Origin: an uncultured Bacilli bacterium | GTDB taxonomy: Bacteria; Bacillota_I; Bacilli_A; RFN20; CAG-826 | Reading direction: 5' to 3' | NCBI GenBank assembly: GCA_934140155.1 | Contig: CAKPBC010000008.1 | Coordinates: 1 to 64,000 of the forward strand | Length of the DNA: 64,000 nt | In this document: positions 1-64,000 of the stretch, piece after piece | How positions within the stretch are numbered: position 1 is the first letter of the stretch | How the letters are laid out: the number at the start of each line of letters is the position of its first letter | Notes under the pieces: generated by a model | Seen by the model: only the letters and a program-made list of their open reading frames with translations | The model's database searches: none | Told to the model about the DNA's origin: nothing | Position numbers and translations under genes: made by a program

Positions 1-149
1 TCCATTGTTTTTTCCTCCGACACTATTCTATATCTTGTTCGATTCTTTTCTATTACGGTCGATCTTTTTCGCTTACTGTAAAGCAAATAAAATTCAATTT
101 TCAAAGCAAAATATTGCATTTTAAGCATAAATTCTGCTGTTTTTGCAAC

Positions 150-178
150 AAAAAAGCCTGATAGCATTGTATCAGACC
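150..178 (-). terminator. Rho-independent terminator downstream of tRNA-His (hairpin CTGATA..TATCAG followed by T-run on minus strand)
   Basis: Inverted repeat cctgatagcattgtatcagg with A6 on plus strand (U-run on minus transcript). Confidence 0.5.
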
Positions 179-191
179 TATTCTACTATTA

Positions 192-268
192 TGGGGCGGA
201 CAATCAGAATCGAACTGACGAATGTCTGGTTCACAGCCAGATGTGTTAACCACTTCACCATGTCCGCC
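192..268 (-). tRNA. tRNA-His (anticodon GTG), with extra 5-prime G(-1) pairing C73 and encoded CCA
   Basis: Reverse complement folds as cloverleaf: acceptor GCGGACA/TGTCCGC, anticodon stem TCTGG/CCAGA with loop CTGTGAA, T-loop GTTCGATTC, 3-prime CCCA. Confidence 0.85.
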
Positions 269-319
269 ATGCATAGATTATTCTACACGTAATATTAGCA
301 AAAGTAAAGCATTTTTTGC

Positions 320-1120
320 TTAGTCAAGAAACATTTTACGCATTTTATTAATTTTTGCATCAGTTAAACCGATTTTACTATATAAAAAATTATGCATACT
401 ACCATATTCTTTATCAATTAAGTCATAAATATTTTCTAAATATTCTCTTTTAATGCCAAATAATGCTTTTACAACTTGATCAATTAAAGGATAATCATAG
501 TCTTTTTTAATATCCGCAATCATCTTATTAACATCATTTTTTGTATATTCATTAGTTAATAAATAATCTTGAATGATTGTTTCTTTATCAACACCTAAGC
601 ATTCTAATACTAAGAAAGTTGCAAATCCTGCACGATCTTTACCAGCCGTACAATGCCATAAACTTGCACCATTTTCGTTTTCAATTAATAAATCAATAAA
701 TTTGGCATATTGATTTAAAGCATAATCACTATTAATAATGCTTTCATAAATATCTTCCATATATTTTTCAGCACGTTTAACATCATTAGCCATATCTAAG
801 ACAATCATTTTTACAGTATCATTATCCGATTTCTTATCACGGGTAATCCCTTTAGTAATTTCTTTCATAATTGGATTAAAAACATATTTAACGCCTGGCA
901 TTTTTGGATCTGGTTTTTCTTCTTTTTCCGCACTAGAACGGAAATCCACTACTAAAGAAAGATTATATTCATTTACTAATGTATCTTTATCTTTTACACT
1001 CGCAAAGAAAAGCTGACCACTTCTAATAAGCTTGTGTGGTTTAATTCTATGTCCATCCTTAGTAATCATTCCGCCTAAATCACGGGTATTAATAAGGTTA
1101 TCTAATTCAATTCTTGCCAT
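320..1120 (-). CDS. Protein-tyrosine phosphatase-like protein (Y_phosphatase3 family)
   Basis: CX5R P-loop HCTAGKDRAG; N-terminal NTRDLGG..RSG..VVDFRS pattern typical of the family. Confidence 0.7.
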   Translation of the reverse strand: MARIELDNLINTRDLGGMITKDGHRIKPHKLIRSGQLFFASVKDKDTLVNEYNLSLVVDFRSSAEKEEKPDPKMPGVKYVFNPIMKEITKGITRDKKSDNDTVKMIVLDMANDVKRAEKYMEDIYESIINSDYALNQYAKFIDLLIENENGASLWHCTAGKDRAGFATFLVLECLGVDKETIIQDYLLTNEYTKNDVNKMIADIKKDYDYPLIDQVVKALFGIKREYLENIYDLIDKEYGSMHNFLYSKIGLTDAKINKMRKMFLD

Positions 1121-1136
1121 TTTTTCTCCTACTTAA

Positions 1137-2078
1137 TTAAATTTTTAATTTAAAATATTTCTTTTCACTACCTACTTTAAATCCATCATGATTAATTTCA
1201 TAAGTGAATTTAAATAGATTATCTTTTACATCTTCATTTTTATTAAATTTATCTATTATATAACAAACTTTTGAAGCATCTACTTTAGCATTTTCATATA
1301 AATCAAAGAATGATTCAAAACGCATATTTCCATTTGTGGCGTTAAGCCATTTGTTATGTTTTTCATTAAAAATATCATATTTAACTAATTTTTTAACACT
1401 TAATGGATCGCTCATAGCGTTTAAAGGAGTATTATGAGCAAAAGCTATAAATAATATTTTTTTAATCTTTAATGGTGAAGCAAGAAAAGAATAAACAAAG
1501 TGCATATCTTTAACACCATTATAATAACTTAACTCATCAATGTATTTATTATTAAATAAATCAAGCGCTAAATATTTAAACATCTTAGATACAATCTTTA
1601 ATTCTTTATCATTACAGTTAAGCATAGCTTTTTTACTTAATTTTAAATTATGTTTTTTCATTTCTAAAGCATCTAAATATGATTCAAATGTTGCATGCTT
1701 TAATCCATATTTTTTAGCTTCTTTAGAATCATTTGAAAATCCTGAAGAATAAAATATATATGGATGGGCATTACGATCCAAACAATAATGGAACATAAAT
1801 CCTTTAATAAATGCTAATAAAATTTCTTTATGTTTTTGATGACGTTTAACATATTCAAACATGTAGTTATAAATAACACTTGGATCAATATGATGTAAAA
1901 AACTTCCAAATGCTTGTACTTCTTTTTTGTTTTGTCTTTTAGAAAAAGAGAATCCATAAAAGAAGAATGGATCAGGTCCTTGTCCCGCTAAAGAGATAAG
2001 GTCATGATATTTATCATCTTTACTTATTAAATCATTTACAAATATATAATGCGTTGCAATTGCAGGCATATTAGTCAT
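1137..2078 (-). CDS. Zinc-dependent phospholipase C family protein
   Basis: 313 aa; N-terminal MPxxATHYIF histidine-rich start typical of Firmicutes zinc-dependent PLC-like proteins; weak assignment. Confidence 0.4.
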   Translation of the reverse strand: MTNMPAIATHYIFVNDLISKDDKYHDLISLAGQGPDPFFFYGFSFSKRQNKKEVQAFGSFLHHIDPSVIYNYMFEYVKRHQKHKEILLAFIKGFMFHYCLDRNAHPYIFYSSGFSNDSKEAKKYGLKHATFESYLDALEMKKHNLKLSKKAMLNCNDKELKIVSKMFKYLALDLFNNKYIDELSYYNGVKDMHFVYSFLASPLKIKKILFIAFAHNTPLNAMSDPLSVKKLVKYDIFNEKHNKWLNATNGNMRFESFFDLYENAKVDASKVCYIIDKFNKNEDVKDNLFKFTYEINHDGFKVGSEKKYFKLKI

Positions 2079-3426
2079 CTCCTATATCAAAATTTTCAAA
2101 TCCACTTTTCTTATCATCAAGTGGCTTATGAGTATTCTTAATAAATATAAATACAATTAATGCTAAAATCATAAATCCAGTTGCGTAAGCAAATAAGCTT
2201 TCATATCCTAAAGCATCCATTAAGAAACCAACACAAATTGGGGTAATAGATTGAGCTAGCATTGATGATGTGTAATATAAACCAGTATATTTACCAACAC
2301 TATTTTTATCAGACATTTCTACAACCATTGGGTAAGAAGAAATATTAATAAATGCCCAGCCAACACCTGAAATAACAAATAGTAAAATATAAACAATTAA
2401 ATTAGTTTTTAAACTTGTTTGTGAACAAATAAAACATCCGCCTAAGCTAATAATCATTAGTCCTAAACCTAAAATGATAGACCATTTTCTTCCAATTTTA
2501 GAAACTAACTTTCCTGCTGGAATAAATGTAATAAGTGACGCTACTGTAAGAGCTACTGTGGCAATAGATACCGAGCCCTTATTCATTACTTCAATACCAT
2601 ACGTTGACCAGAATGTTTCAACAGCGTTAAAAGCCATATACCATAAGAATATTGAAGCAATTAATAATACAAGATTAGTTTTATCTTGTTTTGTTAGTTT
2701 ATGGTCTATCTTACTAGCGGCTTCTGTTTCCGCTAATTGTTCACCTAACTCCATATCAGATTTCATTTCTTCTACTACTTTATTTTCTTTAATCTTAACA
2801 ATTAGAATTATTAAAGATACAAGCATCAAAACTGATGTAAAAGCAAATGGAATAATGAATAAGTAAGGATTAGGAATTTCTGTCTCAATAGTTGGCATTT
2901 TAAATAAGGAAATCATTTGAATTGCACCAGCAAATATTGCACCAATATAGCCAACAAAGTTAATAATTCCGTTCGCTGTTGCTCTAAGTGGTTTAGGTGT
3001 GACATCAGGCATCAAAGACACAGCAGGGTTTCTAAACATTTGCATAAATATAAGTACTAATCCCATTGTCACAATAACACCAACTAAAGAATTCTTAGCA
3101 AAGAAGAATGGAATAAATGGGAATAAAATCATCGAAGCAACTGTTCCAATAACAATAAAAGGCATTCTTCGACCATATTTTGAATGGGTCTTATCTGATA
3201 AGTTACCAAATAGTGGTAATAAGAATAAAGCAAGAACATTATCCATCGCCATAATTATTCCGATAAGATAGTTATAATCTTTATCGCCATAAGTGCTTTT
3301 AAGTAAACGTGCTAAAAACAAAGGGCAATAATAATTATACATTTGCCATAACATTAAAATTGTAAAGAATGTTAAGCCAATTATAAATGTTCTTTTATAA
3401 TTTAGTTTTAGTTTTTTCTCTTCCAT
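2071..3426 (-). CDS. MFS transporter
   Basis: 451 aa, about 12 predicted TM helices split by a charged central loop. Confidence 0.65.
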   Translation of the reverse strand: MEEKKLKLNYKRTFIIGLTFFTILMLWQMYNYYCPLFLARLLKSTYGDKDYNYLIGIIMAMDNVLALFLLPLFGNLSDKTHSKYGRRMPFIVIGTVASMILFPFIPFFFAKNSLVGVIVTMGLVLIFMQMFRNPAVSLMPDVTPKPLRATANGIINFVGYIGAIFAGAIQMISLFKMPTIETEIPNPYLFIIPFAFTSVLMLVSLIILIVKIKENKVVEEMKSDMELGEQLAETEAASKIDHKLTKQDKTNLVLLIASIFLWYMAFNAVETFWSTYGIEVMNKGSVSIATVALTVASLITFIPAGKLVSKIGRKWSIILGLGLMIISLGGCFICSQTSLKTNLIVYILLFVISGVGWAFINISSYPMVVEMSDKNSVGKYTGLYYTSSMLAQSITPICVGFLMDALGYESLFAYATGFMILALIVFIFIKNTHKPLDDKKSGFENFDIGDD

Positions 3427-3550
3427 ATAATTATACCTCTTAATGAGTTTATCACAAATGTTGTAACTTAACCATCATATAAATGTAAAAATGAAAAAAT
3501 TTATTTTACAAATTTATCTTTGTTAATAAAAATAAAGTACATAATTATTC

Positions 3551-6223
3551 TTATTCAAATACTGATATTTTTTTCTTCCTTTTAAGCATCTTTTCATTAA
3601 TAGTTATGAATGATTTTTTCTTACATTTTATTAACTTTTTTCGACCTTCTTCGTTTCTTGTATAAAATATTTCAAATTTGCCTATTCGTCCTAATAAATT
3701 ATTTTTAAACGCCTCTACCATTTCTTTTTTTTGACCTAATATTGCTGGACAAGCAAAAGAATTTTGATAATCTAGATAATTATATTTTTCAAAAATTAAA
3801 ATATATCGCGGATTATCAATAGGTGAAAAGAATTCATTAATAGCTTGATTAAAGATATTTTGTTCTAAATTATTGGCATTTTTTAAATGTATTCCAATAA
3901 AAATATCATTCCCAGTTGTTTTCACACTTGCCCTATAACTAATCAAATCTGCTTCTTGTAAAGTTTTAAGTAATGCTTTAGAAATATGAACCATATTCTT
4001 TTTAGGAGAAGAATGAGAAATTAAATAATGAATTGATTTTATAAATAAGAAACCAAATATTACAAATAAAATTATCAATAATAAAAGCACAAATAACACT
4101 CTATAAAAAGCGCCATCATAATTTTCTGAAGAAATAAGAATACGTGTAAATATATTTATAATGCCAGCGCTTATTGTTGATTCAAGTGCAATATATAAAG
4201 CTATACCAACGTAACTTAAATAATTAAATGGTTTAATTATTTGAGTAGTTGGAACCTCGATTTCATCAATCAATTTAAAATTCTTAGCTAATGATTTTTC
4301 CCAATTACTTTTAAAATAATCTCTTTTTTTAGATAATTCTAACATTTTTTCATTGATTTTTTTGATTCCATCTTTATTAAAAGGTGGTTTTATTATTGTT
4401 AATCGATCAATTCCACTTTCTATCTCACCAGTTTCATAATTTGGTCCGACGAAGCAATCGAATCTTCTTACTAGTGTGTCATAATCTAATGATGTTATTT
4501 CATTGTAATCCAATTGGCTTTTTATATATGTTGATTTTATTATGTTATTTTCAAATATGTACTCTGGTTCTATTGTCACTAGATGCCAAATATTAGCAAC
4601 TTTGTTAGGATTACTATTATCTTTTCTTATTGCTCTACCGCGCATTTGATTAGAAAGCATAAAGCTTCCTACAAAACTAGCAAGAATTAATGTATTAATA
4701 CAAGGAGAATCCCAGCCTTCACCTAACAAAGATTTTGTTCCAATTATAATATTGATTATTCCTTCCTTAAATAATTTCGAAGCAATATCCACTTTTTCTT
4801 TATTCTTGATTTTAGAAAAATTAAACTCCGAATAACTGCTATCTTTAATTTGATGAATTTTTGTTTCATAATCATTTAAATATTCTTTGCAATATGTTGG
4901 CAAAATAACTAAATTACCAGATAAAACGCCCATTTTATAATTTGGATTGGCTTTAGCAAGTGATTCAAAAATTGTAACAACACTAATATTCATTGGCTTA
5001 TTATTTGTAAAAACTATATTTAGATTTTCTTTTTTTATATAATCTGTGAGAATTAATAATCTTAAATTATCTCCAAGATTATCGCTCTCATGCTTAGTTA
5101 TTTCAACTATACTATTAAGTTTGCCTAATGAACATATTAAGCTGCGTTTAGAACTCTCTTTTAATGAAAAATTTATTAATCCTTTTTCTAATACTGCATA
5201 TTTTTTTAAAATCTTAAGTATTGTGGATTTTTCTTCTTCATCCAAAATATCAGCATTTAATAAATATTGATACGCTATTTCATAATAAGATATATTCGGT
5301 TCTGGAAGCGAATGATTTATCGTTAATTTATTAATCATTTTCTTATTTAATTCATAGTTTAAGGATTTTAAAATAATCAAATTTGCAATAATTGGTTTAA
5401 CATTTTCATATAAAGTATCATCTTCAGTTTCATAAAGCATATTAATATAATTATTCACTTTACCGTATATTTTTAAATTTCGTAGTTCATTTATAGCTTT
5501 CAAAACGTTCTCTTTGTATTCTTTAAATATCGCAGTTTCTTCCTTTGTTGGGTAATTAAAATATATAAAATCTTGGTGTGGACATAATGTTTGTTCTTTT
5601 ACAAGTTCCGGAACAAATATTTCTTCATCAATTGGTCCGCATACTTTTTCATACCTATCCCATTCTGCTTTTTTAGCATCATATGGTGGTGTTGCAGTTA
5701 AGGCAATTATTTTAATGTCATTGCCTAATTTTTCAATAAATTTTTCAAGTGATTTTTGCCATTCGTTTTGTAAATGATGTGCTTCATCTAAACAAATTGT
5801 TTTAACATTGTGTCTTTTTATTAGTTCGAAAATATCAAGATTACTATAATCTATTACTTCACCATCTTCTTCTACACTAATTTTGTTCATAATTGAATGA
5901 AGAGCTTGGTAAGTTATAGAATTAATCAAAGTGATTTCATGCAAATCATATGAAAAATAATCATCTATATTTTCATTAGAAGGCAAAAAACACTCTCTAA
6001 AACGATCGCCCCATTGATATTTAATGGTGGTGGTTGGTGATAGAATTATTGTCGGTGCATTCAATTTACGAATTAATTCTAATCCTAAAATGGTCTTACC
6101 ACTTCCAGGAGCGGCAACTATATGTATTTTACCATTTAAAAGATATTTATCCGCATTGTTTAATACTCTAGCTTGGTAATCTCTAAATTTTCCTTTAAAT
6201 TTAACATTTTCAAAATTTTTCAT
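3551..6223 (-). CDS. SF2 (DEAH-type) helicase fused to a C-terminal membrane-spanning region
   Basis: Walker A AAPGSGKT, motif II CLDEAHH, TATPPY, motif VI QMRGRAIR; two strongly hydrophobic segments around aa 640-720. Confidence 0.6.
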   Translation of the reverse strand: MKNFENVKFKGKFRDYQARVLNNADKYLLNGKIHIVAAPGSGKTILGLELIRKLNAPTIILSPTTTIKYQWGDRFRECFLPSNENIDDYFSYDLHEITLINSITYQALHSIMNKISVEEDGEVIDYSNLDIFELIKRHNVKTICLDEAHHLQNEWQKSLEKFIEKLGNDIKIIALTATPPYDAKKAEWDRYEKVCGPIDEEIFVPELVKEQTLCPHQDFIYFNYPTKEETAIFKEYKENVLKAINELRNLKIYGKVNNYINMLYETEDDTLYENVKPIIANLIILKSLNYELNKKMINKLTINHSLPEPNISYYEIAYQYLLNADILDEEEKSTILKILKKYAVLEKGLINFSLKESSKRSLICSLGKLNSIVEITKHESDNLGDNLRLLILTDYIKKENLNIVFTNNKPMNISVVTIFESLAKANPNYKMGVLSGNLVILPTYCKEYLNDYETKIHQIKDSSYSEFNFSKIKNKEKVDIASKLFKEGIINIIIGTKSLLGEGWDSPCINTLILASFVGSFMLSNQMRGRAIRKDNSNPNKVANIWHLVTIEPEYIFENNIIKSTYIKSQLDYNEITSLDYDTLVRRFDCFVGPNYETGEIESGIDRLTIIKPPFNKDGIKKINEKMLELSKKRDYFKSNWEKSLAKNFKLIDEIEVPTTQIIKPFNYLSYVGIALYIALESTISAGIINIFTRILISSENYDGAFYRVLFVLLLLIILFVIFGFLFIKSIHYLISHSSPKKNMVHISKALLKTLQEADLISYRASVKTTGNDIFIGIHLKNANNLEQNIFNQAINEFFSPIDNPRYILIFEKYNYLDYQNSFACPAILGQKKEMVEAFKNNLLGRIGKFEIFYTRNEEGRKKLIKCKKKSFITINEKMLKRKKKISVFE

Positions 6224-6249
6224 ACCAATATTATATCATTTTCTCAAAA

Positions 6250-6282
6250 CAAAAAAAATCCCTGATTTTTCATCAGAGATTA
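6250..6282 (-). terminator. Rho-independent terminator after flotillin gene
   Basis: Minus-strand hairpin CUCUGAU-GAAAAA-AUCAGGG followed by U8. Confidence 0.7.
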
Positions 6283-6305
6283 ATTATTTCTAGAAATTAG
6301 TAATA

Positions 6306-7883
6306 TTATTTGCTCTCTTTTGGTGTATCTTCTTTTTTCTTTTCAATTAGTTTTCCACCTAGATACCCAGCAATTAAAGATTTAATATCTAATCCTGTGG
6401 CTTTTTGAAGTCCATCAATTATTTGATTACCATTTTTAGATAATTCCTCTGTTAATTTAGCTGTATTTCCTTCACCATACATCGTAATAGAATCAATTTT
6501 ACTCATTGCAGAAGCCATTGGTTCAGAGTATGCTTTAATAATTTCTGGAAGTACATTAGAATCAAGAATTAATTGTAATGTCGCAGCTTCTCCATATTGC
6601 TTCATTGCATCAGCTTTTGCTTTAATTGCATCAGCTTCAGCTTTACCTTTTGCTTCAATACCTTTAGCTTCCGCAAGTGCAGCTTCTCTCAAAGCATTTG
6701 CCTTAGCAATTTGAGCGGCTGCTTCGGCTTCAGCTTGAATCTTTAAAGCTTCAGCGGCTTTAGTGCGAGCAACTTTTTCAGCTTCTGCCTTAATTTTTTC
6801 CATTTCTGCTTCTTGTTCTAATTCGTATTTTTTCGCTTCGGCAGCTTTTTGACGAGCATATAAATCTGCTTCAGAAGCTTGCTCTTTAGCGTACTTTTCT
6901 GCATCAGCTTGCTTATTAATAGTAGCTTGAAGTTTTCTTTCTTGAAGTTCAACTTCCTTTTGTCCTAATTCTACTTCACGTTCACGCTTAGCAATATCAG
7001 CATTGATTTGTGCAATGTTAATCTCTTGTTTGCGTTTTTGTTCCTCAATAGCATAAGCAGCATCAGCGGTAGCTTTAGCGGTATCTGTTTGTTGTTTTAA
7101 CGCTGATTCTTTAAGTGATAAAGATGTATTTTGTTCTATAATCTTTTGATTAGCTTCAACTCTTGATCTATTAGCAGCTTCTTCTGCATTAGATTTGGCA
7201 ATAGTAACATCTCTTTCTGCATTTGCTTTGGCAATTGCAGCATCTTTTGAAATTTGAGAAATGTTATCAATACCTAAGTTTTCAATCACATGATTATCAT
7301 CAGAGAATGATTGAATATTAAAGTTTACTACTTCAATTCCCATTTTAGCCATATCTGGAACAACATTATCTTTAACTGATAAGGCAACACCTTGTCGGTC
7401 TTGTACAAGTTTTTTAATATCAACTGTACCAATAATTTCACGCATATTACCTTGTAATACTTGTTGAACTTGTTTGATTAAGTCTGATTCAGTCATATTA
7501 AGAATTGATTCAGCCGCACGATCAAGAAGTTCTGGATCAGAAGAAATCTTTAAATTAGCAACACCATCAACACGAATATTAATAAAATTAGATGTTGGAA
7601 TTGCTTCATCAGTTTTAATATCCACTTGAAATACTCTTAATGAAAGTTTATCAATTCTTTGTAAAAAAGGAATTCTAAAGCCAGCTTTACCAATAAGAAT
7701 CTTTCTTTTCCCTAGTCCTGACACAATAATAGCGGTATCCGGTGCCGCTTTAACATAACTACACGCAAATAAAATCAACAATACCACTAGTACAATAACA
7801 CCAATGGTTAGACCAATTGTAACTGCATCTGATAAAAACATAATATTTACCTCCGTTTTATCTTGTATATTTGTAATATACAA
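6306..7883 (-). CDS. floT: Flotillin-like SPFH/band-7 protein (FloT/YqiK-like)
   Basis: N-terminal TM, SPFH domain, long Ala/Glu/Lys-rich coiled-coil repeats (EAEKIKAEAEK...). Confidence 0.8.
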   Translation of the reverse strand: MYITNIQDKTEVNIMFLSDAVTIGLTIGVIVLVVLLILFACSYVKAAPDTAIIVSGLGKRKILIGKAGFRIPFLQRIDKLSLRVFQVDIKTDEAIPTSNFINIRVDGVANLKISSDPELLDRAAESILNMTESDLIKQVQQVLQGNMREIIGTVDIKKLVQDRQGVALSVKDNVVPDMAKMGIEVVNFNIQSFSDDNHVIENLGIDNISQISKDAAIAKANAERDVTIAKSNAEEAANRSRVEANQKIIEQNTSLSLKESALKQQTDTAKATADAAYAIEEQKRKQEINIAQINADIAKREREVELGQKEVELQERKLQATINKQADAEKYAKEQASEADLYARQKAAEAKKYELEQEAEMEKIKAEAEKVARTKAAEALKIQAEAEAAAQIAKANALREAALAEAKGIEAKGKAEADAIKAKADAMKQYGEAATLQLILDSNVLPEIIKAYSEPMASAMSKIDSITMYGEGNTAKLTEELSKNGNQIIDGLQKATGLDIKSLIAGYLGGKLIEKKKEDTPKESK

Positions 7884-7980
7884 ATCAATTTAATTACACT
7901 TAAAATATATCATTAAATTATTAATTTTAAAATAAATTTTTCATTCATTATTTATTTGAGTAAATACAGTTTTATAAAAG

Positions 7981-8011
7981 AAAAAAATCCCTGACTATTA
8001 CATCAGAGATT
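7981..8011 (-). terminator. Rho-independent terminator after dfx; near-identical copy of the 6250 terminator
   Basis: AATCTCTGATG-N8-AGGGATTTTTTT on minus strand. Confidence 0.65.
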
Positions 8012-8026
8012 TAAGATATAAATTAA

Positions 8027-8392
8027 TTATTTAATAGCCCAAAGGCCATGTAAATTGCAATAGCTAATTGCGTTAATAACTTCATCGCCATCAACAAGAG
8101 CAAACTCTACAACTGGTTCTTGACCTGGATGTAATTCACGACGTTGATTACCAAATTTGGTTTGTAAGATAATCCAACCAATATAATGATTATCAAGCAT
8201 TGGATGAATTACTTCACCAACACTAACACGTACAAGATTACCAATTCTTGTTACAACTGGAATATGCTTTTCTTTAGCGGCTTCTGTTGTATTAGGTTTA
8301 ATTTCGACAAATCCTTCAACATTAGTTAAATCGATTTCATCATTTGCAACCGCTAAAACTTTGCCACATTTTTTGCATTCAAAGAACTTCAT
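8027..8392 (-). CDS. dfx: Superoxide reductase / desulfoferrodoxin-family protein (start trimmed to internal Met MKFFECKKCG)
   Basis: N-terminal CKKC, EKHIPVV, C-terminal YCNLHGLW hallmark of the SOR iron centre; the listed ORF extends upstream into rbr. Confidence 0.75.
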   Translation of the reverse strand: MKFFECKKCGKVLAVANDEIDLTNVEGFVEIKPNTTEAAKEKHIPVVTRIGNLVRVSVGEVIHPMLDNHYIGWIILQTKFGNQRRELHPGQEPVVEFALVDGDEVINAISYCNLHGLWAIK

Positions 8393-8393
8393 A

Positions 8394-8927
8394 TTAATAA
8401 TTTTCTTTTCTAACTTCAAAATATGATTGAGGATGTCCACATACTGGGCAAACAAGAGGTGCTTTCTTTCCAATAACTAAGTGGCCACAGTTACGGCATT
8501 CCCACATTGTTTCTTCAGATTTTTCAAATACTGCTTTCATCTCAACATTATTTAAAAGTTTTAAATATCTTTCTTCATGAGCTTTTTCAATTTTACCAAC
8601 TGCTCTAAATTTCATTGCAATTGCTTTAAATCCTTCTTCTTCCGCAACTTTAGCGAACTCTTCATACATATCGGTCCACTCATAGTTTTCTCCACTAGCA
8701 GCAGCCTTTAAGTTTTCAGCAGTATTTCCAATTCCGCCTAATTCTTTAAACCACATTTTGGCGTGTTCTTTTTCGTTATTAGCGGTTTCTTCAAAAATAG
8801 CAGCGATTTGTTCATAACCTTCTTTTCTTGCAACACTAGCAAAGTAAGTATATTTATTTCTTGCTTGTGATTCTCCTGCAAATGCTGCTTGTAAATTTTT
8901 TTCTGTCTTTGATCCTTTTAGTTCCAT
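8394..8927 (-). CDS. rbr: Rubrerythrin (start trimmed to [13 protein letters not shown])
   Basis: Ferritin-like diiron domain plus C-terminal rubredoxin-like CxxC..CxxC ([15 protein letters not shown]). Confidence 0.8.
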
Positions 8928-8929
8928 AT

Positions 8930-9301
8930 TTAATTTCCTTTCTTTTGTTTGCAACTATCACAAATGTAGTGAATTGCTAAGTCATAATATAAGATATCAA
9001 CATCACTATGACTTTTAATATCATCTAAATAGTCAGGTAAGTCAATATCATCTACTAAGCCACACAAATCACATACTTTATGATGATGCGGAGTTAACGT
9101 ATGATCAAAGTGATCTGGTTGATCTACAATTTTAACTCTTAGAATTTTTCCTTCATCTACTAAAGAATTAAGATTATTGTAAATAGTGGCAAAAGTGATT
9201 CCTGGCATCATCTTTTGGGCAATATCATAAATTTCTTTTGCTGTCATATGAGCCATATTGTTTTGAACTATATCAAGAATTAATCGCCTTTGCTTCGTCA
9301 T
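8930..9301 (-). CDS. perR: Fur-family peroxide-responsive repressor (PerR-like)
   Basis: Fur-family [13 protein letters not shown] and CDSC metal sites; located upstream of rbr-dfx. Confidence 0.7.
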
Positions 9302-9314
9302 ATAATCTCCTTTT

Positions 9315-9329
9315 TTAGAATCATTCTAA
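9315..9329 (-). promoter_or_regulatory. Per/Fur box (7-1-7 inverted repeat TTAGAATCATTCTAA) between -10 and RBS of perR
   Basis: Perfect 7-1-7 palindrome resembling Per box TTATAATNATTATAA. Confidence 0.6.
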
Positions 9330-9341
9330 AATTCTATTTTT

Positions 9342-9369
9342 ATTATAACAAATTAAAAAATGTTTGCAA
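9342..9369 (-). promoter_or_regulatory. Sigma-A type promoter of perR operon (TTGCAA-16-TATAAT)
   Basis: Read on minus strand: TTGCAA..16 nt..TATAAT then Per box then AAGGAG RBS. Confidence 0.5.
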
Positions 9370-9378
9370 TACCCTTTT

Positions 9379-10170
9379 TTATTTTTCTTCTTTTATTGAT
9401 AAATATACATGACTTTTATAATTATTTTCATTAAGAACTTCTTTGTTCCAAAATTTCATTGCTTCTTCATAAAAATAATCAGCATTTTCATTAACACTCA
9501 ATCCCTCTTTTGGACGAATTACATGTGAAAAAGTAAGGTTCATTCTTGGCTTCATCCATTTAAATAAAGGTTTTCTAAAAGTTTCTGCACAAACAACAAT
9601 TGGTTTATTACTCATTGCAGCATATTTAAAAGATGTTTTTTCAAATTTTCTTAAACCAGTATAATAAGGCCATAATGTTCCTTCTGGATAAATAGAAATC
9701 ATAGCCCCTTTATTAACTAATTCTTTCATTGCTTTATTAAAGCCACGAATATTAGTCATGTTATTAGGTAAAGGTAAACATCCTAACATCATGACTAAAG
9801 TTCCTATAATAGGAATATTTATAGGATCAGCATGTGATAAAACATATGTTCGACGTGGAAAGCCTGCAAATATATGCGATAAAAAAGCATCATAATAATG
9901 ACAGTGATTAGAATAAAAGAATACTCCTTCTTTTTTATTTAATTCTTTGCGTAAATACTTTTTATTTTTGACTTTAACGCCTAAAACAATTTTACTAACT
10001 ACCCACAATATTGGAAAAGCGATAATATAATAAACAATAAAACTAAAAAAACGATAAAATATATTATGGTGAATATATTTAAAATTATCTTTTAATGGCT
10101 TTGAATTATGAGCAATAGTTCCAAAGTCATCTTGCATATCTTCATGATAATAATATGTTTTCTTTTTCAT
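9379..10170 (-). CDS. Lysophospholipid/1-acylglycerol-3-phosphate acyltransferase (PlsC family)
   Basis: NHxxxxD motif (NHCHYYD) and PEGT motif (YPEGT), N-terminal TM. Confidence 0.65.
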   Translation of the reverse strand: MKKKTYYYHEDMQDDFGTIAHNSKPLKDNFKYIHHNIFYRFFSFIVYYIIAFPILWVVSKIVLGVKVKNKKYLRKELNKKEGVFFYSNHCHYYDAFLSHIFAGFPRRTYVLSHADPINIPIIGTLVMMLGCLPLPNNMTNIRGFNKAMKELVNKGAMISIYPEGTLWPYYTGLRKFEKTSFKYAAMSNKPIVVCAETFRKPLFKWMKPRMNLTFSHVIRPKEGLSVNENADYFYEEAMKFWNKEVLNENNYKSHVYLSIKEEK

Positions 10171-11348
10171 TACGCTATTAATCCTTTATCTTTTAGTTCA
10201 CTAAATATAATGTCGGCAATTTGCATAGAACCGTTTTTTTCACGGTTAACATTTTTCTTAATATTTTGTTTAAGTGCTTTTAAATATTCTGGATGTTCAT
10301 ATAAATATGTAATTGTGCGATACATATGAGAAACATTATAGCAAGTCACGCCACAATTTAAATCTTCGCAAAATAATTTTGCTGACGCTTTTTCAATGTT
10401 ATGTGCATAATAATCTACGACAACTGGAGTTCCCATATATAACGAATCAAGCACCGCATTAGGTCCAGATTTAGTAATAAACACATCACTAGCGCCATAA
10501 TATTCATAAGCAAGTGGAGTAAAACGTAAAGGCACTAAAGTTATATTATCAGGCACTTTGCTTTTCTTTTTATCAAAATATTGATATACCTTTTCGTTTT
10601 TACCAGCAAGTATTAAAATAGTAATCGGAAATTTAATGTTTTTAATCAAATTATTACAAGCTCGTTTTGCTTTACCTTGCGCATAAGCACCATCGGCAAT
10701 AATGACCGTAAATTTATCAAGTGGTAAATTATATTTTTTACGATACTCTTCTTTTGTTCCCGTAGCATTAACTACTTCATTACGAGCAGTGAAAAACACA
10801 CGACGTAACTGTTCATATTTAAATCTTCTCTTTTTAATTGATTCATTACAAGCTGAATCATTATTGTTAATAAATATGTCACTACGATTATCCCACCATA
10901 CGTGGACATTATTATCTGGGTTATAAGTAATAACAGTTAAATTGGGCATATAACGTTTCTTTAATTCTAGAGCCGCAAATGTAATGAAATAATGTGTAGA
11001 AATAATAACATCTGGATTATGAGCGCGCATTGCATCAATTGTAGCATCAGTATATTTTTTAAAAATTGTACGGTGTGTAAAACGCATAAATGTTTGTTTG
11101 CCCATTAAATCCAAAAACCAGAATATGCCAATACCAAATGCTTTATCCTTATTAGTTTTTTTTGTACAACCGGACAAGAACTTTTCAAAATCCGCGGTAG
11201 CCTTATTACCTTCATCCATAATATATGATTCAATAATATCTAATTTATCACTATATTTTGCTTTTAAACTATCCGCAATGGCCTTCATTGACATAATATG
11301 TCCCATTCCAGATTCTATATATGTTAATAATACACGAGGTTTGTCCAT
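10170..11348 (-). CDS. ugtP: Diacylglycerol glycosyltransferase (MGDG synthase/UgtP family, GT28)
   Basis: N-terminal MGDG_synth signature LLTYIESGMGH; GT-B C-terminal domain. Confidence 0.65.
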   Translation of the reverse strand: MDKPRVLLTYIESGMGHIMSMKAIADSLKAKYSDKLDIIESYIMDEGNKATADFEKFLSGCTKKTNKDKAFGIGIFWFLDLMGKQTFMRFTHRTIFKKYTDATIDAMRAHNPDVIISTHYFITFAALELKKRYMPNLTVITYNPDNNVHVWWDNRSDIFINNNDSACNESIKKRRFKYEQLRRVFFTARNEVVNATGTKEEYRKKYNLPLDKFTVIIADGAYAQGKAKRACNNLIKNIKFPITILILAGKNEKVYQYFDKKKSKVPDNITLVPLRFTPLAYEYYGASDVFITKSGPNAVLDSLYMGTPVVVDYYAHNIEKASAKLFCEDLNCGVTCYNVSHMYRTITYLYEHPEYLKALKQNIKKNVNREKNGSMQIADIIFSELKDKGLIA

Positions 11349-11393
11349 TTAAAAATCCAACTTTCTTTTGTATTTGACTTATTATAGCAAATT

Positions 11394-11981
11394 TCAAATA
11401 GCGTAAACAACTATTCCTAAGCAAATAGAAATAACAATCAACAAAATTGCCGATATTGTCTTTTTTCTTATTTTCTTATACAAAAACATTATAAGCGCTA
11501 AAACAAGGCAAATGATTAACGGCCTAATAAAATCATCAAAATTAAATGCAAAATTTTCATTAATCACAAAATTAGGAACTAAAATTTTAAATAATGTGAA
11601 TAAACCAGTCACTAGGATTAAACCGATAATAACAGGATTTATTCCTTTTAAAATAGATTTAACATATTTATTATCCATTATCTTTTTAAATATAATCGCA
11701 ATTAATAAAATGATAATAAATGAAGGTAATATTACACCTAATGTAGCTACAAGCGCACCCAAAAATCCTATTTGTGAAGTACCAACAAATGTGGCTAAAT
11801 TAACCGCAATTGGTCCTGGGGTAGATTCTGCAATACCAACAATATCAATGACTTCTTCGGCAGTTAGCCAGCCATTTTTAGTGACTTCTTCTTGAATAAG
11901 AGGAATCATGGCATATCCACCACCAAAAGTAAATAAACCTATTTTAAAAAAAGCAAAAAACAATTTAATTAGTACTTCCAT
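11394..11981 (-). CDS. Chromate transporter ChrA-family half-size subunit
   Basis: FGGGYAMIPL motif, 195 aa, polytopic. Confidence 0.7.
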   Translation of the reverse strand: MEVLIKLFFAFFKIGLFTFGGGYAMIPLIQEEVTKNGWLTAEEVIDIVGIAESTPGPIAVNLATFVGTSQIGFLGALVATLGVILPSFIIILLIAIIFKKIMDNKYVKSILKGINPVIIGLILVTGLFTLFKILVPNFVINENFAFNFDDFIRPLIICLVLALIMFLYKKIRKKTISAILLIVISICLGIVVYAI

Positions 11982-12564
11982 TATTTTTATCCTCGTTTCG
12001 TTTAGATTTTTGAATAATAAAAGTAACTAATCCGATTAACCCACCAATAAGAATTAAATAAATTGAAGAGAAATTAATACTAAAAATATCAATAAGAAGC
12101 ATAGCTATAAAAGTAAAAGAAAAAATAATAATACTAATAACATCTTTATTCATCTTTTTTAGCAATTTAATTCCTGCACTTATAATTAATATAGCTACAG
12201 CACACTTAATGCCCATGAAAGCATGTTGCACAATTGTATATTCCATTAAAGATGAAAAAACACTAGCAATAACGAAAATTATTGCTAGTGATGGAATTGT
12301 AACTCCTAATGTCGATACAATTGCACCTAACACTCCTAAAACTTTGTAACCTGTATATGTAGCAATATTAATAGCAATTGGACCAGGTGTTGATTCGGCA
12401 ATTGCAACCATATCAACTAATTCTTCTTCTTTAATCCAACCTTTTTTATTTATTACTTCATCTTCTAATAAAGCCACCATGGCGTATCCACCGCCAAAGG
12501 TGAATAAACCAATTTTCATAAATGTTAGAAATAAAATTAAATAGTTTTTAAGAGTTTTATTCAT
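11965..12564 (-). CDS. Chromate transporter ChrA-family half-size subunit (paired paralog)
   Basis: FGGGYAMVAL motif; overlaps partner by 17 nt. Confidence 0.7.
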   Translation of the reverse strand: MNKTLKNYLILFLTFMKIGLFTFGGGYAMVALLEDEVINKKGWIKEEELVDMVAIAESTPGPIAINIATYTGYKVLGVLGAIVSTLGVTIPSLAIIFVIASVFSSLMEYTIVQHAFMGIKCAVAILIISAGIKLLKKMNKDVISIIIFSFTFIAMLLIDIFSINFSSIYLILIGGLIGLVTFIIQKSKRNEDKNNGSTN

Positions 12565-12566
12565 AA

Positions 12567-13931
12567 CTATTTAGTTAAGAAGGCAATGTAACTTAAGTAA
12601 GCTTCGTAAACATCAGCTTTAGATGTAATTTCCATTGGTGCGTGCATATTTAATACACCAACGCCAGCATCCATTACATGCATATTGTAGTTTCCTAAAA
12701 TATAAGCGATAGTTCCGCCGCCACCTTGATCAACACGACCAAGTTCTGCAGTTTGGTAATGAATATTTTCTTCATCTAATACTTTTCTTACCCAAGCAAT
12801 GAATTCTGGGTTAGTATCATTACATCCACTCTTACCGCGAGCGCCAGTATATTTATTAAAGACAACACCTTGTCCTAAATAAGCAGAGTTTTTAGTTTCA
12901 TTAACGCTAGGATATAATGGATCAACGCCGGCAGAAACGTCACTAGATAACATATATGAATTTTCAATAGCCATACGGACATCTAAGAAACTATTAGAGC
13001 CCATTTTGTTTAATAAACGAGCAATAGTATTTTCAAAGAATAATGATTGAGCTCCAGTTGCGCCAACTGAACCAATTTCTTCTTTATCTACTAAAATACA
13101 GCAAGAAGTGAATTCTGGATTTTCAACATCTAAAATTGCTTTTAAAGAAGTATAAGCACAGACTCTATCATCTTGACCATAACTAGCAACCATGCTTGAA
13201 TCTAAGCCATAACTACGAGCCTTACCCGCTGGAACGATTTCAATTTCACTAGAAACAAAATCTTCTTCTTCCATATTGTATTTTTTCTTTAAAATATTTA
13301 AGATATTTGCTTTTACGCTAAATTTATCTTTTTCTTTTAGTGGCATACTACCAACTGTAACATCTAAGTCTTCACCTTCAATAACTTTAGTGGCAGGTTT
13401 AGTAATTTGATCCGCGGCTAAGTGTGGTAATAAATCACCAATACCGAATACTGGATCTTTATCACTTTCACCAATATTAACTACTTCCGTTGTGCCATCT
13501 TTTTTACAAATAACACCATGTAAAGCAAGTGGAATAGTTACCCATTGATATTTTTTAATACCACCATAATAGTGAGTATCTAATAAGGCAAATCCATCTT
13601 TTTCATATAAAGGATTTTGTTTAACGTCAATACGTGGAGAGTCAATATGTGCTCCTAAAATACGTAAACCTTCTGTTAAAGGTTTCTTACCAATGATGAA
13701 TAAAGCAATGTTTTTATTTTTATTAACAACATAAACTTTATCGCCGCTTTTTAAACTTTCATAAGAATCTAATGGTTTAAAGCCTTGAGCTTCAGCAAGA
13801 GCAACGCTTTCTTTTACGCATTCTCTTTCTGTTTTGCCATTACTTAAAAATTCCATGTATTTATCATTGAATTTCATGATTCTTGATTTTTTATCTGCAT
13901 CACAAGTATGCCAAATATTTTTCTTATACAT
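12567..13931 (-). CDS. M18-family aminopeptidase
   Basis: GAHIDSP motif, 454 aa. Confidence 0.65.
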   Translation of the reverse strand: MYKKNIWHTCDADKKSRIMKFNDKYMEFLSNGKTERECVKESVALAEAQGFKPLDSYESLKSGDKVYVVNKNKNIALFIIGKKPLTEGLRILGAHIDSPRIDVKQNPLYEKDGFALLDTHYYGGIKKYQWVTIPLALHGVICKKDGTTEVVNIGESDKDPVFGIGDLLPHLAADQITKPATKVIEGEDLDVTVGSMPLKEKDKFSVKANILNILKKKYNMEEEDFVSSEIEIVPAGKARSYGLDSSMVASYGQDDRVCAYTSLKAILDVENPEFTSCCILVDKEEIGSVGATGAQSLFFENTIARLLNKMGSNSFLDVRMAIENSYMLSSDVSAGVDPLYPSVNETKNSAYLGQGVVFNKYTGARGKSGCNDTNPEFIAWVRKVLDEENIHYQTAELGRVDQGGGGTIAYILGNYNMHVMDAGVGVLNMHAPMEITSKADVYEAYLSYIAFLTK

Positions 13932-14101
13932 ATATAAAAACCTCTTTTCTATGTCTTTATTATAATCATTTCCTTATTATTTTCAATAATAACGATAAGT
14001 AACTTGAAGCAAGTTTATTGAAATTTATAATCAATAAATGGTAAAATATTTGTCACTAAAAGAAAGTTGGTGTTTAAAGTTTATTTACTTAAACTTATAT
14101 T

Positions 14102-15001
14102 ATGATTAAATACGAAATTATTAATTTATCCGAACATATAAATACCAAACCACTTGTTGCCGCGATTGGAAACTTTAATGGTTTTCATATTGGTCATCAA
14201 GAGTTACTAAAAAAAGTAAATCAATTAAGTGGTAATAATAACCAAACTGCAGTTATTACTTTTAAGCATCAAACGCAAAATAATCAAATTCTAAGTTTAG
14301 AAGATGAATGTGCTTTCTTGAAACAATTTAATATATCATTATTAATTATAATTGATTTTAATGATGAATTACGTACCACTAGTGCTACAAATTTCATTAG
14401 TTTTTTAATTAACACATTAAAAGTAAAAGATTTGATTGTCGGAGAAGATTTTACTTTTGGCTTTAATAAAAGCGGAAATATTTATACATTACAATGTTCT
14501 CCAATTAATACAATAGTAATTCCAATTAAAAAAATCGACGACATAAAAGTATCAACCACTGATATTATTAGACATTTAAAAGAGGGAAATATAGAAACTA
14601 GCAACAAACTATTAGGTTATCAATATGGAATTACTGGATTAGTGCAAAAAGGATTACAAAATGGACATAAAATAGGTTTTCCTACTGTTAATTTAAAGTT
14701 CAATAATTATGTTAAAATAAAAGATGGCGTATATGCCACCTTAGTTATATTTGATAATAAGAAATATTTAGGAATGGGATATGTTGGTGTTCACAAAACA
14801 ATTGATGAACTAGCATCACCACTATTAGAAGTTAATATCTTTGATTTTAACGAAAATATTTATAATAAAGAAATTAAAGTTCTATTTTTAAGCCGCGTTG
14901 CTGATAGTTATAAATTCTCATCATTAGATGTATTAAAAAGTCATTTAGAGCAATATAAACAAGAAATAACAACTAAATTTCAAGACTATTTACATAATTA
15001 A
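14102..15001 (+). CDS. ribF: Bifunctional riboflavin kinase / FMN adenylyltransferase
   Basis: N-terminal GNFNGFHIGHQ nucleotidyltransferase motif plus C-terminal riboflavin kinase domain. Confidence 0.8.
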   Translation: MIKYEIINLSEHINTKPLVAAIGNFNGFHIGHQELLKKVNQLSGNNNQTAVITFKHQTQNNQILSLEDECAFLKQFNISLLIIIDFNDELRTTSATNFISFLINTLKVKDLIVGEDFTFGFNKSGNIYTLQCSPINTIVIPIKKIDDIKVSTTDIIRHLKEGNIETSNKLLGYQYGITGLVQKGLQNGHKIGFPTVNLKFNNYVKIKDGVYATLVIFDNKKYLGMGYVGVHKTIDELASPLLEVNIFDFNENIYNKEIKVLFLSRVADSYKFSSLDVLKSHLEQYKQEITTKFQDYLHN

Positions 15002-15919
15002 ATGTTCCAATTTATATAATTTTTTATAACGTTTTTCAAATATTTTTGAAGTAATTTCATATGCATTATCGGCGCCATAACGATTTTGCGCTAATAAGTT
15101 ATTTAAGCCGTCTAAATCAAGATTAGAGCTAATCATAACTATTTTATTATTTTTATAACGACTATTTATTAATGGCAAAAGAAATTGATCACGAATTACA
15201 CTATTAATCAATACATCTTTATTAAATCCATCTAACACTAATAAAGTAACACTCGATAATTCATCAAAATATTCATCAAATTCATCTTTGTCTTTATAAA
15301 AGATTTCTTTTACATATTCCATTAAGTCTTTTACATTTAAATAGGCAATATTCCCCTTCTTTTTTAAAGCAAATTCATTACAAAATGCCATTAAATATTC
15401 GCTTTTTGAACTTTTAGTTGGGCCATAAATATAAATCCAATTTTTTAAATTCTGATCCAACATTTCTTTTAGAGCTATTTTAAGTTGTTGACGATAGCCA
15501 TTGCGATAATTATTTATATTTTTTAATAATAATTCATTAAAGTTATCACTATAGTCTTTATATAAAAATTTTTTCATAAAATTACGATTTTCTTCATATA
15601 AACGACATGGTTTAAACGTTTTTGTTACTAATTTTTGAGTAATTTCTGGATGAATCATAAATCCTTGACAAGAATTCTTACATTCCTTTAAGCCTGGACA
15701 ATTTTTGCAGTTATGAAATTCTCTTTGTGTATCAACAAAAAGCATCAAAGAATCATCGAATTGTTCTTTAGACATTTTTAATGGACGAATAATTTCATCA
15801 ACAAATTCATCATCTTTTTTAATGTTTTCTTTTAATTCATTTTCATAAGCAATATCTTCTTCAGTTTTATCAGAGTAGGTAAATAATTCTTCATTAGTCT
15901 TCATTTTATTAGTCTTCAT
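14990..15919 (-). CDS. dnaI: Primosomal protein DnaI (helicase loader) with N-terminal zinc finger and degenerate Walker A
   Basis: CKNCPGLKEC..C zinc-binding N-terminus; position immediately downstream of dnaB(Bsu-type); P-loop degenerate (GPTKSSKS). Confidence 0.55.
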   Translation of the reverse strand: MKTNKMKTNEELFTYSDKTEEDIAYENELKENIKKDDEFVDEIIRPLKMSKEQFDDSLMLFVDTQREFHNCKNCPGLKECKNSCQGFMIHPEITQKLVTKTFKPCRLYEENRNFMKKFLYKDYSDNFNELLLKNINNYRNGYRQQLKIALKEMLDQNLKNWIYIYGPTKSSKSEYLMAFCNEFALKKKGNIAYLNVKDLMEYVKEIFYKDKDEFDEYFDELSSVTLLVLDGFNKDVLINSVIRDQFLLPLINSRYKNNKIVMISSNLDLDGLNNLLAQNRYGADNAYEITSKIFEKRYKKLYKLEHLIM

Positions 15920-17162
15920 CTTCTAAATCCTCGTTATATTCCACATTGTCTTCTTCATCAAATAATTTTTTACTAGCTTTAGGTTGATATGAACTAGTTT
16001 TAGTTTCCGCCTTTTTAGCGCGCTTATTTGTTTTGTTTAAATAATTCAATGTTTCTACAACTGTTGTTACGCCTTCACGCACTAAAGAAGCCGCTATTTT
16101 TTCCACATAATTTTTGGGCAAAGTGTTATCTTTTACTTGCAAAACATAATTAATTAAAGCATTAATAACTCCATTGCTTAGATTATAACTAGTAGCTAAA
16201 GTTGAAACTAAAGTTAAATCCGCAGAAGAAGGTGCTGTGTTATTTTGTAATAAACTCAAATATTTGGCAGGTGGACAAGTTTCCATTAATTGAATCATCT
16301 TTTTATATTTACCATCACTTGCTTCAATATTATGTGCTTTAGTCTTTTCTTTTTTAGGCATAATTGTGGAATAATTATTAACATTTTTCAATGTTTCCAT
16401 CAATTTATCAAACTGAACTCTTTCACCTTTTTCAGCATAAAAATTAGTATAATTTTCGAAATATTCCGCTAATGTATCTTCATTTGATCCATAAATTGCG
16501 GCAATCTTGCTTATTTTTTCTAGTTCGTCTTTAGTCAAGAAATTATCTTTAATATTTTTAGACGCTAATAAAGTCAAGAATTTCCCAATATCAAAACTTG
16601 TATATACGTTACCTTCTTCTCTTCCAACTAAAGTAGGAATGTTTGAAGGTATAGAGTTTTTAAAATTATTAATGTCAGTATAAAAAACTTCACCAAACTT
16701 AGTTGTGATATCTTTAAAATCGGTTAAATCAATTCTATTTCTGTAATAACTAGTTAAACGTTGAACATCTTTTTCGCCAATATATTTAACAAGTAGTTCT
16801 TTAAAAAAGAGATCATTAAAAAATTCTTTTGGCTGTTTAGGAGCATATAAGCAAAACATATAAGTTTTTCTTTCTTCACTTATTACCTTAACATAAGTCT
16901 TCATTAATCCCATAGCTTCTAATAATCTTCTACCATTAAGAAGAGCATCAGAAGTTATTCTTAAATAAGTGATTAGCTTATCAATCGAATAAAAACCAGT
17001 TTCTTGATCTGTTTGAGCATCAGACCAAAATTTAAAAAATAATGAAATAGCAACAGGTCCAACAATAGGTTGATATAAGTCTATTAAAACCTTTCGATCC
17101 GAATCAGAAATAGTACTTGCAAAACGTATTTCATAAAAATCACAATTACTCATATATTCCAT
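15909..17162 (-). CDS. dnaB: Replication initiation and membrane attachment protein (Bacillus-type DnaB, DnaD-like domain)
   Basis: 417 aa, DnaD-like domains, synteny with dnaI. Confidence 0.55.
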   Translation of the reverse strand: MEYMSNCDFYEIRFASTISDSDRKVLIDLYQPIVGPVAISLFFKFWSDAQTDQETGFYSIDKLITYLRITSDALLNGRRLLEAMGLMKTYVKVISEERKTYMFCLYAPKQPKEFFNDLFFKELLVKYIGEKDVQRLTSYYRNRIDLTDFKDITTKFGEVFYTDINNFKNSIPSNIPTLVGREEGNVYTSFDIGKFLTLLASKNIKDNFLTKDELEKISKIAAIYGSNEDTLAEYFENYTNFYAEKGERVQFDKLMETLKNVNNYSTIMPKKEKTKAHNIEASDGKYKKMIQLMETCPPAKYLSLLQNNTAPSSADLTLVSTLATSYNLSNGVINALINYVLQVKDNTLPKNYVEKIAASLVREGVTTVVETLNYLNKTNKRAKKAETKTSSYQPKASKKLFDEEDNVEYNEDLEDED

Positions 17163-17432
17163 AGTGTTACACCTGCTTTCATAGTTAAAATATTATAACA
17201 TGTATTTTTCATATTTTAACATAGTTTCTGAATAACTTTTTATAAGCATGTATTTTTGATTTTTTTTTGTTTTTTTTATATTTTTTACTTTTTAACGCAC
17301 TAAGCGAAACTTGTAAGGGCTTACTTATAGCAAAACAACATTTTGCTACACAAAGTGTCTTAAAATATCTTTGATTTTTATTCACACAATGATATAATCA
17401 TTGCGGAGTTTTGTTTTAGGAGGTAGTTGAAA

Positions 17433-18389
17433 ATGAAACGTGTAGGAATTTTAACAAGTGGTGGAGACGCACCTGGCATGAATGCTGCTGTTAGAGCGGT
17501 TGTACGTGCAGGATTATATCATGACTTAGAAATGTTCGTGATTTATGATGGATATAAAGGATTAGTGGAAGGTAACATTCAACAAGTCAATCGTGACTTT
17601 GTATCTGATATTGTTAATCGTGGTGGCACAATTATTCGTTCCGCTCGTCTTCCAGAATTTAAGGAAGTTGAAACTCGTAAGAAAGGTATAGAACAATTAA
17701 AAAAATTTGGCATTGATGCTTTAGTATGTATTGGTGGCGATGGAACATATCAAGGCGCAAAAGCATTATCTAATATGGGTATCAATTGTATTGCCTTACC
17801 AGGAACAATTGATAATGATATTGCTTCTACTGATTTTACAATCGGTTTTGATACAGCTTTAAATACAATCGTTGAAGCAGTTGATAAATTACGTGATACA
17901 TCCACTTCTCATCAACGTTGTTCTGTCGTTGAAGTAATGGGAAGATATTGTGGCGATTTAGCTCTTTTCTCAGGTATTGCTTGTGGAGCAGATTTAATTG
18001 TTACTTCTGACTACCAATTAACAAGAAATGAAATTATTGAAAAATTAGGTGAAATGCACAAAAATGGTAAAAGACACGCTATGGTGATCATCACTGAAAA
18101 ATTATGTGATGTTAATGAATTAGCTCATGACATCGAAAAAGAATCAGGTTTTGAATGTCGTGCCGAAGTTTTAGGCCGTATTCAACGTGGTGGTAGTCCA
18201 ACAGCTCGTGACCGTTTCTTAGCAGGACAAATGGGTGTAAGAGCAATTGAACTTTTAATCGAAGGAAAAGGCGGACGTTGCGTTGGCTTAAAAGGTAGTC
18301 AATTAGTCGATTATGATATTGATGATGCCTTAAAAATGAAACGCGATACCCATACTGAATTAGTTGATGTTATTCACTCAATTTGCTAA
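17433..18389 (+). CDS. pfkA: ATP-dependent 6-phosphofructokinase (start at ATG 17433, RBS GGAGG)
   Basis: MKRVGILTSGGDAPGMNAA, GGDGT motifs. Confidence 0.9.
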   Translation: MKRVGILTSGGDAPGMNAAVRAVVRAGLYHDLEMFVIYDGYKGLVEGNIQQVNRDFVSDIVNRGGTIIRSARLPEFKEVETRKKGIEQLKKFGIDALVCIGGDGTYQGAKALSNMGINCIALPGTIDNDIASTDFTIGFDTALNTIVEAVDKLRDTSTSHQRCSVVEVMGRYCGDLALFSGIACGADLIVTSDYQLTRNEIIEKLGEMHKNGKRHAMVIITEKLCDVNELAHDIEKESGFECRAEVLGRIQRGGSPTARDRFLAGQMGVRAIELLIEGKGGRCVGLKGSQLVDYDIDDALKMKRDTHTELVDVIHSIC

Positions 18390-18419
18390 CTTAAATTTAT
18401 TTATTAGGGGAGTTTTACT

Positions 18420-19868
18420 ATGATCATTCATAAAAATACAAAAGTTGTTTGCACTATTGGACCAGCAAGCGAAAGTTACGAAGTATTATCACAATTAATT
18501 GATGCCGGAATGAACGTTATGCGTTTAAATTTTTCGCATGGCGAGCATCCTGATCATTTAAAGAAAATTGAATTAATTCGTAAACTTGAACATGATAATG
18601 GAGTAATTATTCCTATTATATTAGATACAAAAGGTCCAGAAATTCGTTGTCACTTATTTAAAGATGGGCAAGCTAAAATTTTACGTGATTCAATTGTGCG
18701 TATTTCTATGACTGAAATATTAGGTGATGAAACAAAGTTTTCTGTTACTTATGATAAATTATTTGATGACGTTGAAGTTGGTAACAAAATTAAAATTGAT
18801 GATGGAAATCTTGAACTTGATATTATTGAAAAGGACTTTGAACATCGTGAATTAGTTACAAAAGCTAGAAATACATATGTCATTAAAAATCGTAAAGGCG
18901 TTATCGCTCCTTTTGCAAGATTATCCATGGCTTATGTATCAAAAAAAGACGAGGAAGATTTAAAATTTGGTTGTGAGCATAATGTTGATTATGTAGCGGC
19001 TTCATTTACTCGTCGTCCAGAAGATATTTTAGAAATTAAAGCGATTCTTGCAAAATACGGAAAACCTGATATTGGTGTTATTGCAAAAATCGAAAATCAA
19101 GAAGGCGTCGATAAAATAAATGAAATTATTGATGTAAGTGATGGTGTTATGGTTGCCCGTGGCGATTTAGGTGTCGAAGTTCCTTCGGAGATGGTTCCAG
19201 TTATTCAAAAACAAATTATTGAAAAATGCCGCGTTAAAGGAAAACCTGTTATTACCGCAACACAAATGTTAGATTCAATGCAAACTAGACCAGTACCAAC
19301 ACGTGCTGAAGTGAGTGATGTTGCTAATGCAATATTAGAAGGTACAGATGCTGTTATGCTTTCTGGCGAATCCGCTTCTGGTGATTATCCGGTTTTAGCT
19401 ACTGAAATGCAAACTAAAATATCTAAAACCATGGAACAATATCTAGACTATGAAAAACTTGCAGAACAAGCATATAACACATCAGAAAAGAACAATTCTG
19501 ATGCTATATCTAATTCTGTTGCTAATACTGCTTTATTAATTGGAGCAAAATTAATCGTAGCCATATCTGGTATGGGTACAACGCCACGAAGAATTTCTAA
19601 AGCGCGTCCATGTTGCCCAATTATTTGCATTTCTTCTAATCGCCGTGTTTTATCTAAATTAAGTTTATTCTGGGGTATATATGGTATATGTGTTCCTAAA
19701 GTTCCTAACTTAATTGAAGAGATGGAAGTTTTAGCTCTTGTTAAAGCTCACGATTTGGGCATTCAAACTGGTGAACCAATTATCTTAACTGGTGCAACTC
19801 CGGCAGGCACTCGTGGCACAAACTTTATGAAAATATTAAACGCTAATAACGATGGCGCTAAAGACTAA
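18420..19868 (+). CDS. pyk: Pyruvate kinase
   Basis: KVVCTIGPAS, MVARGDLG motifs; 482 aa without PEP-utilizer extension. Confidence 0.9.
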   Translation: MIIHKNTKVVCTIGPASESYEVLSQLIDAGMNVMRLNFSHGEHPDHLKKIELIRKLEHDNGVIIPIILDTKGPEIRCHLFKDGQAKILRDSIVRISMTEILGDETKFSVTYDKLFDDVEVGNKIKIDDGNLELDIIEKDFEHRELVTKARNTYVIKNRKGVIAPFARLSMAYVSKKDEEDLKFGCEHNVDYVAASFTRRPEDILEIKAILAKYGKPDIGVIAKIENQEGVDKINEIIDVSDGVMVARGDLGVEVPSEMVPVIQKQIIEKCRVKGKPVITATQMLDSMQTRPVPTRAEVSDVANAILEGTDAVMLSGESASGDYPVLATEMQTKISKTMEQYLDYEKLAEQAYNTSEKNNSDAISNSVANTALLIGAKLIVAISGMGTTPRRISKARPCCPIICISSNRRVLSKLSLFWGIYGICVPKVPNLIEEMEVLALVKAHDLGIQTGEPIILTGATPAGTRGTNFMKILNANNDGAKD

Positions 19869-20047
19869 TATAGATTAGTAAAAAAATATTTGCAAAAGAT
19901 ATAATTATTATTATATTCTTTTGCTTTTTTGTTTTAAAATAAACATTATTTGACTATTTGTTGATATTCTATGTTATCCCATGAGGTTATAAAGGTTGAC
20001 AAATTAGACTTAATAGGTATAATAGAAAAAGAATTGGAGGTCTTACT

Positions 20048-20905
20048 ATGAGCAAGACAATTGTCACATGTGACTCCACAATTGCTATTTCACCAGAAAA
20101 AGCAAAAGAGTATGGTTTAAAGGTTTTACCTCTTAATGTTATCGTTGATAATGTTGAGTACCATGATGGTGTCGATATTAATTATGAAAAATTAGCTAGC
20201 ATGATGCGCGCTGGTGGTGTAATTAAAACTTCTACTCCTACACCATATGAAATCGAAGCATTTTTTGATAATATATTTGCCGAAGGATACGAAAAAATTG
20301 TTCACTTTACAATTTCTAGTAAACTTTCTTCGATGTTTGATTTATTTACTAATATTTGTAAAGAAAAATATGGAGATAAAGTTATTGTTGTTGATTCTAT
20401 GTGCGTTATGTCATTTATGTTAAATAATGTTTTAACCGCTAAAGAGTTAATTGAACAAGGTGCAGAGCCTGAACAAATTCCAGAATTATTAAAAGATCGT
20501 ATCAATGATATTGAAGTCGTATTTATTCCTGAATCATTAACATTCTTAAAACGTGGCGGAAGAGTTTCTCCTGCTGTTGCTTTAATTGGTAACTTAATTG
20601 GTTTAAAACCAGTATTAGGATTTAAAGATGGTGGCATCATTAAAATTGGTACAACTAGAAACATTAAATCAACATTAAAAGAAACCGCAATTAAGTTCAA
20701 AGAAATGAAAAAAGATCCTGAAAAGTACGATATTTCCATTGCTTATGTTGATACAAATCCTGCTGTTGTTGAATTTGCTCAAAAAATGGTTGAAGAGTAT
20801 TTACCTGAATATGATTGTCATATGGATGGCTTCTCTGTAAATGTTGAAGCTCATACCGGTCCTGGTACTATTACTATTATTATGAAAAGAAAAGTTAATA
20901 AATAA
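20048..20905 (+). CDS. DegV-family fatty-acid-binding protein
   Basis: 285 aa DegV fold, RBS GGAGG. Confidence 0.75.
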   Translation: MSKTIVTCDSTIAISPEKAKEYGLKVLPLNVIVDNVEYHDGVDINYEKLASMMRAGGVIKTSTPTPYEIEAFFDNIFAEGYEKIVHFTISSKLSSMFDLFTNICKEKYGDKVIVVDSMCVMSFMLNNVLTAKELIEQGAEPEQIPELLKDRINDIEVVFIPESLTFLKRGGRVSPAVALIGNLIGLKPVLGFKDGGIIKIGTTRNIKSTLKETAIKFKEMKKDPEKYDISIAYVDTNPAVVEFAQKMVEEYLPEYDCHMDGFSVNVEAHTGPGTITIIMKRKVNK

Positions 20906-20940
20906 ATTGACTTTTATACATTAAAAATACTATTATATTA

Positions 20941-21163
20941 GTGCGTTGAAAAAGACACGTTAATAAATTAACTTTATTAAGCGAAGAAATGATTGGTGCA
21001 AGATTTCTATAAAGTATTTATTAATACCACTTTGGAGCATTTTGCGAAATAAGCAAACGTCACTGGCGTTAACAGTACTTGAGAGTATGTTTAATTTATT
21101 ATTAAATATAAATTAAGGTGGTACCGCGTTAATAGCGTCCTTATTAAAGGGGCGCTTTTTTTA
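20941..21163 (+). ncRNA. T-box riboswitch leader of thrS
   Basis: T-box sequence AAATTAAGGTGGTACCGCG at 21108-21127 followed by terminator GCGTCC..GGGCGC and T-run. Confidence 0.75.
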
Positions 21164-21180
21164 TTTAAGGAGGAAAAATT

Positions 21181-23094
21181 ATGTTAAAAATTACTTTAAA
21201 AGACGGAAGCACTATTGATGTTGAAGAAGGAAAATTAATTATTGAAGTTGCTAAAAGCATTTCTTCTAGTTTAGCTAAAAATTCAGTTGTGGCTAAATTA
21301 GATGGGAATCTTGTTGATTTAAAAACTCCTATTACTAAAGATTGCTCTTTAGAATTAGTGACTTTAGAAGATCCAGAAGCTTTCCCAGTCTTAAACCATT
21401 CTTGTGCTCACTTACTAGCCCAAGCAATGAAGAGATTATATAAAAATGTTAAATTCGGTGTTGGCCCAAGCATTGAAGAAGGCTTCTACTATGACTTCGG
21501 TGTTGAAGAATCAATTACGAGTGATGATTTTGCTAAAATCGAAGCTGAAATGAAAAAGATTGTTAAAGAAAACTTGCCAATTAATCACTACTATTTAAGT
21601 AAAGATGAAGCTAAAGAAAAATTTGCAGGCGATCCTTATAAATGTGAATTAATTGACGCTGTTGATGATGATAAAGTGGGAATCTATGAACAAGGCGATT
21701 ACGCTGATGTATGTCGTGGTCCTCACGTTATCTCAACTGGCGTATTAAAGAACTTTAAATTATTAAATGTTGCCGGTGCTTATTGGCGTGGAGATTCCAA
21801 AAATCCAATGTTAACAAGAATTTATGGTACTTGCTATCCAACTAGCGAAGCACTTGAAAAACATTTACAAGATTTAGAGGAACGTAAAAAACGCGATCAT
21901 CGTAAATTAGGTAAAGAACTTGGTTTATTTATGATTTCCGAATTTGGTCCAGGACTTCCATTCTGGTTACCAAAAGGTTATCAATTGCGTCGTACCCTTG
22001 AAGATTTCTGGCTTGATTTACATCGTAAGAATGGTTATGTCGTTGTTGACACTCCAATTATGTTATCCAAAGAATTATGGGAAATTTCTGGTCACTGGGA
22101 TCACTATAAAGAAGATATGTTCATTACTCACGCTGATGAAGATGAATATGCAATTAAGCCAATGAACTGTCCTGGCGCTATTCTTGTTTATAAAAACGAT
22201 TTACATTCTTATAAAGATTTGCCACTCCGTATTGCAGAACTTGGTCACGTCCATAGATATGAGGCAAGTGGTGCTTTAAATGGTTTATTCCGTGTTCGTA
22301 CATTCACACAAGATGATGCTCATATTTTATTAACTGAAGATCAAATTGGTGCAGAAATCGAAAGAATCATTAAGATTTATGACCAAGTTTATTCAATATT
22401 TGGTTTAAATTATCATATCGAATTATCTACTCGTCCAGAAGAAAACTATATTGGTGATATTAAAGTTTGGGATAAAGCTGAAGCTGATTTAATTAGAGTA
22501 TGTAAAGAAACTGGTAAAGAATTTAAAATCAATCCAGGCGATGGCGCATTCTATGGTCCTAAACTTGACTTCAAACTTCGTGACTCCATGAATCGTATTT
22601 GGCAATGTGGCACCATTCAATTAGATATGCAACTTCCAGGAAGATTTGATTGTACTTATATTGATGAAAATGGTCAAAAAGTTACTCCTGTTATGATTCA
22701 CCGTGCTTGCTTTGGATCTCTTGAAAGATTCATTGGTATTATTATTGAAAACTATGCTGGCGCTTTCCCAACTTGGTTAGCCCCTGTTCAAGTTAACTTA
22801 TTACCAGTTGTTGGTGATATCCATAGTGCCTACGCTAAAGAAGTCAAATCAATCTTAGAAGAAAATGGTTTAAGAGTTAATATTGATGATCGTAATGAAA
22901 AACTTGGTTACCGTTTAAGAGAATCACAAATCCAAAAGATTCCTTATACACTTGTAATTGGCGATAATGAGATGAATACTAAGAGTGTTACATATCGTAA
23001 ATATGGTACTAAAGAACAAATCACTGTTTCTCTTGATGAATTCATTTCAATGATTTTAAAAGAAATTAAAGAAAAAAAGCCTTTAAATGCATAA
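21181..23094 (+). CDS. thrS: Threonine--tRNA ligase
   Basis: TGS, editing and class II catalytic domains; 637 aa. Confidence 0.9.
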   Translation: MLKITLKDGSTIDVEEGKLIIEVAKSISSSLAKNSVVAKLDGNLVDLKTPITKDCSLELVTLEDPEAFPVLNHSCAHLLAQAMKRLYKNVKFGVGPSIEEGFYYDFGVEESITSDDFAKIEAEMKKIVKENLPINHYYLSKDEAKEKFAGDPYKCELIDAVDDDKVGIYEQGDYADVCRGPHVISTGVLKNFKLLNVAGAYWRGDSKNPMLTRIYGTCYPTSEALEKHLQDLEERKKRDHRKLGKELGLFMISEFGPGLPFWLPKGYQLRRTLEDFWLDLHRKNGYVVVDTPIMLSKELWEISGHWDHYKEDMFITHADEDEYAIKPMNCPGAILVYKNDLHSYKDLPLRIAELGHVHRYEASGALNGLFRVRTFTQDDAHILLTEDQIGAEIERIIKIYDQVYSIFGLNYHIELSTRPEENYIGDIKVWDKAEADLIRVCKETGKEFKINPGDGAFYGPKLDFKLRDSMNRIWQCGTIQLDMQLPGRFDCTYIDENGQKVTPVMIHRACFGSLERFIGIIIENYAGAFPTWLAPVQVNLLPVVGDIHSAYAKEVKSILEENGLRVNIDDRNEKLGYRLRESQIQKIPYTLVIGDNEMNTKSVTYRKYGTKEQITVSLDEFISMILKEIKEKKPLNA

Positions 23095-23122
23095 TTGATG
23101 TCAGAAAAGCATAAAATTAATG

Positions 23123-23152
23123 TTGACATATTAGCATTTATAGTGTAGTATT
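23123..23152 (+). promoter_or_regulatory. Putative promoter of infC-rpmI-rplT operon (TTGACA -35)
   Basis: TTGACA at 23123 with A/T-rich -10 candidates 17-18 nt downstream. Confidence 0.35.
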
Positions 23153-23159
23153 ATTACGC

Positions 23160-23278
23160 GAACAAAATACGTGGAAAGAAGAGGCGCCCGCTTCTCACCT
23201 GATTCACAAAGTGAATAGGTAAATGTCACATATCGTTAAGATATTTTCACGGGCGCATCCTGCGTCCGTTTTTTAGTT
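23160..23278 (+). ncRNA. L20-responsive leader/attenuator of the infC operon
   Basis: Alternative pairing GAGGCGCCCG vs CGGGCGC, terminator GGGCGC-ATCCT-GCGTCC followed by T6, located between promoter and infC RBS. Confidence 0.55.
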
Positions 23279-23294
23279 CAAAGGAGGAATTATT

Positions 23295-23855
23295 ATTTAC
23301 AACCCAAATTTTACTAACCCACAACAACAAAGACCAGAAAAGACTAACAATGATTTAGTTAATGAAGCAATTCGCTTTCCTACAGTCTTAGTAATTGGCC
23401 CAAATGGTGAATCATTTGGTACGATGTCTCGTTTTGACGCTTTAAACAAAGCAAGATACTTAAATTTAGATTTACTCTGTGTTGCGCCTCAAGCTCAACC
23501 ACCAGTATGCAAAATCTTAAACTATGGTAAATATCGCTTTGAAGCTCAAAAGAAACAAAAACTTAATAAGAAGAAACAAGCTGTTGTCAATATCAAGGAA
23601 GTTCGCTTAACTCCACAAATTGGTATGCACGACTTAGAAACTAAAGCTAACCAAGCAAGTAAGTTCTTACAAAATGGTGATAAAGTTAAAGTTTCTGTAC
23701 GTTTCCGCGGTCGTCAATTATCGCACGTTGAAGTTGGTGAAGAGGTTTTAAATAAGTTTTTTGAACTTGTAAATGAATATGCAGTAATGGAGAAAAAGCC
23801 AGCATTAGATGGCAAATTCTTAAATGCAGTTTTAGCATCAAAAGTTAAAAAATAG
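23295..23855 (+). CDS. infC: Translation initiation factor IF-3 with non-canonical ATT start codon
   Basis: In-frame N-terminal extension (NDLVNEAIRFPTVLVIGPNGESFG) matches the IF3 N-domain. There is no ATG. Three in-frame ATT codons follow AAGGAGGA; the first ATG listed in the ORF track is internal. Confidence 0.7.
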   Translation: MYNPNFTNPQQQRPEKTNNDLVNEAIRFPTVLVIGPNGESFGTMSRFDALNKARYLNLDLLCVAPQAQPPVCKILNYGKYRFEAQKKQKLNKKKQAVVNIKEVRLTPQIGMHDLETKANQASKFLQNGDKVKVSVRFRGRQLSHVEVGEEVLNKFFELVNEYAVMEKKPALDGKFLNAVLASKVKK

Positions 23856-23867
23856 GAGGAACGTAGT

Positions 23868-24059
23868 ATGCCAAAAATGAAAACAAAACGTGCTTTAGCA
23901 AAACGTGTTAAAAAAGTTGGTAATGGTAAATTAAAAATCAATTCCGCTTATACTTCACACTTAGCACACAACAAAACACACAAACAAAAAAGACAATTAA
24001 GAAAGGCTTCATATGTATCTAAGAGCGATTACAAACGCATTAAATACTTGATGCAATAA
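23868..24059 (+). CDS. rpmI: 50S ribosomal protein L35
   Basis: [13 protein letters not shown]. Confidence 0.9.
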
Positions 24060-24075
24060 TTAGGAGGTAAGAGTC

Positions 24076-24432
24076 ATGAGAGTAAAGAATAGTGTCGTCA
24101 CAAGAGCAAGACGTAAAAAAGTACTCAAAAGAGCAAAAGGCTATTTCGGTAGCAAACACCTCTTATTCAAATCTGCTAAAGAACAAGTAATGCATTCATT
24201 ACGTTATGCGTTTAGAGATCGTAAACAAGTTAAACGTGATTACCGTAAATTATGGATTAAACGTATTAACGCTGCTTGCAGAATGAATGATATTTCTTAT
24301 TCAAAATTCATGCATGGATTAAAATTAGCTAACATCAACATGAACCGTAAATCATTATCTGAATTAGCTATCAATGATCCAAAAGCATTCACTAAGTACG
24401 TTGAACTTAGTAAAAAAGCTTTAGCTAAATAG
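24076..24432 (+). CDS. rplT: 50S ribosomal protein L20
   Basis: 118 aa, basic, conserved L20 sequence. Confidence 0.9.
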
Positions 24433-24445
24433 TTCGCTTATTAAA

Positions 24446-24475
24446 TGCAACTCAATTGGGTTGCATTTTTTATTT
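24446..24475. terminator. Bidirectional rho-independent terminator between rplT and ytfJ
   Basis: TGCAAC-TCAATTGG-GTTGCA then T6A T3. Confidence 0.65.
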
Positions 24476-24868
24476 ATTTCTTTTCTTATCTTTCATCATA
24501 TATTTAGATACATCTTTATATACTTCAAATAATCTGTCATAAATAGTTTTATTTTCTTTCATTTTAATAATCTCAACTTTTCCATTATTAATATATAAAA
24601 ATGCTTCTGGATTTAAAGACAATCCACCTAGACTACCTCCTGCTAGAGGAAAATCACTTGAATACTCAAATAACAAGTCATTACTATTATTTTCTTTTTC
24701 TAATTCACTGCCACCAAACCCAAATCCAAATGTTAAGCGTGATATTGGTACAATCATTTCTTTATCATTTATCTTTAAAGGCGTACCAATAATTTCTGAA
24801 GAATCTAAAATAGTTTTTATACTTGTTAATGTTGATAGCATAACATTTTTAAAAGAATTATTTTCCAT
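24470..24868 (-). CDS. ytfJ: YtfJ/GerW-family sporulation-associated protein
   Basis: PISRLTFGFGFGGSE motif typical of YtfJ. Confidence 0.6.
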   Translation of the reverse strand: MENNSFKNVMLSTLTSIKTILDSSEIIGTPLKINDKEMIVPISRLTFGFGFGGSELEKENNSNDLLFEYSSDFPLAGGSLGGLSLNPEAFLYINNGKVEIIKMKENKTIYDRLFEVYKDVSKYMMKDKKRNK

Positions 24869-25346
24869 AACTTAAGTCTCTCCTTATAATTTTATTTTTT
24901 AAAATATTAATAATTTTTAGATTTAGTTTCCCCTCTAATAAATAATCATTATTTGATGCATTGTGTAAATAAATAAAGTGCATTTTACGATATATTTTTA
25001 GATTCGATAAGATATAATTACTTCCAAATAATAAAGCATCAAATGGTCCAATAGATGAATTATATAAATATATTTTTATATATTTAAAATCAATATTTTC
25101 TATTAATTTTTTAATATCAATTTTAAATTTAGGTTTAGGACTAGTAATAATTGAAGCAATGATTTCTCCTAGTTCTATTTCAAGTATTTTTATTTTAAAT
25201 AAATATACTTTAATAAAGCGATATGTAATAATAACTTTTATTTTTAAATTAATAAATAAAAACATAGTTACAAATAACAAAATCAATAATAATATGAGCA
25301 AAATAATCATTAACGTTTTCATAATAATATTATTAACTTGCTTCAA
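24858..25346 (-). CDS. ytfI: YtfI-like membrane protein (DUF2953-like)
   Basis: N-terminal TM, located upstream of ytfJ as in Bacillus. Confidence 0.45.
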   Translation of the reverse strand: MKQVNNIIMKTLMIILLILLLILLFVTMFLFINLKIKVIITYRFIKVYLFKIKILEIELGEIIASIITSPKPKFKIDIKKLIENIDFKYIKIYLYNSSIGPFDALLFGSNYILSNLKIYRKMHFIYLHNASNNDYLLEGKLNLKIINILKNKIIRRDLSYGK

Positions 25347-25396
25347 TAAAATAATTCAAAAAAAATGCCATAGCGGAATTCTATGGCATTTTAAAT

Positions 25397-25606
25397 CTAT
25401 TTTCTACTTGATTGTTTTCTTGAAGAAGAACGTTTACTTGATGAACATCCACGTTTAGATTCATGATTAGAATTTCTAACGCGCGAGTTATTTACATCTA
25501 AATCTTCTCCATATTCATATTTAGTTCCACGTTGCTTATTAGTAGTAGCAGCTTTTTTTGTAGAACTTTTTCTTGTAGTGCTTTTGTTAGAACGACTTTG
25601 TCTCAC
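25397..25606 (-). CDS. Small highly basic Ser/Arg/Lys-rich protein (start likely GTG at 25606)
   Basis: GGAGG RBS 8 nt upstream of GTG; about 69 aa, low-complexity S/K/R. Confidence 0.4.
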   Translation of the reverse strand: MRQSRSNKSTTRKSSTKKAATTNKQRGTKYEYGEDLDVNNSRVRNSNHESKRGCSSSKRSSSRKQSSRK

Positions 25607-25651
25607 AAATTTCACCTCCTATTGAGGTTAGTTTTTGCGTATTTTTAAAAA

Positions 25652-26851
25652 TTATAAATAATTCTTATCATCCGCGTTATTTTTTTCATCAATAACGATA
25701 GTTTCAACATTTTCTACACAATATTTAATATCACTTTCAAAATCAAATTTTTGTTCGAATGCTTCGACTTCATCTAATTTTGGCATTGTTTTAGGATTTT
25801 TTGGTTCAAAAATTGTGCAGCAATCTTCATAAGGTCGAATGGATATATCATAAGTATTAATCTTTTTTGCCAATTTAATAATTTCAATTTTATCCATTAT
25901 CGCGACTGGACGAATAATTGGAGTATTAGTAACACTATTAATAACATTTATTGAAGCAAGCGTTTGTGAGGCTACTTGTCCTACTGATTCTCCATTAGAA
26001 ATTGCTAAGCATTTATATTTTTTAGCCAAACGTTCCGCGATACGATACATCATACGACGCATAATGGTAATTGCATAAGATTCATTCGAATATTTATAAA
26101 TATCTTCTTGTAACTTGGTAAATGGAACAACATGAATTTTAATACGTGCTTGATAGCGATTAAGTTCTTTACAAATATCTTTTAATTTATCAATTACCGC
26201 TTCACTAGTATATGGTGGAGAAGCAAAGTGTACGCATTCAATTTTAACTCCTCTTTTCATCATTAAATATGCCGCAACTGGGGAATCAATACCGCCTGAT
26301 ATCATATGAAGTGCTTTGCCACCCACTCCTAAAGGATAGCCACCTGCACCTAATATGTCACTTGTAAATATATAAGCAACATCCGCGCGAATAGTAATAG
26401 ATACTAAAACATCTGGATTATGAATATCTACTTTATAATTAGTATTTTGCAAAACATATCTGGCGATAATGCGATTAATTTCATCGCTAATGATTGGATA
26501 TAATTTATCAGCGCGTTTTGCTTTTATTTTAAAAGTATTTTTATTTTCTTTTTTAAGTAAATCCAAAACCATATTTTTTAAGTTTTCGATGTCACGATCA
26601 ACTTTCATGACAAGCGAAAAAGAATAAATTCCTGATACATCTTTTAATCTTTCAATAATTGGTTCATAGTCAGTATCATTTAATTTGATATAGATATGAT
26701 CCATGCGTACTTGATATTCAAGATTTTTAAAATCTTTTAAAGCATGTTTAACATTAACACCTAATGTATTAATAAAATCTTTTTTGTTTTTTCCTTTGGT
26801 AGATAACTCACCAAATCTTATCATAATATGATCATAGTTAATATTGTTCAT
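25652..26851 (-). CDS. thiI: tRNA 4-thiouridine synthase ThiI
   Basis: THUMP domain and PP-loop SGGIDSPVAA. Confidence 0.85.
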   Translation of the reverse strand: MNNINYDHIMIRFGELSTKGKNKKDFINTLGVNVKHALKDFKNLEYQVRMDHIYIKLNDTDYEPIIERLKDVSGIYSFSLVMKVDRDIENLKNMVLDLLKKENKNTFKIKAKRADKLYPIISDEINRIIARYVLQNTNYKVDIHNPDVLVSITIRADVAYIFTSDILGAGGYPLGVGGKALHMISGGIDSPVAAYLMMKRGVKIECVHFASPPYTSEAVIDKLKDICKELNRYQARIKIHVVPFTKLQEDIYKYSNESYAITIMRRMMYRIAERLAKKYKCLAISNGESVGQVASQTLASINVINSVTNTPIIRPVAIMDKIEIIKLAKKINTYDISIRPYEDCCTIFEPKNPKTMPKLDEVEAFEQKFDFESDIKYCVENVETIVIDEKNNADDKNYL

Positions 26852-26855
26852 TATA

Positions 26856-27992
26856 TTACTCCTGTTCTTTAGTACTTTCTAGAATGTTATGTAAAGTAGT
26901 TATGAATATTTTTGCTTCTTCTAAGGTATTTGATTCATCAAAACTTAAACGGATTGGATTAGAGGCTTCCACGCTATTTTTATTCATAGCCGCTAGAACG
27001 TAAGACTTGTTGCTTTTCTTTGAAGAACAAGCAGAAATTGTTGATACCATAATATCTTTAAGCGATAAAGCTTCAACAACTACACTTGCTTTATGGCGTA
27101 ATAAAGAAAAGTTTAATATGAAAGGTGATGCATCTAAAGATGAATTAATTACTACTTCATCAAAATTTGCTAATTCCTTTCGAATATAATTATTAATCTC
27201 TTGAACTTTTTTTATTTTTTTATCTTTGTTTTCAAAAGCAAGACGTAATGTTTTCGCTAATGTCACATCTTTTGGCATATCACTAGTACCACTTCTTAAA
27301 TTAAATTCTTGTCCGCCACCAGATAAAAGCGGTAATGGTTTAATGTTTTTTCTTATTGCTAAAAATCCAGATCCTTTTAAGCCATGAATTTTGTGACTTG
27401 AAGCAATAAACATATCAATCAAATTATAATTAACATCAATTTTAGTTATCGATTGCGTCGTATCAGAATGAAAGAAACATTTTGGATATTCATGGACAAT
27501 TTTACTTAGTGCTTCAATATCATTAATTTCGCCAGTTTCATTATTAACATGCATTATCGAAACCAAAATTGTATCGTTTCGCATAGCTTTTCTTAATGTA
27601 TCTGGTTCAATTATACCTTTTTTATTAACAGGCAAAATAGTTACTTCAAAACCAAATTCTTCTTCTAATTGTTTAAAAGCATTAAGAACTGAAGGATGTT
27701 CCACATTAGTGGTTATCAAATGTTTCCCGCGGTTTTTATACGCTAAAGCGACACCTTTAATAGCTAGGTTATTTGATTCAGTTGCACCAGAAGTAAATAT
27801 AATTTCATAGTTTTTATCTAAGCCTAAAAGACTTAACACTTGTTCACGCGCTAAGTTTAATAGACGGCTACTTTCTAAACCTATTTTATGGTTACTAGAA
27901 GGATTACCATAATATTTTTCTACAAGTTGATTAAAAGATACTAGCAACTCTTTATTGACGCTTGTCGTCGCAGCATTATCAAAATAAATCAA
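26856..27992 (-). CDS. iscS: Cysteine desulfurase (NifZ/IscS-like, class V aminotransferase)
   Basis: PLP-lysine region SSHKIHGLKG; synteny with thiI. Confidence 0.8.
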   Translation of the reverse strand: MIYFDNAATTSVNKELLVSFNQLVEKYYGNPSSNHKIGLESSRLLNLAREQVLSLLGLDKNYEIIFTSGATESNNLAIKGVALAYKNRGKHLITTNVEHPSVLNAFKQLEEEFGFEVTILPVNKKGIIEPDTLRKAMRNDTILVSIMHVNNETGEINDIEALSKIVHEYPKCFFHSDTTQSITKIDVNYNLIDMFIASSHKIHGLKGSGFLAIRKNIKPLPLLSGGGQEFNLRSGTSDMPKDVTLAKTLRLAFENKDKKIKKVQEINNYIRKELANFDEVVINSSLDASPFILNFSLLRHKASVVVEALSLKDIMVSTISACSSKKSNKSYVLAAMNKNSVEASNPIRLSFDESNTLEEAKIFITTLHNILESTKEQE

Positions 27993-28051
27993 AATAAAAC
28001 CTCCACTTAATTTAGAATATGCAATCAGTTAAATTTTAACTGAGTTAAAGC

Positions 28052-29794
28052 CTATTCTTTTTCAATATTTGATGCATGTTTAAGTTTTTTAGTTGTGTTT
28101 CCTGCATCTAAATAAGCTTTTTCAAATTCTAAATCGAAAAATGATGTTTCGACTTGATTTAATAATACTTTAATATCACTTAAATGATATCTTTCTCTAT
28201 TAGCGTACACCACTAAACTTTCAGTTAATAAGGCAAAGTTAGCATTTTCTTCATTAGATTTAACTAATTCATCTTTATATTTAATAAAATTCATAACTAG
28301 ATTATTAATATTAGCAATATCAATTGGTTTAACTTTTAATAGTGCATCAATTTCATCAATAAGGGCAAATGCTTTAGCAAATGCTTCTTTTTGCTGATTT
28401 TCATAATCAGTTACATAAGTTTCATGAATAACTTTATAAGTATTTTTAAGTTCAAAATATCCATTATAAATGATGTCATTTGCGCTATTAAAATCACTTT
28501 CAAGTGATAATAAATACGATGAGAAATCATTTAATTTTAAGGAAGCCACTTTTGCTTCGTCCGCTAATTCATTACATTTATTGCGGAGTAATGAATAAGG
28601 TTGTTTGGTATTTGAATGAATATAAGTATCTAAAGTACGTTTGATAGTATCAAGACGAGAAACATTGAATTTAATAACATCGATTTCATTAATATATTTA
28701 TCAGACATAATATAGTCTTTTTGAACTTCTGGAATAATATTACAAATTTTTACTGATTTATTTTCTAAATCTTTCACTGATTTATAAACATCATCAATTG
28801 AAGAAGAAAATTCTTCCTTAGCGCTCTTTTCTTCTTCAAATTTTTCTAATAATTTATTAATACATTCCAAAATGTTTTCTAAATCATCGTTACAGTTTTT
28901 TAGTTTGAATGATTTCAAACGTTGTGTTATATCTTGTAAAGAAGCCTCAAATTGTTCAATAGTGCTATTAACATGAAGATGATTTAAAGGATAACCTTGC
29001 TCAATCATTTCTTGATATTTTAATTTTAATACTGAAATCTTATTTGGAACAACATTACTAACTTTAACACATAATAATGGTAATTGTTCAATTACTGGTT
29101 TAAGTTCTTTAATAGCCATATCAATGCGTTCAAGTATGGCATCAACATTTTCATAATCAGCGCGATCAATTGCTTCATCAAAACGTTTAAATGCTTCATC
29201 GATATTATTAAATAAAATATCAAATGAATCTTCCACTAATTTTAATTCGCCTTCATGTTCAAAATATAAAGCTTTAATATTTCTTAAATCTTCTTTTTGG
29301 GCTAAAGCTTTCTTTTGGGCTTCGTTTTCATTATGTAATAAATCATTTAATTCATTTACGAATGCTTCAATTTGATTACAATAATCTTCCAATATAGCGC
29401 GATTTCTTTTAATGCTTTCTTTATTAGCTTTGCCTTTAGTTTTGTCTAAACTATCATGAAGCATTTGTAAAGCATTTGTGGCTTGATCATTTTGTGTTTG
29501 TAATAAATCTTCATATTTCTTTAATAAATTAGTATAAGTGTCAACATAAAGTAAGTTGCAACTAGAAATAGCATAAATTCTTTTTAAAGATGAAGAAGCT
29601 TCACCTATTAAAACTGTACGATAATGTTCGTATTTTTTTTCAATTTCTCTTGTTGCTTTTGCTAATCTATGCTTTTTAAGTACTAAATTAAATAAAGTTA
29701 TAAGTACAAATATCACAATAATTGCCACAATCATAACAATAAAAATAATATTTATATTTTTGTTCCACCAATCACTAAACTTACTTAAAGTCAT
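28052..29794 (-). CDS. ezrA: Septation ring formation regulator EzrA
   Basis: N-terminal TM anchor, about 560 aa of coiled-coil, synteny with iscS-thiI. Confidence 0.75.
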   Translation of the reverse strand: MTLSKFSDWWNKNINIIFIVMIVAIIVIFVLITLFNLVLKKHRLAKATREIEKKYEHYRTVLIGEASSSLKRIYAISSCNLLYVDTYTNLLKKYEDLLQTQNDQATNALQMLHDSLDKTKGKANKESIKRNRAILEDYCNQIEAFVNELNDLLHNENEAQKKALAQKEDLRNIKALYFEHEGELKLVEDSFDILFNNIDEAFKRFDEAIDRADYENVDAILERIDMAIKELKPVIEQLPLLCVKVSNVVPNKISVLKLKYQEMIEQGYPLNHLHVNSTIEQFEASLQDITQRLKSFKLKNCNDDLENILECINKLLEKFEEEKSAKEEFSSSIDDVYKSVKDLENKSVKICNIIPEVQKDYIMSDKYINEIDVIKFNVSRLDTIKRTLDTYIHSNTKQPYSLLRNKCNELADEAKVASLKLNDFSSYLLSLESDFNSANDIIYNGYFELKNTYKVIHETYVTDYENQQKEAFAKAFALIDEIDALLKVKPIDIANINNLVMNFIKYKDELVKSNEENANFALLTESLVVYANRERYHLSDIKVLLNQVETSFFDLEFEKAYLDAGNTTKKLKHASNIEKE

Positions 29795-29993
29795 ATCAAA
29801 ACACCTCTCATCGTATTGACTATTTTAGTATAACATAAAAATAAATAAATAATTATTTATTTTCTAAAATTGCTATAAAATTTTAAAAGGTCATAAAAAC
29901 TCATGTTCTATGACCTAATAATTATTTCTTTTCGTCTAGTAATATAAAATTTATTATTACATTTATGATTAATTCTTTTTTTAATAAATAGCA

Positions 29994-30737
29994 TTATTTA
30001 TAATACTCTTCATCACTAACTTGTTCGCACCATTCATTGCTAGTTTCTTCGCCCGGTACTTCAATAGCTAAATGTGAAAACCAAGAATCTTCACTTGCAC
30101 CATGCCAATGTTTAACACCTGGTTTAATGTTTATAACATCTCCTGGTAACATTGTCACTTTTTCTTTACCCCATTCTTGATAATATCCTTTTCCTGCAAC
30201 GCAAATTAAGATTTGTCCTCCACCATTTTTAGCATGATGAATATGCCAGTTATTACGACATTTAGGTTCAAATGTAACATTAAAAATACCAACTTGTGAT
30301 GTTGAAAGTGGCGCTAAAAAACTTTGACCGATAAAGTACTTAGCAAAACTGACATTAGGTTCACCAATTGGAAAAATCATACTTGCTTGATGTTTTGCTT
30401 TTGCATCTTCACTATTTTCTTCTTTCCAAACTTCTTTTGCAAGATTAAATGCACCCCATGCTTTTGGCCAACCAGCATAAAAAGCAATATGGGTAATAAT
30501 GCTTGCTATTTCTTTTCTTGTTACCCCGTTTTTCTTAGCATTTTCTAAATGATATACCAATGACGAATCAGTAATTCCCATTGATATAAGTGCGGTTAAT
30601 GTTACAATACATCTTGTTTTAACATCAATATCTTCGTTATTCCAATTTTCACCAAATAAGACATCATCATTAAAATGGGCAAATTCTCCTAAAGCTTTTC
30701 TTCCTGCAGTTTGTGTTGTTTTTTTCATAATATTCAC
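29994..30737 (-). CDS. Carboxymuconolactone decarboxylase-family domain fused to cupin domain protein
   Basis: N-terminal CMD-like helical domain; C-terminal cupin HxH..H motifs. Confidence 0.5.
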   Translation of the reverse strand: MNIMKKTTQTAGRKALGEFAHFNDDVLFGENWNNEDIDVKTRCIVTLTALISMGITDSSLVYHLENAKKNGVTRKEIASIITHIAFYAGWPKAWGAFNLAKEVWKEENSEDAKAKHQASMIFPIGEPNVSFAKYFIGQSFLAPLSTSQVGIFNVTFEPKCRNNWHIHHAKNGGGQILICVAGKGYYQEWGKEKVTMLPGDVINIKPGVKHWHGASEDSWFSHLAIEVPGEETSNEWCEQVSDEEYYK

Positions 30738-30813
30738 CTCACATACAATATAATACCTAAACCTAACTTTAGGTCAATAGTGTATAATAAAAACACCACA
30801 ATTAAGTGATGTT

Positions 30814-31569
30814 TTACTCATTAATATGGAAAGTTAATTCCCCGTAATATAAATCTTTACTAACTCCATCTACTAGAACATGTAAGGAATTATCTTTATT
30901 AATTTCTAATACTTTAATTAGTTTCTTTTCGTTATTAATTTCGCCATATACTTCTTTGTTATATAGATAATTATATTTATTAGCAATAACTAAATAATCA
31001 TCATTATCTACTTTAACCTGTTCTAATATATTTAAGATATTTTTAAATAACTCATTTTTAAACACATTGATATCAATAGTTTTATTAATTTCTAAATAAT
31101 AACTTGTTGCTTTATTTTTTAAACTTTCATCAAATGATTTAACATTTAAATTAACGCCTATTCCAACTACTAAGAATTTAATTTCATTATCTAATGATAT
31201 ACTCTCTAATAATATTCCTGTAATCTTTTTATCATTAACATACACATCATTTGGCCATTTAATGGTAACATTTTCTAAACCAAATGACTTTAGAGTAATT
31301 AAAGTAGCAACTGCGGAACTAATAGAAATAGAAGAAAACTTTTTAATTAGTAGTGGGTCTTTAATTATAAATGAGAACATCAAATTCTCACCACTTTTAC
31401 TTTCCCAACTTCTTCCCATTCTGCCGTGCCCATTACTTTGATAATCCGCACTTACAAATGTTAAATCTTCTAATTCCTCATAGTGCTTTTTAATATAAGT
31501 TGATGTTGAATCAATTGTTTCAAAATGAATTTCTTTAACTATCTTTTTCTTCATAAGGATGTGTTTCAA
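30814..31569 (-). CDS. birA: Biotin--[acetyl-CoA-carboxylase] ligase (group I, no HTH)
   Basis: GHGRMGRSW biotin-binding motif. Confidence 0.8.
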   Translation of the reverse strand: MKHILMKKKIVKEIHFETIDSTSTYIKKHYEELEDLTFVSADYQSNGHGRMGRSWESKSGENLMFSFIIKDPLLIKKFSSISISSAVATLITLKSFGLENVTIKWPNDVYVNDKKITGILLESISLDNEIKFLVVGIGVNLNVKSFDESLKNKATSYYLEINKTIDINVFKNELFKNILNILEQVKVDNDDYLVIANKYNYLYNKEVYGEINNEKKLIKVLEINKDNSLHVLVDGVSKDLYYGELTFHINE

Positions 31570-32131
31570 TATATTTGTTTTTTAAATCCACTAAACGATC
31601 ACTAATAAATACGCTTATCGCAAGTTTAGCTAAATCAAATGGAATATAAGGAGCAATAAATAAAGAGAATAATTTAGAAAGCGTATAACCTTTATCATTG
31701 ACTTCATTAAGAATAATATAGCCATGAAGATAGCCCACCGCATATAAAACAACAAGAGAAATTAATCCACCAATAATATAACCAATAAAGCGATATTTTT
31801 TCGTATGTTTTTCCGTTATTTTATTTGCAATAAATTGAATTATGGCCACAAAATAGAACCCATATACAAAGCCGAATGTTGGCATTGTTACATATGCAAA
31901 TCCTGATCCCCAAGAAGCAAATACAGGAATACCAATAAGTCCCATAATAATATAGCAACTTATAATAATTAATGAGTTCTTTAAACTACAAATGCTTGTA
32001 ATAATAAATACTACAAGCAATTGTAATGTAAAAGTTGTTAAACCAACTTTAAGAGATATTTGAGCACTAACAATTAATAATGCTAATAAAATAGCGTTTA
32101 AACATATTTCTTTTAATACTTTACTACGCAT
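31535..32131 (-). CDS. bioY: Biotin transporter BioY (ECF S-component)
   Basis: 198 aa, 6 TM, adjacent to birA. Confidence 0.75.
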   Translation of the reverse strand: MRSKVLKEICLNAILLALLIVSAQISLKVGLTTFTLQLLVVFIITSICSLKNSLIIISCYIIMGLIGIPVFASWGSGFAYVTMPTFGFVYGFYFVAIIQFIANKITEKHTKKYRFIGYIIGGLISLVVLYAVGYLHGYIILNEVNDKGYTLSKLFSLFIAPYIPFDLAKLAISVFISDRLVDLKNKYIETHPYEEKDS

Positions 32132-32137
32132 AATAAA

Positions 32138-33319
32138 CTAGCCAATCATAGAAAGTAAGATACCCGCTGCAACAGCACTACCAATAACACCAGCAACGTT
32201 TGGTCCCATTGCGTGCATTAATAAGAAGTTTTCTGGATCTTCTTCTTGTCCAATCTTATGAACAACACGAGCTGCCATTGGAACAGCAGATACACCAGCT
32301 GCACCAATCATTGGATTAACTTTTCCTTTAGTCGCCTTACACATTATCTTACCACCAAGTAATCCACCAATTGCAGCAATTACGAAGGCAGTAATACCTA
32401 ATACGAAGATCATTAATGTTTTAGCTTGTAAGAATGTTGTACCGATTGCGGTAGCACCAACAGATAATCCTAATAAGATTGTACAAATGTAAAGTAAAGC
32501 ATTCGCGGCAGTATGTACTAAGTTTGGTACAACACCTGATTCTTTAATTAAGTTACCAAACATTAAGCAACCAATTAAAGGTGTACAAGATGGGACAATT
32601 ACACAACATACAACTGTTGCGATAATTGGGAATAAAATTCTTTGTAATTTTGTAGCTTGTTTTGTTTCTTCCATACGAATTTGACGTTCTTTTTTAGTTG
32701 TGAAAGCCTTGATAATAGGTGGGAAGATAACTGGAACTAAAGCCATATAAGAATAAGCAGCAAGAGCAATACCCGCTGTTAAATCAGGGCTAGCAAGTTT
32801 ATTAGAAACTAAGATAGCGGTTGGGCCATCCGCGCCACCAATAATACCAATACCAGCAGCATCACCAACAGTGAACTTTAATGCTTCAATACCTGTTTGA
32901 GCTAAGGCAAGAGCACCAAAGAATGCTGCAAATATACCTAATTGAGCTGCTGCACCAAGTAACATAGTCTTTTTGTTTGTGATTAACGGTCCAAAATCGG
33001 TTGTTGCGCCAATACCGATAAAGATCAAGCAAGGATATAATTCATGTTCAACACCTATATGCAATGTGCCCAATAACCCACGACTGATAATTTTACCAGT
33101 AGCGTCTTTTGTAACATAAATATCAGGATAAATGTTAACTAAGATAATACCAATAGCAATAGGGATTAATAAGTAAGGTTCATATCCTTTTTTAATAGCT
33201 AAGTATAAAAATACACAGCCAATCACAATCATAATTAGATTCATCCAGCCGTCTCCTTTAAAGAAAGAAACAATGCCAGTTTCATTTAAGAATCTAACGA
33301 TTAAATCAATTATGTTCAT
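32138..33319 (-). CDS. oadB: Na+-translocating decarboxylase beta subunit (OadB/GcdB/MmdB family)
   Basis: 393 aa polytopic, conserved family motifs. Confidence 0.8.
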   Translation of the reverse strand: MNIIDLIVRFLNETGIVSFFKGDGWMNLIMIVIGCVFLYLAIKKGYEPYLLIPIAIGIILVNIYPDIYVTKDATGKIISRGLLGTLHIGVEHELYPCLIFIGIGATTDFGPLITNKKTMLLGAAAQLGIFAAFFGALALAQTGIEALKFTVGDAAGIGIIGGADGPTAILVSNKLASPDLTAGIALAAYSYMALVPVIFPPIIKAFTTKKERQIRMEETKQATKLQRILFPIIATVVCCVIVPSCTPLIGCLMFGNLIKESGVVPNLVHTAANALLYICTILLGLSVGATAIGTTFLQAKTLMIFVLGITAFVIAAIGGLLGGKIMCKATKGKVNPMIGAAGVSAVPMAARVVHKIGQEEDPENFLLMHAMGPNVAGVIGSAVAAGILLSMIG

Positions 33320-33320
33320 A

Positions 33321-33668
33321 TTATCCGATTACGATAAGAACTTGTTTGTTAGATACCATGGCGCCTTTACTAACTTTGATTTCTTTAACAGTTCCTGAAA
33401 CAGATGCTAATACTTCATTTTCAAGTTTCATAGCTTCAATAATACAAACTACGTCACCTTTATTAACTTTTTGTCCGACACTAACTTTAACATCTAACAC
33501 TTTACCACTAATTGGAGCATTGATAGTTGTGCCTTCAGCAGGTGCAGCAGTATTAGCTACTGGAGCAGGTTGAGCAGCATCACTAACAACATGTCCTTGA
33601 GATTCTTCAACTGCTTCTAATTCAACTTCATAAACTTTTCCGTTAACTTTAACTTTATACTTTTTCAT
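33321..33668 (-). CDS. Biotin carboxyl carrier subunit of the decarboxylase
   Basis: Ala/Pro linker and biotinyl-lysine motif EAMKLE. Confidence 0.8.
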   Translation of the reverse strand: MKKYKVKVNGKVYEVELEAVEESQGHVVSDAAQPAPVANTAAPAEGTTINAPISGKVLDVKVSVGQKVNKGDVVCIIEAMKLENEVLASVSGTVKEIKVSKGAMVSNKQVLIVIG

Positions 33669-33688
33669 AATTTAAAATCCTTTCCTTA

Positions 33689-34042
33689 TTAAAGTTGTTT
33701 TACATTAACAACACGAACATCTTTTTTCACTTCATTACGATAGTCGATTGTGGCCACTAAGACCGCGGCCATCATATCATCATCTGTAATGACTACTTCT
33801 TTTGGTTCATTAGAAGTAACTTGTGGAGCATTTTCGACTACTTTATCAGCTTTCTTTTTATCAAATAATGAAATAGCTTTGAATACTAATTCGGTTATTC
33901 CAATAAAGATAAGTAAAATGGCAAATACCATTACAATAGCAACAAGTGAGAAAATTGCGCCATCACCTAAATTCATTGTATCGCCTTTATCAATCATTGG
34001 TCCAGCTGATGTACCAACATCAGTTAATATTTTTAAAAACAT
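33689..34042 (-). CDS. oadG: Decarboxylase gamma/delta-type small membrane-anchored subunit (OadG-like)
   Basis: 117 aa, single TM, position within operon. Confidence 0.5.
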   Translation of the reverse strand: MFLKILTDVGTSAGPMIDKGDTMNLGDGAIFSLVAIVMVFAILLIFIGITELVFKAISLFDKKKADKVVENAPQVTSNEPKEVVITDDDMMAAVLVATIDYRNEVKKDVRVVNVKQL

Positions 34043-34045
34043 AAA

Positions 34046-35434
34046 TTATTTACCTCCTAAGATAACATTGAATTCTTCGACTTCTTCCACTGGTTCTGGA
34101 TGATATTTCTTAGTTAAGAATTCAGTTGCTACTTTTTCAAATAAAGCAAGAGATAAAACATCTTCATCGCACTTAGCAATATCTTTATATTTTTCTTTAA
34201 GTGCTTCAAATTCAGGTTCTAATAAGTCAGCAGGACGACAAGTAATAACTTCATCATCGCCAATTATCTTATGTTGAACTTCTGGATTAACTGGTGCAGG
34301 TGCTTTACCATACTTACCATGTAAATAATCACGGATTTCATTTGGAACCATTTTATATCTTTCGCCAGTAATGACATTAAATACAGCTTGAGTACCAACC
34401 ATTTGTGATAAAGGAGTAACTAAAGGTGGATATCCTAAGTCCTTACGAACATTAGGTACTTCTTTTAATACTTCTTCATATTTATCCTCGGCACCTTGAC
34501 CTTTTAATTGGTTCATTAAGTTAGAAAGCATACCACCAGGTACTTGATAAGTTAAGATGTTTGGATTTACTGATAATGCTTTTGGATTTAATAAGCCATT
34601 TGCTAAATATTTAGCTTTAATCTTTTCCATTATTGGTTCTGCTCTATGAAGAGCGTCAACATTTAAATTTGGATCATATTTTGTACCTTTAAACGCAACA
34701 TTGAATGCTTGTGTTGAAGGTTGAGCTGTTCCACCACATAAAGGAGCTAAACATGTATCGATAATGTCAACACCAGCTTCAATCGCTGCCTTATAAGTCA
34801 TTTCACAAATTCCACCAGTACAGTGAGAGTGTAATTCGATTGGTAATGTTGTACCTTTCTTTAATGCTTTAATTAACTTTTTAGCATCTTCTGGAGTTAA
34901 TACACCAGCCATATCTTTAATACATAAAGAATCAGCGCCTAATTTTTCAACTTCTTTAGCTAAGTTCACATAATATTCAATTGTGTGAATTGGAGAAGTT
35001 GTATAACTTAAAGCAATTTGACATTCTCCACCATATTTTTTAGTAGATTTAACCGCTTGTTCAAGGTTCCTAATATCATTTAATGCATCGAACACACGAA
35101 TAATATCAATACCATTTTCTATGGATTTTTTACAAAACATATCCACTACATCATCAGAATAGTGACGATATCCTAATATGTTTTGTCCTCTAAACAACAT
35201 TTGTAGTTTAGTTTTCTTACATACGGCACGGACTTTTCTAAGTCTTTCCCACGGATCTTCGTTAAGGAATCTAAGGCAAGCATCAAATGTTGCTCCGCCC
35301 CATACTTCTAATGCATAATAACCTGCATCATCAAGTTCCTTGGCTACTGAGATAACTTCATCAGTAGTCATACGTGTGGCAAATAAAGATTGATGTCCAT
35401 CTCGTAAGGATGTTTCTACAATTTTAACACCCAT
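34046..35434 (-). CDS. oadA: Oxaloacetate decarboxylase alpha-type carboxyltransferase subunit (5S/PycB-like, without biotinyl domain)
   Basis: HMGL-like TIM barrel, ETSLRDGHQS motif. Confidence 0.8.
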   Translation of the reverse strand: MGVKIVETSLRDGHQSLFATRMTTDEVISVAKELDDAGYYALEVWGGATFDACLRFLNEDPWERLRKVRAVCKKTKLQMLFRGQNILGYRHYSDDVVDMFCKKSIENGIDIIRVFDALNDIRNLEQAVKSTKKYGGECQIALSYTTSPIHTIEYYVNLAKEVEKLGADSLCIKDMAGVLTPEDAKKLIKALKKGTTLPIELHSHCTGGICEMTYKAAIEAGVDIIDTCLAPLCGGTAQPSTQAFNVAFKGTKYDPNLNVDALHRAEPIMEKIKAKYLANGLLNPKALSVNPNILTYQVPGGMLSNLMNQLKGQGAEDKYEEVLKEVPNVRKDLGYPPLVTPLSQMVGTQAVFNVITGERYKMVPNEIRDYLHGKYGKAPAPVNPEVQHKIIGDDEVITCRPADLLEPEFEALKEKYKDIAKCDEDVLSLALFEKVATEFLTKKYHPEPVEEVEEFNVILGGK

Positions 35435-35683
35435 AATTTACCTCCTAATAATTTGATTTTTTCCTAAAAATCATTTATTATCAATATATGTTTTTAGGAT
35501 ATGATTTTAGGCAATCAAAAAACCCAAAATCAGATTCATTATATAATATCTTAATTATATAAACAATAATTTTGCCGAATTATTATTTTTGGTAGCGTTT
35601 TCATTTTATAAGTGCTTATTTATAAATAAAAACGCTCCTAGATTCTTACTAGAAGCAAATTTGATTAATTATATAATTAGTGT

Positions 35684-35929
35684 TTATTCTTCTTTAAATC
35701 CATTTAGTTTTAACCCATCAAGCAAATACATTAAAACATTTCTAGGCAAATACGTTGGCAATGTTTCATTTCCTGTTCCATCATCATGATAAGAATCAAT
35801 ATCAAATTCTCCAACATGATTAGAAAAAGCAAATGTTTTCTTTTCAATATCAATAAAAAGCATATCAAAAAATTCTTCGTTTTCATTCACTTCATCAGTA
35901 TAATAATTTGCATATTTAATTTTACGCAT
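35684..35929 (-). CDS. Hypothetical protein (start trimmed to Met with AAGGGAG RBS)
   Basis: ORF with good RBS; no recognisable family. Confidence 0.4.
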   Translation of the reverse strand: MRKIKYANYYTDEVNENEEFFDMLFIDIEKKTFAFSNHVGEFDIDSYHDDGTGNETLPTYLPRNVLMYLLDGLKLNGFKEE

Positions 35930-35994
35930 ATAAAACCACTCCCTTGTAACTTCAATAAGTATAGCTAAAAAATTAGATAAAATCACTATTTTTT

Positions 35995-36024
35995 CAATTG
36001 ATTTTCCAAAAAATATGTTATAAT
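35995..36024 (+). promoter_or_regulatory. Putative extended -10 promoter (TGtTATAAT) of HAD hydrolase gene
   Basis: TTGATT/TTCAAT -35 candidates and TGTTATAAT. Confidence 0.4.
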
Positions 36025-36045
36025 CACCAAGTGAGGTTAATTATT

Positions 36046-36771
36046 ATGTTAAAAGCAGTTTTATTTGATTTAGATGGTACATTATTGCCAATGGACGAAC
36101 AAGAATTCACCAAAGGTTACTTTGGATTATTATGTCGTCGTTTAGCGCCCCTAGGCTATGACAAAGATTTATTAATCAAAACAGTATGGGAAGGCACTAA
36201 ACTCATGCTCAAAAATGATGGATCAAAAACTAATGAAGCAGTATTTTGGAATCACTTTGCTTCAATTTATGGAAAAGACAAATTAAAAGATAAAGATGAA
36301 ATTGATAACTTCTATCTAACCGATTTTAAAAATTCAAAAGTTATGACTAAGGATAACCCATACGCTAAAGAGATTATCGATTTTATAAGAAGTTTAGGAT
36401 TAAAAACGATTATCGCTTCTAATCCAGTATTTCCAAAAGACGGAATGCTTACTAGAATGGGATTTATTAATTTAAAAGAGTCTGATTTTGATTATATAAC
36501 AAGTTATGAAGTATCACACTTTTGTAAACCAAATACTAAATATTATGAAGAAGTATTAGAGAAAAATAATTTAAAGCCAGATGAAGTAATATATTTTTGT
36601 AATAATGAAAGTGATGATTATATTCCTGCAACTAAATGTAATATTACTTCTTATTATATTGGGGATTGTATAATGCCTCTATCTAAAGAAAGTAAAATAC
36701 ATGCATATAAATATGAAGAAGTTAAAGATATAATTCTTAAAGAAATTAGTAAAAGACAATCTAATGATTAG
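36046..36771 (+). CDS. HAD-family hydrolase (start at MLKAVLFDLDGTL)
   Basis: DxDGT motif I at N-terminus, RBS GTGAGG. Confidence 0.75.
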   Translation: MLKAVLFDLDGTLLPMDEQEFTKGYFGLLCRRLAPLGYDKDLLIKTVWEGTKLMLKNDGSKTNEAVFWNHFASIYGKDKLKDKDEIDNFYLTDFKNSKVMTKDNPYAKEIIDFIRSLGLKTIIASNPVFPKDGMLTRMGFINLKESDFDYITSYEVSHFCKPNTKYYEEVLEKNNLKPDEVIYFCNNESDDYIPATKCNITSYYIGDCIMPLSKESKIHAYKYEEVKDIILKEISKRQSND

Positions 36772-36906
36772 TTGCTTTTACTAATTAAATATGTTTCGCA
36801 CAAAAATATTTAATTTTAGTGGTAGCGTTTATTTTACACATGTATTCAAACAATTTGAAAAAGTTTAAAAAATACGATAAAATGCTCATATAAGGAGGAT
36901 TAAAAA

Positions 36907-37113
36907 ATGGCTGAAGCAAAAGAATTAATTGGAAAAAAAGTCAAAGGCGCTAGAGGGGAAGGAACAATTGTCGATATTGATGTTAAAGGTAATATCGTTG
37001 TCGATTATAGCGGAAAGAAATTTAAACACCCTAGTGTTGCTCTTGAAAAAGGTCTTATCAAATTAGTTGATGAAAATGCACCTGTTGAAGAAGTAAAGGA
37101 AAAAGCCGAATAA
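36907..37113 (+). CDS. Small hypothetical protein (68 aa)
   Basis: Strong RBS AAGGAGG; followed by terminator. Confidence 0.5.
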   Translation: MAEAKELIGKKVKGARGEGTIVDIDVKGNIVVDYSGKKFKHPSVALEKGLIKLVDENAPVEEVKEKAE

Positions 37114-37149
37114 TTTTTTTCTAAAAAACATTATAAATTATAAAAATAA

Positions 37150-37185
37150 ATTCCGGTTTAGCATTAAGCCGGTTTTTATTAGGCT
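37150..37185 (+). terminator. Rho-independent terminator
   Basis: CCGGTTTA-GCAT-TAAGCCGG followed by T5. Confidence 0.7.
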
Positions 37186-37417
37186 AATTTATGTTTTTTC
37201 CAAAAAACAAAAAAAATCATTGACTCATACACCTTAGTTGTGTAGAATAATAACGCATATTTATGCAGCATGTAAATACTGCTCGTCTGACGTTTTGCAA
37301 GTTCTGTTTAAAGTAACCACGCTGAAAGGTGAAATAATTAAGCAAAACATCCGGAGTTAGGGATTTGCACCTATTGCTTTATTTATGCAAATAATAAAGG
37401 AAAAGGAGGAAAAATCA

Positions 37418-38026
37418 ATGTCAAGATACACAGGACCAAGTTGGAAAAAATCACGTCGCTTAGGTTTCTCTATTTTAGAAACTGGTGTTGAATTAAAGAA
37501 ACGTAATTATGCTCCTGGTAAAGCACCTACAGAAAAGAGAAAGAAACTCACTGAATACGGTAAACAATTAGTTGAAAAACAAAAATTACGTGAAATGTAT
37601 GGTGTTAATGAACGTCAATTTACACGTTTATTTATGTTAGCTTCTAATTCTAAAGAAGTTACAGGTTTAGCATTTATGCGTATCTTAGAATCTCGTTTAG
37701 ATAACTTAGTTTATCGTATGGGATTTGCTCGTACACGTCGTGCTGCTCGTCAATTAGTAAACCACGGACATATTTTAGTCAATGGTAAGAAAGTTGATAT
37801 TCCATCATACTTATGCTCTGTCAACGATGTCATTGCTGTTAAAGAATCATCAAGAAACTTAAAAGTTATTGCTGAATCTCTTGAATCTAACGCTATAGTA
37901 GTTCCTTACGTTAAAGTTGATGCTGAAAAGAAAGAAGGCATCTTCTTACGTGAACCAGAACGTAGAGAATTAGCTCAAGATATCCAAGAAGCTCAAATCG
38001 TTGAATACTACAACCGTAAATTATAA
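37418..38026 (+). CDS. rpsD: 30S ribosomal protein S4 (start at [11 protein letters not shown])
   Basis: Canonical S4 N-terminus, RBS AAGGAGG. Confidence 0.9.
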
Positions 38027-38054
38027 TTTTACTCTTGTACTACTAAGATGCTTA

Positions 38055-38085
38055 AAAGCCACTCAGTCATGGGTGGCTTTTTTAG
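38055..38085 (+). terminator. Terminator after rpsD
   Basis: AGCCAC-TCAGTCATGG-GTGGCT followed by T6. Confidence 0.7.
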
Positions 38086-38089
38086 TCGT

Positions 38090-38117
38090 TAAAAAACTGC
38101 TTTAGTATGTAAAGCAG
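38090..38117 (-). terminator. Terminator after WYL regulator gene
   Basis: CTGCTTT-AGTATGT-AAAGCAG with A6 on plus (U-run on minus). Confidence 0.6.
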
Positions 38118-38124
38118 TCATATG

Positions 38125-39075
38125 TTATTTATTCGAATTTGCAATAATTTTTAAGGCGGCTTCTTTTACTTCTTCTTTAAGCCATTCCGGTTCAAGAACT
38201 TCACAATTACCTCTATAATACAATATAAATCCAATCATACGCGGTTTATAACTCATATCAAGTTCAATAATTGTATATTCTTTAACTGCTTCAACAATTT
38301 TTTGATTTTTGCCATAAACTTGAAGTTTAGCATAAATAGCATCTAATCCATAAAATTTTAATTTGACATGATAATACTGTGTATTGCCTAGCATGCCAAA
38401 TTGATCAAGATAATCATGTTCATTATAATACAAATCTTTTACAAATTTTTTATCTAATACAGTCATTTTAACAATTCTACAAAAATCAAAGAAGCGATAA
38501 TCATGAACTCTTTCACAAAAGCCATGAACAAACCATCTATGATTATACATAAAAATTTTATAAGGAAGAATATTACGTCCGCGCACTTCATTATCACTTG
38601 ATATGTAATCAATATAAACTTTTTTTTGTTCTTTGATAGCTTGTTCAAATTCAACATATATTTTATTAATTGCTTCAACTGACATAAACATGGAAAAGCC
38701 ATCAAGTTGAGTTACTTCATTGTATTGTTGATTTGTTAAGTCAATTCTAGAAAATATTTTTGCCATTCCCTGAATAAATTCTTTTCTTTTTGGGAATGTT
38801 GTTCGATTAGCAATATAAGAATATGCTCCTAAAATACTATCTTTTTCTTCGGGTAGCAATTGGATTGAAGGCAATACATTCTTAGAATCAAGTGTATATC
38901 CTCCATATCTTCCTGGAACAGAATTAATATAAAAACCTGCTTCTTCTAATTCCTTACGATATTCAATAATATTTCTTTCGTTAGTGTCAAGTAAAGCCGC
39001 TAATTCGGAGATTTTATATGGTTTGCCCGAATTAAGAATTTGTAACATTTGAATACACATTGCTGCTTTTCCCAT
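38125..39075 (-). CDS. HTH-WYL-WCX transcriptional regulator (BrxR/CapW/PafBC-like); start trimmed to MGKAAM
   Basis: N-terminal wHTH (ISELAALLDTNERNIIEYRKELEEAGF), central WYL domain, C-terminal WCX; RBS AAGGGG. Confidence 0.65.
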   Translation of the reverse strand: MGKAAMCIQMLQILNSGKPYKISELAALLDTNERNIIEYRKELEEAGFYINSVPGRYGGYTLDSKNVLPSIQLLPEEKDSILGAYSYIANRTTFPKRKEFIQGMAKIFSRIDLTNQQYNEVTQLDGFSMFMSVEAINKIYVEFEQAIKEQKKVYIDYISSDNEVRGRNILPYKIFMYNHRWFVHGFCERVHDYRFFDFCRIVKMTVLDKKFVKDLYYNEHDYLDQFGMLGNTQYYHVKLKFYGLDAIYAKLQVYGKNQKIVEAVKEYTIIELDMSYKPRMIGFILYYRGNCEVLEPEWLKEEVKEAALKIIANSNK

Positions 39076-39089
39076 AAACATACCCCTTG

Positions 39090-39602
39090 TTACTTTAAGA
39101 TAAGAAAAGCAAACATAATGATTACTACAATTAGTAATACTATAATAATGTATTCTTTTATATCTTTTTCTTTTTTGTGACAAGTATTTTGTGGCATTTT
39201 TGTCTCTTCAATGTGGGAAAAACTTTTATTTTGTGGTTGTGTTTCTTCTACAATATTTTTTTCATTATTTTCAATACTTAAAAGATTATCTAAACTATGT
39301 TGAACCTTATCAACCATTTTATTTACTTCATTAATCGCTTCTTCATCAAAATCGCCATAATAATAAGCATCATCATAAACAATATCTTTAATATCATCTA
39401 AAGTATCATTTAATATTTTAAAATCCTCTTCAAAAAGCATTTTATCTTTAACATTTAAGCCATCAAATACTTCTTCCAAATCTTCTAATAGATTTGATAA
39501 TTCTACATACGTTTGTTCATCTAATTTGTTGCTTCTACTTAACAAACTATTAATCGAATGAATATATCTATAAAACTTTTTCTTTTTGTTTGTCATGTCC
39601 AT
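39090..39602 (-). CDS. Acidic coiled-coil protein with C-terminal tail-anchor TM
   Basis: D/E-rich, C-terminal IIIVLLIVVIIMFAFLIL hydrophobic anchor. Confidence 0.45.
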   Translation of the reverse strand: MDMTNKKKKFYRYIHSINSLLSRSNKLDEQTYVELSNLLEDLEEVFDGLNVKDKMLFEEDFKILNDTLDDIKDIVYDDAYYYGDFDEEAINEVNKMVDKVQHSLDNLLSIENNEKNIVEETQPQNKSFSHIEETKMPQNTCHKKEKDIKEYIIIVLLIVVIIMFAFLILK

Positions 39603-40206
39603 ACTTGATTTCATCCTTTGATTTAATATATTCTACGTCATCATTAACATTATTCATCATCATGAGTGGGTATCCAATATTTCTTCCATAACTCGCAGCA
39701 TGGTCTAAACATTTTAAAACCATTTCTCTAGCATCTAAATCCTCGTTTCTTATTTCTTGGTATTTTATAATTAATTGTGTTTTACCAATTCCAATACAAA
39801 CCATTTCACTAGATTCTAGTACTCTTCCATATTCATCTATGAGAAAGAGTTTGGTTAATGTAGTTATAATAATCGTGCATTTAATTTCATATCCATAATC
39901 AAATTCATCATAAGTATCGCTTGATTTTCTACAATTTTTAAAAATTTTCGGAATTACTCTATTTATTAAGTAATTATATGAAATATCTTCTTTACCATCT
40001 AATAAATTAGGAATATTTTTTATTACTTGTCCGCAATTGGCATCTCCTGATGTTGCTATAAAGCAATGTTTGGATCCTAAAATACGCTTGATTTTCCAAC
40101 TTTCTTGGCAATTACATAAATGTTCAATATCAGTCCCAGAAGTTCTTACCCCATCAGCACCAATAAATATTTCGTTATTTTTCTTAATTGCAATTATCGC
40201 TGTCAT
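39568..40206 (-). CDS. HslV-like Ntn-hydrolase proteasome subunit homolog (catalytic Thr1 retained)
   Basis: MTAIIAIKKNNEIFIGADGVRTSG aligns gap-free with HslV residues 1-23 (Thr1, Asp17-Gly18, Thr21, Gly23); KIKRI (Lys33 region); GIGKT (GSGG region). Confidence 0.65.
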   Translation of the reverse strand: MTAIIAIKKNNEIFIGADGVRTSGTDIEHLCNCQESWKIKRILGSKHCFIATSGDANCGQVIKNIPNLLDGKEDISYNYLINRVIPKIFKNCRKSSDTYDEFDYGYEIKCTIIITTLTKLFLIDEYGRVLESSEMVCIGIGKTQLIIKYQEIRNEDLDAREMVLKCLDHAASYGRNIGYPLMMMNNVNDDVEYIKSKDEIKYGHDKQKEKVL

Positions 40207-40224
40207 AAATGTTAGTTCCTTTCA

Positions 40225-40803
40225 TTAAAATAATAAAAGTTTATTAATATAATATTTAATTTTATAATCTTTAGTATTAAGTGTAATAAAGCCAATAATG
40301 TTATTGTCTCCATAAATGACCTTTTTTTGAGTCATTACAGAAAGTAAAAATCTTTCATCATGTACATCGACACTATTTTCTTTTGCTATTAATATATCAA
40401 AATCACTAGCATCAGATACCCCTTTGGTTATTTCCCCCATATATTCAAAATCAACAATTTGATATATTTTTCCTTCTGATATAACAAATAAACTGCAACA
40501 TTTTGGACAAACACTATAATTTGATTTAGCTATTAATTGTTTAGCTTTAGGAATAAAAATATCTCTTAAATATTTAAAATCTATATGTTCGTTTTTATTA
40601 AATAAGTTGGGATTGGCAAATAATATTTGTCCTTGTCTTGCACTGCAACAATTTATAACAATTACCTTGCCATATTTATTATTTAAAATTCGTATTTGAA
40701 GATTATTTTTTTCTTTTAAATCATAACAAAGCGAAGAATAATTTGTTAATTGCTGTGCAATGTATATTGTATCGTTTTCTTTATAAACAATTGCTTCTGT
40801 CAT
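40225..40803 (-). CDS. HslV-like paralog 2 (Thr1 present, Asp17/Gly18 replaced)
   Basis: MTEAIVYKENDTIYIAQQ; shared NPNLF..FIPK block with paralog 1. Confidence 0.5.
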   Translation of the reverse strand: MTEAIVYKENDTIYIAQQLTNYSSLCYDLKEKNNLQIRILNNKYGKVIVINCCSARQGQILFANPNLFNKNEHIDFKYLRDIFIPKAKQLIAKSNYSVCPKCCSLFVISEGKIYQIVDFEYMGEITKGVSDASDFDILIAKENSVDVHDERFLLSVMTQKKVIYGDNNIIGFITLNTKDYKIKYYINKLLLF

Positions 40804-41421
40804 TTAAAGTTCCTCCCAACACGAAGATATTTTTGTTGTTTCTATGCTTCCATCTTCATTAAATATTAGTAATTCATTTGTATTAGATTTATATACAATA
40901 AAAGGATAACTTGATTCAGATAACAAATTATTTGTTTCTTTAAATATCATTTTTAACATATCGATGCCACTTAACTTTTTATCATAGGCTTTTTGAACTT
41001 TAAATATATAATAATTTTCTCCTGAGGCATTAAGCCCCCATACCAAATCAACACAATTAGCACCTATATCATAAATTCTCTTTCCATCCATAATCATCAT
41101 TTCAAATGTTGTATCCACTATGGCACTAGATTCAAATGTGGCTGCATCATTGTTCACTATAAAATCTAGATATTTGGGATAAAATTCCTTAAGCATAAAC
41201 TCTTTTGTTAGTGGACTAGGAAAATTATTAGGATTAATTTCATTAACAAATTTATAAAATAGTTTATATTCACCAACATAAGCAATTACAATATTTTTAA
41301 ATTTTTGTATTTTAGCTTGTCTACTATTAATATCATGTATTTTGCTACTAGATATGATTTTTAATGTATCCGCTACTAAATAACTCTCATTACCACATTT
41401 ATACCCAATTATAAATCCCAT
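40804..41421 (-). CDS. HslV-like paralog 3 (Thr1 replaced by Gly; likely non-catalytic)
   Basis: MGFIIGYKCGNESYLVADT aligns with paralog 1 N-terminus; Asp17 retained. Confidence 0.5.
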   Translation of the reverse strand: MGFIIGYKCGNESYLVADTLKIISSSKIHDINSRQAKIQKFKNIVIAYVGEYKLFYKFVNEINPNNFPSPLTKEFMLKEFYPKYLDFIVNNDAATFESSAIVDTTFEMMIMDGKRIYDIGANCVDLVWGLNASGENYYIFKVQKAYDKKLSGIDMLKMIFKETNNLLSESSYPFIVYKSNTNELLIFNEDGSIETTKISSCWEEL

Positions 41422-42044
41422 ATAAATTCTTCCTTTCTTAGTTTTTTACTATTTCCATCAAAAGAAGTTATATTCCAATAGTCATCATTTGTATTTCCAT
41501 AAAGTTTAAAATCGTTTTCATTTTGTTTATCACAATCATATACTTCGATTAAATTATCTAATGAAATTACAAGTTTATTATTTTTTTTAATGATATTGTT
41601 CATTACGCCTTGAGGTATAAAATCATCATGAAATTCATTGATTTCTGTTATTAGCATATTTCCCTCAATTCGATAGGCATTATTATCGATGATAATAATG
41701 ATTTCTCCATCAAATCCAATTGTATTATATTTTTCATTGTTTCTTAATTGATAAATATTTTTTAAAGATTCAATAATATCAAATTTTAAATTATTGATTA
41801 TAAATGGCAAATCAAATTGTTCAATATTTTGTAATCTCTCTTGAAATAACATTTTTAAATACAATTGAGCACTTTTTTGCATTTCAATAAATAAAATAGT
41901 AATGTTATGGTTAGGATTTTCAATGAATTGAATATCAGCATAATTCGAACCAGCATACTCATTTATTGTTTCAACCATTATTAATCTATGTTTAAAAGCA
42001 AAATCAAAACCTTTTTCGGCTTTTTTTAATAAAAATATATCCAT
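41409..42044 (-). CDS. Hypothetical protein of the HslV-like operon
   Basis: 211 aa, no recognisable motifs. Confidence 0.4.
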   Translation of the reverse strand: MDIFLLKKAEKGFDFAFKHRLIMVETINEYAGSNYADIQFIENPNHNITILFIEMQKSAQLYLKMLFQERLQNIEQFDLPFIINNLKFDIIESLKNIYQLRNNEKYNTIGFDGEIIIIIDNNAYRIEGNMLITEINEFHDDFIPQGVMNNIIKKNNKLVISLDNLIEVYDCDKQNENDFKLYGNTNDDYWNITSFDGNSKKLRKEEFIWDL

Positions 42045-42193
42045 AGTAAAACTCCTTATTGTATAGAATAAAAATTGTTGAATTTCAGTTATATTTAAAT
42101 TTAACGTCCATTCAACAAATTGATATGCATTGCTATTTCACTTATTTTTATAGCAATGCATATTTAGATTATATGTTAACTTTATTTTATCAC

Positions 42194-43483
42194 TTAAATG
42201 TTAACAATTTGTTTTAATTGTTTGATAGTAACAAATTTATTTTTTTCTAATGCCTTTGCCACTAAAGCAATTTCCTCTTTATATTGAGATACAATATTTG
42301 TAGCTTTTTCTTTATATTCTCTTAATTTAATATTTGCTAGTTCTTGCCCACGTTCATTTAATGAACGAGCAACATGGTTCTTTTTAGAATCAACTTGCGA
42401 ATATTCTAATCCAAATGCACCTTTTGCAATGCATAGTTCTAATGCTTTTGTTACTCTATTGATATCGTTAATAGAGTAATTTGATTCTTCTTGGAAGAAT
42501 ATATCTTGAACCGCTAATTCTGCTAAAGAGGCAATCGCATCATTTATCATTTGGCTATAAGTTCTATTTTCAATCACTTTATATGCTTGATCATAAACTC
42601 TATATTTATCAGTGATTTTGTTATATCCTGGGTCATCGGTAACATCAACATATGTATATTCTTTGTTAAGGATGACATTAGTTACTGTTTTAGCCGCAAG
42701 AGCATATATTGCTTTTTTGTTATCTAAGACATAATCAATGTAATCATATCCGAACAATGTTTTTTCAACATTTTTTATGATAATATCATCAGTTAATGTT
42801 TTATTAGATTTTCTAGCATCTTCAATTGATTTATTAATAATTTCTATTATTTCTAGGCTAGATGCTCCACATATTCTTTTAATAATAGTTTCAATGTCTA
42901 CATCTTTATCATTAATATCTTTTAAACAATTTTCAATGAGAAGTCTTCTTTCATCATTATCTGGTGATAATAATGTTACTCTTCTTATTAAATATTGCTC
43001 TTCTAAAGTTAATGGCAAATCAAATAATGGTAATCTAGTGGTGATAATAGCAAATACATTAGTAGTTGTTTTTAACTTTTCAACTAATTGATTTAGCATA
43101 TCTTTTTTTACATTACGATTAGTTTTAAGTTCTTCAAAGCTATCAAGTAATAATACTACAGTTTTAGTATGATCTAATGATTCTAAGATAGACTTAAACT
43201 TTGTACTAGGATCTTCGCTATCAATTAATTCTTTGCAATTAATTTCTTTTGAAGCAACTCCACTATTTTCAATGATTGCTTTAGCTATAGTTGTTTTGCC
43301 GTTTGCGGCTTCACTTTCAATAGCGAATGCTTTTGGTAATTCTTTGAGTTCTTTTTGATATTCTTCATAATTTTTAAGAAGATTGATAATTTTAATTGCT
43401 TCTTCTTTTGCTGCGTTATATCCGATAATTTTATTTAATGATTTATATTCGTTTGTGTTAGTCATAGTTTTAATTTCCTCCAC
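42194..43483 (-). CDS. FtsH-like AAA+ protein lacking TM segments, with degenerate Walker B and inactivated M41 zinc site
   Basis: AKEEAIKIINLLKN..ANGKTTIAKAI vs FtsH AKEEL..GPPGTGKTLLAKA; LLLDSFEE instead of hhhhDE; AIITTRLPLFDLP (sensor 1/SRH); YALAAKT in place of HEAGH. Confidence 0.6.
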   Translation of the reverse strand: MEEIKTMTNTNEYKSLNKIIGYNAAKEEAIKIINLLKNYEEYQKELKELPKAFAIESEAANGKTTIAKAIIENSGVASKEINCKELIDSEDPSTKFKSILESLDHTKTVVLLLDSFEELKTNRNVKKDMLNQLVEKLKTTTNVFAIITTRLPLFDLPLTLEEQYLIRRVTLLSPDNDERRLLIENCLKDINDKDVDIETIIKRICGASSLEIIEIINKSIEDARKSNKTLTDDIIIKNVEKTLFGYDYIDYVLDNKKAIYALAAKTVTNVILNKEYTYVDVTDDPGYNKITDKYRVYDQAYKVIENRTYSQMINDAIASLAELAVQDIFFQEESNYSINDINRVTKALELCIAKGAFGLEYSQVDSKKNHVARSLNERGQELANIKLREYKEKATNIVSQYKEEIALVAKALEKNKFVTIKQLKQIVNI

Positions 43484-43632
43484 ATATTTTTGTTTTATAA
43501 ACTTTGTTTTCTATTTTTAAAAAGATAATGATATTTTGATTTTTAATTATTTATGATTTTTTAATTTTTAATTTTTAAGATATTTACCGAATCCCTATTT
43601 GATAAAGGATTCGATAAATTATATTTTATGAG

Positions 43633-43872
43633 TTAGTTATCTTGCCATAGGCATCTAAATGCCTTGAGGACAAAATATAGACCAGACTTTCTAAAGAAGA
43701 TGTCATGAAATACTCCACCGCATCCGCTTCTTCTCATCGTTCTATAATTTATAGCGAAGATAAGTAATCCAACTATACACATAAGCCAAGCAAGTGCGAA
43801 GCAAATAACGAACGCTACCACTAAGAACAAGCTTGCAATTACTCTAGGGACAAATAATAATGCTTTTTTCAT
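43633..43872 (-). CDS. Small membrane protein (79 aa)
   Basis: Two hydrophobic helices, C-terminal Cys/Arg-rich tail. Confidence 0.4.
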   Translation of the reverse strand: MKKALLFVPRVIASLFLVVAFVICFALAWLMCIVGLLIFAINYRTMRRSGCGGVFHDIFFRKSGLYFVLKAFRCLWQDN

Positions 43873-43907
43873 AATTTTAATTTCCTTTATAAAATTATTT
43901 TTAAGCT

Positions 43908-45176
43908 TTAATTAATTTTAATAAATTCTTTAAATTGCTCTGCAGTTATGAATTTCTTTGTTGTTAATTTTTTGGCAATTAATTCGATTTCGTGTCGATA
44001 TTTAATTACAATTTTAGTTGCTTTATCTTTATATTCGATTAATTTGTTATTTAACAACTCTTTACCATGCTTATTTAAAGAAGTATTTACTCCGTGTCCT
44101 TCATAGTCTGGTTGAGTGTAACCTAACCCAAGGGCACCATTTTTAATATATTTCTCTAATAATAAATAAGCTTGGAATGTGTCATTCGAAGAATAATTAG
44201 ATCCTTCTAGGAAGAATACTTCTTCTGATGCTAAACCTGATAATTCAATAATTATTTCATTTAATTTTTCGTTAACAGATTTATTATCATCAATTGATAT
44301 TTCATCATAGTAGTTATCTAAATGAGTAAGTACTTCATAATCATCAATATCTGATATATCAATGTAATCATATTCTTTATTTAAAACAAGATTAGTTACT
44401 GCTTTAGCAGCAAGGCGATATGCTGTTTTTTTGTTAGAAACGATATGCTCATGATAATCATAGCCCATTAATAATTTACCAGCATTTTTTACAATGATAT
44501 CATCAGTTAATGGTTTATTTAATAATTTAGCATCTACAATTGATCTATTAAGAACTTGAATTGTTTTTAAGTTTGATGCACCATTTGTTCTTTTAATGAT
44601 TGTTTGAACATCAACATTTTTGTTTTTAACATCTTTCAAACACTCTTCAATTAAGAGTGCTTTATCTTCTTTGTTTAATGATGGCATTGTTAATTTTTTA
44701 ATCCAAGAACGATCTATAGATGGTAACAACATCCAATTAATAAGCATTTCTGAAGCAATAATGACAAATAAGTAAGGATTGCTTTTTAACTTTGTTAATA
44801 ACATATCCATTATTTGTCTTCCCTCATTGGAAGTAAAATCTATTTCTTCAAAGTTATCAAGGAAGAATATAGTTGTTTTTGAATCTCTTACCTTATTCAA
44901 TAACATTTTTACTTCCTCAATTGCACCAACTTTTATTAGCAATTTGCAATCAACTTCTATTGAATTAACTTGATTACTTTCAATAATTATATGAGCTAAA
45001 GTTGTTTTTCCATTACTTCTATCGCCTTCAATTACCAACATTCTAGGTTGACACTTTGATGTTGTTTGATTTTCTTCAAGGTTTTGAAGAAGATCAATAA
45101 TTTTTTCTGCTTCTTTTTTAACTTCGTTACATCCAATAAGTTTATTTAATTTTGTATATTTGTTTGTGTTAGTCAT
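43908..45176 (-). CDS. FtsH-like AAA+ paralog 2 (GDRSNGKTT Walker A, FLDNFEE Walker B-like, no HEXXH)
   Basis: Paralogous to 42194..43483 over its full length. Confidence 0.6.
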   Translation of the reverse strand: MTNTNKYTKLNKLIGCNEVKKEAEKIIDLLQNLEENQTTSKCQPRMLVIEGDRSNGKTTLAHIIIESNQVNSIEVDCKLLIKVGAIEEVKMLLNKVRDSKTTIFFLDNFEEIDFTSNEGRQIMDMLLTKLKSNPYLFVIIASEMLINWMLLPSIDRSWIKKLTMPSLNKEDKALLIEECLKDVKNKNVDVQTIIKRTNGASNLKTIQVLNRSIVDAKLLNKPLTDDIIVKNAGKLLMGYDYHEHIVSNKKTAYRLAAKAVTNLVLNKEYDYIDISDIDDYEVLTHLDNYYDEISIDDNKSVNEKLNEIIIELSGLASEEVFFLEGSNYSSNDTFQAYLLLEKYIKNGALGLGYTQPDYEGHGVNTSLNKHGKELLNNKLIEYKDKATKIVIKYRHEIELIAKKLTTKKFITAEQFKEFIKIN

Positions 45177-45333
45177 ATATCGTTTATTTCCTCCACATAT
45201 TTTTTTCTGCTTTAATTTAATACAAGTTATTCGATTTTTTATTTGGTTTTGTGTTTTCTATTTTCTTCAAACACTAATTGATATTTAATTTTTTGTAAAT
45301 CTTTATATTTAATTTTTAATATTTAGTGAATCA

Positions 45334-45453
45334 TTATTTATTAATTAAAGATTCTATGAATTTAATGGTTGCTGTTATCCAACCATAGTAGCAAGCTGCA
45401 TAGCCAAACGCTATGCAGAGTATTGATGAGAAAATGCTTTTGATTACTCTCAT
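45334..45453 (-). CDS. Unlisted small hydrophobic peptide (39 aa) with GGAGGG RBS
   Basis: ATG preceded by GGAGGGATTTAA; MRVIKSIFSSILCIAFGYAACYYGWITATIKFIESLINK. Confidence 0.35.
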   Translation of the reverse strand: MRVIKSIFSSILCIAFGYAACYYGWITATIKFIESLINK

Positions 45454-45539
45454 TTAAATCCCTCCTTTACTAAGATTTGTAGACTAATAATTAATCCTCC
45501 TTCTTCGTAAATAAGATAATTTCTAGATAGTATTTACTG

Positions 45540-45731
45540 TTATACTATTGATGTAATGATGAGAAATACTCCACCAACTAAAGCGCCTAATGCAATTATG
45601 ACAAACATAATTCCATAAAAGCCTCTTAAGTTCTCTGGTGTTCTCTTTATACACAAGATTGTAGATACAATTGCAAATGCGATGAGTAATACTCCAATAA
45701 TCACATTTGTGACAAGTGATAATAGAATCAT
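45540..45731 (-). CDS. Small two-TM membrane protein (63 aa)
   Basis: RBS GGGAGG; two hydrophobic helices. Confidence 0.45.
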   Translation of the reverse strand: MILLSLVTNVIIGVLLIAFAIVSTILCIKRTPENLRGFYGIMFVIIALGALVGGVFLIITSIV

Positions 45732-45804
45732 TGATGTTTCCTCCCTTCTTTTTAATAATCTATGAAGTCTTTGTTCATAGACAAACGCTAGTATACGGGT
45801 TAAT

Positions 45805-45823
45805 GTTACATTATTGATGTAAC
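45805..45823. promoter_or_regulatory. Palindromic box GTTACAT-TATTG-ATGTAAC (copy 1)
   Basis: Perfect 7-5-7 inverted repeat; identical extended 24-mer at 46510. Confidence 0.5.
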
Positions 45824-45899
45824 AAACTTTTTTTTGTTAATTTTTTTTTAAAATAATTTAAGTTATTTTTTTTGTATGCGATTTTTCTTTTATATATCC

Positions 45900-46328
45900 T
45901 TATATTAATATACTAGTCTCAATACTATTTCCGTTTAGAAGATTTAACCTAATGTCTTTATCACATTCTTCACACATAGCGTCATATCTTAGCCTTTGCC
46001 ATGTGTTCTTTTTTTTGTATTTAAGATTATTACGTGTTTCCCAGAATATTTCATCTTCCATATCACATAAGCGATTTTGTTCTTGAATAGAATGAACCTT
46101 GAAGTATGGATCATTATTCATTTCTTTAATTTCTAAATAATATTCTTCAACTGTAATTCTTTCAACGTATCTAATTGCGTCTTTATGGTGATGTTTTACT
46201 CTTGGAAATGCTCTTGCTAGTTTAGCGGCTTCTTCGCCATCTTCCGCTCGAAGGAATAACCATTTAAGGACATATCTGTTTTTTCCTACATGTCCACATT
46301 TAGCAAGTACTTTATAAAAATTATTCAT
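45900..46328 (-). CDS. Hypothetical protein (142 aa)
   Basis: ORF with RBS; no family recognised. Confidence 0.4.
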   Translation of the reverse strand: MNNFYKVLAKCGHVGKNRYVLKWLFLRAEDGEEAAKLARAFPRVKHHHKDAIRYVERITVEEYYLEIKEMNNDPYFKVHSIQEQNRLCDMEDEIFWETRNNLKYKKKNTWQRLRYDAMCEECDKDIRLNLLNGNSIETSILI

Positions 46329-46509
46329 ATTAACTACCTCCTTATTTAGTTGTTAATTTAGAAGTATAAATATTGGTATTTAATTTTTATTGACGCCACT
46401 AGTTTGGCTATATATGCATTAATTATGGTAATTAACGCTTTAACTACTATCCTCCTTTCTTTTTTCCTATGTGCTCTTTCACATAAGCAAAGCAATTTTA
46501 AACTAATAT

Positions 46510-46528
46510 GTTACATTATTGATGTAAC
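46510..46528. promoter_or_regulatory. Palindromic box GTTACAT-TATTG-ATGTAAC (copy 2)
   Basis: Identical to 45805 copy including flanks TGTTACATTATTGATGTAACAAAC. Confidence 0.5.
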
Positions 46529-46582
46529 AAACATTTTTTATTTATTTCTATATGAATAAAATAGAATAATCATACTTATTAT

Positions 46583-47650
46583 TTAATCACCTGACTTAAA
46601 GTTAAATCTATTATAATTTTCGATAATTTTCGAGCAAATGATTGACGAAGAAAAATTAGAAAGGGCAAACACTTGTTTACTTAGTAGTAAATCATAATCT
46701 GTTATTGAATCAATAATGTCATCTATATTAGTTTCAGAATAATTGTATAATAATGGCATATCAATTTCTTTTAATAACTTATTAGCATCTGAAATAACAA
46801 TAGTGCCCTCCATAATTGAATAGCTTACCCTATCATGAATGCAGTAATCAAAATTAGGATTGCAATTCAAGATATACTTATATTTTTTAGATGTTGATAT
46901 TATTTTGTTGTAATTAAGCGGATTAATAAAAACAACATTTTTTGAAAAAATCAAATTATCTGGATTGTTTGAAGCAATTATTACCATATGCTTTTTTATA
47001 GAAGAAATTGATTTTAATCTTTTTTGTATTCTAATATATCCGTTAACTATTTCGAAAAATTCTTTTTCATTAATAATTTGATGTGTTTCTCTATAATTGC
47101 AATAAAATTCTCCAAAACTTGAATCAAAATCATATTTATCTAAAAAATCAAGTATTAACTCTTTTTCTTTGCTTTTATCTATTAAATTTTCAAAAAAACT
47201 TTTACTTTTTATTTTTATTGGCGCAAATATGGCATCTATTTTATTTTGACATCTTCTTGTTTGAGTTTTAAAAGGAATTGGCAAGGTCAAATAATCACTT
47301 CTATTATTTTGAATAAACAATTTAAAACTATTATCTATAAATATCATACGATTATATTTTGAATAATAATCACAGTTATCGTATCTTAATGGATTATCAA
47401 TTATCCACTGATAATTAATAACTTCGTATAAGTCATATAATGGTTTTTGATCTTTATAAAAATGATATTGCCCAATATTTAATGTAAAATTTATGCGTTT
47501 ATTAGTCAGACAATAAATTGCTTCATCAATAGTATTAGCAATAAAAATATGTATATGATTATTAATAAACATATCAATAATAACTTTATAAAATTCATCA
47601 AAAGAGTTATATACTCCTTTATAGTTATCTTTTAAAATTAAAACATTCAA
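46583..47650 (-). CDS. Hypothetical protein, possibly degenerate GT-B glycosyltransferase-like
   Basis: C-terminal HDRVSYSIMEGTIVISD resembles GT4 E-x7-E region. Confidence 0.3.
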   Translation of the reverse strand: MNVLILKDNYKGVYNSFDEFYKVIIDMFINNHIHIFIANTIDEAIYCLTNKRINFTLNIGQYHFYKDQKPLYDLYEVINYQWIIDNPLRYDNCDYYSKYNRMIFIDNSFKLFIQNNRSDYLTLPIPFKTQTRRCQNKIDAIFAPIKIKSKSFFENLIDKSKEKELILDFLDKYDFDSSFGEFYCNYRETHQIINEKEFFEIVNGYIRIQKRLKSISSIKKHMVIIASNNPDNLIFSKNVVFINPLNYNKIISTSKKYKYILNCNPNFDYCIHDRVSYSIMEGTIVISDANKLLKEIDMPLLYNYSETNIDDIIDSITDYDLLLSKQVFALSNFSSSIICSKIIENYNRFNFKSGD

Positions 47651-47683
47651 TGTACATTTCTCCTAATTCATAAAATCTTTATA

Positions 47684-48544
47684 TTAATAATTCTTAGTCC
47701 ATTCATCTTTTTGCTTTTTGGAAACACTCCATTTTGTTCTAGGATTATTCTTTTCATTTATATGGCAATACTTACAAAATTTATTAGGTGTCCTTAAAAA
47801 ATCTAATATCTCTTTACTTGAATGTTCATATATATCTATACCTGTATTAGTAGTATCATATTTTTCATTAAAATATTCATTAAATAAAGGAATATATGCG
47901 GCATGTGGGCAAAAATATAACATTCCATCACGCAAATTGCAACAATTATTAGCATACTTACATTCTAAAAAAGTTTTTTTGTAATCTAATAAATCCATTT
48001 TACTCAACCCCATATTTTTCCAAACATTATTAGTGGTTCTAACATTAAATGTTTCAATCATTACTTGTTTACTTTTTACAAAACGATATAATTCTTCATA
48101 ATCAATACCTATTGGATATGTAGAAACACATATTTCCACATTATTTTTCTTACATGCATCAAAGAATTTTTCGGGCATGCTTTTAATTAAAATTCCATTT
48201 GTAATTAATTGAAGTTTCGCATTCGGCAAGCAGCATCTAGAAATATCTAAATATTTAATAATATTGGGATTAGTTAATGGTTCACCGCCCATAATATGTA
48301 ACTGTTTGCAATTTTCTCCAAATAGTTCATAAATTCTTTTCAAATCTTGTTCATATTTATCTAATTCATAAATAGAATTTTTTTTAGCCAATGGTGAAAA
48401 ATGGTCACATCCACTGCAATTCAGATTACATGAATCAATAACATGAACTTCAAACCAAAATGGAATTCTTTTGGATTTTTTTCCTATTATTTTATATTTT
48501 ATTATTTCCATTTGCTTTGATATTTCACTTCTTTTTTTTATCAT
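47684..48544 (-). CDS. Radical SAM enzyme with C-terminal auxiliary Cys cluster
   Basis: CNLNCSGC (CX3CX2C), GGEPL, C-terminal CX5CC..C and CKYC. Confidence 0.65.
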   Translation of the reverse strand: MIKKRSEISKQMEIIKYKIIGKKSKRIPFWFEVHVIDSCNLNCSGCDHFSPLAKKNSIYELDKYEQDLKRIYELFGENCKQLHIMGGEPLTNPNIIKYLDISRCCLPNAKLQLITNGILIKSMPEKFFDACKKNNVEICVSTYPIGIDYEELYRFVKSKQVMIETFNVRTTNNVWKNMGLSKMDLLDYKKTFLECKYANNCCNLRDGMLYFCPHAAYIPLFNEYFNEKYDTTNTGIDIYEHSSKEILDFLRTPNKFCKYCHINEKNNPRTKWSVSKKQKDEWTKNY

Positions 48545-48550
48545 AAATAT

Positions 48551-49831
48551 TTACCTCCTTTTTATCGCCTTTATAACAAAGGAAGTGGGATACTTTTCCT
48601 CATGATATCTAAGTTCATCAAATAAACTTATATTAAATTTTGTTAATAAACTTGAAAAAATATCTTTCAACATATATTCTCTATATAAACATTTAGGATA
48701 CTTTTCACTTCTTTCAAAATTATAAGGCATATATCCGTAAAATGGCGAAGAATAAAAATAATCATCATTAATTTGAACAGCCAAAGATTTATTATCTACT
48801 AATTTTAAAAAAGGGTGAAAATCATGCAAAATATATACACCATTGTCTTTTAATAGCGATGCCACATTTTCCATGAAAATATTGATATCTAAAAAATAAT
48901 GTAAAACACCAACTGTAGAAATTACCATATCAAACTTATTTCCACAAGTTTCAATTTTTTTAGACAAATCAACATTTATATATTCTAATTTTTGTTGCAA
49001 ACAATCGGCACATTCACTTGCATATTTTTTTCCAGAAGTAGAATAATCGAAAACAGTAACGTGAGCACCATTTAAAACCAAAGAATTGGCTAATCTGCCA
49101 CAGGAATCACATACACAAGCAATTTTTTTTCCTTTTATATCTCCAATATATGGATAATATTTTTGAAAAATATTGTCTTTACCATTATATAAATTTCTTG
49201 CCATTACATCAGGTGTTCCATATCTTTTTAACCAATAATCATAAGTTTTAAAATCCCATGCTATTCTATTATTTGATGAAAATTCTTTTTCTCCCAAAAT
49301 TGATACAATTTCGTATAAAGGATCTCTACTGCATCCAACAATATTAAGCTCTTTTTCAATGATGTGTTTTAATTTTTGAATTTCCTTTACTTGATATAAA
49401 GCAATATCTTCTATGGAAAAATCATAAACACTTTTTAATCCATTTGTATCAAGCATTCGTTCATATATTTTACGCGGATTTGTTTTCAAATAAAAATATA
49501 CATCACCAATTTTATGATAAGAATCAGGTCTAAAATCAAGAAGAGTTTTATCTTTTAATAAATAACCAGCATGATAATCTAAAAAAACATATCTATATTT
49601 AGAATTATATTTTAAAATTTGTTGAAGAGATAATTCATATAGTTTATTTTGCTGATTCAATGTTAATGAACCATTATCTGCTTTTCCAAATAATTTAATA
49701 GATAATTCATCTTGTATTTTATTCCTTTTTATATGCACAGCATCGTTACCATAATAATTTAAAAGACGTTTTATTAAAGTTGTTTTTCCACTTCTTTGAA
49801 CTCCATATATAAGAACTATCATTTTATTCAT
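48551..49831 (-). CDS. P-loop kinase-like domain fused to class I SAM-dependent methyltransferase
   Basis: GVQRSGKTTL Walker A; C-terminal MTase motifs (ACVCDSCGRLA, DMVISTVGVLHYF). Confidence 0.5.
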   Translation of the reverse strand: MNKMIVLIYGVQRSGKTTLIKRLLNYYGNDAVHIKRNKIQDELSIKLFGKADNGSLTLNQQNKLYELSLQQILKYNSKYRYVFLDYHAGYLLKDKTLLDFRPDSYHKIGDVYFYLKTNPRKIYERMLDTNGLKSVYDFSIEDIALYQVKEIQKLKHIIEKELNIVGCSRDPLYEIVSILGEKEFSSNNRIAWDFKTYDYWLKRYGTPDVMARNLYNGKDNIFQKYYPYIGDIKGKKIACVCDSCGRLANSLVLNGAHVTVFDYSTSGKKYASECADCLQQKLEYINVDLSKKIETCGNKFDMVISTVGVLHYFLDINIFMENVASLLKDNGVYILHDFHPFLKLVDNKSLAVQINDDYFYSSPFYGYMPYNFERSEKYPKCLYREYMLKDIFSSLLTKFNISLFDELRYHEEKYPTSFVIKAIKRR

Positions 49832-51233
49832 CTCCTGATATATTAGTTATTATTTTTTGAATATCTTCATTGCTAAATCCAAGATTTATCAGATAAGTAT
49901 TAACATCATGATATGTATATCTAAAACATTCTAAAAAGCAAGAAAACTTTTTTTTGGCATCGTGGTACTTTGTATTATGTTCATATTCTCCTCTTTGATT
50001 TTGATATATTTCATCGGTCAATAAATATTCGCAAATGATTTCTTCATCTGAAGAGCCTAATAACATTTCACATAGCATAGCAACGATTCCTGTTCTATCC
50101 TTACCAATCATACAATTAATTAAAATTTTATTACTAGATTCTTTTATATAGTTAAATATATTACGAAACGCCTCTTTTTGAGCCAATAAATACAAATAAT
50201 ATTCATTTAAATTTTTTACAAATTGAATATTATCTTCTTTCTTTTTTTTATTTGCATGAAAAATCGTTATATTTATCCAGTTAAAATTATCAATTAAAAA
50301 GAATGGCTTTTCTTTATCTTTAAAATTTCTTAAATCAATAATAGTAGTTACATTCATGTTTTTTAGAGTATCAATGTCTTCACTATTAAAAGGAATATAA
50401 TCACTTCTAATTAAGTTTGTATTAAAAGTGTTTGCTTTTACAAATCTAGTATTATTTGTAGATTTTAGCAATGATTCAAAACATACAACTCTACCATTTG
50501 TATTAAAATAATTTTCAAATGTATAATAATTCTTACTAAAAAAGAATCGTAAAACTTTTATATTTTGGTTTGGGTTGTCTAAATATAAAATTGCAGCTCT
50601 ATGTGTGCCATCTCTTATAATATTGTCATTATTATAGACAATTATATATTGATTATTCTCGCCATATTTTAATTTTTTAAATGAATCAAGAATTTCATTG
50701 AATCTTTCCTTATGACTTTGATTATGCAAGTTAGTCAATGTTTTTATTTCAAGATTTTCTTTGTTAGTTAAAAAGCATAAATGTTCACTTTCAGATACGT
50801 GCTTTATAGATTTATCTATAGAGAAAATAAGTAAATCTTTTAAAGAAATTACTTCTTCTTTTACATAGAGTAAATATGGTAAATCTATAGCAAGCATATA
50901 TCCCATATATACACCATCTAAAGCATTATAATCCAATCCTGAAACTGGATAATTATTCCTTAAATCACACTTGGTTATTACAAAAAGACTATTAAATTCA
51001 GTTAAATTTAGCAAATAATCTCTATTTTTTAAAATTATCCTAATTTTGTCATTTGAAACATATGCATTTAAGAAAGAATAACTAGCAGAAGAAATAAAAA
51101 AAGCTTTTTTTGTTTTTTTTAAGAACCAGTAAATTTCTTTTTCTAAGCGATACAAAAAAGAAACAAATATTAAATATTCAATTTCATTCATTACTATATC
51201 ATCTTGTTTTATTCGTACTTTAAATTTTTTCAT
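49824..51233 (-). CDS. Two-domain protein with C-terminal Y_phosphatase3-type tyrosine phosphatase domain
   Basis: CMIGKDRTG (CX5R) and TTIIDLRN motif; N-terminal 300 aa unassigned. Confidence 0.5.
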   Translation of the reverse strand: MKKFKVRIKQDDIVMNEIEYLIFVSFLYRLEKEIYWFLKKTKKAFFISSASYSFLNAYVSNDKIRIILKNRDYLLNLTEFNSLFVITKCDLRNNYPVSGLDYNALDGVYMGYMLAIDLPYLLYVKEEVISLKDLLIFSIDKSIKHVSESEHLCFLTNKENLEIKTLTNLHNQSHKERFNEILDSFKKLKYGENNQYIIVYNNDNIIRDGTHRAAILYLDNPNQNIKVLRFFFSKNYYTFENYFNTNGRVVCFESLLKSTNNTRFVKANTFNTNLIRSDYIPFNSEDIDTLKNMNVTTIIDLRNFKDKEKPFFLIDNFNWINITIFHANKKKKEDNIQFVKNLNEYYLYLLAQKEAFRNIFNYIKESSNKILINCMIGKDRTGIVAMLCEMLLGSSDEEIICEYLLTDEIYQNQRGEYEHNTKYHDAKKKFSCFLECFRYTYHDVNTYLINLGFSNEDIQKIITNISGDE

Positions 51234-52191
51234 AAGGATTTTTAGTTGCCTTCCCTATTTTGCTAAAATCTATGTACTTCGCCATATCTAAATTAGATTC
51301 ATAAGGATTCAATATTGCAATTCCGCTAGCAGAAGAAAATGTTAATTCGCCAAAATATATTTTTTCGCCAACGGCATACAAATCCACTCTAACAAAATCA
51401 AAATACAAAGAAAGTTCAGATGTGATTTTTTGCATTTTATCTAACACATTAACATCTAACTTCATATCAATCATTTTATACTCAGGACACTGGAAATATG
51501 TCATTTCATAATTTTTATTAAAAATCGTACGTTTATGATTATTAAATCTATTAGTGTCAACGGAAAAATACTTCATATCACCATTAAAACAAAAAAATTT
51601 ATAATCTGGCAAATCATTTGAATTGGCTAAATATTGTGTAATAAAAATACATGGTTTTATATTTTTGTATTGCATTTCGTATCCATGGCAATAAGCATAA
51701 TTAATCTGCAATTCTTTATTTAGTTTCTTTTGAAGCTTAAAAAAACCTTTTTTCCCTAATTTGTCTTTACTACGAACAATATGAGTCATATGTGCTCCAT
51801 GATTGCATTGAATGACAAAACTATTAGGTAATTCTTCAAAATTAATTTCCATAGCATTATAAAAATATTCTTTTCCATTATTTTTAATAATTGGTATCAA
51901 AAAATCTTCACCTATTGTGTTTTTTATGAAACTTCTAACTAAATATTTATCTGTGCAATATGTTTTTATATAATTGTCATTTTGAAGTTTTAAAACTTGC
52001 TGCTTTTCTGTAAATGTTTTAGGATTATCTAAGTCTAACTTTAATCCTGTTTTTTTATAGTACCAACATTTTAAGTACTCTTCTTTTTTATTTGTTCTTT
52101 CAAACTTTAATTCACGTCTTATTTCTTTTTTCCAAATTTCAATATAAAAAATATTTTCTTTAAGCCATTTAATTAATTTCATTGTTATCAA
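51220..52191 (-). CDS. ATP-grasp amidoligase, TupA-like family
   Basis: DLPDYKFFCFNG and RVDLY..GELTFS signatures. Confidence 0.5.
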   Translation of the reverse strand: MITMKLIKWLKENIFYIEIWKKEIRRELKFERTNKKEEYLKCWYYKKTGLKLDLDNPKTFTEKQQVLKLQNDNYIKTYCTDKYLVRSFIKNTIGEDFLIPIIKNNGKEYFYNAMEINFEELPNSFVIQCNHGAHMTHIVRSKDKLGKKGFFKLQKKLNKELQINYAYCHGYEMQYKNIKPCIFITQYLANSNDLPDYKFFCFNGDMKYFSVDTNRFNNHKRTIFNKNYEMTYFQCPEYKMIDMKLDVNVLDKMQKITSELSLYFDFVRVDLYAVGEKIYFGELTFSSASGIAILNPYESNLDMAKYIDFSKIGKATKNPYEKI

Positions 52192-53587
52192 TTCCTAAAA
52201 TCGCATCCGCAAGTTTATTCTGTTCTAATTTATACGATACTTTATGTAAAATACTTTTTAATGCAGAAGAACATTTGCAATAATATACAGGCTCACGCAA
52301 CTTTATAATTTCATAAAAAAAGTCATCAATTGTATTTAGGTACTTAACTCCAATGTTGTTGCCAACAATGGTATGTATAACTGTTAGTTTATTATTTATT
52401 AAAGTTGGAAGTCCAGCACTTATGCCTTCAAATATCCCACGGCCAAAAGTTTCCCAATTTGATGTTGAAATATTAATATCACATAATTCTAATAAAGAGG
52501 CTAACTCTTCTTGTAATATAGATATATGGAATATAATGTATTTATCTAAATTATTAATTAATATATAATGTAGCATTTCATCATATATCTCTTTTTCTTG
52601 AATAGTGGTCACTAAATGTAATTTTACTCTTATTCCATTTTTTATTAATTTGTTCAATAATTCAAGTTGCATTATATTGTTTTTTTGTTTTTTTATAGAA
52701 CCTATACAAATTAGATTTATTTCATCTCCACATGATTTTCTGATTCTAAAATGTATATGCGTGTCAATTCCTCTATATATAACATTGATTTTATCTTCAG
52801 ATATTAGATATTCACTTATTAAATCTTGTTTTTCTTCTATTGATGGAGTAATAATTTTATTCACAGATTGTAATACATTACATTCCTGCTTTGAATATTC
52901 TATGGGTACAAATTCTCCAGCACGTTGATATGAATGAGTACAAAACATTGGAAATAATATGGTTTTTTTCCAAAACGATTCTCCAAAATCGCATCCAAAG
53001 AATTTACTTACATGCGCAGTTACAACTTTATCATATTTTTCAAAATCTTTTAAAGCTTCAATGTTTGTATCTAGATTTTTTAGTCGCCTTATAAATTTAT
53101 TATTAAGAGCATCCTTATACCTATAATAAAAAACATTTTTAATATAGTTATTAACATATATTTCATTGTTTTTTCTTATAAAAGCAACATCCAATTTACA
53201 TCTTTTTTTTAATGTGTCTATTAGTTGTTTGGCTAAAATGCTACCACCATCTATATCCTTTCCATATCCGGGAAATTTTCCCAAATAAAGTAAAACTTTC
53301 ATATCCGATCTTAAGAAATCATTATATGCTTTATTCAATGCACAAACAAATGGATGATGGCCTCCAATAAATTCTATGCACTCATTAATGTATTTAATCT
53401 CGTCACATAAAATATATTGTAAATTATAATCCGTATTTTGTATTTTATGTCCAATATACACTGAAAAGTCTTCTTTTTTCACTTTCCCATTAATAGAAAA
53501 ATCTTTCAACTTAGTAAATCTATTAACTAACTTTTCATCTTGAAAAAATTTTTTATAGCAATAATTATCTAAAATCAATTTTTTCAT
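52169..53587 (-). CDS. Glycosyltransferase family 4-like (C-terminal GT-B domain) with N-terminal extension
   Basis: ETFGRGIFEGISAGLPTL (E-x7-E). Confidence 0.55.
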   Translation of the reverse strand: MKKLILDNYCYKKFFQDEKLVNRFTKLKDFSINGKVKKEDFSVYIGHKIQNTDYNLQYILCDEIKYINECIEFIGGHHPFVCALNKAYNDFLRSDMKVLLYLGKFPGYGKDIDGGSILAKQLIDTLKKRCKLDVAFIRKNNEIYVNNYIKNVFYYRYKDALNNKFIRRLKNLDTNIEALKDFEKYDKVVTAHVSKFFGCDFGESFWKKTILFPMFCTHSYQRAGEFVPIEYSKQECNVLQSVNKIITPSIEEKQDLISEYLISEDKINVIYRGIDTHIHFRIRKSCGDEINLICIGSIKKQKNNIMQLELLNKLIKNGIRVKLHLVTTIQEKEIYDEMLHYILINNLDKYIIFHISILQEELASLLELCDINISTSNWETFGRGIFEGISAGLPTLINNKLTVIHTIVGNNIGVKYLNTIDDFFYEIIKLREPVYYCKCSSALKSILHKVSYKLEQNKLADAILGIDNNEIN

Positions 53588-53812
53588 AAATTACACTCCG
53601 CCTTAAATACATTTTAATTAACTCTAAAACAACTTATAATCTTCCTTCATTATTTTGAAAAAAATACTCTTCAATTTAATACACTTAATAAAACGAAATA
53701 AATAATTATAGTTTTAGTTCTTTGTTTTTTATTTAATTAATCTAATAATCTAAATTTTTATAATTAATGTTAGCAACAACAATTAAAACATAATCAAATT
53801 GAGTTTGTTTGA

Positions 53813-54349
53813 TTACGTTAAATTCATTATTTTTTGCACTTGATTGGTTTTTAGATAAATTTGTCTATCAAAATCAAAATTATTCTTTTCAATTGGAATA
53901 CCTAGAACACTTTCTAACAATTTGTATTTAGTATCTATGGTATAAGAAAATAATTTTAAATACTCAGAAAACATGTCGATCATTAGTATATTAGAATTTT
54001 TCAAACTCGACAATAAGCACCTTTGATTTGAAAATAAAACTGTTTTTTTCGCGTGACATGCTAAATAAGTAAACAAATAAAAATTCTCATCTACAATTGC
54101 ATAGTGCTCATGTAAATCAATATTTTTTAATTTTGAAATTACTTTTTGGTTCATTTTTTCTCGAATGTTTTTTGGAAAGCCAGACACAAAAACCACTTTT
54201 TTTAAACTATTGTACATTTTTTTGGCAACATATGTTTTCCCAATACATGGTTTTCCAACTACAATGATGCTATTCGAATTAGACTTCATTATCGTTTGTA
54301 AAATTCCGGTTTCATATTCATTTATTTTCTTTAACAAATTTATATCCAT
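53813..54349 (-). CDS. Small P-loop NTPase
   Basis: VVGKPCIGKT Walker A. Confidence 0.4.
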   Translation of the reverse strand: MDINLLKKINEYETGILQTIMKSNSNSIIVVGKPCIGKTYVAKKMYNSLKKVVFVSGFPKNIREKMNQKVISKLKNIDLHEHYAIVDENFYLFTYLACHAKKTVLFSNQRCLLSSLKNSNILMIDMFSEYLKLFSYTIDTKYKLLESVLGIPIEKNNFDFDRQIYLKTNQVQKIMNLT

Positions 54350-55487
54350 ATTTTCGTGAATTAATAATTTGAATTCTAATCCATTTGTTTATTTGCATAA
54401 GTTGATTATTTTCAACAATTTCATCTAGACGTTTTATTAAATACGGGAAGAATCCCTTTACAAATCTACACAACTGAGTATCAGAATTCAAAAGAGAGCC
54501 ATTTTCATTATATGCATGACAATTGGCACCACCATTGCAGTATAGATAAAGATTGCATTTTGATTTACAATTTTTTCTTCTAATTATTGATTTTTTAACT
54601 ATTTCTTCATATTTTTGCGTTTCATAAATATCACTTATTTTATTAACTTCATTTATGTTAGTAATTTTAAAATCTTCATCTGAAAACCTTGTACAATTAA
54701 AAATATTACCATTTGGATCAATACTAACCCACTTATAAAGGCAACCAACTAATTCACATATTCGCCCTTTAGAAGATCCTAAAATTGTTAAAACATACTT
54801 TGCAAGTGGTGTGAAAACAGGACCATTTTTATCGTAAAGCCAATGTTCAAAAAGTTTTTTAAATCCATCTAAATATTCTTCATCATTCATTAAGTAAGGA
54901 ATGGCAGTATTTGAGTTCTTCATTTTAAATATTGGATTTAATTGAAATGGTATATTCTTACTTTTAAAATCTTCATATATATCAATTAAATGTCCAATAT
55001 TCTTATTAGTTACAACACAAATTACCGGAACAATGTATCCGAGTTGCTTGGCTTCTTTCATCCTACTTTCAACAATTGATGTTTGTTCTCTTAATACATT
55101 ATTATAAAATCCATCATATGAAAAAGAAAAAATAAATTTATTTTCGAGAAGAAATTTTAAAATCTCCCCTGTACATAAAACACCATTTGTCTGCAAATAA
55201 TTGCGTATTATAGTTCCTTGGGCATATTTTTTTTCGAATTCTAAAACTTTTTTGTAAAAATCAATTCCAAGCAAAAGAGGTTCTCCACCAAACCAATTAA
55301 AATCAACTTTTTTATAATTAGTTACATAAAAGCGAATTATTTTCTCAACTGTCTCTATACTCATTTTAGATTCACAATAGTTTTGTCCGGCCTCATAGCA
55401 ATGTTTGCATCTCATATTGCAAGACAAAGTCACCTGAATAATTACAGAAGCATATGACCCGTCAAGAAAATTAGCATTCGTTGACAT
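54318..55487 (-). CDS. Radical SAM/SPASM-domain peptide-modifying enzyme
   Basis: CNMRCKHC (CX3CX2C), GGEPLL, C-terminal SPASM cysteines (CELVGC..NCTRF..CKSKCNLYLYCNGGANCHAY); start overlaps precursor stop (TAATG). Confidence 0.7.
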   Translation of the reverse strand: MSTNANFLDGSYASVIIQVTLSCNMRCKHCYEAGQNYCESKMSIETVEKIIRFYVTNYKKVDFNWFGGEPLLLGIDFYKKVLEFEKKYAQGTIIRNYLQTNGVLCTGEILKFLLENKFIFSFSYDGFYNNVLREQTSIVESRMKEAKQLGYIVPVICVVTNKNIGHLIDIYEDFKSKNIPFQLNPIFKMKNSNTAIPYLMNDEEYLDGFKKLFEHWLYDKNGPVFTPLAKYVLTILGSSKGRICELVGCLYKWVSIDPNGNIFNCTRFSDEDFKITNINEVNKISDIYETQKYEEIVKKSIIRRKNCKSKCNLYLYCNGGANCHAYNENGSLLNSDTQLCRFVKGFFPYLIKRLDEIVENNQLMQINKWIRIQIINSRKYGYKFVKENK

Positions 55488-55681
55488 TAAAAACTATCGC
55501 CCCATGATGGAGTGTCAGCCCAACCATGATCTCCCCAAGAATCGCTCCATTCACGCCAACGATTTCCTGAATCATCTTCATTTTGCAATTCATCATAAAA
55601 ATTGCTAGAATCTTCATATAATGAATTCCATTCTGCCAATAAAGCATTGCTGGTTTTTTCATTATTTATAAAATCATTCAT
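55487..55681 (-). CDS. RiPP precursor peptide candidate: acidic leader plus C-terminal core with five W-x-(D/E) triplets
   Basis: Core GNRWREWSDSWGDHGWADTPSWGDSF; strong RBS AGGAGG; translationally coupled to rSAM/SPASM gene. Confidence 0.6.
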   Translation of the reverse strand: MNDFINNEKTSNALLAEWNSLYEDSSNFYDELQNEDDSGNRWREWSDSWGDHGWADTPSWGDSF

Positions 55682-55701
55682 AATTAAATCCTCCTAAAAA
55701 A

Positions 55702-55731
55702 ATTATACCCCCCCCCGTAGCATTTTGTCAA
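55702..55731 (-). promoter_or_regulatory. Promoter TTGACA-18-TATAAT with G9 homopolymer in spacer (candidate phase-variable)
   Basis: Minus strand reads TTGACAaaatgctacGGGGGGGGGTATAAT then tttttAGGAGG and ATG. Confidence 0.55.
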
Positions 55732-55746
55732 ATATAATTTTGCCTT

Positions 55747-55824
55747 GAAGTGCTATGAAGTGCTATTAATAAAGTAGACACAATTTAGCATTTATGTAGA
55801 CAGTTATATGTCATTTGTAGACAT
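55747..55824. repeat. Intergenic direct-repeat array: GAAGTGCTAT x2 tandem, then TGTAGACA-type x3 with 22-bp phasing
   Basis: GTAGACA at 55774, 55796, 55818. Confidence 0.6.
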
Positions 55825-55857
55825 TAATTTTATAATTGTATACAGAAAGGAGCTTTT

Positions 55858-56034
55858 ATGAACTCTACAAAAGATGAAAAAATAGAAATTGGTCGTCAAA
55901 TTTGCACTCATGAAATTACTATAGGTGATGCCGCTGAGAAATATAGCCTTAATTGGTATACAGTAAGAGACTATATGCGTCAATATAGAGATTTAAATCA
56001 TCTTCCACCAATGTCTGATGGTAAAGTGAAGTGA
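55858..56034 (+). CDS. Small HTH protein (58 aa) resembling IS3-family OrfA N-terminal HTH; unlisted in ORF track
   Basis: RBS GAAAGGAG; EKIEIGRQICTHEITIGDAAEKYSLNWYTVRDYMRQYR pattern. Confidence 0.45.
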   Translation: MNSTKDEKIEIGRQICTHEITIGDAAEKYSLNWYTVRDYMRQYRDLNHLPPMSDGKVK

Positions 56035-56101
56035 AAAATTTAAAAATGTAAATAAAATTCTTTTTTGTTATTATTTTTATAAATTGATTAAGTAACGAAT
56101 A

Positions 56102-56308
56102 TTAAAACTTTGGTAACAAAGCCGCTAATAAATCACCTTCACCGATTCTTGTTCCATATTCATCATAAGTATAAGTCCCATCAAATCTACCAATTCTACG
56201 ACCATATCGATCATAAATATATTTGTTATTTCCTTGCTCATCGGTTCTGCCTATTATAGTTCCATAACGATCTTTTAAATATTTAGTATTCATATAATAT
56301 TCCTCCAA
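56102..56308 (-). CDS. Small repeat protein with three YD-like DRYGxxIGRxD repeats
   Basis: KDRYGTIIGRTD / YDRYGRRIGRFD / YDEYGTRIGEGD. Confidence 0.45.
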   Translation of the reverse strand: MEEYYMNTKYLKDRYGTIIGRTDEQGNNKYIYDRYGRRIGRFDGTYTYDEYGTRIGEGDLLAALLPKF

Positions 56309-56332
56309 TTTTCGAATATAAAACCAACTTTA

Positions 56333-57334
56333 CTAATTTGCCAAATTAGGTACTGGTACCTGAAAATTATTAACATCTGCAGTAATGAGACTACTACCAA
56401 CAGTATGTTTTACATTCATTGTTTGACTATTAGCAAGACAATATTTGTATTTTGCTGATTCCGGCTTTCCGTCATCCCAAGTAACATCAACACCATACCA
56501 ACTAGTAATGTTTTTAGTATAATTCCACATATGCCCAACATTTTCAGATATTCCTACTACAGTTATAGTTTCAATTTCTACTAAATCAGAAAGTAATTGA
56601 TATGTTTTAGCATATCCTTCGCATACCGATCCCGTAGAATTATCATTATCAATCGCACCAAGTATATTATGCGCGTGCTTATTAGTGGATGGAGTTCCAT
56701 CTACATATTCGTAATAGGTAGAATCGCAAATATAGTCGTGAATAAAACGTGCTTTTGTAACATTTGAAGAATTATTTACCGATTGAAATTTAGAAAGAAA
56801 ACCATTTTTATAATTTTCAATTTTAGTATTATATGTTGCTCTAACAGAAGATGATATATACTCGTCATCAAAAAGGACATTAATTACATCACAAAACATT
56901 CCATCGATAACACCCATAGTATATTGAAATCCATTTTTCAAAAAATAAAATTCCGGATTATTATGTAAAAAAGAAAAGTAAACTGCTTTTACCACATCTA
57001 AATTTTCATATTTAATTTGACAAATAACTTGCGAATTATAATCAGCGTTATTTTCTAATACATTTTTGCAAGCACCATATAAGTTTTGATACAACGATAT
57101 CGCTTCATCTTTGTAAGCAGAATAAATCGAATTATCTTTAAATTGTAAATAATCATAACGCTTAATATCATAATTATATGATGGCGCTATACTATTTGCG
57201 ATACTATTAAAATTAGAACTTTTATCAGCACTTGGAAAATGAATAAGCATATCGCAAGAAGATAACAAAGAAGATATTAGCCCTAGCCCAATTAAATATT
57301 TAGATTTATTATTTGTTTTAATCTTGTTATTCAT
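56333..57334 (-). CDS. Transglutaminase-like cysteine-protease-fold lipoprotein
   Basis: Lipobox LLSSC; Cys in GVCEGYAKTYQ, His/Asp in HMWNY...WYGVDVTWDD. Confidence 0.5.
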   Translation of the reverse strand: MNNKIKTNNKSKYLIGLGLISSLLSSCDMLIHFPSADKSSNFNSIANSIAPSYNYDIKRYDYLQFKDNSIYSAYKDEAISLYQNLYGACKNVLENNADYNSQVICQIKYENLDVVKAVYFSFLHNNPEFYFLKNGFQYTMGVIDGMFCDVINVLFDDEYISSSVRATYNTKIENYKNGFLSKFQSVNNSSNVTKARFIHDYICDSTYYEYVDGTPSTNKHAHNILGAIDNDNSTGSVCEGYAKTYQLLSDLVEIETITVVGISENVGHMWNYTKNITSWYGVDVTWDDGKPESAKYKYCLANSQTMNVKHTVGSSLITADVNNFQVPVPNLAN

Positions 57335-57449
57335 AAAATCCTCCGTAAATATGAAACAACTAGCATTTCATTTATGCACATATATATTAGTTTATTTATT
57401 AGCAATTAGTCAATTTATTTAAACAAAAACACGACTAATCATAACTAAA

Positions 57450-57715
57450 AAATCGTTTTACTTTTTATAAATTTGACATATAATAAATACGTACTTAGAT
57501 GGACCGTGTTATGGCACGTAAAAGCTAAGCTGTGCTTGGGCAGGTTAAAATACCAAGACAAAGTATTTATAATACTTCCTTATAGTTAGGTGAATACTAT
57601 AGTCCACGATTAGACTTAAAATTCTATCGACTATAGACATTCGAAAGGGTGTTGGGGCTCTTAGCCAGCATAAAACCATTAATCAACCAATTACGAGAAT
57701 ACTTTATGTATTCTC
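57450..57715 (+). ncRNA. Candidate structured small RNA ending in rho-independent terminator
   Basis: No ORF over 60 aa on either strand; GC-enriched relative to flanks; terminal GAGAATA-CTTTATG-TATTCTC followed by T6. Confidence 0.3.
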
Positions 57716-57724
57716 TTTTTTAAT

Positions 57725-57780
57725 ACCAGCAAATAAAAAAATGTATCCTAAACTTTAGGTAACAAAGTCTAAGATACATT
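57725..57780 (-). terminator. Terminator after tyrS (long hairpin AAATGTATC..GATACATTT then U-run)
   Basis: Inverted repeat 57738-57780 followed on minus strand by T7. Confidence 0.55.
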
Positions 57781-57788
57781 TATAATAA

Positions 57789-59009
57789 TTATTTCATTTC
57801 TACTTTTTTGAAGTTCTTCTTGCCTTTACGTAAGACAAAACCATTTTTAACTTGATCAACGCTAATTAATAATTTAACATCATTAACTTTATCATTATCA
57901 ATAACAACTCCGCCTTGTTCTACTGCACGTCTTGCATCAGATTTTGAAGTAGCTAATTCCACTTTCATAAGTAATGATAAGATATCAATATGTCCCTCAG
58001 TAAAGTCTTCTTCACTTAATACTACGCTTGGCATATTTGCGGCACTACCAGCGCTAAATAAAGATTCTGCAGTTGCTTTAGCGGCGTCTGCTTTTTCTTT
58101 ACCATGAACCATACTTGTTAATTCATAAGCAAGAACTTTTTTCGCTTCATTAAGTTCTGCTCCTTCCATCTTTTCAAATTTTGCAATTTCTTCAAGTGGA
58201 ATAAATGTTAACATCTTCATACATTTAACTACATCAGCGTCATCAATATTACGCCAATATTGATAGAATTCAAATGGTGTAGTTTTATTTTCATCTAACC
58301 ATACCGCACCAGATTGTGTTTTACCCATTTTCTTACCTTCGCTATTAAGTAATAAGTTAATAGTTAAAGCGGAAGCATCTTTACCTAATTTCTTACGAAT
58401 TAATTCAGTACCGGCAAGCATATTAGACCATTGATCATCGCCACCAAATTGTAAGTTACAACCATATTTTAAGAATAATTGATAGAAGTCATAACTTTGC
58501 ATAATCATATAGTTAAATTCTAAGAAACTTAATCCTTTTTCCATACGTGATTTATAGCATTCAGCACGTAACATATTATTAACAGAAAAGCAAGCACCAA
58601 CGTCACGAAGTAATTCAATATAATTTAAATTACGTAACCAATCAGCGTTATTAACCATTAAAGCTTTACCTTCAGAAAAATCAATAAATCTTTCCATTTG
58701 TTTTTTGAAACATTCACAGTTATGGTTAATATCTTCCACTGTTAACATCTTACGCATATCACTTCTACCACTTGGATCACCAATCATACCAGTGCCACCG
58801 CCAATTAACGCAATTGGACGATTACCCGCTAATTGGAGACGTTTCATTAAGACTAAAGTCATAAAGTGACCAACATGTAAGCTATCTGCAGTTGGATCAA
58901 AACCAATATAGAATGTTGCCTTTCCATTATTAATTAATTCTTTGATTAATTTTTCATCTGTTACTTGGGCAATTAATCCTCTTGCCACTAATTCTTCATA
59001 AAGTTCCAT
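57789..59009 (-). CDS. tyrS: Tyrosine--tRNA ligase (start at MELYEELVARGL, RBS AAGGAG)
   Basis: HIGH region FDPTADSLHVGH, KMSKS region KMGKT, C-terminal S4-like domain. Confidence 0.9.
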   Translation of the reverse strand: MELYEELVARGLIAQVTDEKLIKELINNGKATFYIGFDPTADSLHVGHFMTLVLMKRLQLAGNRPIALIGGGTGMIGDPSGRSDMRKMLTVEDINHNCECFKKQMERFIDFSEGKALMVNNADWLRNLNYIELLRDVGACFSVNNMLRAECYKSRMEKGLSFLEFNYMIMQSYDFYQLFLKYGCNLQFGGDDQWSNMLAGTELIRKKLGKDASALTINLLLNSEGKKMGKTQSGAVWLDENKTTPFEFYQYWRNIDDADVVKCMKMLTFIPLEEIAKFEKMEGAELNEAKKVLAYELTSMVHGKEKADAAKATAESLFSAGSAANMPSVVLSEEDFTEGHIDILSLLMKVELATSKSDARRAVEQGGVVIDNDKVNDVKLLISVDQVKNGFVLRKGKKNFKKVEMK

Positions 59010-59250
59010 TTGTTTTCTCCTTTTAAAAAAATAAAAATTCGCCCCTATTAAAGGACGAATTAATCGTGTTACCACCTTTATTCGTAGATAATTCGCATTA
59101 TCTACCTTAGTGAGTCTTAGACTCAATACTTAACGCGCATTAACGAGTGTTATTAGCACTAACTCCAAGGTGTATTCATAATTAATAACTATTTCTTTGC
59201 ACCATCCAGAAACTCTCTACTAATTTATTAATTACTACTATCCTTATCTT
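59010..59250 (-). ncRNA. T-box riboswitch leader of tyrS
   Basis: Minus strand AAAGGTGGTAACACG T-box-like sequence and terminator TTCGTCC..GGGCGAA followed by T-run immediately upstream of RBS. Confidence 0.6.
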
Positions 59251-59259
59251 CGCTTTTTA

Positions 59260-60255
59260 TTATAAAGTTGAATTACGTTTAACAAATTCTGAAGCAATAC
59301 GATAATGTTTATCGACTTCTTCATTATTCATAATCTTAGCAAGCATTTCAACAGCTTGAGCACCAATCTTATATAAATCAATATGCATTGATGAAATCAT
59401 TGGACGCATAATTGAAGCATATTTAGTACCAATAAGTGATAATACTTCAACATCTTCTGGTACTCTTAATCCTGAGTCAAGGGCGGCATTCATAACTGCA
59501 GCGGCTAATGAATCACGATAAGTTAAGAAATAACCACTCTTTGTTGACTTAAAGAATTTTAAGAAATCACTATAAGTTTTAGAATAAGAGTCATCACTAC
59601 TTAAGATACCATAGCTAATATTATGTTTAACATGAGTATCAACAAATACTTTTTCAATTCTAGCTAATAATTTACCAGAATTATGAGAATGTAAGAAATA
59701 CATTTCTTTAGTTGGATGTTCTAAGTATTCATTTAAAATATTACGAATATTATGTTCATAACCAAAGTGAATACAGCCAACATTGCTAGCTTCAATATCA
59801 TTGTTAATAGCAACAAGTGGTACAGCATAACCAGCAATCTTCATTAATTCTTCGTTTTCTAATTCATCATCAAATATAATCGCACCATCAACATGGGAAG
59901 TAATAACTTTTTCCATAACTTTTAAAGCATCTTCACGGTTATGAGATGTTGTATATAATCTTAAATCATAACCTAATTCTTTTGCTTTATCAGTCATACC
60001 ACTTAACATGTTAGAAATATAAACATAGTTCGCAGATGGTATAACAATACCAATACAAGTCGACTTAGATGTTGCAAGACCTTGCGCTAAGGCAGAAGGC
60101 TTATAACCCAATTTCTTAATGACCTCATTAACTTTATCACGAGTTTTTGGGGCAACTAAAGCGTTGTTATTGATAACACGAGAAACGGTTGCTAATGAAA
60201 CTCCTGAGATTTTAGCAACTTCATAAATCGTTACTCTACTTTTTAAATTTTCCAT
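59260..60255 (-). CDS. LacI-family transcriptional regulator
   Basis: N-terminal HTH VTIYEVAKISGVSLATVSRVINN plus periplasmic-binding-like domain. Confidence 0.8.
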   Translation of the reverse strand: MENLKSRVTIYEVAKISGVSLATVSRVINNNALVAPKTRDKVNEVIKKLGYKPSALAQGLATSKSTCIGIVIPSANYVYISNMLSGMTDKAKELGYDLRLYTTSHNREDALKVMEKVITSHVDGAIIFDDELENEELMKIAGYAVPLVAINNDIEASNVGCIHFGYEHNIRNILNEYLEHPTKEMYFLHSHNSGKLLARIEKVFVDTHVKHNISYGILSSDDSYSKTYSDFLKFFKSTKSGYFLTYRDSLAAAVMNAALDSGLRVPEDVEVLSLIGTKYASIMRPMISSMHIDLYKIGAQAVEMLAKIMNNEEVDKHYRIASEFVKRNSTL

Positions 60256-60407
60256 TTAACATTCCTCCTTGTTTTCATACATTTTCATTTTAAATGAAAA
60301 TATTTTCATAGTCAATGAGTTTAAAAAATATTTTTTAATTTTTACAAGTTGTTTACAAAATTAAAAAGTGCCTAGTCGCACTTTTATGAGATGTTTATTC
60401 CATCGTT

Positions 60408-60674
60408 TTATTTTTTCTTTTTCTTTTTTTTCGATGTAATATCTTTTTCCATTTTCTTCATAAATTCATCGACGTCTTCATTAACATCATTACTTAATTT
60501 AGAAAATTCTTGTTTGATATCATCGGTTACTTTTTTGACATTATTAGACTCATGATTTTCTCGGTCATCGTTACGACACATTTCCTTAGCTTTCGATACG
60601 AAATATGGAAGTGATATGGTAAGTGCTGCTCCGGTAATTAAGCCGAATCCAAATGCCATAGTTCGAAAATGCAT
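60408..60674 (-). CDS. Small membrane-anchored protein with lysine-rich tail
   Basis: N-terminal hydrophobic segment, C-terminal KKKKKKK. Confidence 0.4.
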   Translation of the reverse strand: MHFRTMAFGFGLITGAALTISLPYFVSKAKEMCRNDDRENHESNNVKKVTDDIKQEFSKLSNDVNEDVDEFMKKMEKDITSKKKKKKK

Positions 60675-60691
60675 AATGCCTCCTATAAGAT

Positions 60692-61963
60692 TTAACTTTT
60701 AAAATCCGCTAGTCCATAAATCCAATCATCAATATTTTTGGAACTCATGAATAGATAAACTGTGTTGCTTTCTTCTTTTTCTTCGTTTATTAACTCACTT
60801 AAAGTATCAACATAGCTTATTCGAGTATCTGCATTTAATAACTTTGTATTAGCTTCTACTAATTCATAAATTGGTAAGATATAAGCTTTATCAAAGTTTA
60901 ATAAGACTTTTTTAAATTCCCGTTGAAATTTAACTAGTCTAGAATAACGATCTGGTTTAAAGATTCCTACGACTCTATGACTAGGATACATCTCACGGGC
61001 TATTTCTAGACTTGCTAAAATTTCACTCGGATGATGTGCGTAATCATCAATAAACACATCTCTTGCTATTATCTTGTGTTGCATTCTACGGTTTATACAA
61101 AAAATATCGTTAAAATTTTTAAAAGCTTTTTCGATATTTAAATTTGAACTATGTAAGAAAGCAATAACACTTAGTAAATGTAAAGCATTATATAAGCCAA
61201 ATATTGCCACATCAAGATGATAGATTTTTTCTTTTTTATAATAGACATCTCCTTTAATTCCATGTGTTAAATCTAAATTTTTAAAATAATAATCAGCATT
61301 TTCGCTTACTCCATAAGTTAACAAATTATGATGATGGACTTTATTCCTATAATCATAATTAACTATCACCTTATTAGCGTGTTTACAAAATTTATTAAAA
61401 GCACTATTATATTGCCTTTTTGTTTTAAAATAATCGACATGGTCATAATCAATATTAGTAATAATAATTGTATTAGGATAGTAAGTAAGGAAATGTTCAT
61501 AATATTCACATGCTTCATATACAATCATATTATTAGCAAATCCTCCGATACCAACACCATCTCCACGTAACATTGAACATCCTAAAATATTACTTATGGC
61601 ATGATGAAAGTATCCCACTGTGGAAGTTTTTCCATGTGTGCCACATATTGCCACTTGATATAAACTAGAAAAATAATCATGAATAAAATGATTATATTCT
61701 TTATAAGGAATATTTTTGTTTTTTATTTTTTCAATAATTGGATGATTAATAAAAGAATGTCCAACAATAACAAAATCCGTATCACTAGGAATATCGCTAT
61801 CTTCTAATAATACATCAACATTTATATTTCTCTTTTTTAAAATATCACTAGTAAACACAATGTGATCAATATCATTACCTCTTACTTCATGTCCATCGTC
61901 AACCAAGATACCCGCTAAAGCGGCCATACCTGTTCCTTTAATACCAATCAAATAGAATTTCAT
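60692..61963 (-). CDS. murC: Mur ligase family protein, MurC-like (UDP-N-acetylmuramate--L-alanine ligase)
   Basis: N-terminal IGIKGTGMAALAGIL, GTHGKTST P-loop. Confidence 0.6.
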   Translation of the reverse strand: MKFYLIGIKGTGMAALAGILVDDGHEVRGNDIDHIVFTSDILKKRNINVDVLLEDSDIPSDTDFVIVGHSFINHPIIEKIKNKNIPYKEYNHFIHDYFSSLYQVAICGTHGKTSTVGYFHHAISNILGCSMLRGDGVGIGGFANNMIVYEACEYYEHFLTYYPNTIIITNIDYDHVDYFKTKRQYNSAFNKFCKHANKVIVNYDYRNKVHHHNLLTYGVSENADYYFKNLDLTHGIKGDVYYKKEKIYHLDVAIFGLYNALHLLSVIAFLHSSNLNIEKAFKNFNDIFCINRRMQHKIIARDVFIDDYAHHPSEILASLEIAREMYPSHRVVGIFKPDRYSRLVKFQREFKKVLLNFDKAYILPIYELVEANTKLLNADTRISYVDTLSELINEEKEESNTVYLFMSSKNIDDWIYGLADFKS

Positions 61964-62239
61964 AGAATCACCATTACAATATATGCAAATGATAATTTAA
62001 TATTTGATATAATATTATTAATTATCTGCTTTTTTAATTGAATAACCAACTATCGCTCGTTTATTTCAAATTCTTGATTTATCAGAATAAATGTCCAAAT
62101 AATTTTAGGTATAAAGCATTTTAGTAATTGTTTTTGATAATTATTGTCTTTATAAAACTTGTAATACGCAAAGGTCGAATACAAGTTTTAATATCTTAAT
62201 TTTGCTAGATTATGTGACTTAAAAAGTTAAATAATTATC

Positions 62240-63658
62240 TTACTTATATAATTCGGATAGAGAAATAAGAACAATATTATCATTATTTTGTGTTTTAAAC
62301 CAATCACTAAATCCAGATAATGAAAACAAAATGTATTTACTAAGCTTATATTTTGTAGAAATCAAAGTTGCTCTTCTTACTAATGTGTCATAAATAGATT
62401 TATCTATTACTTCATTTTTAAATTTACATTCACCAATAACATATTTTTTATCAATAGTGGATATTCCCACTACATCAATATCAGTTGGTTGATTTTTCTT
62501 TTCGCCATTACTATTTATAGTAATTTCATTTCCCCACCAAGATCCAACATTAGTAATAAAACAATCAAAATCGCCTTGTATTCCATGAACCAATGTATAA
62601 TAATGACACATATTTTCGAATATACTGCCCATATATTCGTGAAGTTTTGGCTTAACAACTTTATTAAAATACAAGTCCCCTTTATTAATTTCAATTACAC
62701 TTGTTGCTTTTGGTATAAATTCGTACCAAAACTTAAACATATCATCTCTTAAGACATATTGAGTTTTTTTCTTATTATTCTCTTCTGTTATACATTTTTT
62801 CTTTTCGATTAAGCCTACACTAATTAACTTGTCTAAAGAATACAAAATAGTTGATTCCTTTTCACCAACTTTATTAGCAATCAAGTTAACAGTATTTTCA
62901 CCAGATGCAATTTTTTCAATTATGTTATTTACCAAAGAAATATCAGAAAATTCTTGAGTTAATAAGTTTCTAGTTTCATCATATAAATAACCATTAGTCT
63001 TAAAAAACAAATCAATTATATTTTCATCAATACTTTTATTTTGATTAATTAAAGAAAGATATTTAGCAACACCACCTGTTATTCCATAACATATCGCTTT
63101 ATCTTCATAAGAATAATTTGGCACGAATTTCGCCGATTCTAAATAATCAAAAGCCTCTAATTTTATTTGTGATTCTCTTCTTCCAAATATTGGACTTTTT
63201 TCACTTAGAACTTTATTTTCCATAAAACTTAAAGATGAGCCACATAATATTATTTTTAAATTTTTATCATTCCAAATTGAATCAACATATTTTTGTAAAA
63301 TTGATAATAAAGCATCATCTTTTTCTGCCCAATATGGCAATTCATCTATAACAAGAATAAGTTTTTCCTTACCAATAGTTTTATTAATAAAATCAAATAT
63401 TGATTCTAATGATTCAAATTTTATGTTATCAAGTGCAGGTAATAAAGTCGCAACTACTTGTCGAGCAAATAATTCTATATTTCTTTCTTTACCAACTTTT
63501 GTCGCAGTATAAAATATTGCTTTTTTATTTTTTATAAACTCCGCTATTAAAGTTGATTTTCCAATATGTTTACGGCCATAGATAATAGTCATACCTATTC
63601 CATCTTTACTATACAAGTCTTCTAATGTTTTTAACTCTTTTTCTCTACCAATAAACAT
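62240..63658 (-). CDS. ATP-binding protein (archaeal-type ATPase domain plus DUF234)
   Basis: IYGRKHIGKST Walker A; DUF234-like C-terminus. Confidence 0.65.
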   Translation of the reverse strand: MFIGREKELKTLEDLYSKDGIGMTIIYGRKHIGKSTLIAEFIKNKKAIFYTATKVGKERNIELFARQVVATLLPALDNIKFESLESIFDFINKTIGKEKLILVIDELPYWAEKDDALLSILQKYVDSIWNDKNLKIILCGSSLSFMENKVLSEKSPIFGRRESQIKLEAFDYLESAKFVPNYSYEDKAICYGITGGVAKYLSLINQNKSIDENIIDLFFKTNGYLYDETRNLLTQEFSDISLVNNIIEKIASGENTVNLIANKVGEKESTILYSLDKLISVGLIEKKKCITEENNKKKTQYVLRDDMFKFWYEFIPKATSVIEINKGDLYFNKVVKPKLHEYMGSIFENMCHYYTLVHGIQGDFDCFITNVGSWWGNEITINSNGEKKNQPTDIDVVGISTIDKKYVIGECKFKNEVIDKSIYDTLVRRATLISTKYKLSKYILFSLSGFSDWFKTQNNDNIVLISLSELYK

Positions 63659-63797
63659 AATTTTTTCTCCTTACTTTTTATTCAAATCGATTTTATTCAA
63701 ATCAATCTGAATAAATTTTTTTAACTTTTCTTAAACTAAAAAAAGCCGAAAAACATCAACAGAGTTCCGACTTTTAAAAATATTATTTAATTAATAA

Positions 63798-64000
63798 TTA
63801 ATCAATTAATGATGCTGCCCCAATAATACCGGCATCATTACCAAGTTCTGCACATTTAATTTCAACTTTTGGTGTATTAAAGAAGCCATAATTTTCTTCT
63901 TCTAATAATGGTACTAAACGATTTAATAAATAATCTTTTTGTCCACTTAATCCACCACCAATAATAATTAATTCTGGTCTAAAGATATTACAGAAGTTTA
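63798..64000 (-). CDS. ROK-family sugar kinase/glucokinase, C-terminal part (gene continues beyond window)
   Basis: Reverse translation gives ...ELIIIGGGLSGQKDY...AELGNDAGIIGAASLID*. Confidence 0.6.
   Translation of the reverse strand, partial: NFCNIFRPELIIIGGGLSGQKDYLLNRLVPLLEEENYGFFNTPKVEIKCAELGNDAGIIGAASLID

Follow-up and report, generated by a model that had tools for sequence, protein, structure and literature searches.

The window analysed here is a stretch of 64,000 nucleotides of DNA from an uncultured Bacilli bacterium (contig CAKPBC010000008.1), in which every ORF of a predicted minus-strand gene string is present at its predicted position. The first gene, m63 (45540..45731, minus strand, as are all genes described below), encodes a small membrane protein with two TM helices. 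It is followed by a hydrophobic 39-aa peptide (45334..45453) that has a strong ribosome-binding site and is missing from the ORF list, the cut-off of the list being 40 aa. The next genes are A2 (43908..45176, 423 aa), m79 (43633..43872, a small membrane protein with a TM helix at residues 16-34) and A1 (42194..43465, probably 423 aa from a start at 43465), and these are followed by a cassette of four genes, P1 to P4. The start of p174 (39090..39614) overlaps the end of P4, and its product consists of an acidic soluble region and one C-terminal, tail-anchoring TM helix (155-173), for which Pfam and further profile searches returned no significant family match. Thus, the interleaving of small membrane peptides that had been predicted is confirmed for m79, m63 and p174, with the 39-aa peptide as an unlisted addition. 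The string ends with an HTH-WYL-WCX regulator of 316 aa, counted from M37 of a long ORF, with orthologs called at 311-316 aa. Its identity was correctly predicted, as evidenced by profile matches to WYL (E=1e-12), WCX (1.3e-6) and HTH_11 (3e-6) in Pfam and to the PADLOC WYL model (E=1e-29), but at 38125..39075 the gene lies just outside the span of 39,090 to 45,731 in which it had been placed. In the related locus L001, the counterparts of m63, m79 and the regulator are 97%, 99% and 98% identical, respectively.

P4 (N1, 39568..40206) is a putative catalytic subunit of a proteasome-like Ntn peptidase. Its AF2 model (pLDDT 94.3) has BPH (5ovs, TM 0.81) as the top match, with HslV (1m4y) at TM 0.76. 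A profile search recovered an N1 family of 138 clusters among 1.84e9 proteins. The expected match to the Pfam Proteasome family (PF00227) was found for 52 of the 61 scanned family members, and 47 of the 61 match phrog_1040, annotated 'peptidase HslV family', but P4 itself scores 20.4 bits (E=4e-4), just below the Pfam cut-off of 22.4 bits. An assignment of P4 as a true HslV was rejected on scores of 18.8-19.5 bits against HslV equivalog models with cut-offs of 137-158, and N1 is no nearer to HslV than to BPH or the proteasome beta subunit. Sequence comparison finds Thr2, Asp18, Gly19 and Lys38 retained, and the motif MTAII[AG]IK and D18 are invariant in the N-termini from nine loci. Since P4 has no propeptide, removal of the initiator Met would expose Thr1. 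The original prediction that one copy alone keeps Thr1/Asp17/Gly18 is therefore upheld, and P4 is, as judged from the aligned residues, the sole bearer of the invariant Thr1/Asp17/Lys33 set among the four paralogs.

The remaining three cassette genes also encode proteasome-fold proteins, all without the nucleophile. P3 (N2, 40225..40803) is related to N1 by blastp (E=1e-6) and to the N1 superfamily by hhalign (probability 98.5, E=1.6e-15, 185 columns); it is a non-catalytic paralog that lacks Asp17 and in which Thr2 is not a conserved residue. P2 (N3, 40804..41421) matches the N1 superfamily (probability 98.9, E=2.2e-17, 195 columns) and phrog_1040 (E=0.0065), and retains equivalents of Asp17 and Lys33 with a Gly at the nucleophile position. 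By these alignments, both are full-length paralogs of N1. P1 (u211, 41409..42044), a 211-aa protein without catalytic residues that had been put down as unknown, is the most divergent paralog. It matches the N1 superfamily (probability 96.2, E=2.3e-9), its AF2 model (pLDDT 78.8) has only Anbu, BPH and 20S subunits as top Foldseek matches, and its ortholog P0227 provides a transitive link by matching the N1 profile (E=3e-6). Thus, the proteasome/HslV-type Ntn fold was rightly recognised, but the paralogs number four rather than three.

The same fold, the Thr1/Asp17/Lys33 set and the lack of a long propeptide are shared by P4 and the BPH/HslV peptidases (MEROPS T1), which have an alpha-beta-beta-alpha architecture. 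BPH and HslV, however, are homo-oligomers encoded by single genes, whereas here four paralogs are present in a fixed order, three of them without a nucleophile, and HslU is absent from the locus. A mixture of active and inactive paralogous subunits of the same fold is likewise found in the 20S proteasome of archaea, actinobacteria and eukaryotes. The differences from 20S are that none of P1-P4 has the N-terminal helix signature of alpha subunits, that sequence identity with 20S subunits does not reach 20%, and that no Pup/Mpa/PAN-type partner is encoded at this locus. Closed rings are not universal among proteasome homologs, Anbu being one that lacks them, a point against reading P1-P4 as a closed particle. 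The N1 superfamily also includes phage proteins of the 'peptidase HslV family', from T5-like phages and Geobacillus virus E3, which resemble the phage-linked PPH and AAH groups described by Fuchs, Alva and Lupas 2021 (PMC8665760). In that survey, several proteasome-homolog clusters (PPH, AAH, FC1-FC5 and others) are restricted to Firmicutes, and neither an informative genomic context nor a co-occurring AAA+ partner is reported (PMC8665760). Compared by description only, the present system differs from those families in its fixed four-paralog operon and its ATPase-containing neighbour modules.

The order P1-P2-P3-P4 is shared by seven or more separate loci of various Firmicutes (the window, L001, L007, L011, L015/16, L017/18, L100 and L101, with orthology assigned position by position, and with the upstream side cut by contig ends in L011 and L101), a gene order that by sequence is common to distant members of the phylum. 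The genes overlap or abut, an arrangement consistent with translational coupling, and each is under purifying selection (dN/dS 0.15-0.34). The locus is nevertheless rare, as two P4 peptide patterns had no match in 185,579 species representatives. As predicted, the window locus lies in an accessory island, a strain-variable hotspot between rpsD and tyrS where it is present, absent or remodelled. Elsewhere, the cassette occurs either alone, preceded only by a small wHTH/RelB-like gene, or after a module of a lipoprotein, two permeases of predicted FtsX-like topology and an ABC ATPase upstream of P1, and always in a conflict-type neighbourhood. For instance, HipA, AbiEii and a PLD-DEAD-DUF3427 helicase are neighbours in one set of loci, and HipA-like and AAA_21 proteins, Colicin-DNase, DUF6985, PBECR4, a TIR-Sel1 protein, and FHA, kinase, PP2C and AAA proteins in others. 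No PADLOC model matches P1-P4 or the locus and a literature search found no account of a four-paralog cassette or system, in agreement with the original view that the combination is not a described one.

The locus suggests an undescribed multi-subunit bacterial protease of conflict and defence islands, with a function that we infer. Our preferred reading, held at slightly less than even confidence, is that of a proteasome-like peptidase that is heteromeric and autonomous, is served by interchangeable accessory modules linked to the membrane, acts as a conflict or stress effector and is controlled here by the WYL protein. P1-P4 would assemble into one self-compartmentalising particle, with one type of catalytic subunit and three types that have a structural or regulatory role, a mix of active and inactive subunits that may be likened to 20S particles; this hetero-oligomer we infer solely from the conserved gene order and from the overlap or close junction of the genes. 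The particle would serve as effector in a system for conflict or stress, probably an anti-phage or abortive one, a defence role assigned through guilt by association. The accessory module would vary among lineages, being absent (the wHTH/RelB-like gene only), the ABC set, or, in this species, the two FtsH-derived proteins together with m63, the 39-aa peptide, m79 and p174. Pairing of an ATPase with a protease in a defence-island context is also found in the anti-phage system IetAS, to which there is weak IetA/IteA similarity at the locus (E=6e-7 to 7e-6). Identity with IetAS was rejected, because the match is of a kind that AAA+ proteins in general give (24-29 bits, cut-off 510) and IetS, a subtilase rather than an Ntn hydrolase, is absent.

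The cassette and its flanks have different histories. Between strains, nucleotide identity is 76-87% in the cassette and 95-99% in the flanks, the change being abrupt at about 39.6 and 42.0 kb, and dS is 0.39-0.63 in the cassette versus 0.07-0.11 in A1, A2 and the WYL gene. In these comparisons, the cassette thus behaves as an exchangeable allele inside an otherwise near-identical operon. This pattern could also mean that two unrelated systems adjoin in the rpsD-tyrS hotspot, a mobile cassette and an m63-A2-m79-A1 plus p174-WYL unit, which we consider unlikely. The cassette alleles do swap independently of the flanks, and at the amino acid level the window cassette shares 74-83% identity with the cassette of L007, a strain of the ABC type, but only 67-81% with the one in L001, whose AAA flanks are those of the window locus. 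Moreover, P1 is separated from its upstream neighbour by 150-330 nt in every context, and the 150-nt gap in particular leaves room for a promoter of the cassette's own. However, parts of the AAA+ module lie on either side of the cassette, A1/A2 upstream and p174 and the WYL gene downstream, the p174 start is embedded in the end of P4, a 92-aa p174 remnant is still attached downstream of N1 in L007, and A1/A2 without a cassette were seen on no contig examined.

In the case of A1 and A2, the prediction of FtsH-derived proteins that have lost both TM helices and protease activity is borne out. The two are 44% identical, their alignment with FtsH structures runs over the full length and takes in the AAA+ domain, the lid and the M41 domain (E~3e-15), a TM helix is predicted in neither, and where FtsH has HEAGH, A1 has ALAAK and A2 has RLAAK. 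Loss of HEXXH is shared with the chloroplast FtsHi proteins, which are catalytically inactive FtsH relatives. Compared to FtsH, A1/A2 also lack the periplasmic domain, and they score only 40-41 bits on TIGR01241 (cut-off 600). Both are under purifying selection (dN/dS 0.12 and 0.26).

These proteins had been proposed as unfoldases that hand substrates to the Ntn subunits, that is, as an FtsH-type ring that docks on the Ntn-paralog ring and threads substrates in an HslUV- or 26S-like manner, the metalloprotease having been replaced. All genes are on the same strand with short gaps, the FtsH architecture is kept under selection, Walker A is canonical in A2 (GDRSNGKT), and in other lineages an ABC ATPase module occupies the same place upstream of P1. 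Yet the pore-loop-1 segment (MFxG, with its aromatic residue) is deleted from both proteins, the Walker B DE has become DN or DS, the sensor-1 Asn is lost, A1 has no Arg finger and A2 has lost one of two, the A1 P-loop (SEAANGKT) lacks its first Gly, and neither C-terminus (…IVNI, …IKIN) carries an HbYX-like tail. With these motifs lost, an unfoldase role is unlikely, and we regard the threading model as distinctly improbable. A weak ATPase activity of A2 is conceivable, since its Walker A motif is intact and it also retains the Asp of Walker B and one Arg of the SRH. Nor is the AAA+/Ntn pairing a conserved combination: close members of the AAA+ family form only three clusters, none of them from outside this species, and the four-gene cassette is found without AAA+ genes in one sister strain and in other lineages, which leaves the idea that FtsH proteolysis was handed over to the Ntn subunits without comparative support. 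Because the AAA+ and hexamer-forming M41 folds are kept and the translocation and hydrolysis motifs are gone, A1/A2 would more likely form a nucleotide-binding ring that scaffolds, membrane-tethers or gates the peptidase. As a caution for the peptidase reading, AAA+ genes are seen linked with the cassette in one species only.

Connectase is a proteasome homolog that acts as a ligase and not as a protease, and lipoprotein, two-permease and ABC ATPase sets have the same components as bacteriocin immunity and export modules. The cassette could accordingly encode a sequence-specific machine for peptide processing or ligation, connectase-like or involved in maturation of a secreted peptide or toxin, with the ABC/lipoprotein module providing export or immunity and the FtsH-derived proteins acting as chaperones. 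A ligase exists among proteasome homologs, and the quaternary structure of many of them is unknown (PMC8665760). The ABC set adjoining the cassette is conserved between genomes of 27% and 43% GC at 27-29% protein identity, and polymorphic-toxin genes lie near the L007 cassette. We hold this to be highly improbable, as no precursor-peptide gene was recognised, cassettes without a nearby transporter exist, and P4 is a plain beta-subunit fold without a connectase-type insertion in its AF2 model and structure search. Housekeeping quality control by a lineage-specific HslUV or ClpP substitute, although compatible with the proteasome-family fold and intact active site, can hardly be entertained for a rare locus, strain-variable at one hotspot, with a WYL regulator, conflict-type neighbours and elevated allele divergence in the cassette.

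For the preferred peptidase reading, the HTH-WYL-WCX protein would make expression conditional, perhaps through a perfect palindrome, TGTTACAT-N5-ATGTAACA, upstream of m63 (45804..45824, without strand), which is a candidate operator. A second exact copy is located upstream of a 142-aa gene (46509-46529), two copies being present against 0 expected by chance, and L001 also carries a copy upstream of m63. The Pup-proteasome gene locus of actinobacteria encodes regulators of the WYL type, PafBC.

A compact string of genes occupies the minus strand from 38.1 to 45.8 kb. In it, a conserved cassette of four proteasome-fold paralogs, one of them catalytic, is accompanied by two FtsH-derived proteins and a WYL regulator. 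The string starts with m63 (45540-45731), a protein with two transmembrane helices, and an unannotated hydrophobic peptide of 39 aa, MRVIKSIFSSILCIAFGYAACYYGWITATIKFIESLINK (45334-45453), which has a strong Shine-Dalgarno sequence and lies between m63 and the FtsH-derived A2 (43908-45176). These are followed by m79 (43633-43872; one transmembrane helix), the second FtsH-derived protein, A1 (42194-43465; orthologs of 423 aa), and the cassette proper, consisting of P1 (u211; 41409-42044), P2 (N3; 40804-41421), P3 (N2; 40225-40803) and P4 (N1; 39568-40206). Downstream are p174 (39090-39614), with one C-terminal transmembrane helix, and the HTH-WYL-WCX regulator (38125-39075). P1 and P2 overlap, P2 and P3 abut, and P4 overlaps with p174. 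The helices were assigned by a simple hydropathy scan, which found none in P1-P4 or A1. An Rfam scan of 37-47 kb gave no match, and the AT-rich DNA made promoter and terminator scans uninformative.

The original prediction recognised three HslV-like paralogs in this string and left the 211-aa product of P1 without an assignment; the proteasome fold holds for the three, but the count does not, as P1 is a fourth paralog. P4 by itself scores 20.4 bits against the Pfam Proteasome model PF00227 (gathering cut-off 22.4), and its fold is placed through its family. When 1.84e9 representative proteins were searched exhaustively by profile, 138 clusters of ~190-200 aa were collected, and 52 of the 61 family members scanned match PF00227 at E<0.01 (best E=1.8e-14), with 47 of the 61 matching phrog_1040, 'peptidase HslV family'. 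The family alignment conserves an M-[T/S] N-terminus, Asp18, Lys38, Gly54, a G-S-G motif and Pro180. A PDB sequence profile search with this family gave no match; the fold was settled by structure prediction instead. The AF2 model built from the family alignment has a pLDDT of 94.3. Among solved structures it comes closest to BPH (TM 0.81), HslV (0.76) and 20S beta subunits, with Foldseek E-values down to 6e-11, in addition to matches with many phage HslV-like proteins.

Comparison of the other three families with the P4 (N1) superfamily by hhalign gave full-length matches for P2 (probability 98.9%, E=2.2e-17, 195 columns) and P3 (98.5%, E=1.6e-15, 185 columns), and a match over 103 columns for P1 (96.2%, E=2.3e-9). 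Significance was reached only once more remote orthologs and the superfamily profile of 61 members had been added; in local hhalign runs with three close sequences per family, the comparisons of P4 with P2 and with P1 were insignificant. The AF2 model of P1 has a pLDDT of 78.8, and its leading PDB matches are all Anbu, BPH or 20S subunits. The P1 ortholog P0227, which comes from a different lineage, directly matches both the P4 profile (E=3e-6) and the P1 profile (E=9e-9). The hhalign matches, the P1 model and the P0227 matches together establish four paralogs rather than three, and all four have the Ntn alpha-beta-beta-alpha sandwich fold. In two ORFs of 311-336 aa (P0190 and P0226), a P3-like N-terminal half is joined to a C-terminal half that resembles P4 but is without the MT start; these ORFs represent either fused genes or frameshifts in the calling of adjacent cassette genes.

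The full catalytic set is found in a single copy, as had been predicted. This is P4, where T2, D18, G19 and K38 are invariant, and where the N-terminus MTAII[AG]IK and D18 are unchanged in nine of nine loci. An N-terminal Thr/Ser nucleophile combined with Asp17 and Lys33 is not present in P1, P2 or P3 of the window: P2 has Gly2, yet keeps the equivalents of Asp17 and Lys33, P3 lacks Asp17 and its Thr2 is not conserved, and P1 has none of the catalytic residues. In two related loci, L100 (2185-2799) and L101 (168-797), P2 starts with MSVIIALK, and the L100 protein also has Asp18; judging from these starts, some cassettes may have a second active (Ser1) subunit. In its predicted mode of action, P4 resembles BPH, HslV or the beta subunits of the proteasome, but it does not qualify as an HslV equivalog: it reaches 18.8-19.5 bits against TIGR03692/NF003964 (cut-offs 137-158), with only its first ~43 residues aligned, and there is no gene for the partner HslU in the locus.

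The four genes recur in the same order in related loci on other contigs, with orthology position by position and identities to the window proteins of 23-43% (P4), 15-36% (P2), 22-33% (P3) and 20-29% (P1). The contigs of several relatives were very short. For each gene, dN/dS between the window and locus L001 is 0.15-0.34, and thus the 'dead' copies are also kept by selection. Nucleotide identity between these two loci is 76-87% in the cassette (39600-42010) versus 95-99% in the flanks, with sharp edges at ~39.6 and ~42.0 kb, and dS is 0.39-0.63 in the cassette versus 0.07-0.11 in A1, A2 and the WYL gene, a difference of ~5-fold. Together these values indicate that recombination has replaced alleles, and argue against a relaxation of selection. 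In addition, the window cassette is nearer to that of L007, from a sister strain of the same species, than to that of L001, so that cassette alleles are exchanged independently of their surroundings. A prophage origin of the window cassette was rejected, as no phage genes lie around it and P4 has no phage match. Scans of genome representatives and of viral contigs with P4 patterns, and tblastn of P4 against phage and plasmid records, all gave no match. From the conserved order, the overlapping or abutting genes and the joint purifying selection, we infer that P1-P4 would assemble into one heteromeric peptidase particle.

The genes next to the cassette fall into three types of context. In the first (the window, L001-L006 and L010), A1/A2 and small membrane proteins lie upstream, and p174 and the WYL gene downstream. 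In the second, a lipoprotein, two permeases and an ABC ATPase lie directly upstream, where the window has its FtsH-like genes, as seen in L007 (4422-7829; also L008, same sister strain) and L015 (4374-7851; also L016, same 43% GC metagenome). In each permease, a single transmembrane helix at the N-terminus and three at the C-terminus give an FtsX/MacB-like topology, and the modules of L007 (27% GC) and L015 (43% GC) share 27-29% protein identity. In L007, a 92-aa remnant of p174 without a transmembrane helix (10563-10841) lies downstream of P4, indicating a deletion in this strain that took away the WYL gene together with the 3' part of p174. The third type has no adjacent ATPase, and the cassette is preceded by a small RelB/FtsK-gamma-like gene (L017/L018, a Bacilli MAG) or a 68-aa gene, with DUF1643 (L100). 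Upstream of the cassette, L011 ends at the contig end, and the first gene of L101 is likewise incomplete at a contig end. Thus, of the co-occurrence proposed in the original prediction, the cassette is conserved but the FtsH-like partner is not, being replaced by an ABC module or by no ATPase at all. Two unrelated systems that happen to be neighbours are a less likely alternative: cassette alleles are swapped independently of the flanks, but A1/A2 are seen on no contig without the cassette. A peptide-processing machine, an unlikely reading, would be in keeping with the permeases and ABC ATPase of the second type, less so with the contexts that have no adjacent ATPase. We favour accessory modules that would be interchangeable and membrane-linked, serving a common particle.

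A1 and A2 are tandem duplicates of 44% identity. The duplication covers 42635-43466 and 44349-45177 (spacing ~1711 nt), and similarity reaches into the ribosome-binding regions (repeat families D1-D3 and D6). Their description as FtsH-derived AAA+ proteins without transmembrane helices or the HEXXH site proved correct. Residues 18-428 of their joint profile align with residues 27-467 of FtsH (6gcn; E=2.7e-15) through the AAA+, lid and M41 regions, and TIGR01241 matches the lid and M41 part (E~1e-10). The alignment begins past FtsH TM2, and no N-terminal transmembrane helix was found in the hydropathy scan; the sole A2 segment is weak (136-154, score 1.83) and corresponds to sensor-1 within the AAA core. 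Among 5.8e9 proteins, the closest relatives form only three clusters, all from this species, and the next-best matches are genuine FtsH at 24-27% identity.

The full motif set of a competent AAA+ motor (Walker A and B, pore loop 1, sensor-1, Arg fingers) is not present in A1 or A2. Walker A, GKPGTGKT in FtsH, is intact only in A2 (GDRSNGKT; SEAANGKT in A1), and pore loop 1 (EMFAGLGA) is deleted in both. In A2 and A1, respectively, Walker B DE is replaced by DN and DS, sensor-1 TN by SE and TR, the second region of homology (SRH) RPGRFDR by PSIDRSW and TLEEQYL, and the zinc site HEAGH by RLAAK and ALAAK. Direct reading of the C-termini revealed no HbYX-like tail. Both proteins are under purifying selection and, from their motifs, look like pseudo-enzymes rather than unfoldases. 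The predicted role as unfoldase partners, in line with their AAA+ ancestry and the Walker A of A2, is made unlikely by the loss of pore loop 1 and the altered Walker B, sensor-1 and SRH motifs. Rather than translocating substrates, A1/A2 may bind nucleotide and serve as a scaffold, a tether or a gate. They offer a case from nature in which FtsH has been pared down to a soluble pseudo-enzyme.

The wider neighbours of the cassette are typical of conflict islands. These include HipA, AbiEii, a PLD-DEAD-DUF3427 helicase and NUDIX (L017/L018), HipA-like and AAA_21 proteins (L015/L016), a colicin-DNase toxin with a DUF6985 partner, PBECR4 and a CI-like repressor (L007), a TIR-Sel1/TPR protein (L001), and FHA, kinase, PP2C and AAA proteins (L011). 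The window copy lies in a strain-variable rpsD-tyrS hotspot (38100-57300), in agreement with the predicted accessory island. The host is an uncultured gut bacterium of the Clostridia with low GC, whose TyrRS shares no more than 74% identity with that of any species representative. Housekeeping proteostasis, though compatible with the intact active site of P4, fits poorly with this placement, and the particle would rather act as effector in a system of conflict or stress response. Other hotspot genes in the window encode a glycosyltransferase, a TupA-like ATP-grasp protein, two radical SAM proteins, a methyltransferase and a Y_phosphatase3 protein.

The locus was also predicted not to be a described system, and this stands: no PADLOC-DB v2 model matches P1-P4, and no four-paralog operon of this kind was met in searches of the literature. 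A1 and A2 have weak, generic IetA matches only in PADLOC-DB v2, and an IetAS-like system was rejected, the similarity being generic to AAA+ proteins. Fuchs, Alva and Lupas (2021; PMC8665760) described 22 new proteasome-homolog families, including phage-linked and Firmicute-only clusters, and stated that the genomic context they found was uninformative and that no AAA+ partner co-occurred; their supplement is without operon data. The individual P1-P4 families may already be within their clusters (FC1-FC5, AAH, PPH). What appears to be new is the fixed four-paralog operon, the single active subunit, the allele exchange and the alternative ATPase-containing neighbours. It is possible, if somewhat doubtful, that the cassette encodes an independently evolved bacterial four-subunit proteasome-like particle (one active, three inactive subunits), mobile through conflict islands and plugging into interchangeable membrane-associated ATPase modules (pseudo-FtsH pair or FtsX/ABC); effectors of immunity or conflict that are based on a protease of this kind would be a new class.

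In the evolution of the eukaryotic 20S proteasome, the split into active and inactive subunits is seen as a hallmark. To our knowledge, the bacterial proteasome homologs studied to date (HslV, BPH, Anbu) are single-gene homo-oligomers. With its four paralogs in a conserved operon, a catalytic subunit that is clearly identified and two neighbour modules that contain ATPases and replace each other, the locus makes directly testable the origin of heteromeric rings, the function of orphan proteasome homologs, and a role for proteasome-type proteases in bacterial conflict or defence.

The regulator is a WYL protein as predicted, its HTH, WYL and WCX domains all being above their Pfam cut-offs (PADLOC WYL E=1e-29). 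The palindrome TGTTACAT-N5-ATGTAACA occurs in two exact copies (0 expected by chance), at 45804-45824, ~75 nt upstream of m63, and at 46509-46529, ~180 nt upstream of a gene for a 142-aa protein; the copy upstream of m63 is conserved in L001. This palindrome is a candidate operator, possibly with the WYL regulator as its partner, an arrangement through which the regulator may make expression conditional. The 142-aa protein (45900-46328, minus strand) is without a family match; its conservation in L001 is 99%, and its gene is a constant neighbour of the module.

Follow-up and report, generated by a model that had tools for sequence, protein, structure and literature searches.

A cassette of four proteasome-fold paralogs, one with a complete predicted catalytic set, in an accessory block of an uncultured Bacilli bacterium

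The locus

The window, i.e., the whole stretch of 64,000 nucleotides from an uncultured Bacilli bacterium that was analysed here, carries on its minus strand a cassette of four tandem proteasome-fold paralogs in the order O4-P3-P2-P1. Three of them had been described in an initial annotation as its tandem paralogs 3, 2 and 1, and they are indeed adjacent minus-strand reading frames: P3 (40804–41421; 205 aa, starting with MG, MGFII...), P2 (40225–40803; 192 aa, starting with MT, MTEAI...) and P1 (39568–40206; 212 aa, MTAII...). A fourth paralog, O4 (41409–42044; 211 aa, starting with MD), had been missed. Every cassette gene is preceded by a ribosome binding site, and the junctions from O4 to P1 consist of a 13-nt overlap, an abutting stop and start (the P3 stop is directly followed by the P2 ATG) and an 18-nt gap; the four genes are tightly translationally coupled. 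No minus-strand terminators were found within the operon, and a scan for promoters was of no help in DNA so rich in AT (73 sites vs 66.5 expected). The spacer upstream of O4 contains a perfect inverted repeat with 14-bp arms, ATATGCATTGCTAT-N13-ATAGCAATGCATAT (42123–42163, no strand assigned), which may be a hairpin or an operator. Among the related loci, which we refer to by number, the arms are kept in L001 and L019 although the loop differs, and the outer ATATGCAT/ATGCATAT is retained in L005 and L006, in both of which the AAA and WYL genes described below are missing.

Beyond this spacer lie two minus-strand genes for AAA proteins, AAA-B (42194–43465; 423 aa) and its paralog AAA-A (43908–45176; 44% identity). 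AAA-B is a soluble FtsH-like/IetA-like protein (Pfam AAA, E = 7e-10; PADLOC IetA, E = 7e-6) with an intact Walker A motif. As judged by alignment to FtsH 7zbh and to the canonical AAA protein of L009, it is devoid of the pore loop, the Walker B Glu (DS), the Arg finger and the M41 motif HEXXH, which is replaced by AIYALAAK; AAA-A is degenerate in the same manner (FLDNFEE; TAYRLAAK in place of HEXXH). Neither protein qualifies as FtsH, since they score 41.5 and 40.2 bits with TIGR01241 (cut-off 600), have no N-terminal transmembrane segment and, besides the deleted pore loop and the replaced HEXXH, show DS or DN for DE and EEQY for RPGR. The NCBIfam models for IetA/IteA give 24–29 bits against a cut-off of 510. 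The loss of the pore loop, Walker B Glu and Arg finger makes an HslU-like unfoldase role unlikely, and we rejected it on these motifs. Furthermore, the cassettes of L007 and L010 are without any ATPase gene, which means that partnership with AAA proteins is not obligatory.

The remaining neighbors are likewise encoded on the minus strand. TM79 (43633–43872; 79 aa) lies between the AAA genes, has two hydrophobic segments in a hydropathy scan and is present in L001–L004. T174 (39090–39614; 174 aa, 170 aa in orthologs), whose start overlaps the end of P1, is a helical protein with a C-terminal transmembrane segment by hydropathy; it is conserved in L001–L004 and L019 and absent from L005, L007 and L010. 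An HTH-WYL-WCX regulator (38125–39060; 311 aa from the ATG used by its orthologs) matches Pfam WYL (E = 1e-12), WCX and HTH_11 as well as PADLOC WYL (E = 1e-29), and is 98% identical to the L001 copy.

Fold and homology of the four paralogs

The four paralogs are all homologous and proteasome-folded (Ntn, T1-type). Profile-profile probabilities among them range from 95.5 to 98.9%, with hhalign linking P3 to P1 over the full length (98.9%, E = 2.8e-17) and P2 to P1 (97.8%, E = 1e-12). With single sequences, BLASTP found a significant match for P1 and P2 alone (E = 1e-6) and none for P1-P3, P2-P3 or P1-O4; hence, profiles are required to link the paralogs. The profile HMM relationships suggest two pairs, a beta-like one of P3 and P1 and a fully non-catalytic one of O4 and P2. 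AlphaFold (AF2) models were obtained for P1 (pLDDT 94.3, pTM 0.90) and O4 (pLDDT 83.5), and structure searches with both gave matches confined to proteasome, BPH, HslV and Anbu folds, which bears out the Ntn fold that the initial annotation had proposed to check in this way. For P1, Foldseek retrieved BPH (5ovs, E = 5e-11) and also 20S beta subunits and HslV. The fold is the alpha-beta-beta-alpha one of proteasome subunits (PF00227 superfamily).

As a lone sequence, P1 is only weakly similar to known proteins. It reaches E = 4e-4 and 20.4 bits with Pfam PF00227, under the gathering cut-off of 22.4, and E values of 0.056–1.6 against HslV sequences in the PDB. The significance of the similarity derives from the family level, where relatives, an ortholog and the structure predictions agree: the P1 ortholog of L007 (43% identity) passes the PF00227 gathering score with 24.7 bits, and 74 of 117 relatives match PF00227 at E ≤ 1e-3 (best E = 3.8e-19). 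P2, P3 and O4 have no Pfam match. Searches of the four genes against PADLOC, NCBIfam and PHROGs yielded nothing significant; PADLOC gave no match for any of them, and there were weak HslV-type matches for P1 (NCBIfam) and for P3 (PHROG 1040, "peptidase HslV family", E = 0.0065). A hit of O4 to the NCBIfam "MAG6450 family" (E = 0.01, 16 bits vs a cut-off of 40) was disregarded.

Catalytic residues

The N-terminus of P1 aligns to HslV without gaps over residues 1–27, including T1, D17, G18, T21 and G23, as had been noticed from the sequence for positions 1–23. The Lys33 and GSGG-like regions noted there correspond to K38 (counting Met) and to a loop that reads GIG instead of the GSG of HslV. P1 is the sole paralog that keeps Thr1, Asp17, Lys33, Gly47 and the Gly128-x-Gly130 loop, and the corresponding T2, D18, K38, G54, G139 and G141 (again counting Met) are invariant across 19 orthologs. 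Judged by its sequence, P1 alone would carry the N-terminal nucleophile of the superfamily (Thr1 or Ser1; Thr1 in P1) along with Asp17, Lys33 and Gly47; Thr1 is predicted to be exposed by removal of Met. Its equivalent of Ser129 is Ile in the window and varies across orthologs, so that the catalytic chemistry may differ from that of canonical proteasomes. G23 varies even among orthologs that are 80–94% identical.

P3 does start with MG and hence lacks Thr1, as had been claimed. It nevertheless retains Asp17 (D18), Gly47 (G50), Gly128 (G134) and an invariant K40, which is probably the Lys33 equivalent, with a two-residue ambiguity in the alignment. In O4 and P2, the Thr1, Lys33 and Gly47 equivalents are gone, and the whole catalytic set is lost. 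P2 does have Thr after Met in the window, but this residue is A, A, G, Y, S or I in orthologs and thus not conserved, and the reported "QQ" in place of D17 and G18 was off by one: in a profile alignment, Asp17 is replaced by Gln (Q18), Gly18 by L19, Lys33 by Gln and Gly47 by Cys. The notion of a graded loss over three HslV-like paralogs therefore holds in that the catalytic apparatus is unequally retained, but the series has four members, and a better description is that of a complete subunit (P1), a second that, by sequence, is short of the nucleophile only (P3) and two fully degenerate ones (P2 and O4).

A 20S-like alpha/beta organisation with alpha-type N-terminal extensions (H0) is not supported, as O4 and P2 have no additional N-terminal helix. 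They either align to P1 from residue 1 or show no such helix, and the O4 model opens with strands E3–8 and E13–19, as does that of P1.

Conservation and strain variation

The order O4-P3-P2-P1 is kept in L001–L006, L007 (43% identity), L010, L013/14 and L016–18 (~26% identity), and L019. In a leave-clade-out HMM test, genes 1–4 of L016 were assigned to O4, P3, P2 and P1, respectively (E = 2e-12, 5e-19, 1.5e-13 and 2e-46). The four-way split and the gene order are older than lineages that share ~26% identity. The dN/dS values of all four genes lie between 0.15 and 0.34 (P3, 0.15–0.24; P2, 0.25–0.30). Purifying selection acts on all four, the inactive copies included, and together with the deep conservation this led us to reject pseudogene decay.

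At the same time, the cassette is accessory and varies from strain to strain, and strains of the same species are hyper-diverged in this block. Nucleotide identity among such strains is 75–89% exactly over 42045–39646 as opposed to 97–99% in the flanks, and the rpsD protein is 100% identical between the same strains whose cassettes diverge. Exact matches to the rpsD protein were found on 243 contigs and those to P1 on 3, which identifies the cassette as accessory. In one species, it is joined to alternative partner modules. A tblastn search with P1 against phage and plasmid collections gave no match, a scan of IMG/VR gave one distant single-gene relative (L020), and a metagenome scan with a narrow alignment gave 3 loci.

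These observations bear on the designation as HslV. One could suppose that ordinary housekeeping HslV (ClpQ) genes were duplicated and that the extra copies are decaying; the N-terminal similarity to HslV, and the label "HslVU peptidase subunit" that JGI gave to some relatives, would fit this. However, P1 scores 18.8 and 19.5 bits with the HslV equivalog models TIGR03692 and NF003964 (cut-offs 157.75 and 137) and matches over residues 1–43 only, hslU is absent, the neighboring ATPases being FtsH/IetA-like classic-clade AAA proteins, and the predicted fold is equally close to BPH and 20S beta subunits. The accessory nature of the genes, purifying selection on all four and orthologous sets conserved down to 26% identity contradict it as well, so that we regard it as highly improbable. 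The paralogs belong to a divergent Bacilli/Firmicute family of proteasome homologs and are not HslV orthologs.

Putative conflict-island context in relatives

In L009, a single Ser1 homolog is paired with a strongly IetA-like AAA protein (PADLOC, E = 2.8e-37). Next to the pair is an MBL protein, in which the MBL-fold domain at the N-terminus matches the PADLOC models LmuA, Avs1a and RTasMBL. Neighbors at other loci comprise RelB-FtsK-gamma, which lies immediately upstream of the L007 cassette, PLD-helicase-DUF3427, HipA, a TIR protein, a polymorphic toxin and AAA_21, and FtsX-like permeases accompany the cassette in L005 and L013. Two singletons (P0022 and P0094) lie in mobile-element or phage-like regions and have no AAA gene, which means that the link to AAA proteins is not universal in the wider family. 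Literature searches on proteasome-like or HslV genes in phage defence brought up no account of such a system.

The toxin-antitoxin-like settings, with RelB-FtsK-gamma upstream in L007, HipA nearby and the analogy to IetAS, invite the explanation that the enzyme is a P1 homo-oligomer of the HslV or BPH kind and that the degenerate paralogs are stoichiometric inhibitors, caps or assembly chaperones, i.e., "antitoxins" that silence the protease until a trigger arrives. P1 being the sole conserved catalytic copy is in keeping with this, and the strong allelic co-divergence suits an inhibitor and its enzyme as well as it suits co-assembling subunits. However, it is not parsimonious that three different inhibitor paralogs should have persisted in fixed order over the same evolutionary time as the enzyme, and the Asp17, Lys, Gly47 and Gly128 kept by P3 suggest that an active-site-like pocket is still formed within a shared assembly. 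We therefore consider this explanation rather unlikely.

A different possibility is that the product is a specific processing enzyme rather than a general protease, namely a ligase/transpeptidase (cf. connectase) or an amidohydrolase with a defined substrate, which might mature or activate a neighboring protein that acts on membranes (MACPF, for instance, or the small TM proteins). The proteasome-like family (PMC8665760) is structurally diverse and counts the ligase connectase among its members, MACPF and MBL-fold genes adjoin the Ntn genes in three lineages at ~33% identity, and membrane proteins stand beside the cassette (TM79 and T174 in the window, the FtsX-like permeases in L005 and L013). 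On the other hand, the window has no MACPF or MBL gene, L007 and L010 are without MACPF, MBL or ABC genes, and the P1 model lacks the connectase-like S3–S4 insertion, all of which leaves this possibility with a small probability.

Discussion

On balance, we lean towards the view that the products of the cassette form an obligate hetero-oligomeric protease in which a single type of subunit is catalytic and which would be the effector module in a conflict island of accessory nature; its assembly, stoichiometry and function are what we infer from the genes. The gene order fixed down to 26% identity, the translational coupling, the purifying selection on inactive copies and the co-divergence of the block suggest a mixed active/inactive hetero-oligomer as the most economical reading. 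The four products would join in one protease whose active sites come from P1 only, with the pseudo-subunits O4, P2 and P3 forming a scaffold or a substrate chamber, and the complex may act as the proteolytic effector ("toxin") of a conflict- or defence-type island. The lack of PADLOC matches for all four genes speaks against such a role. In the window, it would be controlled by the WYL repressor and by two ATP-binding FtsH/IetA-like proteins that are probably non-hydrolysing and non-translocating. By analogy with IetA-IetS, AAA-A and AAA-B might be regulators or antitoxins, not unfoldases.

That Firmicutes possess divergent proteasome homologs is known from the literature: in 2021, Fuchs, Alva and Lupas reported 22 new proteasome-like subfamilies, among them the Firmicute clusters FC1–FC5 (representatives WP_075525441.1, WP_000217171.1, WP_098409529.1, WP_076223917.1 and WP_106036939.1; PMC8665760). 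Compared by description, these clusters resemble P1 and its 138 representative relatives in being divergent Firmicute proteins of ~190–210 aa with Thr1 or Ser1, Asp17, Lys33 and Gly47 and no propeptide. However, that paper gives no informative genomic context, AAA+ partner, tandem paralogs or inactive subunits (PMC8665760), whereas the paralogs here form a four-gene cassette of fixed order, in which one member is catalytic by sequence, and have defined partner modules.

The similarities to HslV lie in the proteasome beta-like fold, Thr1 right after Met, ~27 residues aligned without gaps, and Asp17 and Lys33. HslV, however, is a single-gene homo-dodecamer of two hexameric rings that works with HslU; here, three out of four paralogs are inactive by sequence, the genes are accessory, and HslU is missing. 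BPH and Anbu also differ in being single-gene homo-oligomers of active subunits, with identities of only 12–19%. It can further be noted that four subunit types are not easily fitted onto rings of 6-fold (HslV) or 7-fold (BPH, 20S) symmetry, which speaks against a hetero-oligomer.

With the eukaryotic 20S beta ring (active beta1, 2 and 5; inactive beta3, 4, 6 and 7), the cassette shares catalytic and dead paralogs, separate genes and selection on the dead copies. It differs in being an independent bacterial radiation with four instead of seven paralogs, one active type, no alpha-type extension and no propeptides. The 20S proteasome of Rhodococcus erythropolis is likewise a bacterial complex of the proteasome family that is built from the products of four paralogous genes (two alpha, two beta; PMC13022661), as the complex proposed here would be. 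It is, however, actinobacterial, has true alpha and beta subunits with alpha extensions, its beta subunits are both active and carry propeptides, and its unfoldase is Mpa/ARC.

IetAS is reported to combine a protease toxin with an ATPase antitoxin (PMC13069673). The resemblance lies in an AAA ATPase gene beside a protease gene in accessory islands, the L009 AAA protein being strongly and those of the window weakly IetA-like. In contrast, IetS is a subtilisin-type serine protease, whereas the proteins here are Ntn-type without an S8 protease gene, and the AAA proteins of the window are FtsH-shaped with a dead M41 domain, catalytically degenerate and duplicated.

More tentatively, it is conceivable that a heteromeric proteasome-like particle has evolved independently in bacteria, with O4 and P2 as non-catalytic subunits and P3 and P1 as an inactive/active beta-like pair. 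It might be a fast-diversifying effector of immunity or antagonism whose control module is exchangeable even within a species, degenerate FtsH/IetA-like AAA proteins and WYL in one case and an FtsX-type ABC system in the other.

The known bacterial relatives of the proteasome, i.e., HslV, BPH and Anbu, are homo-oligomers in which the subunits are active. Rings that combine active subunits with dead ones kept by selection are viewed as an elaboration of eukaryotes. If our reading is true, the cassette would thus provide a simple, genetically tractable model for the origin of pseudo-subunits in self-compartmentalising proteases. The locus and its relatives furthermore supply contexts that are absent from the survey of homologs, namely IetA-like/FtsH-like AAA, WYL, RelB, ABC and MACPF/MBL neighbors. 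Taken together with the strong intraspecific diversification, these contexts suggest that the locus functions in the defence against phages or in antagonism between bacteria, and they make this function directly testable.

Results

The initial annotation had described three tandem HslV-like paralogs, here named P1, P2 and P3; the observation is real, but there are four genes and they are not HslV. On the minus strand of the window (G+C ~27%), four ORFs of ~200 aa, O4 (41409-42044), P3 (40804-41421), P2 (40225-40803) and P1 (39568-40206), form a cassette in which each gene has its own Shine-Dalgarno sequence, O4 and P3 overlap by 13 nt, the ATG of P2 directly abuts the stop codon of P3, and a gap of 18 nt separates P2 from P1. 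They are part of a tightly packed minus-strand string that runs from an AAA gene, AAA-A (43908-45176), via a 79-aa protein with two TM segments (43633-43872) and a second AAA gene, AAA-B (42194-43465), to the cassette, and from there via a 174-aa tail-anchored protein (39090-39614) to an HTH-WYL-WCX regulator (WYL; 38125-39060), with rpsD as the next gene on the opposite strand. Between AAA-B and O4 lies a perfect 14-bp inverted repeat, ATATGCATTGCTAT-N13-ATAGCAATGCATAT (42123-42163), whose arms are kept in the related loci L001 and L019, although the loop differs, and whose outer 8 bp are retained in L005/L006; in those two loci, the region homologous to the window starts just upstream of the repeat. 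A 142-aa ORF without family match upstream of AAA-A (45900-46328; 96% aa identity in L019, present in L001) may be part of the module. The tyrS-rpsD island in which this string lies also holds a minus-strand cluster (46583-55487) of two radical SAM enzymes, a methyltransferase, a Y_phosphatase3, a TupA-like ATP-grasp protein and a GT4 glycosyltransferase, which is missing from the corresponding island of L005.

From its single sequence, P1 resembles HslV marginally, with a match to Pfam Proteasome under the gathering score (E 4e-4) and E-values of 0.056-1.6 against HslV in the PDB. A reading as housekeeping HslV was rejected, since P1 reaches 19 bits with NCBIfam HslV versus cut-offs of 137-158. 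At the family level, the likeness is solid. An exhaustive profile search gave 138 representative P1 relatives of 180-215 aa; PF00227 is matched by 74 of the 117 that were aligned (best E 3.8e-19), and the 43%-identical ortholog of a horse-gut Bacilli MAG (L007) passes the Pfam threshold. The AlphaFold2 model of P1 (pLDDT 94.3, pTM 0.90) finds BPH (5ovs; E 5e-11, TM 0.72/0.81), 20S beta subunits and HslV as structural matches. The gap-free alignment to HslV claimed earlier is borne out over the first 27 residues, with T1, D17, G18, T21 and G23 present; among 19 orthologs, T1 and D17 are invariant, but G23 is variable. P1 begins with MT and carries a complete catalytic set: T2 (Thr1), D18 (Asp17), K38 (Lys33), G54 (Gly47) and, in the Gly128 loop, G139 and G141 are invariant in these orthologs, while the Ser129 equivalent differs among them and is Ile in the window.

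By BLASTP with single sequences, P1-P2 is the only significant pair (E 1e-6), and P3 has no significant match. Family profiles built from the orthologous genes of related loci and compared by hhalign connect P3 with P1 over the full length (98.9%, E 2.8e-17), P2 with P1 (97.8%, E 1e-12), O4 with P2 (96.9%, E 1.6e-10), O4 with P1 (95.5%, E 1.4e-8) and P3 with P2 (79%, E 1.5e-5); the comparison of O4 with P3 was not significant. The "graded loss" of catalytic residues previously seen in three genes holds as a loss, but it concerns four paralogs, one complete, one nucleophile-less and two fully degenerate. P3 indeed starts with MG in the window and lacks the Thr1 nucleophile only; its orthologs carry P, or S in one clade, and it retains D18, G50, G134 and an invariant lysine, K40, which hhalign puts two residues off K38 of P1. 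P2 has lost all catalytic positions (Asp17 to Gln, Lys33 to Gln, Gly47 to Cys), and the Thr after its Met, noted earlier as kept, is incidental; the orthologs have A, A, G, Y, S and I there. All are lost in O4 as well, which starts with MD (Lys33 to Asp, Gly47 to Glu). In one distant clade (L013/L016), MS or MT is found at the N-terminus of all four products, which is consistent with descent of the cassette genes from active ancestors. Two further proteins, P0039 (336 aa) and P0075 (311 aa; L012 274-1209), are single ORFs with a full P2-like and then a partial P1-like domain, the Thr of the latter being internal (…PTKTACMIIAK…); they may be natural P2-P1 fusions, or else genes that are degenerate or were misassembled on short contigs.

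The order O4-P3-P2-P1 is common to the conspecific human-gut contigs L001-L006 and L019, and is also found in the horse-gut MAG, in L010, and in L013/14 and L016-18 (~26% identity). When the models were tested with a clade left out, the successive genes of the most distant cassette matched the models for O4, P3, P2 and P1 (E 2e-12, 5e-19, 1.5e-13 and 2e-46), so the four-way split is ancient. Between strains, dN/dS is 0.15-0.34 in all four genes; the inactive copies are therefore maintained, and a reading as pseudogenes was rejected. On the short contig L011 (1-434), P3, upstream of P2-P1, is cut down to its C-terminal part, such that the cassette seems partly degraded in some genomes; the sequence beside the shortened P3 resembles a tRNA gene, judged by eye from the translation, and a protein-kinase-like gene follows P1.

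In the host, an uncultured Erysipelotrichaceae species, the cargo of the island between tyrS and rpsD differs from strain to strain. Exact matches to the rpsD protein occur on 243 contigs and exact matches to P1 on 3. Between strains, the rpsD protein is 100% identical (dS 0.03-0.04), AAA-B and WYL are 98% identical, and the four cassette proteins are 61-83% identical (dS 0.39-0.79). Nucleotide identity to L001 is 75-89% exactly across 42045-39646, versus 97-99% in the flanks. Against L001, L005 and L019, the cassette stands out as a sharp divergence island (39646-42045; cassette dS versus 0.03-0.15), and at least three cassette alleles occupy the same rpsD-adjacent site among conspecific strains.

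AAA-A and AAA-B (44% identical) are built like the cytosolic portion of FtsH, with an AAA module joined to an M41-like domain, but without its membrane anchor, pore-1 loop, Walker B glutamate (DS/DN), arginine finger and HEXXH zinc site. They probably bind nucleotide, and substrate unfolding or translocation is unlikely. Weak matches link them to IetA/IteA anti-phage ATPase models. They form a soluble "pseudo-FtsH" pair (94-98% aa identity between strains).

The partners of the cassette vary. The conspecific L005 has neither the AAA genes nor the tail-anchored protein nor WYL, and its cassette is preceded, in place of the AAA/WYL module, by two FtsX-like permeases with an ABC ATPase (4944-7829); the same trio, 29% identical, precedes the distant cassette of L013 (1971-4851). 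In L007, a RelB-antitoxin and FtsK-gamma winged-helix fusion gene (7798-8181) stops 3 nt short of the first cassette gene, amid helicase genes and a PLD-helicase (DEAD)-DUF3427 gene, and in L010 the cassette is alone. In L009, a more distant Ser1 homolog is paired, as a two-gene unit, with a canonical AAA that closely resembles IetA (PADLOC E 2.8e-37). MACPF and MBL-fold genes, absent from the window, lie immediately upstream of proteasome-like genes in L009 (382-7507), L016-18 (L016 2-5574; L017 299-7509) and L019 (1-4832); between these three lineages, the upstream genes are ~33-35% identical in pairwise comparison. This set comprises a MACPF protein (658-1303 aa), a small protein and a third protein (765-811 aa), whose N-terminal MBL-fold domain matches the PADLOC models LmuA, Avs1a and RTasMBL. 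Other singletons of the wider family have no accompanying AAA gene and are found in mobile-element or phage-like surroundings.

Discussion

O4, P3, P2 and P1 are ancient, co-inherited, translationally coupled and selectively maintained proteasome-fold paralogs, and their cassette is a hyper-variable accessory module of conflict-type islands. The survey of Fuchs, Alva and Lupas (2021) introduced 22 new proteasome-like subfamilies, among them the Firmicute clusters FC1-FC5 (PMC8665760), whose general description P1 and its relatives fit. Its authors state that they found neither an informative genomic context nor a co-occurring AAA+ partner (PMC8665760). Tandem paralogs and inactive subunits are unmentioned there, whereas this locus has tandem paralogs of which one keeps the full catalytic set. 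A 2026 review regards bacterial proteasomes as homomeric, with the exception of Rhodococcus, which has two genes each for the alpha and the beta subunit (PMC13022661). Literature searches on phage defence turned up nothing comparable that involves proteasome-like or HslV components.

Among the four paralogs, P1 is the only type with a complete catalytic set. The main rival to a mixed assembly is a P1 homo-oligomer, on which the pseudo-subunits would act as inhibitors or chaperones. Less likely, the product could be a specific processing enzyme or a ligase, like connectase within this superfamily, and might act on neighbouring membrane-acting proteins. We favor a putative hetero-oligomer, for which the initial annotation had suggested a ring, in which the four products would co-assemble into one protease with active sites from P1. 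Such a protease could serve as effector in a system of the defence or toxin-antitoxin-like kind. WYL and the degenerate AAA proteins may be its regulators; the analogy is IetAS, whose toxin is a protease and whose antitoxin is an ATPase (PMC13069673). The locus is a variant within the proteasome homologs, and it is more interesting than an HslV duplication.

Follow-up and report, generated by a model that had tools for sequence, protein, structure and literature searches.

Within the window, by which we mean the whole 64-kb stretch of DNA that was analysed, a short acidic peptide, a radical-SAM/SPASM (rSAM/SPASM) maturase and a P-loop NTPase are encoded one after another on the minus strand, and the peptide and the enzyme most likely represent an undescribed family of enzyme-modified, RiPP-like peptides. 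To the more specific reading, that this operon of precursor, maturase and NTPase belongs to an undescribed family in which the rSAM enzyme forms three-residue rings by joining aromatic residues to Asp or Glu through C–C bonds, we assign a probability of about 0.5.

Table 1. Coordinates of the operon and its control elements in the window.
Feature	Coordinates	Strand	Remarks
Precursor ORF, 64 aa	55487..55681	-	sequence MNDFINNEKTSNALLAEWNSLYEDSSNFYDELQNEDDSGNRWREWSDSWGDHGWADTPSWGDSF
Precursor leader, residues 1-38	55568..55681	-	contains the family leader motif LLAEWNSLY
Precursor core GNRWREWSDSWGDHGWADTPSWGDSF and stop codon	55487..55567	-	leader/core boundary is an estimate
Radical-SAM/SPASM peptide maturase (putative), 389 aa	54318..55487	-	Pfam Radical_SAM
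P-loop NTPase, 178 aa	53813..54349	-	Walker A GKPCIGKT; 32-nt overlap with the rSAM gene
-35 hexamer TTGACA, precursor promoter	55726..55731	-	sigma-70 consensus match
-10 hexamer TATAAT	55702..55707	-	sigma-70 consensus match
G9 homopolymer (C9 on the + strand) in the promoter spacer	55708..55716	-	candidate slipped-strand phase-variation tract
Ribosome-binding site AGGAGG	55690..55695	-	8 nt before the precursor ATG

The genes are tightly packed (Table 1). The initial annotation had described the stop codon of the precursor as overlapping the start of the rSAM gene, and so it does, the TAA and the ATG sharing one base (TAATG). The promoter of the precursor matches the sigma-70 consensus at 12 of 12 positions (TTGACA-18 nt-TATAAT), and the G9 tract in its spacer is the sole G/C run of at least six in the 64 kb, where the expected number of runs of at least nine is 0.004. 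A second assembly has G10 at this tract and no other difference over 4,671 nt, while poly-G is also found at the equivalent position in two homologous loci (G8 in L001 and G9 in L225). Because the unique G/C homopolymer of the window lies in this promoter and differs between assemblies, phase variation is suggested, in which changes in the length of the spacer would switch expression on and off.

The NTPase gene had been missing from the initial annotation. In L164, L002, L084 and L225 a homologue follows immediately after the rSAM gene, and this gene order makes the NTPase gene the third conserved member of the operon; its matches to AAA/NTPase families are weak only, and it may have a role in the system. 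Genes for a GT4 protein, a TupA ATP-grasp protein and a phosphatase (49824..53587) were also considered as possible members and set aside, since they are separated by a 225-nt gap and have no counterparts at the other loci.

Codon comparison, promoter and ribosome-binding site mark the small ORF as a genuine gene. When it is aligned with its homologue in L001, 22 of the 41 aligned codons are identical, 15 are synonymous and 4 are non-synonymous, a pattern indicating that purifying selection acts on the precursor peptide. All five Trp residues among the last 26 residues have Asp or Glu at the +2 position (WRE, WSD, WGD, WAD and WGD), and the distances from Trp to Trp are 3, 4, 5 and 6, so that the ORF, its triplets and their spacing are present in the window just as they had been annotated; in a six-frame scan, the core of the precursor was the single site in 64 kb with at least four [WY]-x-[DE] triplets per 30 residues. 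The peptide contains no Cys and carries a net charge of approximately -12 before processing. Among the three closest homologues WSD, WGD, WAD and WGD are invariant. Two features to which the initial annotation had drawn attention do not carry over to the family: the fifth triplet (WRE) is WRG in L225 and missing from L001, and the two nearest homologues show a Trp progression of 4-5-6, L002 one of 4-4-5. We treat the 3-4-5-6 spacing as incidental, because it is unconserved beyond the three closest homologues.

At every readable locus the small ORF is conserved and stays next to the rSAM gene, so that one of the refuting conditions named with the original proposal, a small ORF lacking conservation or co-location, does not refute it. 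Acidic ORFs with the motif lie directly beside window-type rSAM genes at L001, L002, L004, L164, L165/166, L167 (partial), L168/169, L170-172, L173, L174, L175 and L225, and motif ORFs also adjoin more distant rSAM relatives at L005-7; related enzymes adjoin about 20 distinct small ORFs and one phage protein of 1,550–1,579 aa. Gut, rumen and phage sequences elsewhere thus show the same pairing of precursor and rSAM enzyme, and it is on account of this recurrence that an undescribed modified-peptide family is the most likely reading of the pair.

All of these share a leader motif and an acidic core in which W/Y-x-Asp/Glu is repeated. The leader motif, hydrophobic-x-x-[E/N]-[W/Y]-x-x-[L/M], is alignable across 15 precursors, and in the cores D/E follows at +2 for 55 of 67 W/Y residues, where 17.7 would be expected (z = 11.3; 0 of 5,000 shuffles). 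Restricting the set to a single peptide from each subfamily gives 37 of 46, where 12.8 would be expected (0 of 10,000 shuffles), and no enrichment of D/E around the core W/Y residues is seen in the registers +1, +3, -1, -2 and -3. Within the triplet W and Y are interchangeable, as are D and E, and X2 is free; the aromatic-x-Asp/Glu triplet is, on comparison of the sequences, the one feature common to cores that are otherwise divergent. The rule has its breakers (WDN in P0097, and the WRG of L225), and the Treponema peptides have one clean triplet only.

The radical-SAM motif of the maturase begins at residue 23 (C23-x3-C27-x2-C30), and an N-terminal RRE domain is absent. It had been annotated with a full SPASM domain, a description that holds by alignment, because an end-to-end alignment with anSMEcpe puts eight Cys at or close to the ligand positions of the two auxiliary clusters (C244, C249, C265 and C323 together with C307, C311, C317 and C340), although with the Pfam SPASM model the maturase stays short of E 0.01. 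ChlB, a triceptide synthase of solved structure, is less close to the maturase than anSME is: the best fold match of its AF2 model (pLDDT 86.8) is anSMEcpe (TM 0.78–0.84; Foldseek E 2e-22), CteB and ChlB (TM 0.73–0.78) being further matches, and in sequence the 4K36 profile reaches E 2.5e-53, as against E 2.4e-5 only for ChlB.

Y24 and D277 of anSMEcpe, residues whose catalytic roles Goldman et al. reportedly described in 2013, align with E32 and T266 of the window maturase, which by this alignment is without both anSME catalytic residues; clade-wide, E32 is invariant and position 266 is T, P or S. The core clade (18 representatives) has the signature Q18, H29, E32, F66 and S121, and within it E32 and H29 occupy substrate-proximal positions, are clade-specific and are unlike the residues of anSME and the wider family. 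We also considered R267, which is invariant and lies beside an auxiliary-cluster Cys, as a specific carboxylate binder, an argument that was dropped because C-x-R/K is widespread in the wider family, as its top 145 representatives show.

In NCBIfam the maturase matches 57 families and passes the curated cut-off of none. The best match is anSME (TIGR03942, 167 bits against a cut-off of 349) and the second best DynA (152 against 450), and the scores fall further for the curated cyclophane-synthase models AmcB (81 against 425), GrrM/OscB (77 against 310), YhhB (68 against 445) and FxsB (41 against 370), as well as for PapB (90 against 340), DarW (74 against 650) and DarE (60 against 650). QhpD is a weak match at 65 bits, and neither XyeB nor PqqE is among the best 25 of the 57 families. 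The W-x-D/E core had been thought unlike any described family, and it has kept that status: it belongs to no curated family, and no description of it was found in the literature searched (outside the JACS 2022 triceptide landscape and the RaS-RiPP atlas).

Streptide, which had been named as an example of a three-residue cyclophane, does not belong in that comparison, its ring not being a three-residue one. The triceptides, products of the 3-CyFEs XyeB, GrrM/OscB, YhhB, FxsB, ChlB, HtkB, HaaB and MicB, resemble the window system in the repeated aromatic-X-X triplets of their cores, in the minimal cluster with a lone RRE-less rSAM/SPASM maturase beside the precursor, and in the fold of the maturase, as seen above for ChlB. 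They differ from it at the third position of the triplet, which in triceptides can be Asn. The residues described there as X3 are K, R, S and A (PMC11499958, PMC12912966), whereas in the window the position is Asp or Glu. The literature searched yielded no triceptide with Asp or Glu as X3 acceptor, and nothing relevant on cyclophane rSAM enzymes with WxD, Trp-Asp or acidic precursors. Furthermore, the window maturase lies under every curated 3-CyFE cut-off listed and within a clade with a signature of its own, and its family has the P-loop NTPase as a conserved partner.

Among solved structures anSMEcpe (PDB 4K36-4K39) is the nearest, as anSME is among curated families, with both auxiliary-cluster Cys sets covered by the alignment, but the score, the two replaced residues and the substrate set the two enzymes apart, that of anSME being a sulfatase and that of the window maturase presumably a small repeat peptide. 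DynA and DarE likewise are anSME-like rSAM/SPASM enzymes, anSME being what DarE most resembles by full-length similarity (PMC10288494), and both form Trp-based three-residue rings; the C-terminal ...W-G-D-S-F of the window peptide is also reminiscent of darobactin, W-N-W-S-K-S-F. The maturase nevertheless remains far under the cut-offs for both, and the window core, which contains no W-x-W, W-x-F or W-x-Y, is without the aromatic-X-aromatic ether-ring motif of the daropeptides (as defined in PMC12912966). It is, in addition, acidic and multi-repeat, with no DarBCD-type transporter genes among the scanned neighbours, and its host is an AT-rich member of the Bacillota rather than a Gammaproteobacterium.

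Attack by an rSAM/SPASM enzyme on the C-beta of Asp or the C-gamma of Glu is known from PapB (ranthipeptides), QhpD (QHNDH gamma subunit) and PqqE, the last of which forms a Glu-Tyr C–C bond in PqqA and so links an acidic residue to an aromatic ring. The crosslink partner of PapB and QhpD is a Cys sulfur, whereas the window peptide is Cys-free, and the Cys-x(n)-Asp/Glu pairs of ranthipeptides are lacking from the window core. PqqE, for its part, requires PqqD and acts once, at E-x3-Y, whereas in the window the aromatic residue stands two before the acid and the motif is repeated; the operon has neither an E-x3-Y site nor a PqqE-level score, and no PqqD partner, with no PqqD/RRE gene or domain among its neighbours.

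By analogy with triceptides, the window maturase most plausibly crosslinks the triplets from the aromatic residue to a carbon of Asp or Glu, with the acidic residue as acceptor; both the triplet as the site of modification and the type of bond are what we infer here. The maturase would probably bind the leader directly, through the hydrophobic-x-x-E/N-W/Y-x-x-L/M motif, after which the 5'-deoxyadenosyl radical would abstract hydrogen from the methylene group in the side chain of the +2 Asp or Glu, the resulting carbon radical would attack the aromatic ring (indole or phenol) of the residue two positions earlier, and oxidation via the auxiliary clusters with loss of a proton would yield a three-residue cyclophane, with a change of -2 Da per triplet. 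The window peptide would thus carry four conserved rings, possibly a fifth, and the product would be rigid and strongly anionic. The strict i/i+2 register of aromatic residue and acid is the one that a three-residue ring would need. The carboxylate of Asp or Glu might, however, steer the radical to another outcome.

In a somewhat unlikely alternative, the triplet is still the target and the bond is a different one. It could be a C–N link, from Trp N1 or another nitrogen to the C-beta of Asp and comparable to the His-Tyr link of dynobactin; it could be an ether, as in darobactin; or the acid alone could be changed, by epimerisation, dehydrogenation or decarboxylation, with the aromatic residue serving for recognition alone. 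DynA, the second-best curated match at 152 bits, forms both C–C and C–N links (PMC10288494), and the substrate residue at position 3 controls the outcome with DarE (PMC10705402; PMC11851443), which together with the clade-specific, substrate-proximal E32 and H29, and with the want of a precedent for Asp/Glu as cyclophane acceptor in the literature searched, favours such an outcome. The strict register, on the other hand, suits a three-residue ring and would not obviously be needed for a lone Asp modification, and ethers have been reported on aromatic position-3 residues (PMC9055067; PMC12912966), of which the window core, having no W-x-W, offers none. It is very improbable that the enzyme is instead a divergent anSME-type maturase producing formylglycine from a Ser or Cys of the peptide, for example in WSDSW or WGDSF. 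Its best matches are to anSME in family model, structure profile and fold alike, and one 3-CyFE has been reported to convert Ser in vitro to formylglycine and aminomalonate (Ma et al. 2021, cited in PMC12186529). Nonetheless, its TIGR03942 score is under half of the cut-off, both catalytic residues are replaced, no sulfatase Pfam match occurs among the nine neighbouring ORFs, the C/S-x-P/A-x-R motif is absent from the window peptide, and Ser is unconserved in the cores, with none in the repeats of the WDDDWDDD, YTEYTE and WDEWDE cores.

A doubtful alternative of another kind concerns function, and holds that the peptide is part of an intracellular or protein-borne conflict system or of a mobile element, not a secreted natural product, the acidic aromatic segment rigidified by the rSAM enzyme then mimicking a nucleic acid, binding metal or serving as a cofactor-like group, with the P-loop NTPase and UDG-fold proteins as functional partners. 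Neither a protease nor an exporter was seen beside the operon at any locus read, which is unusual for a secreted RiPP, and the peptide may therefore act intracellularly or be released otherwise. Phage contigs have the order holin, amidase, rSAM and the 1,550–1,579-aa protein, whose N-terminus is precursor-like (NFNEYNCWDEWDEVDYGDTWDEYDNYTEWDEDD) and whose C-terminal part matches FAD-dependent oxidoreductase. Neighbours across the loci include GIY-YIG, WYL, DUF1643, AAA_15/AAA_21, TatD, kinase-vWA-PP2C sets and IS21, UDG-like proteins recur (one fused to the NTPase in L002), the promoter is apparently phase-variable, and rSAM crosslinks at Glu or Asp are already known to build cofactors or protein crosslinks, as in PQQ and the QHNDH gamma subunit. 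Several points weigh against this. The UDG match is weak and under the cut-off (PF03167, E 0.018), variable regions are common sites for RiPP clusters too, minimal precursor-plus-rSAM clusters without a transporter exist among the triceptides, and the neighbours of the window operon are cell-envelope genes, not defence genes. PADLOC models match nothing beyond generic viperin/rSAM similarity, and membership of a defence system was rejected on that ground. A combined version, in which a new crosslink from a Trp or Tyr carbon to an Asp or Glu methylene would be installed both on the peptides and on the N-terminus of the ~1,550-aa phage protein for intracellular phage–host or mobile-element conflict, with NTPase and UDG-fold proteins and under a phase-variable promoter, seems to us more doubtful still; if a role in conflict does hold, the system would not be a conventional secreted antibiotic.

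Should the aromatic-to-Asp/Glu C–C chemistry prove true, rSAM cyclophane synthases would gain an acidic acceptor, together with a compact enzyme able to staple W-x-D/E triplets, and the resulting macrocycles would be rigid and polyanionic, of a chemotype that we did not find described in the literature searched. The three genes of the window operon make up a minimal set amenable to co-expression. The family raises questions as to the role of the NTPase, the absence of exporter and protease, and the meaning of the phage fusion and the apparently phase-variable promoter for gut and rumen bacteria.

It also provides a way into a large unnamed block of anSME/DynA-like enzymes. A word-indexed search returned about 15 homologues of the maturase, and the reading of a small family to which this gave rise was overturned by an exhaustive HMMER search, which revealed a continuum of relatives, so that "rare" fits the core clade only. 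The block counts 1,762 representatives at E <= 1e-30, and 0 of 10 sampled members pass a curated cut-off. In one subfamily, called CCCC, the cores also contain runs of Cys. The Cys-rich peptides of related loci have no family match and the second rSAM enzymes found there score below all NCBIfam cut-offs, the nearest relatives of the CCCC ones being maturases of Cys-rich peptides; this second enzyme is always present at CCCC loci, and the W-x-D part is therefore left to the window-type enzyme.

The small ORF, the radical-SAM/SPASM gene (rSAM) and a P-loop NTPase gene that the initial annotation had not mentioned form one operon, and our main reading, to which we give a probability of about 0.85, is that the first two are a precursor and a maturase acting on aromatic-x-acid triplets (W or Y, any residue, D or E). 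As first described, the precursor stop and the rSAM start share one base (TAA and ATG, as TAATG), and an acidic residue is seen two positions past each of the five Trp in the last 26 residues of the precursor. When all six frames of the 64 kb were scanned, this core was the sole stretch with at least four [W/Y]-x-[D/E] triplets per 30 residues.

Features of the operon, its surroundings and related loci (L-numbers, other database loci with a related rSAM; P-numbers, database proteins)
Feature	Locus	Coordinates	Strand	Detail
Precursor ORF	Window	55487..55681	-	64 aa, MNDFINNEKTSNALLAEWNSLYEDSSNFYDELQNEDDSGNRWREWSDSWGDHGWADTPSWGDSF; ORF listing
rSAM/SPASM maturase	Window	54318..55487	-	389 aa; ORF listing; Pfam Radical_SAM
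P-loop NTPase	Window	53813..54349	-	178 aa; 32-nt overlap with rSAM gene end
Promoter	Window	55731..55702	-	TTGACA-18-TATAAT, perfect sigma-70 consensus, upstream of precursor ORF
Ribosome-binding site	Window	8 nt before precursor ATG	-	AGGAGG; sequence read
G9 run	Window	55708..55716	-	C9 on plus strand; in 18-nt promoter spacer
Poly-G region	Window	55702..55731	-
Poly-G region	L003	250..285
Poly-G region	L001	5955..5985
Poly-G region	L225	79..104
tRNA-Glu gene	L001	5624..5700
58-aa ORF	Window	55858..56034	+	Candidate helix-turn-helix fragment
68-aa ORF	Window	56102..56308	-	DRYG-x-x-IGR units
Three overlapping genes	Window	49824..53587	-	After 225-nt gap downstream
UDG-like-motif accessory proteins	L002; L175; L167; L170	7790..8368; 2454..3140; 1288..1851; 10459..11028
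Phage rSAM and large protein	L085; L176; L177	5977..11854; 9..5865; 1778..7568
CCCC subfamily	L004; L164; L173	776..3325; 1263..3786; 2685..5166		Also P0090-P0097
Second precursor and rSAM pair	L168; L170; L174	2947..4814; 7569..9444; 1409..3300
Two T-box leaders and L20 leader	Window	59048..59259; 20937..21145; 23170..23281	-; +; +
Tyrosyl-tRNA synthetase gene	Window	57789..59126

A database search with the window's peptide retrieved one homologue, P0076, whose gene immediately precedes that of a homologous rSAM, again with stop and start overlapping. Of 41 codons that could be aligned between the two genes, 22 are identical, 15 differ synonymously and 4 non-synonymously, a pattern that marks a translated gene subject to purifying selection. 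The early concern that homologous loci might lack the small ORF or place it away from the rSAM was not borne out: neighbourhoods were read for every rSAM homologue that could be fetched, and at each complete locus, that is, each not cut off, one to four small acidic ORFs adjoin the rSAM. Their cores include ...EEWADSWSDRWGDHGWGDCGRGDSGTSW (L002), ...YRWRGWSDCWGDHGWADTPLWGDTF (L225), ...CYSDLWTEWHDGGDDRGWSETNPNF and ...SYGDISCYTESYTDGSETQRYTDTD (L165), ...NWSDSWDESHWSDEPKSGCWGDW (L168), ...GYSDHYDEHYDSVYDD... and ...RDYTEYTETKYSDDYDD (L175), and ...GWDDDWDDDCCCCIGGYSK (L004, L173 and database peptides P0090-P0097), and alignment of the leaders gives a common motif, hydrophobic-x-x-E/N-W/Y-x-x-L/M.

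The cores vary in length, spacing and the choice of W or Y and of D or E; what is constant is the acidic residue at aromatic +2. Among 16 precursors, D/E occupies this position for 55 of 67 W/Y, against 17.7 ± 3.3 expected from shuffles (z = 11.3), a count reached by none of 5,000 shuffles, and in the same test registers +1, +3, -1, -2 and -3 held D/E no more often than expected. With one peptide per subfamily (n = 10) the figure is 37 of 46 (expected 12.8 ± 2.8; 0 of 10,000 shuffles). The reported Trp spacing of 3, 4, 5, 6 holds for the window's peptide but not for its relatives (4-5-6 in the two closest homologues, 4-4-5 in L002), and from these alignments the arithmetic series appears incidental. 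Similarly, four of the five reported triplets (WSD, WGD, WAD, WGD) are kept in the window's subclade, whereas the first, WRE, is WRG in L225 and absent from L001.

The rSAM carries a Radical_SAM domain by Pfam, and NCBIfam gave 57 matches (the best 25 of the 57 listed), all far below their cut-offs: the anaerobic sulfatase maturase anSME (TIGR03942; 167 bits, cut-off 349), the dynobactin maturase DynA (152, 450), TIGR04083 (120, 300), PapB (90, 340), AmcB (81, 425), GrrM/OscB (77, 310), YhhB (68, 445) and the darobactin maturase DarE (60, 650). Against solved structures, the clade profile ranked anSMEcpe (E 2.5e-53) before CteB (3e-29) and the triceptide synthase ChlB (1.6e-16), and Foldseek with an AlphaFold model (mean pLDDT 86.8; 15-sequence alignment as input) gave the same order, with anSMEcpe first (E 2e-22, TM 0.78-0.84), CteB next and ChlB third (E 1e-15, TM 0.73-0.78). 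Residue-level alignment places the CX3CX2C motif at C23/C27/C30 and eight further Cys at or near the ligand positions of the anSME auxiliary clusters, in agreement with the full SPASM domain proposed initially; no N-terminal RRE domain was found in the enzyme.

This resemblance raises the question of formylglycine formation, the anSME-type chemistry. Two anSME residues, Y24 and D277, reportedly lie near the target (Goldman et al. 2013); they align with E32, which is invariant across the clade, and T266, a position that is T, P or S, and since both are replaced, the alignment argues against such chemistry. Resemblance to anSME is, moreover, typical of cyclophane formers: outside its own group, DarE is most similar to anSME (PMC10288494). 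Building on the observed operon structure, conserved pairing, motif, and class and fold of the enzyme, we propose that the maturase would bind the leader motif directly and abstract a hydrogen from Asp C-beta or Glu C-gamma at triplet position 3, the radical then adding to the position-1 ring to give a three-residue cyclophane, with a change of -2 Da per triplet. That the product is specifically a C-C cyclophane we regard as about an even bet; a C-N or ether linkage, or modification of the acid only, may occur instead. We prefer the cyclophane because triceptide, darobactin and dynobactin rings have exactly this strict i/i+2 geometry, because W and Y interchange, as do D and E, with X2 free, and because PapB, QhpD and PqqE set precedents for radical-SAM enzymes attacking the methylene of an acidic residue. 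Labour is also divided among the relatives, Cys-run cores always coming with a second rSAM, and the window's peptide, free of Cys, is served by one rSAM alone.

An intracellular or conflict role for the peptide system is a minority reading. None of the loci read showed a gene for a protease or exporter, and many related loci are surrounded by genes of mobile or conflict type (GIY-YIG, WYL, AAA_15/21, TatD, kinase-vWA-PP2C sets, IS21); PADLOC returned no defence-system match. Two features hint at arrival on a mobile element: the 58-aa ORF on the strand opposite the operon, shortly before its promoter, and the tRNA-Glu gene about 300 nt from the homologous operon in L001.

By analogy, the closest model for how the window's system would work is cyclophane formation of the triceptide or daropeptide type. 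It has the motif and the precursor-maturase adjacency of triceptides, whereas its rSAM scores below the curated cut-off of every named family tested; we therefore class it provisionally as triceptide-like, with an acid at position 3, rather than as a triceptide. Pfam, NCBIfam and the literature searched yielded no account of such a family, although published similarity networks may contain it uncharacterised. A word-indexed search found 15 close rSAM homologues, and an exhaustive HMMER search of 1.84 billion representatives found 1,762 at E ≤ 1e-30, of which the top 150 each outscore anSMEcpe against the same profile; none of 10 relatives sampled across this list passed a curated cut-off. The window's clade comprises 18 representatives with the signature Q18, H29, E32, F66, S121 and P348, the remainder being mostly K18, Y29, H66 and G121. 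Outside this clade, members of two further branches also stand beside acidic aromatic sequences, one in Treponema (L005-7, …AWAAWFEGEESWGSDSDDD) and one on phage (L085/L176-178), so the pairing may extend beyond the loci examined. Related loci occur in Selenomonadaceae, Treponema and metagenome bins, and several are suggested to come from animal gut or rumen samples.

The G9 run is the sole G or C run of at least six in 64 kb of 28% GC, where 0.004 runs of at least nine are expected. In L003, where this locus was assembled a second time from a different sample, 4,671 nt agree throughout apart from a single added G in the run (G10). The two other closest loci, whose flanks differ, carry G8 (L001) and G9 (L225) at the corresponding position, immediately before the -10 box; more distant loci have no such tract. 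A homopolymer tract in the promoter spacer is a classical means of phase variation (Neisseria porA and opc, Mycoplasma vlp), and the precursor promoter is a likely candidate for phase variation, with the proviso that assembly errors can produce differences in homopolymer length.

In the window, L225, L164, L084 and L002, the gene after the rSAM encodes a small P-loop NTPase. In L002 this NTPase is fused to a domain that is free-standing in L175 and L167 and whose hhhh-E/N-S/A-P and C-terminal HPS motifs recall the UDG superfamily (weak PF03167 match, E 0.018); the window's NTPase has no such domain, and L170/L172 encode DUF1643 proteins. On IMG/VR phage contigs, holin and amidase genes precede an rSAM relative (37% identity) and an overlapping gene for a 1,550-1,579-aa protein. 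This protein begins with ~50 precursor-like residues, an NFNEY leader motif and then WDE/YGD/WDE/WDE repeats (NFNEYNCWDEWDEVDYGDTWDEYDNYTEWDEDD), and matches PF12831 (FAD-dependent oxidoreductase) in its C-terminal part; the modification is possibly placed on this large protein. The NTPase partner, the protein-fused phage version and the likely phase-variable promoter somewhat raise the system's interest for RiPP enzymology.

Several further observations concern related loci and the rest of the window. One precursor subfamily ends in G-W-D-D-D-W-D-D-D-C-C-C-C-[VIL]-G-G-[YF]-S-K, and its second, N-terminally extended rSAM/SPASM (412-420 aa) is nearest the Cys-rich-peptide maturases TIGR04463 and CefB, below their cut-offs; these peptides are likely doubly modified, by thioether and W-x-D modification. 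At L168, L170 and L174 a second pair adjoins the W-x-D/E system, with peptides of 61-66 aa ending in Cys/Asp-rich repeats (...CDDFCDCDDCEDCDCIECDDGNVDCDCIW) and an rSAM of 562-579 aa that falls in no curated family. Just upstream of the window's operon, the 68-aa ORF of repeated units weakly matches YD-repeat and 5-fold beta-flower models and may encode a small repeat protein of its own; nothing was seen to tie it to the rSAM. The overlapping genes downstream, for a GT4 glycosyltransferase, a TupA-like ATP-grasp protein and a Y_phosphatase3-domain protein, are probably cell-envelope polymer genes and were left out of the system because they are not found again at related loci. The window's two T-box leaders and L20 leader, with its AT-rich composition, indicate a low-GC Bacillota host. 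One of the T-box leaders precedes the tyrosyl-tRNA synthetase gene, whose true start is probably an internal Met, since the listed TTG start runs into the T-box.

Follow-up and report, generated by a model that had tools for sequence, protein, structure and literature searches.

The window, that is, the whole 64-kb stretch of DNA that was analysed, contains a three-gene RiPP module on its minus strand. Its features are listed in Table 1. A short precursor gene adjoins the co-oriented gene of a radical SAM (rSAM)/SPASM enzyme, and the precursor is translationally coupled to this enzyme. The same module (precursor, rSAM, and 178-aa protein) was found again in relatives. The glycosyltransferase gene and the subsequent genes are separated from the module by a 226-bp gap, and they were left out of the unit because they are absent from the clusters of the relatives. 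No regulator gene is conserved across the homologous clusters of the module. Some relatives (among L004, L005, L006, L086, and L089) contain two rSAM genes and C-terminal CCCC motifs. Two of the relatives have a tRNA gene upstream of the module, namely tRNA-Glu at about 0.3 kb in L086 and tRNA-Gln at about 0.4 kb in L005.

Table 1. Coordinates of the promoter, the RiPP module, and the divergent ORF in the window.
Feature	Position	Strand	Remarks
-35 hexamer TTGACA	55726..55731	-	Read from the sequence and promoter scan
18-nt spacer, AAATGCTAC + G9	55708..55725	-	Read from the sequence and promoter scan
G9 homopolymer, length-variable, abutting the -10 box	55708..55716	-	C9 on the plus strand, starting at 55708
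-10 hexamer TATAAT	55702..55707	-	Read from the sequence and promoter scan
TTTTTT between the -10 hexamer and the Shine-Dalgarno	55696..55701	-	Read from the sequence
Shine-Dalgarno AGGAGG	55690..55695	-	Read from the sequence
ATG of the precursor	55679..55681	-	8 nt after AGGAGG
Precursor peptide gene, 64 aa	55487..55681	-	LLAEWNSLY leader motif; core with four W-x-D units (WSDSWGDHGWADTPSWGD)
Radical SAM/SPASM peptide maturase, 389 aa	54318..55487	-	Start overlaps the precursor stop (TAATG)
P-loop-like protein, 178 aa	53813..54349	-	Overlaps the rSAM gene; conserved third gene of the module
Divergent 58-aa ORF ('HTH'), truncated IS3-like OrfA	55858..56034	+	Comparison with L097

The homologue alignment showed no variation in the CxxxCxxC motif of the rSAM (C23, C27, and C30) or in its columns of C-terminal Cys residues. 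The best full-length NCBIfam matches are anSME (167 bits) and DynA (152 bits), for curated cut-offs of 349-450 bits; other SPASM peptide maturase models also align end to end, well under every curated cut-off. The best PDB match is 4k36 (E = 2e-28). By score, the enzyme belongs neither to the dynobactin nor to the darobactin maturases (the DynA cut-off is 450 bits; DarE gives 60 against 650 bits). The module is similar to the dynobactin (DynA), darobactin (DarE), and anSME-type systems in the full-length rSAM match, and its precursor has a Trp-rich core; it differs in scores that fall far below the curated cut-offs and in a precursor family that has no model. The precursor itself has no match in Pfam or NCBIfam. 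The precursors of four lineages contain a common leader (L-x-EW-x-SLY) and a common core (SW-x-D-x-WGDHGW-x-D), and this family, with its LLAEWxSLY leader and W-x-D repeats, has only a handful of members. Only about 15 homologues with at least 35% identity were identified among 5.8 billion proteins. The window species was not among the matches of a GTDB genome scan, where the best match was 38% identical. The RiPP family, defined by this precursor and an anSME/DynA-like rSAM/SPASM enzyme, appears to be undescribed.

The minus strand from 55731 to 55679 reads TTGACA-AAATGCTAC-GGGGGGGGG-TATAAT-TTTTTT-AGGAGG-ATTTAATT-ATG. This is exactly the arrangement claimed in the earlier note on this DNA, a TTGACA-18-TATAAT promoter with a G9 run, followed by AGGAGG and ATG. 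The promoter scan gave a 12/12 match at the G9 site, which is the sole such site within 53.5-57.5 kb. Promoters of the form TTGACA-N16-18-TATAAT occur twice in the whole window, where 0.15 are expected, and none of 100 shuffles reached two. The other perfect promoter is a TTGACA-16-TATAAT at 19996-20023 on the plus strand, just upstream of an ORF at 20048-20905. The homopolymer in the spacer of the window promoter is longer than about seven nucleotides and lies between recognisable -35 and -10 hexamers. The spacer would be 17 nt with G8, is 18 nt with G9, and would be 19 nt with G10; the arithmetic of the earlier note, in which the loss of one G gives a 17-nt spacer, is correct. The hexamers presumably form a working promoter. 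No Rfam family matches at the locus.

The G-run is also unusual for its genomic background. The GC content of the window is 28.3%, and G9 is the sole G/C homopolymer of at least 6 nt in it; the runner-up has a length of 5. The expected number of G/C runs of at least 9 nt per window is 0.004 under an iid model and 0.005 under a first-order Markov model, which bears out the claim that a 9-nt G/C tract is rare at about 28% GC. No G/C run longer than 6 nt was found in 158 kb of loci from other strains of the same species.

Relatives of the module fall into run-bearing and run-free lineages. One run-bearing group, lineage B, encodes an rSAM with 65% and precursors with 72-81% identity to those of the window. 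Its promoter is TTGATT-TTTGC-Gn-TAAAAT-N6-AGGAGG, in which a homologous TTGAYW -35 hexamer is kept and the G-run again abuts the -10 box. The two hexamers, the run between them, the N6, and the AGGAGG are kept while the flanks diverge between the window species and lineage B. Beyond the segment bounded by the -35 hexamer and AGGAGG, the upstream sequences of the run-bearing lineages are unalignable; the retention of the run within such flanks therefore suggests that selection has kept it against the -10 box. Six lineage-B contigs from different assemblies (L004 and L103-L107) all stop no more than about 130 nt upstream of the G-run, which suggests a repeat or a strain-variable junction there.

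The distant homologues L005, L006, and L090 contain no run, and their spacers are fixed at 17 nt (TTGACA-17-TATAAT, TTGACA-17-TAAAAT, or TTGACA-17-TAATAT). In L005, L090, and the run-bearing relative L087, TGG lies directly 5' of the -10 box and forms an extended -10 motif (TGn). It is plausible that this TGG was the seed from which the G-run grew. The distance from the -10 hexamer to AGGAGG is exactly 6 nt in every run-bearing promoter (window, L004, L086, and L103-L107). Because the -10 box is always 6 nt away, the mRNA is predicted to start at the first base (A) of the Shine-Dalgarno. The predicted leader would be 14 nt, which is unusually short, and the run would not be transcribed from the window promoter.

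The length of the run differs among close relatives of the window. Over 6502 bp, L001 (ERZ28615590) aligns to the window with 0 mismatches, and the only gap falls at the run, which is G10 in L001. L095 (ERZ27287350, a 69,910-bp contig) also has G10; over 14,741 bp it shows 0 mismatches and again no gap other than the run. Both have a 19-nt spacer. Over the 14.7 kb compared between the window and L095, 6 T8 runs and 26 A/T runs of at least 7 nt are unchanged. L002 represents another strain, with 15 SNPs in 2874 bp, and it has G9. The G8 allele with a 17-nt spacer was not found among the window-species sequences compared (window, L001, L002, and L095); L102 begins inside the precursor and lies outside this comparison. 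As there are zero SNPs among the window, L001, and L095, one sample may underlie all three assemblies, and the difference between G9 and G10 alone could therefore be homopolymer noise.

Lineage B provides a second background. The sequences L004, L103, L104, and L105 are 4-19 SNPs apart, and all of them have G9, which gives a 14-nt spacer. From this spacing, G11-12 had been forecast as the requirement for a working spacer in lineage B, before L107 was retrieved with G12. L107 differs from L104 (G9) by 1 SNP and a 3-nt indel in the run over 1086 bp, and its allele is exactly TTGATT-17-TAAAAT. An alternative -35 element that would rescue the lineage-B G9 allele was also considered and rejected; by eye, AGCTTG, which stands where a 17-nt spacer would place the -35 element, agrees with TTGACA at 0/6 positions.

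Several relatives have interrupted runs. L106, from a T-interrupted sub-lineage with TTGAAT-TTTTGC, has G7TG4 and an 18-nt spacer. In the same sub-lineage, the 94-aa ORF call P0239 extends through the promoter as ...NFCGGWGKM..., from which G6TG4 and a 17-nt spacer can be deduced. L087, the sole relative found in a JGI metagenome scan, has AGTGGGGTGG and a 16-nt spacer, and L086 has G8C and a 14-nt spacer. The observed alleles have spacers of 14, 16, 17, 18, and 19 nt, and this natural allelic series is a ready-made experiment. The between-strain comparison of tract length proposed in the earlier note shows that the run differs in three sequence backgrounds, G9/G10 (0 SNPs, 14.7 kb), G9/G12 (1 SNP, 1.1 kb), and G6TG4/G7TG4. 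These length differences on near-identical backgrounds support the phase-variable promoter put forward there, with the qualification that G9 and G10, between perfect hexamers and with spacers of 18 and 19 nt, more likely differ in expression level than as a clean ON/OFF pair.

Taken together, the G-run is most likely a mutational dial, which turns the RiPP operon up, down, or off. In the proposed mechanism, the run would be a homopolymer prone to slippage that makes up the 3' half of the spacer in a sigma-A/sigma-70-type promoter, and this promoter would drive the precursor, the rSAM/SPASM maturase, and the small P-loop protein. Slipped-strand gain or loss of G's at replication would shift the -35/-10 distance by one base each, and the shift would reset promoter strength in a heritable and reversible manner. 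We regard it as fairly probable that the run is such a spacer-type, slippage-prone element, which changes the -35/-10 spacing and resets the strength of the RiPP-module promoter. The control of expression by spacing is assumed by analogy with porA and tp0126 (see below), and the changes in the run would have to be frequent enough for mixed populations, as we infer them to be.

Different expression states can be predicted for the two lineages. In the window species, G8 (17 nt) would give the maximum, G9 (18 nt) a reduced level, and G10 (19 nt) a weak promoter; the window allele itself, G9 with perfect hexamers, is probably active, though below the maximum. For lineage B, the prediction is OFF with G9 (14 nt) and ON with G12 (17 nt). 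The commonest allele of lineage B has the 14-nt spacer, and either most strains are OFF or the promoter works differently. G9 is the commonest length in both lineages, despite their different spacers (18 and 14 nt). The switching rate may be modest, because G9 is common to four SNP-distinct lineage-B strains. The presence of G9 in four lineage-B and two lineage-A (window-species) strains may reflect slow switching, or G9 may be favoured otherwise. The poly-G tracts of C. jejuni also centre on G9, through opposing biases of insertion and deletion; the G9 mode here could equally mean slow change. The large ORFs of the window that were scanned include neither mutS nor mutL, and the greater part of the genome is not covered by the window.

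The same data might also be explained by a site of evolutionary tuning or decay, at which occasional changes fix an expression level for each strain, including inactivation, and no bet-hedging mixtures arise. We consider this explanation unlikely, but it deserves attention. It fits the common G9 of strains separated by 4-19 SNPs in lineage B (four strains) and by 15 SNPs in lineage A (two strains), the location of the operon within a strain-variable island, and the interrupted variants (G8C, G7TG4, and AGTGGGGTGG), which resemble stabilised or decaying tracts. However, the run changes on backgrounds of 0-1 SNP, and its changes outpace substitutions by orders of magnitude. Lineages with just 65% identity between their rSAMs also keep the run in the same position, and at their genomic GC content of 28-42% an unselected G9 would be expected to erode.

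A very improbable alternative is that the G-run serves in protein binding or as a structural element, for instance as an operator or as a rigid spacer that modulates open-complex formation, and that its sequence rather than its length is selected. In its favour, G9 recurs in two lineages with different spacers (18 and 14 nt), and the poly-G of tprL, which overlaps the -10 region, acts by a mechanism other than spacing (PMC7864442). Against such an element, length variants and interrupted variants are tolerated, relatives manage without any run, and the homologous clusters lack a conserved regulator gene. Least probable of all is a static run with sequencing or assembly errors at the homopolymer: poly-G is error-prone on some Illumina chemistries, and the zero-SNP G9 and G10 contigs of the window species may represent the same reads in different pipelines, but a 3-nt gap between G9 and G12 in separate samples of one study would be an atypical consensus error, G6TG4 and G7TG4 form a third independent case, and all the other homopolymers are equal over 14.7 kb.

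Repeat-mediated promoter switching is textbook knowledge for the surface antigens of pathogens, and to our knowledge it is hardly documented in gut commensal Firmicutes. In T. pallidum, tp0126 has a poly-G in the -35/-10 spacer, with optimal expression at a 17-nt spacer; in N. meningitidis, porA has a poly-G between -35 and -10, and uses the same mode (PMC7864442). The window promoter is similar to both, as its G-run lies within a sigma-70-type spacer, the run length sets the spacing, and the alleles differ by whole G's (PMC7864442). The differences are in the target and in the type of data. The porA and tp0126 genes encode outer-membrane antigens of pathogens, for which switching and expression effects were measured; whereas the target here is a cytoplasmic RiPP operon in an uncultured gut Firmicute, where the effects of the run are predicted. 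In Mycoplasma hyorhinis, the vlp promoters of surface lipoproteins have a poly-A in the spacer, which acts as an ON/OFF determinant via spacing. They share with the window promoter a spacer homopolymer in a low-GC, Bacillota/Mollicutes-type genome; however, poly-A is the native composition there, whereas the G-run here stands against the genome composition. T. pallidum tprL and N. meningitidis opc also contain a variable poly-G/poly-C promoter tract, with lengths of 8 to 12 (PMC7864442, PMC3447861). Their tract extends over a hexamer and acts by means other than spacing, whereas the run in the window sits between intact hexamers.

By its architecture and polymorphism, the window promoter can be classed from its sequence as a candidate variable promoter of the porA/tp0126 type, and the mechanism is already known. 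As far as found, the new aspects are the host, an uncultured gut Erysipelotrichales bacterium and its relative, and the RiPP operon as the target. In a full-text literature search, no ranked paper combined phase variation with RiPPs, and reports of such promoter switching in RiPP or other natural-product operons were not found. What comes closest are variants of coding tracts in a bacteriocin-like island of gonococcal Neisseria (PMC11798529).

A further proposal, to which we give somewhat less than an even chance, is that production of the previously undescribed Trp/Asp-rich rSAM-modified peptide is a true contingency trait, for which a selected G-run would switch the operon stochastically in at least two diverged lineages of uncultured gut bacteria. 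If so, only a fraction of the cells would pay for or display the peptide, and the locus would be the first RiPP operon with phase variation through a simple repeat. Should the switch be real, gene presence alone could not predict expression of the peptide, and metagenomic surveys and heterologous expression would need to read the run length.

The module is located in a 19.6-kb strain-variable island (38126-57733) between rpsD and tyrS. The island is absent in L091-L093, and other cargo (DUF1643, WYL, and TnpB/IS607) is found in L094, L096, and L098. In the window, the cargo includes a GT1 glycosyltransferase, a TupA ATP-grasp protein, a Y_phosphatase3, an AAA-methyltransferase, a second rSAM, two AAA ATPases, a proteasome-like protein, and a WYL regulator. 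The island is possibly a defence or glycan hotspot; PADLOC identified only generic, weak rSAM or AAA matches among its proteins. The divergent 58-aa ORF upstream of the promoter is what is left of an IS3-like OrfA, as shown by L097, where a 119-aa version precedes an rve integrase (14168-15291). As an IS3-like OrfA remnant, it was ruled out as a dedicated regulator of the cluster; no called gene on record has exactly its sequence. The intergenic region at 55741-55857, just upstream of the -35 box, contains TGTCTAC three times and a tandem TAGCACTTCA twice, and these repeats are possibly an IS end. In L002, the tandem TAGCACTTCA repeat differs by a 1-nt indel, and the contigs L001, L002, and L097 all break within the IS3-like element.

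The lipoprotein encoded at 56333-57334 on the minus strand has a transglutaminase-like core and matches the Mycoplasma 'MAG6410 family' model with 41 bits. It is allelically diverse across strains, and its cluster has 24 members. TyrS shares 81% identity with MAG proteins of 'Erysipelotrichales bacterium', and one contig of the comparison set comes from a human gut metagenome. T-box leaders are present upstream of tyrS (59048-59259, minus strand) and thrS (20937-21145, plus strand), together with an L20 leader (23170-23281, plus strand), which fit ordinary Bacillota features.
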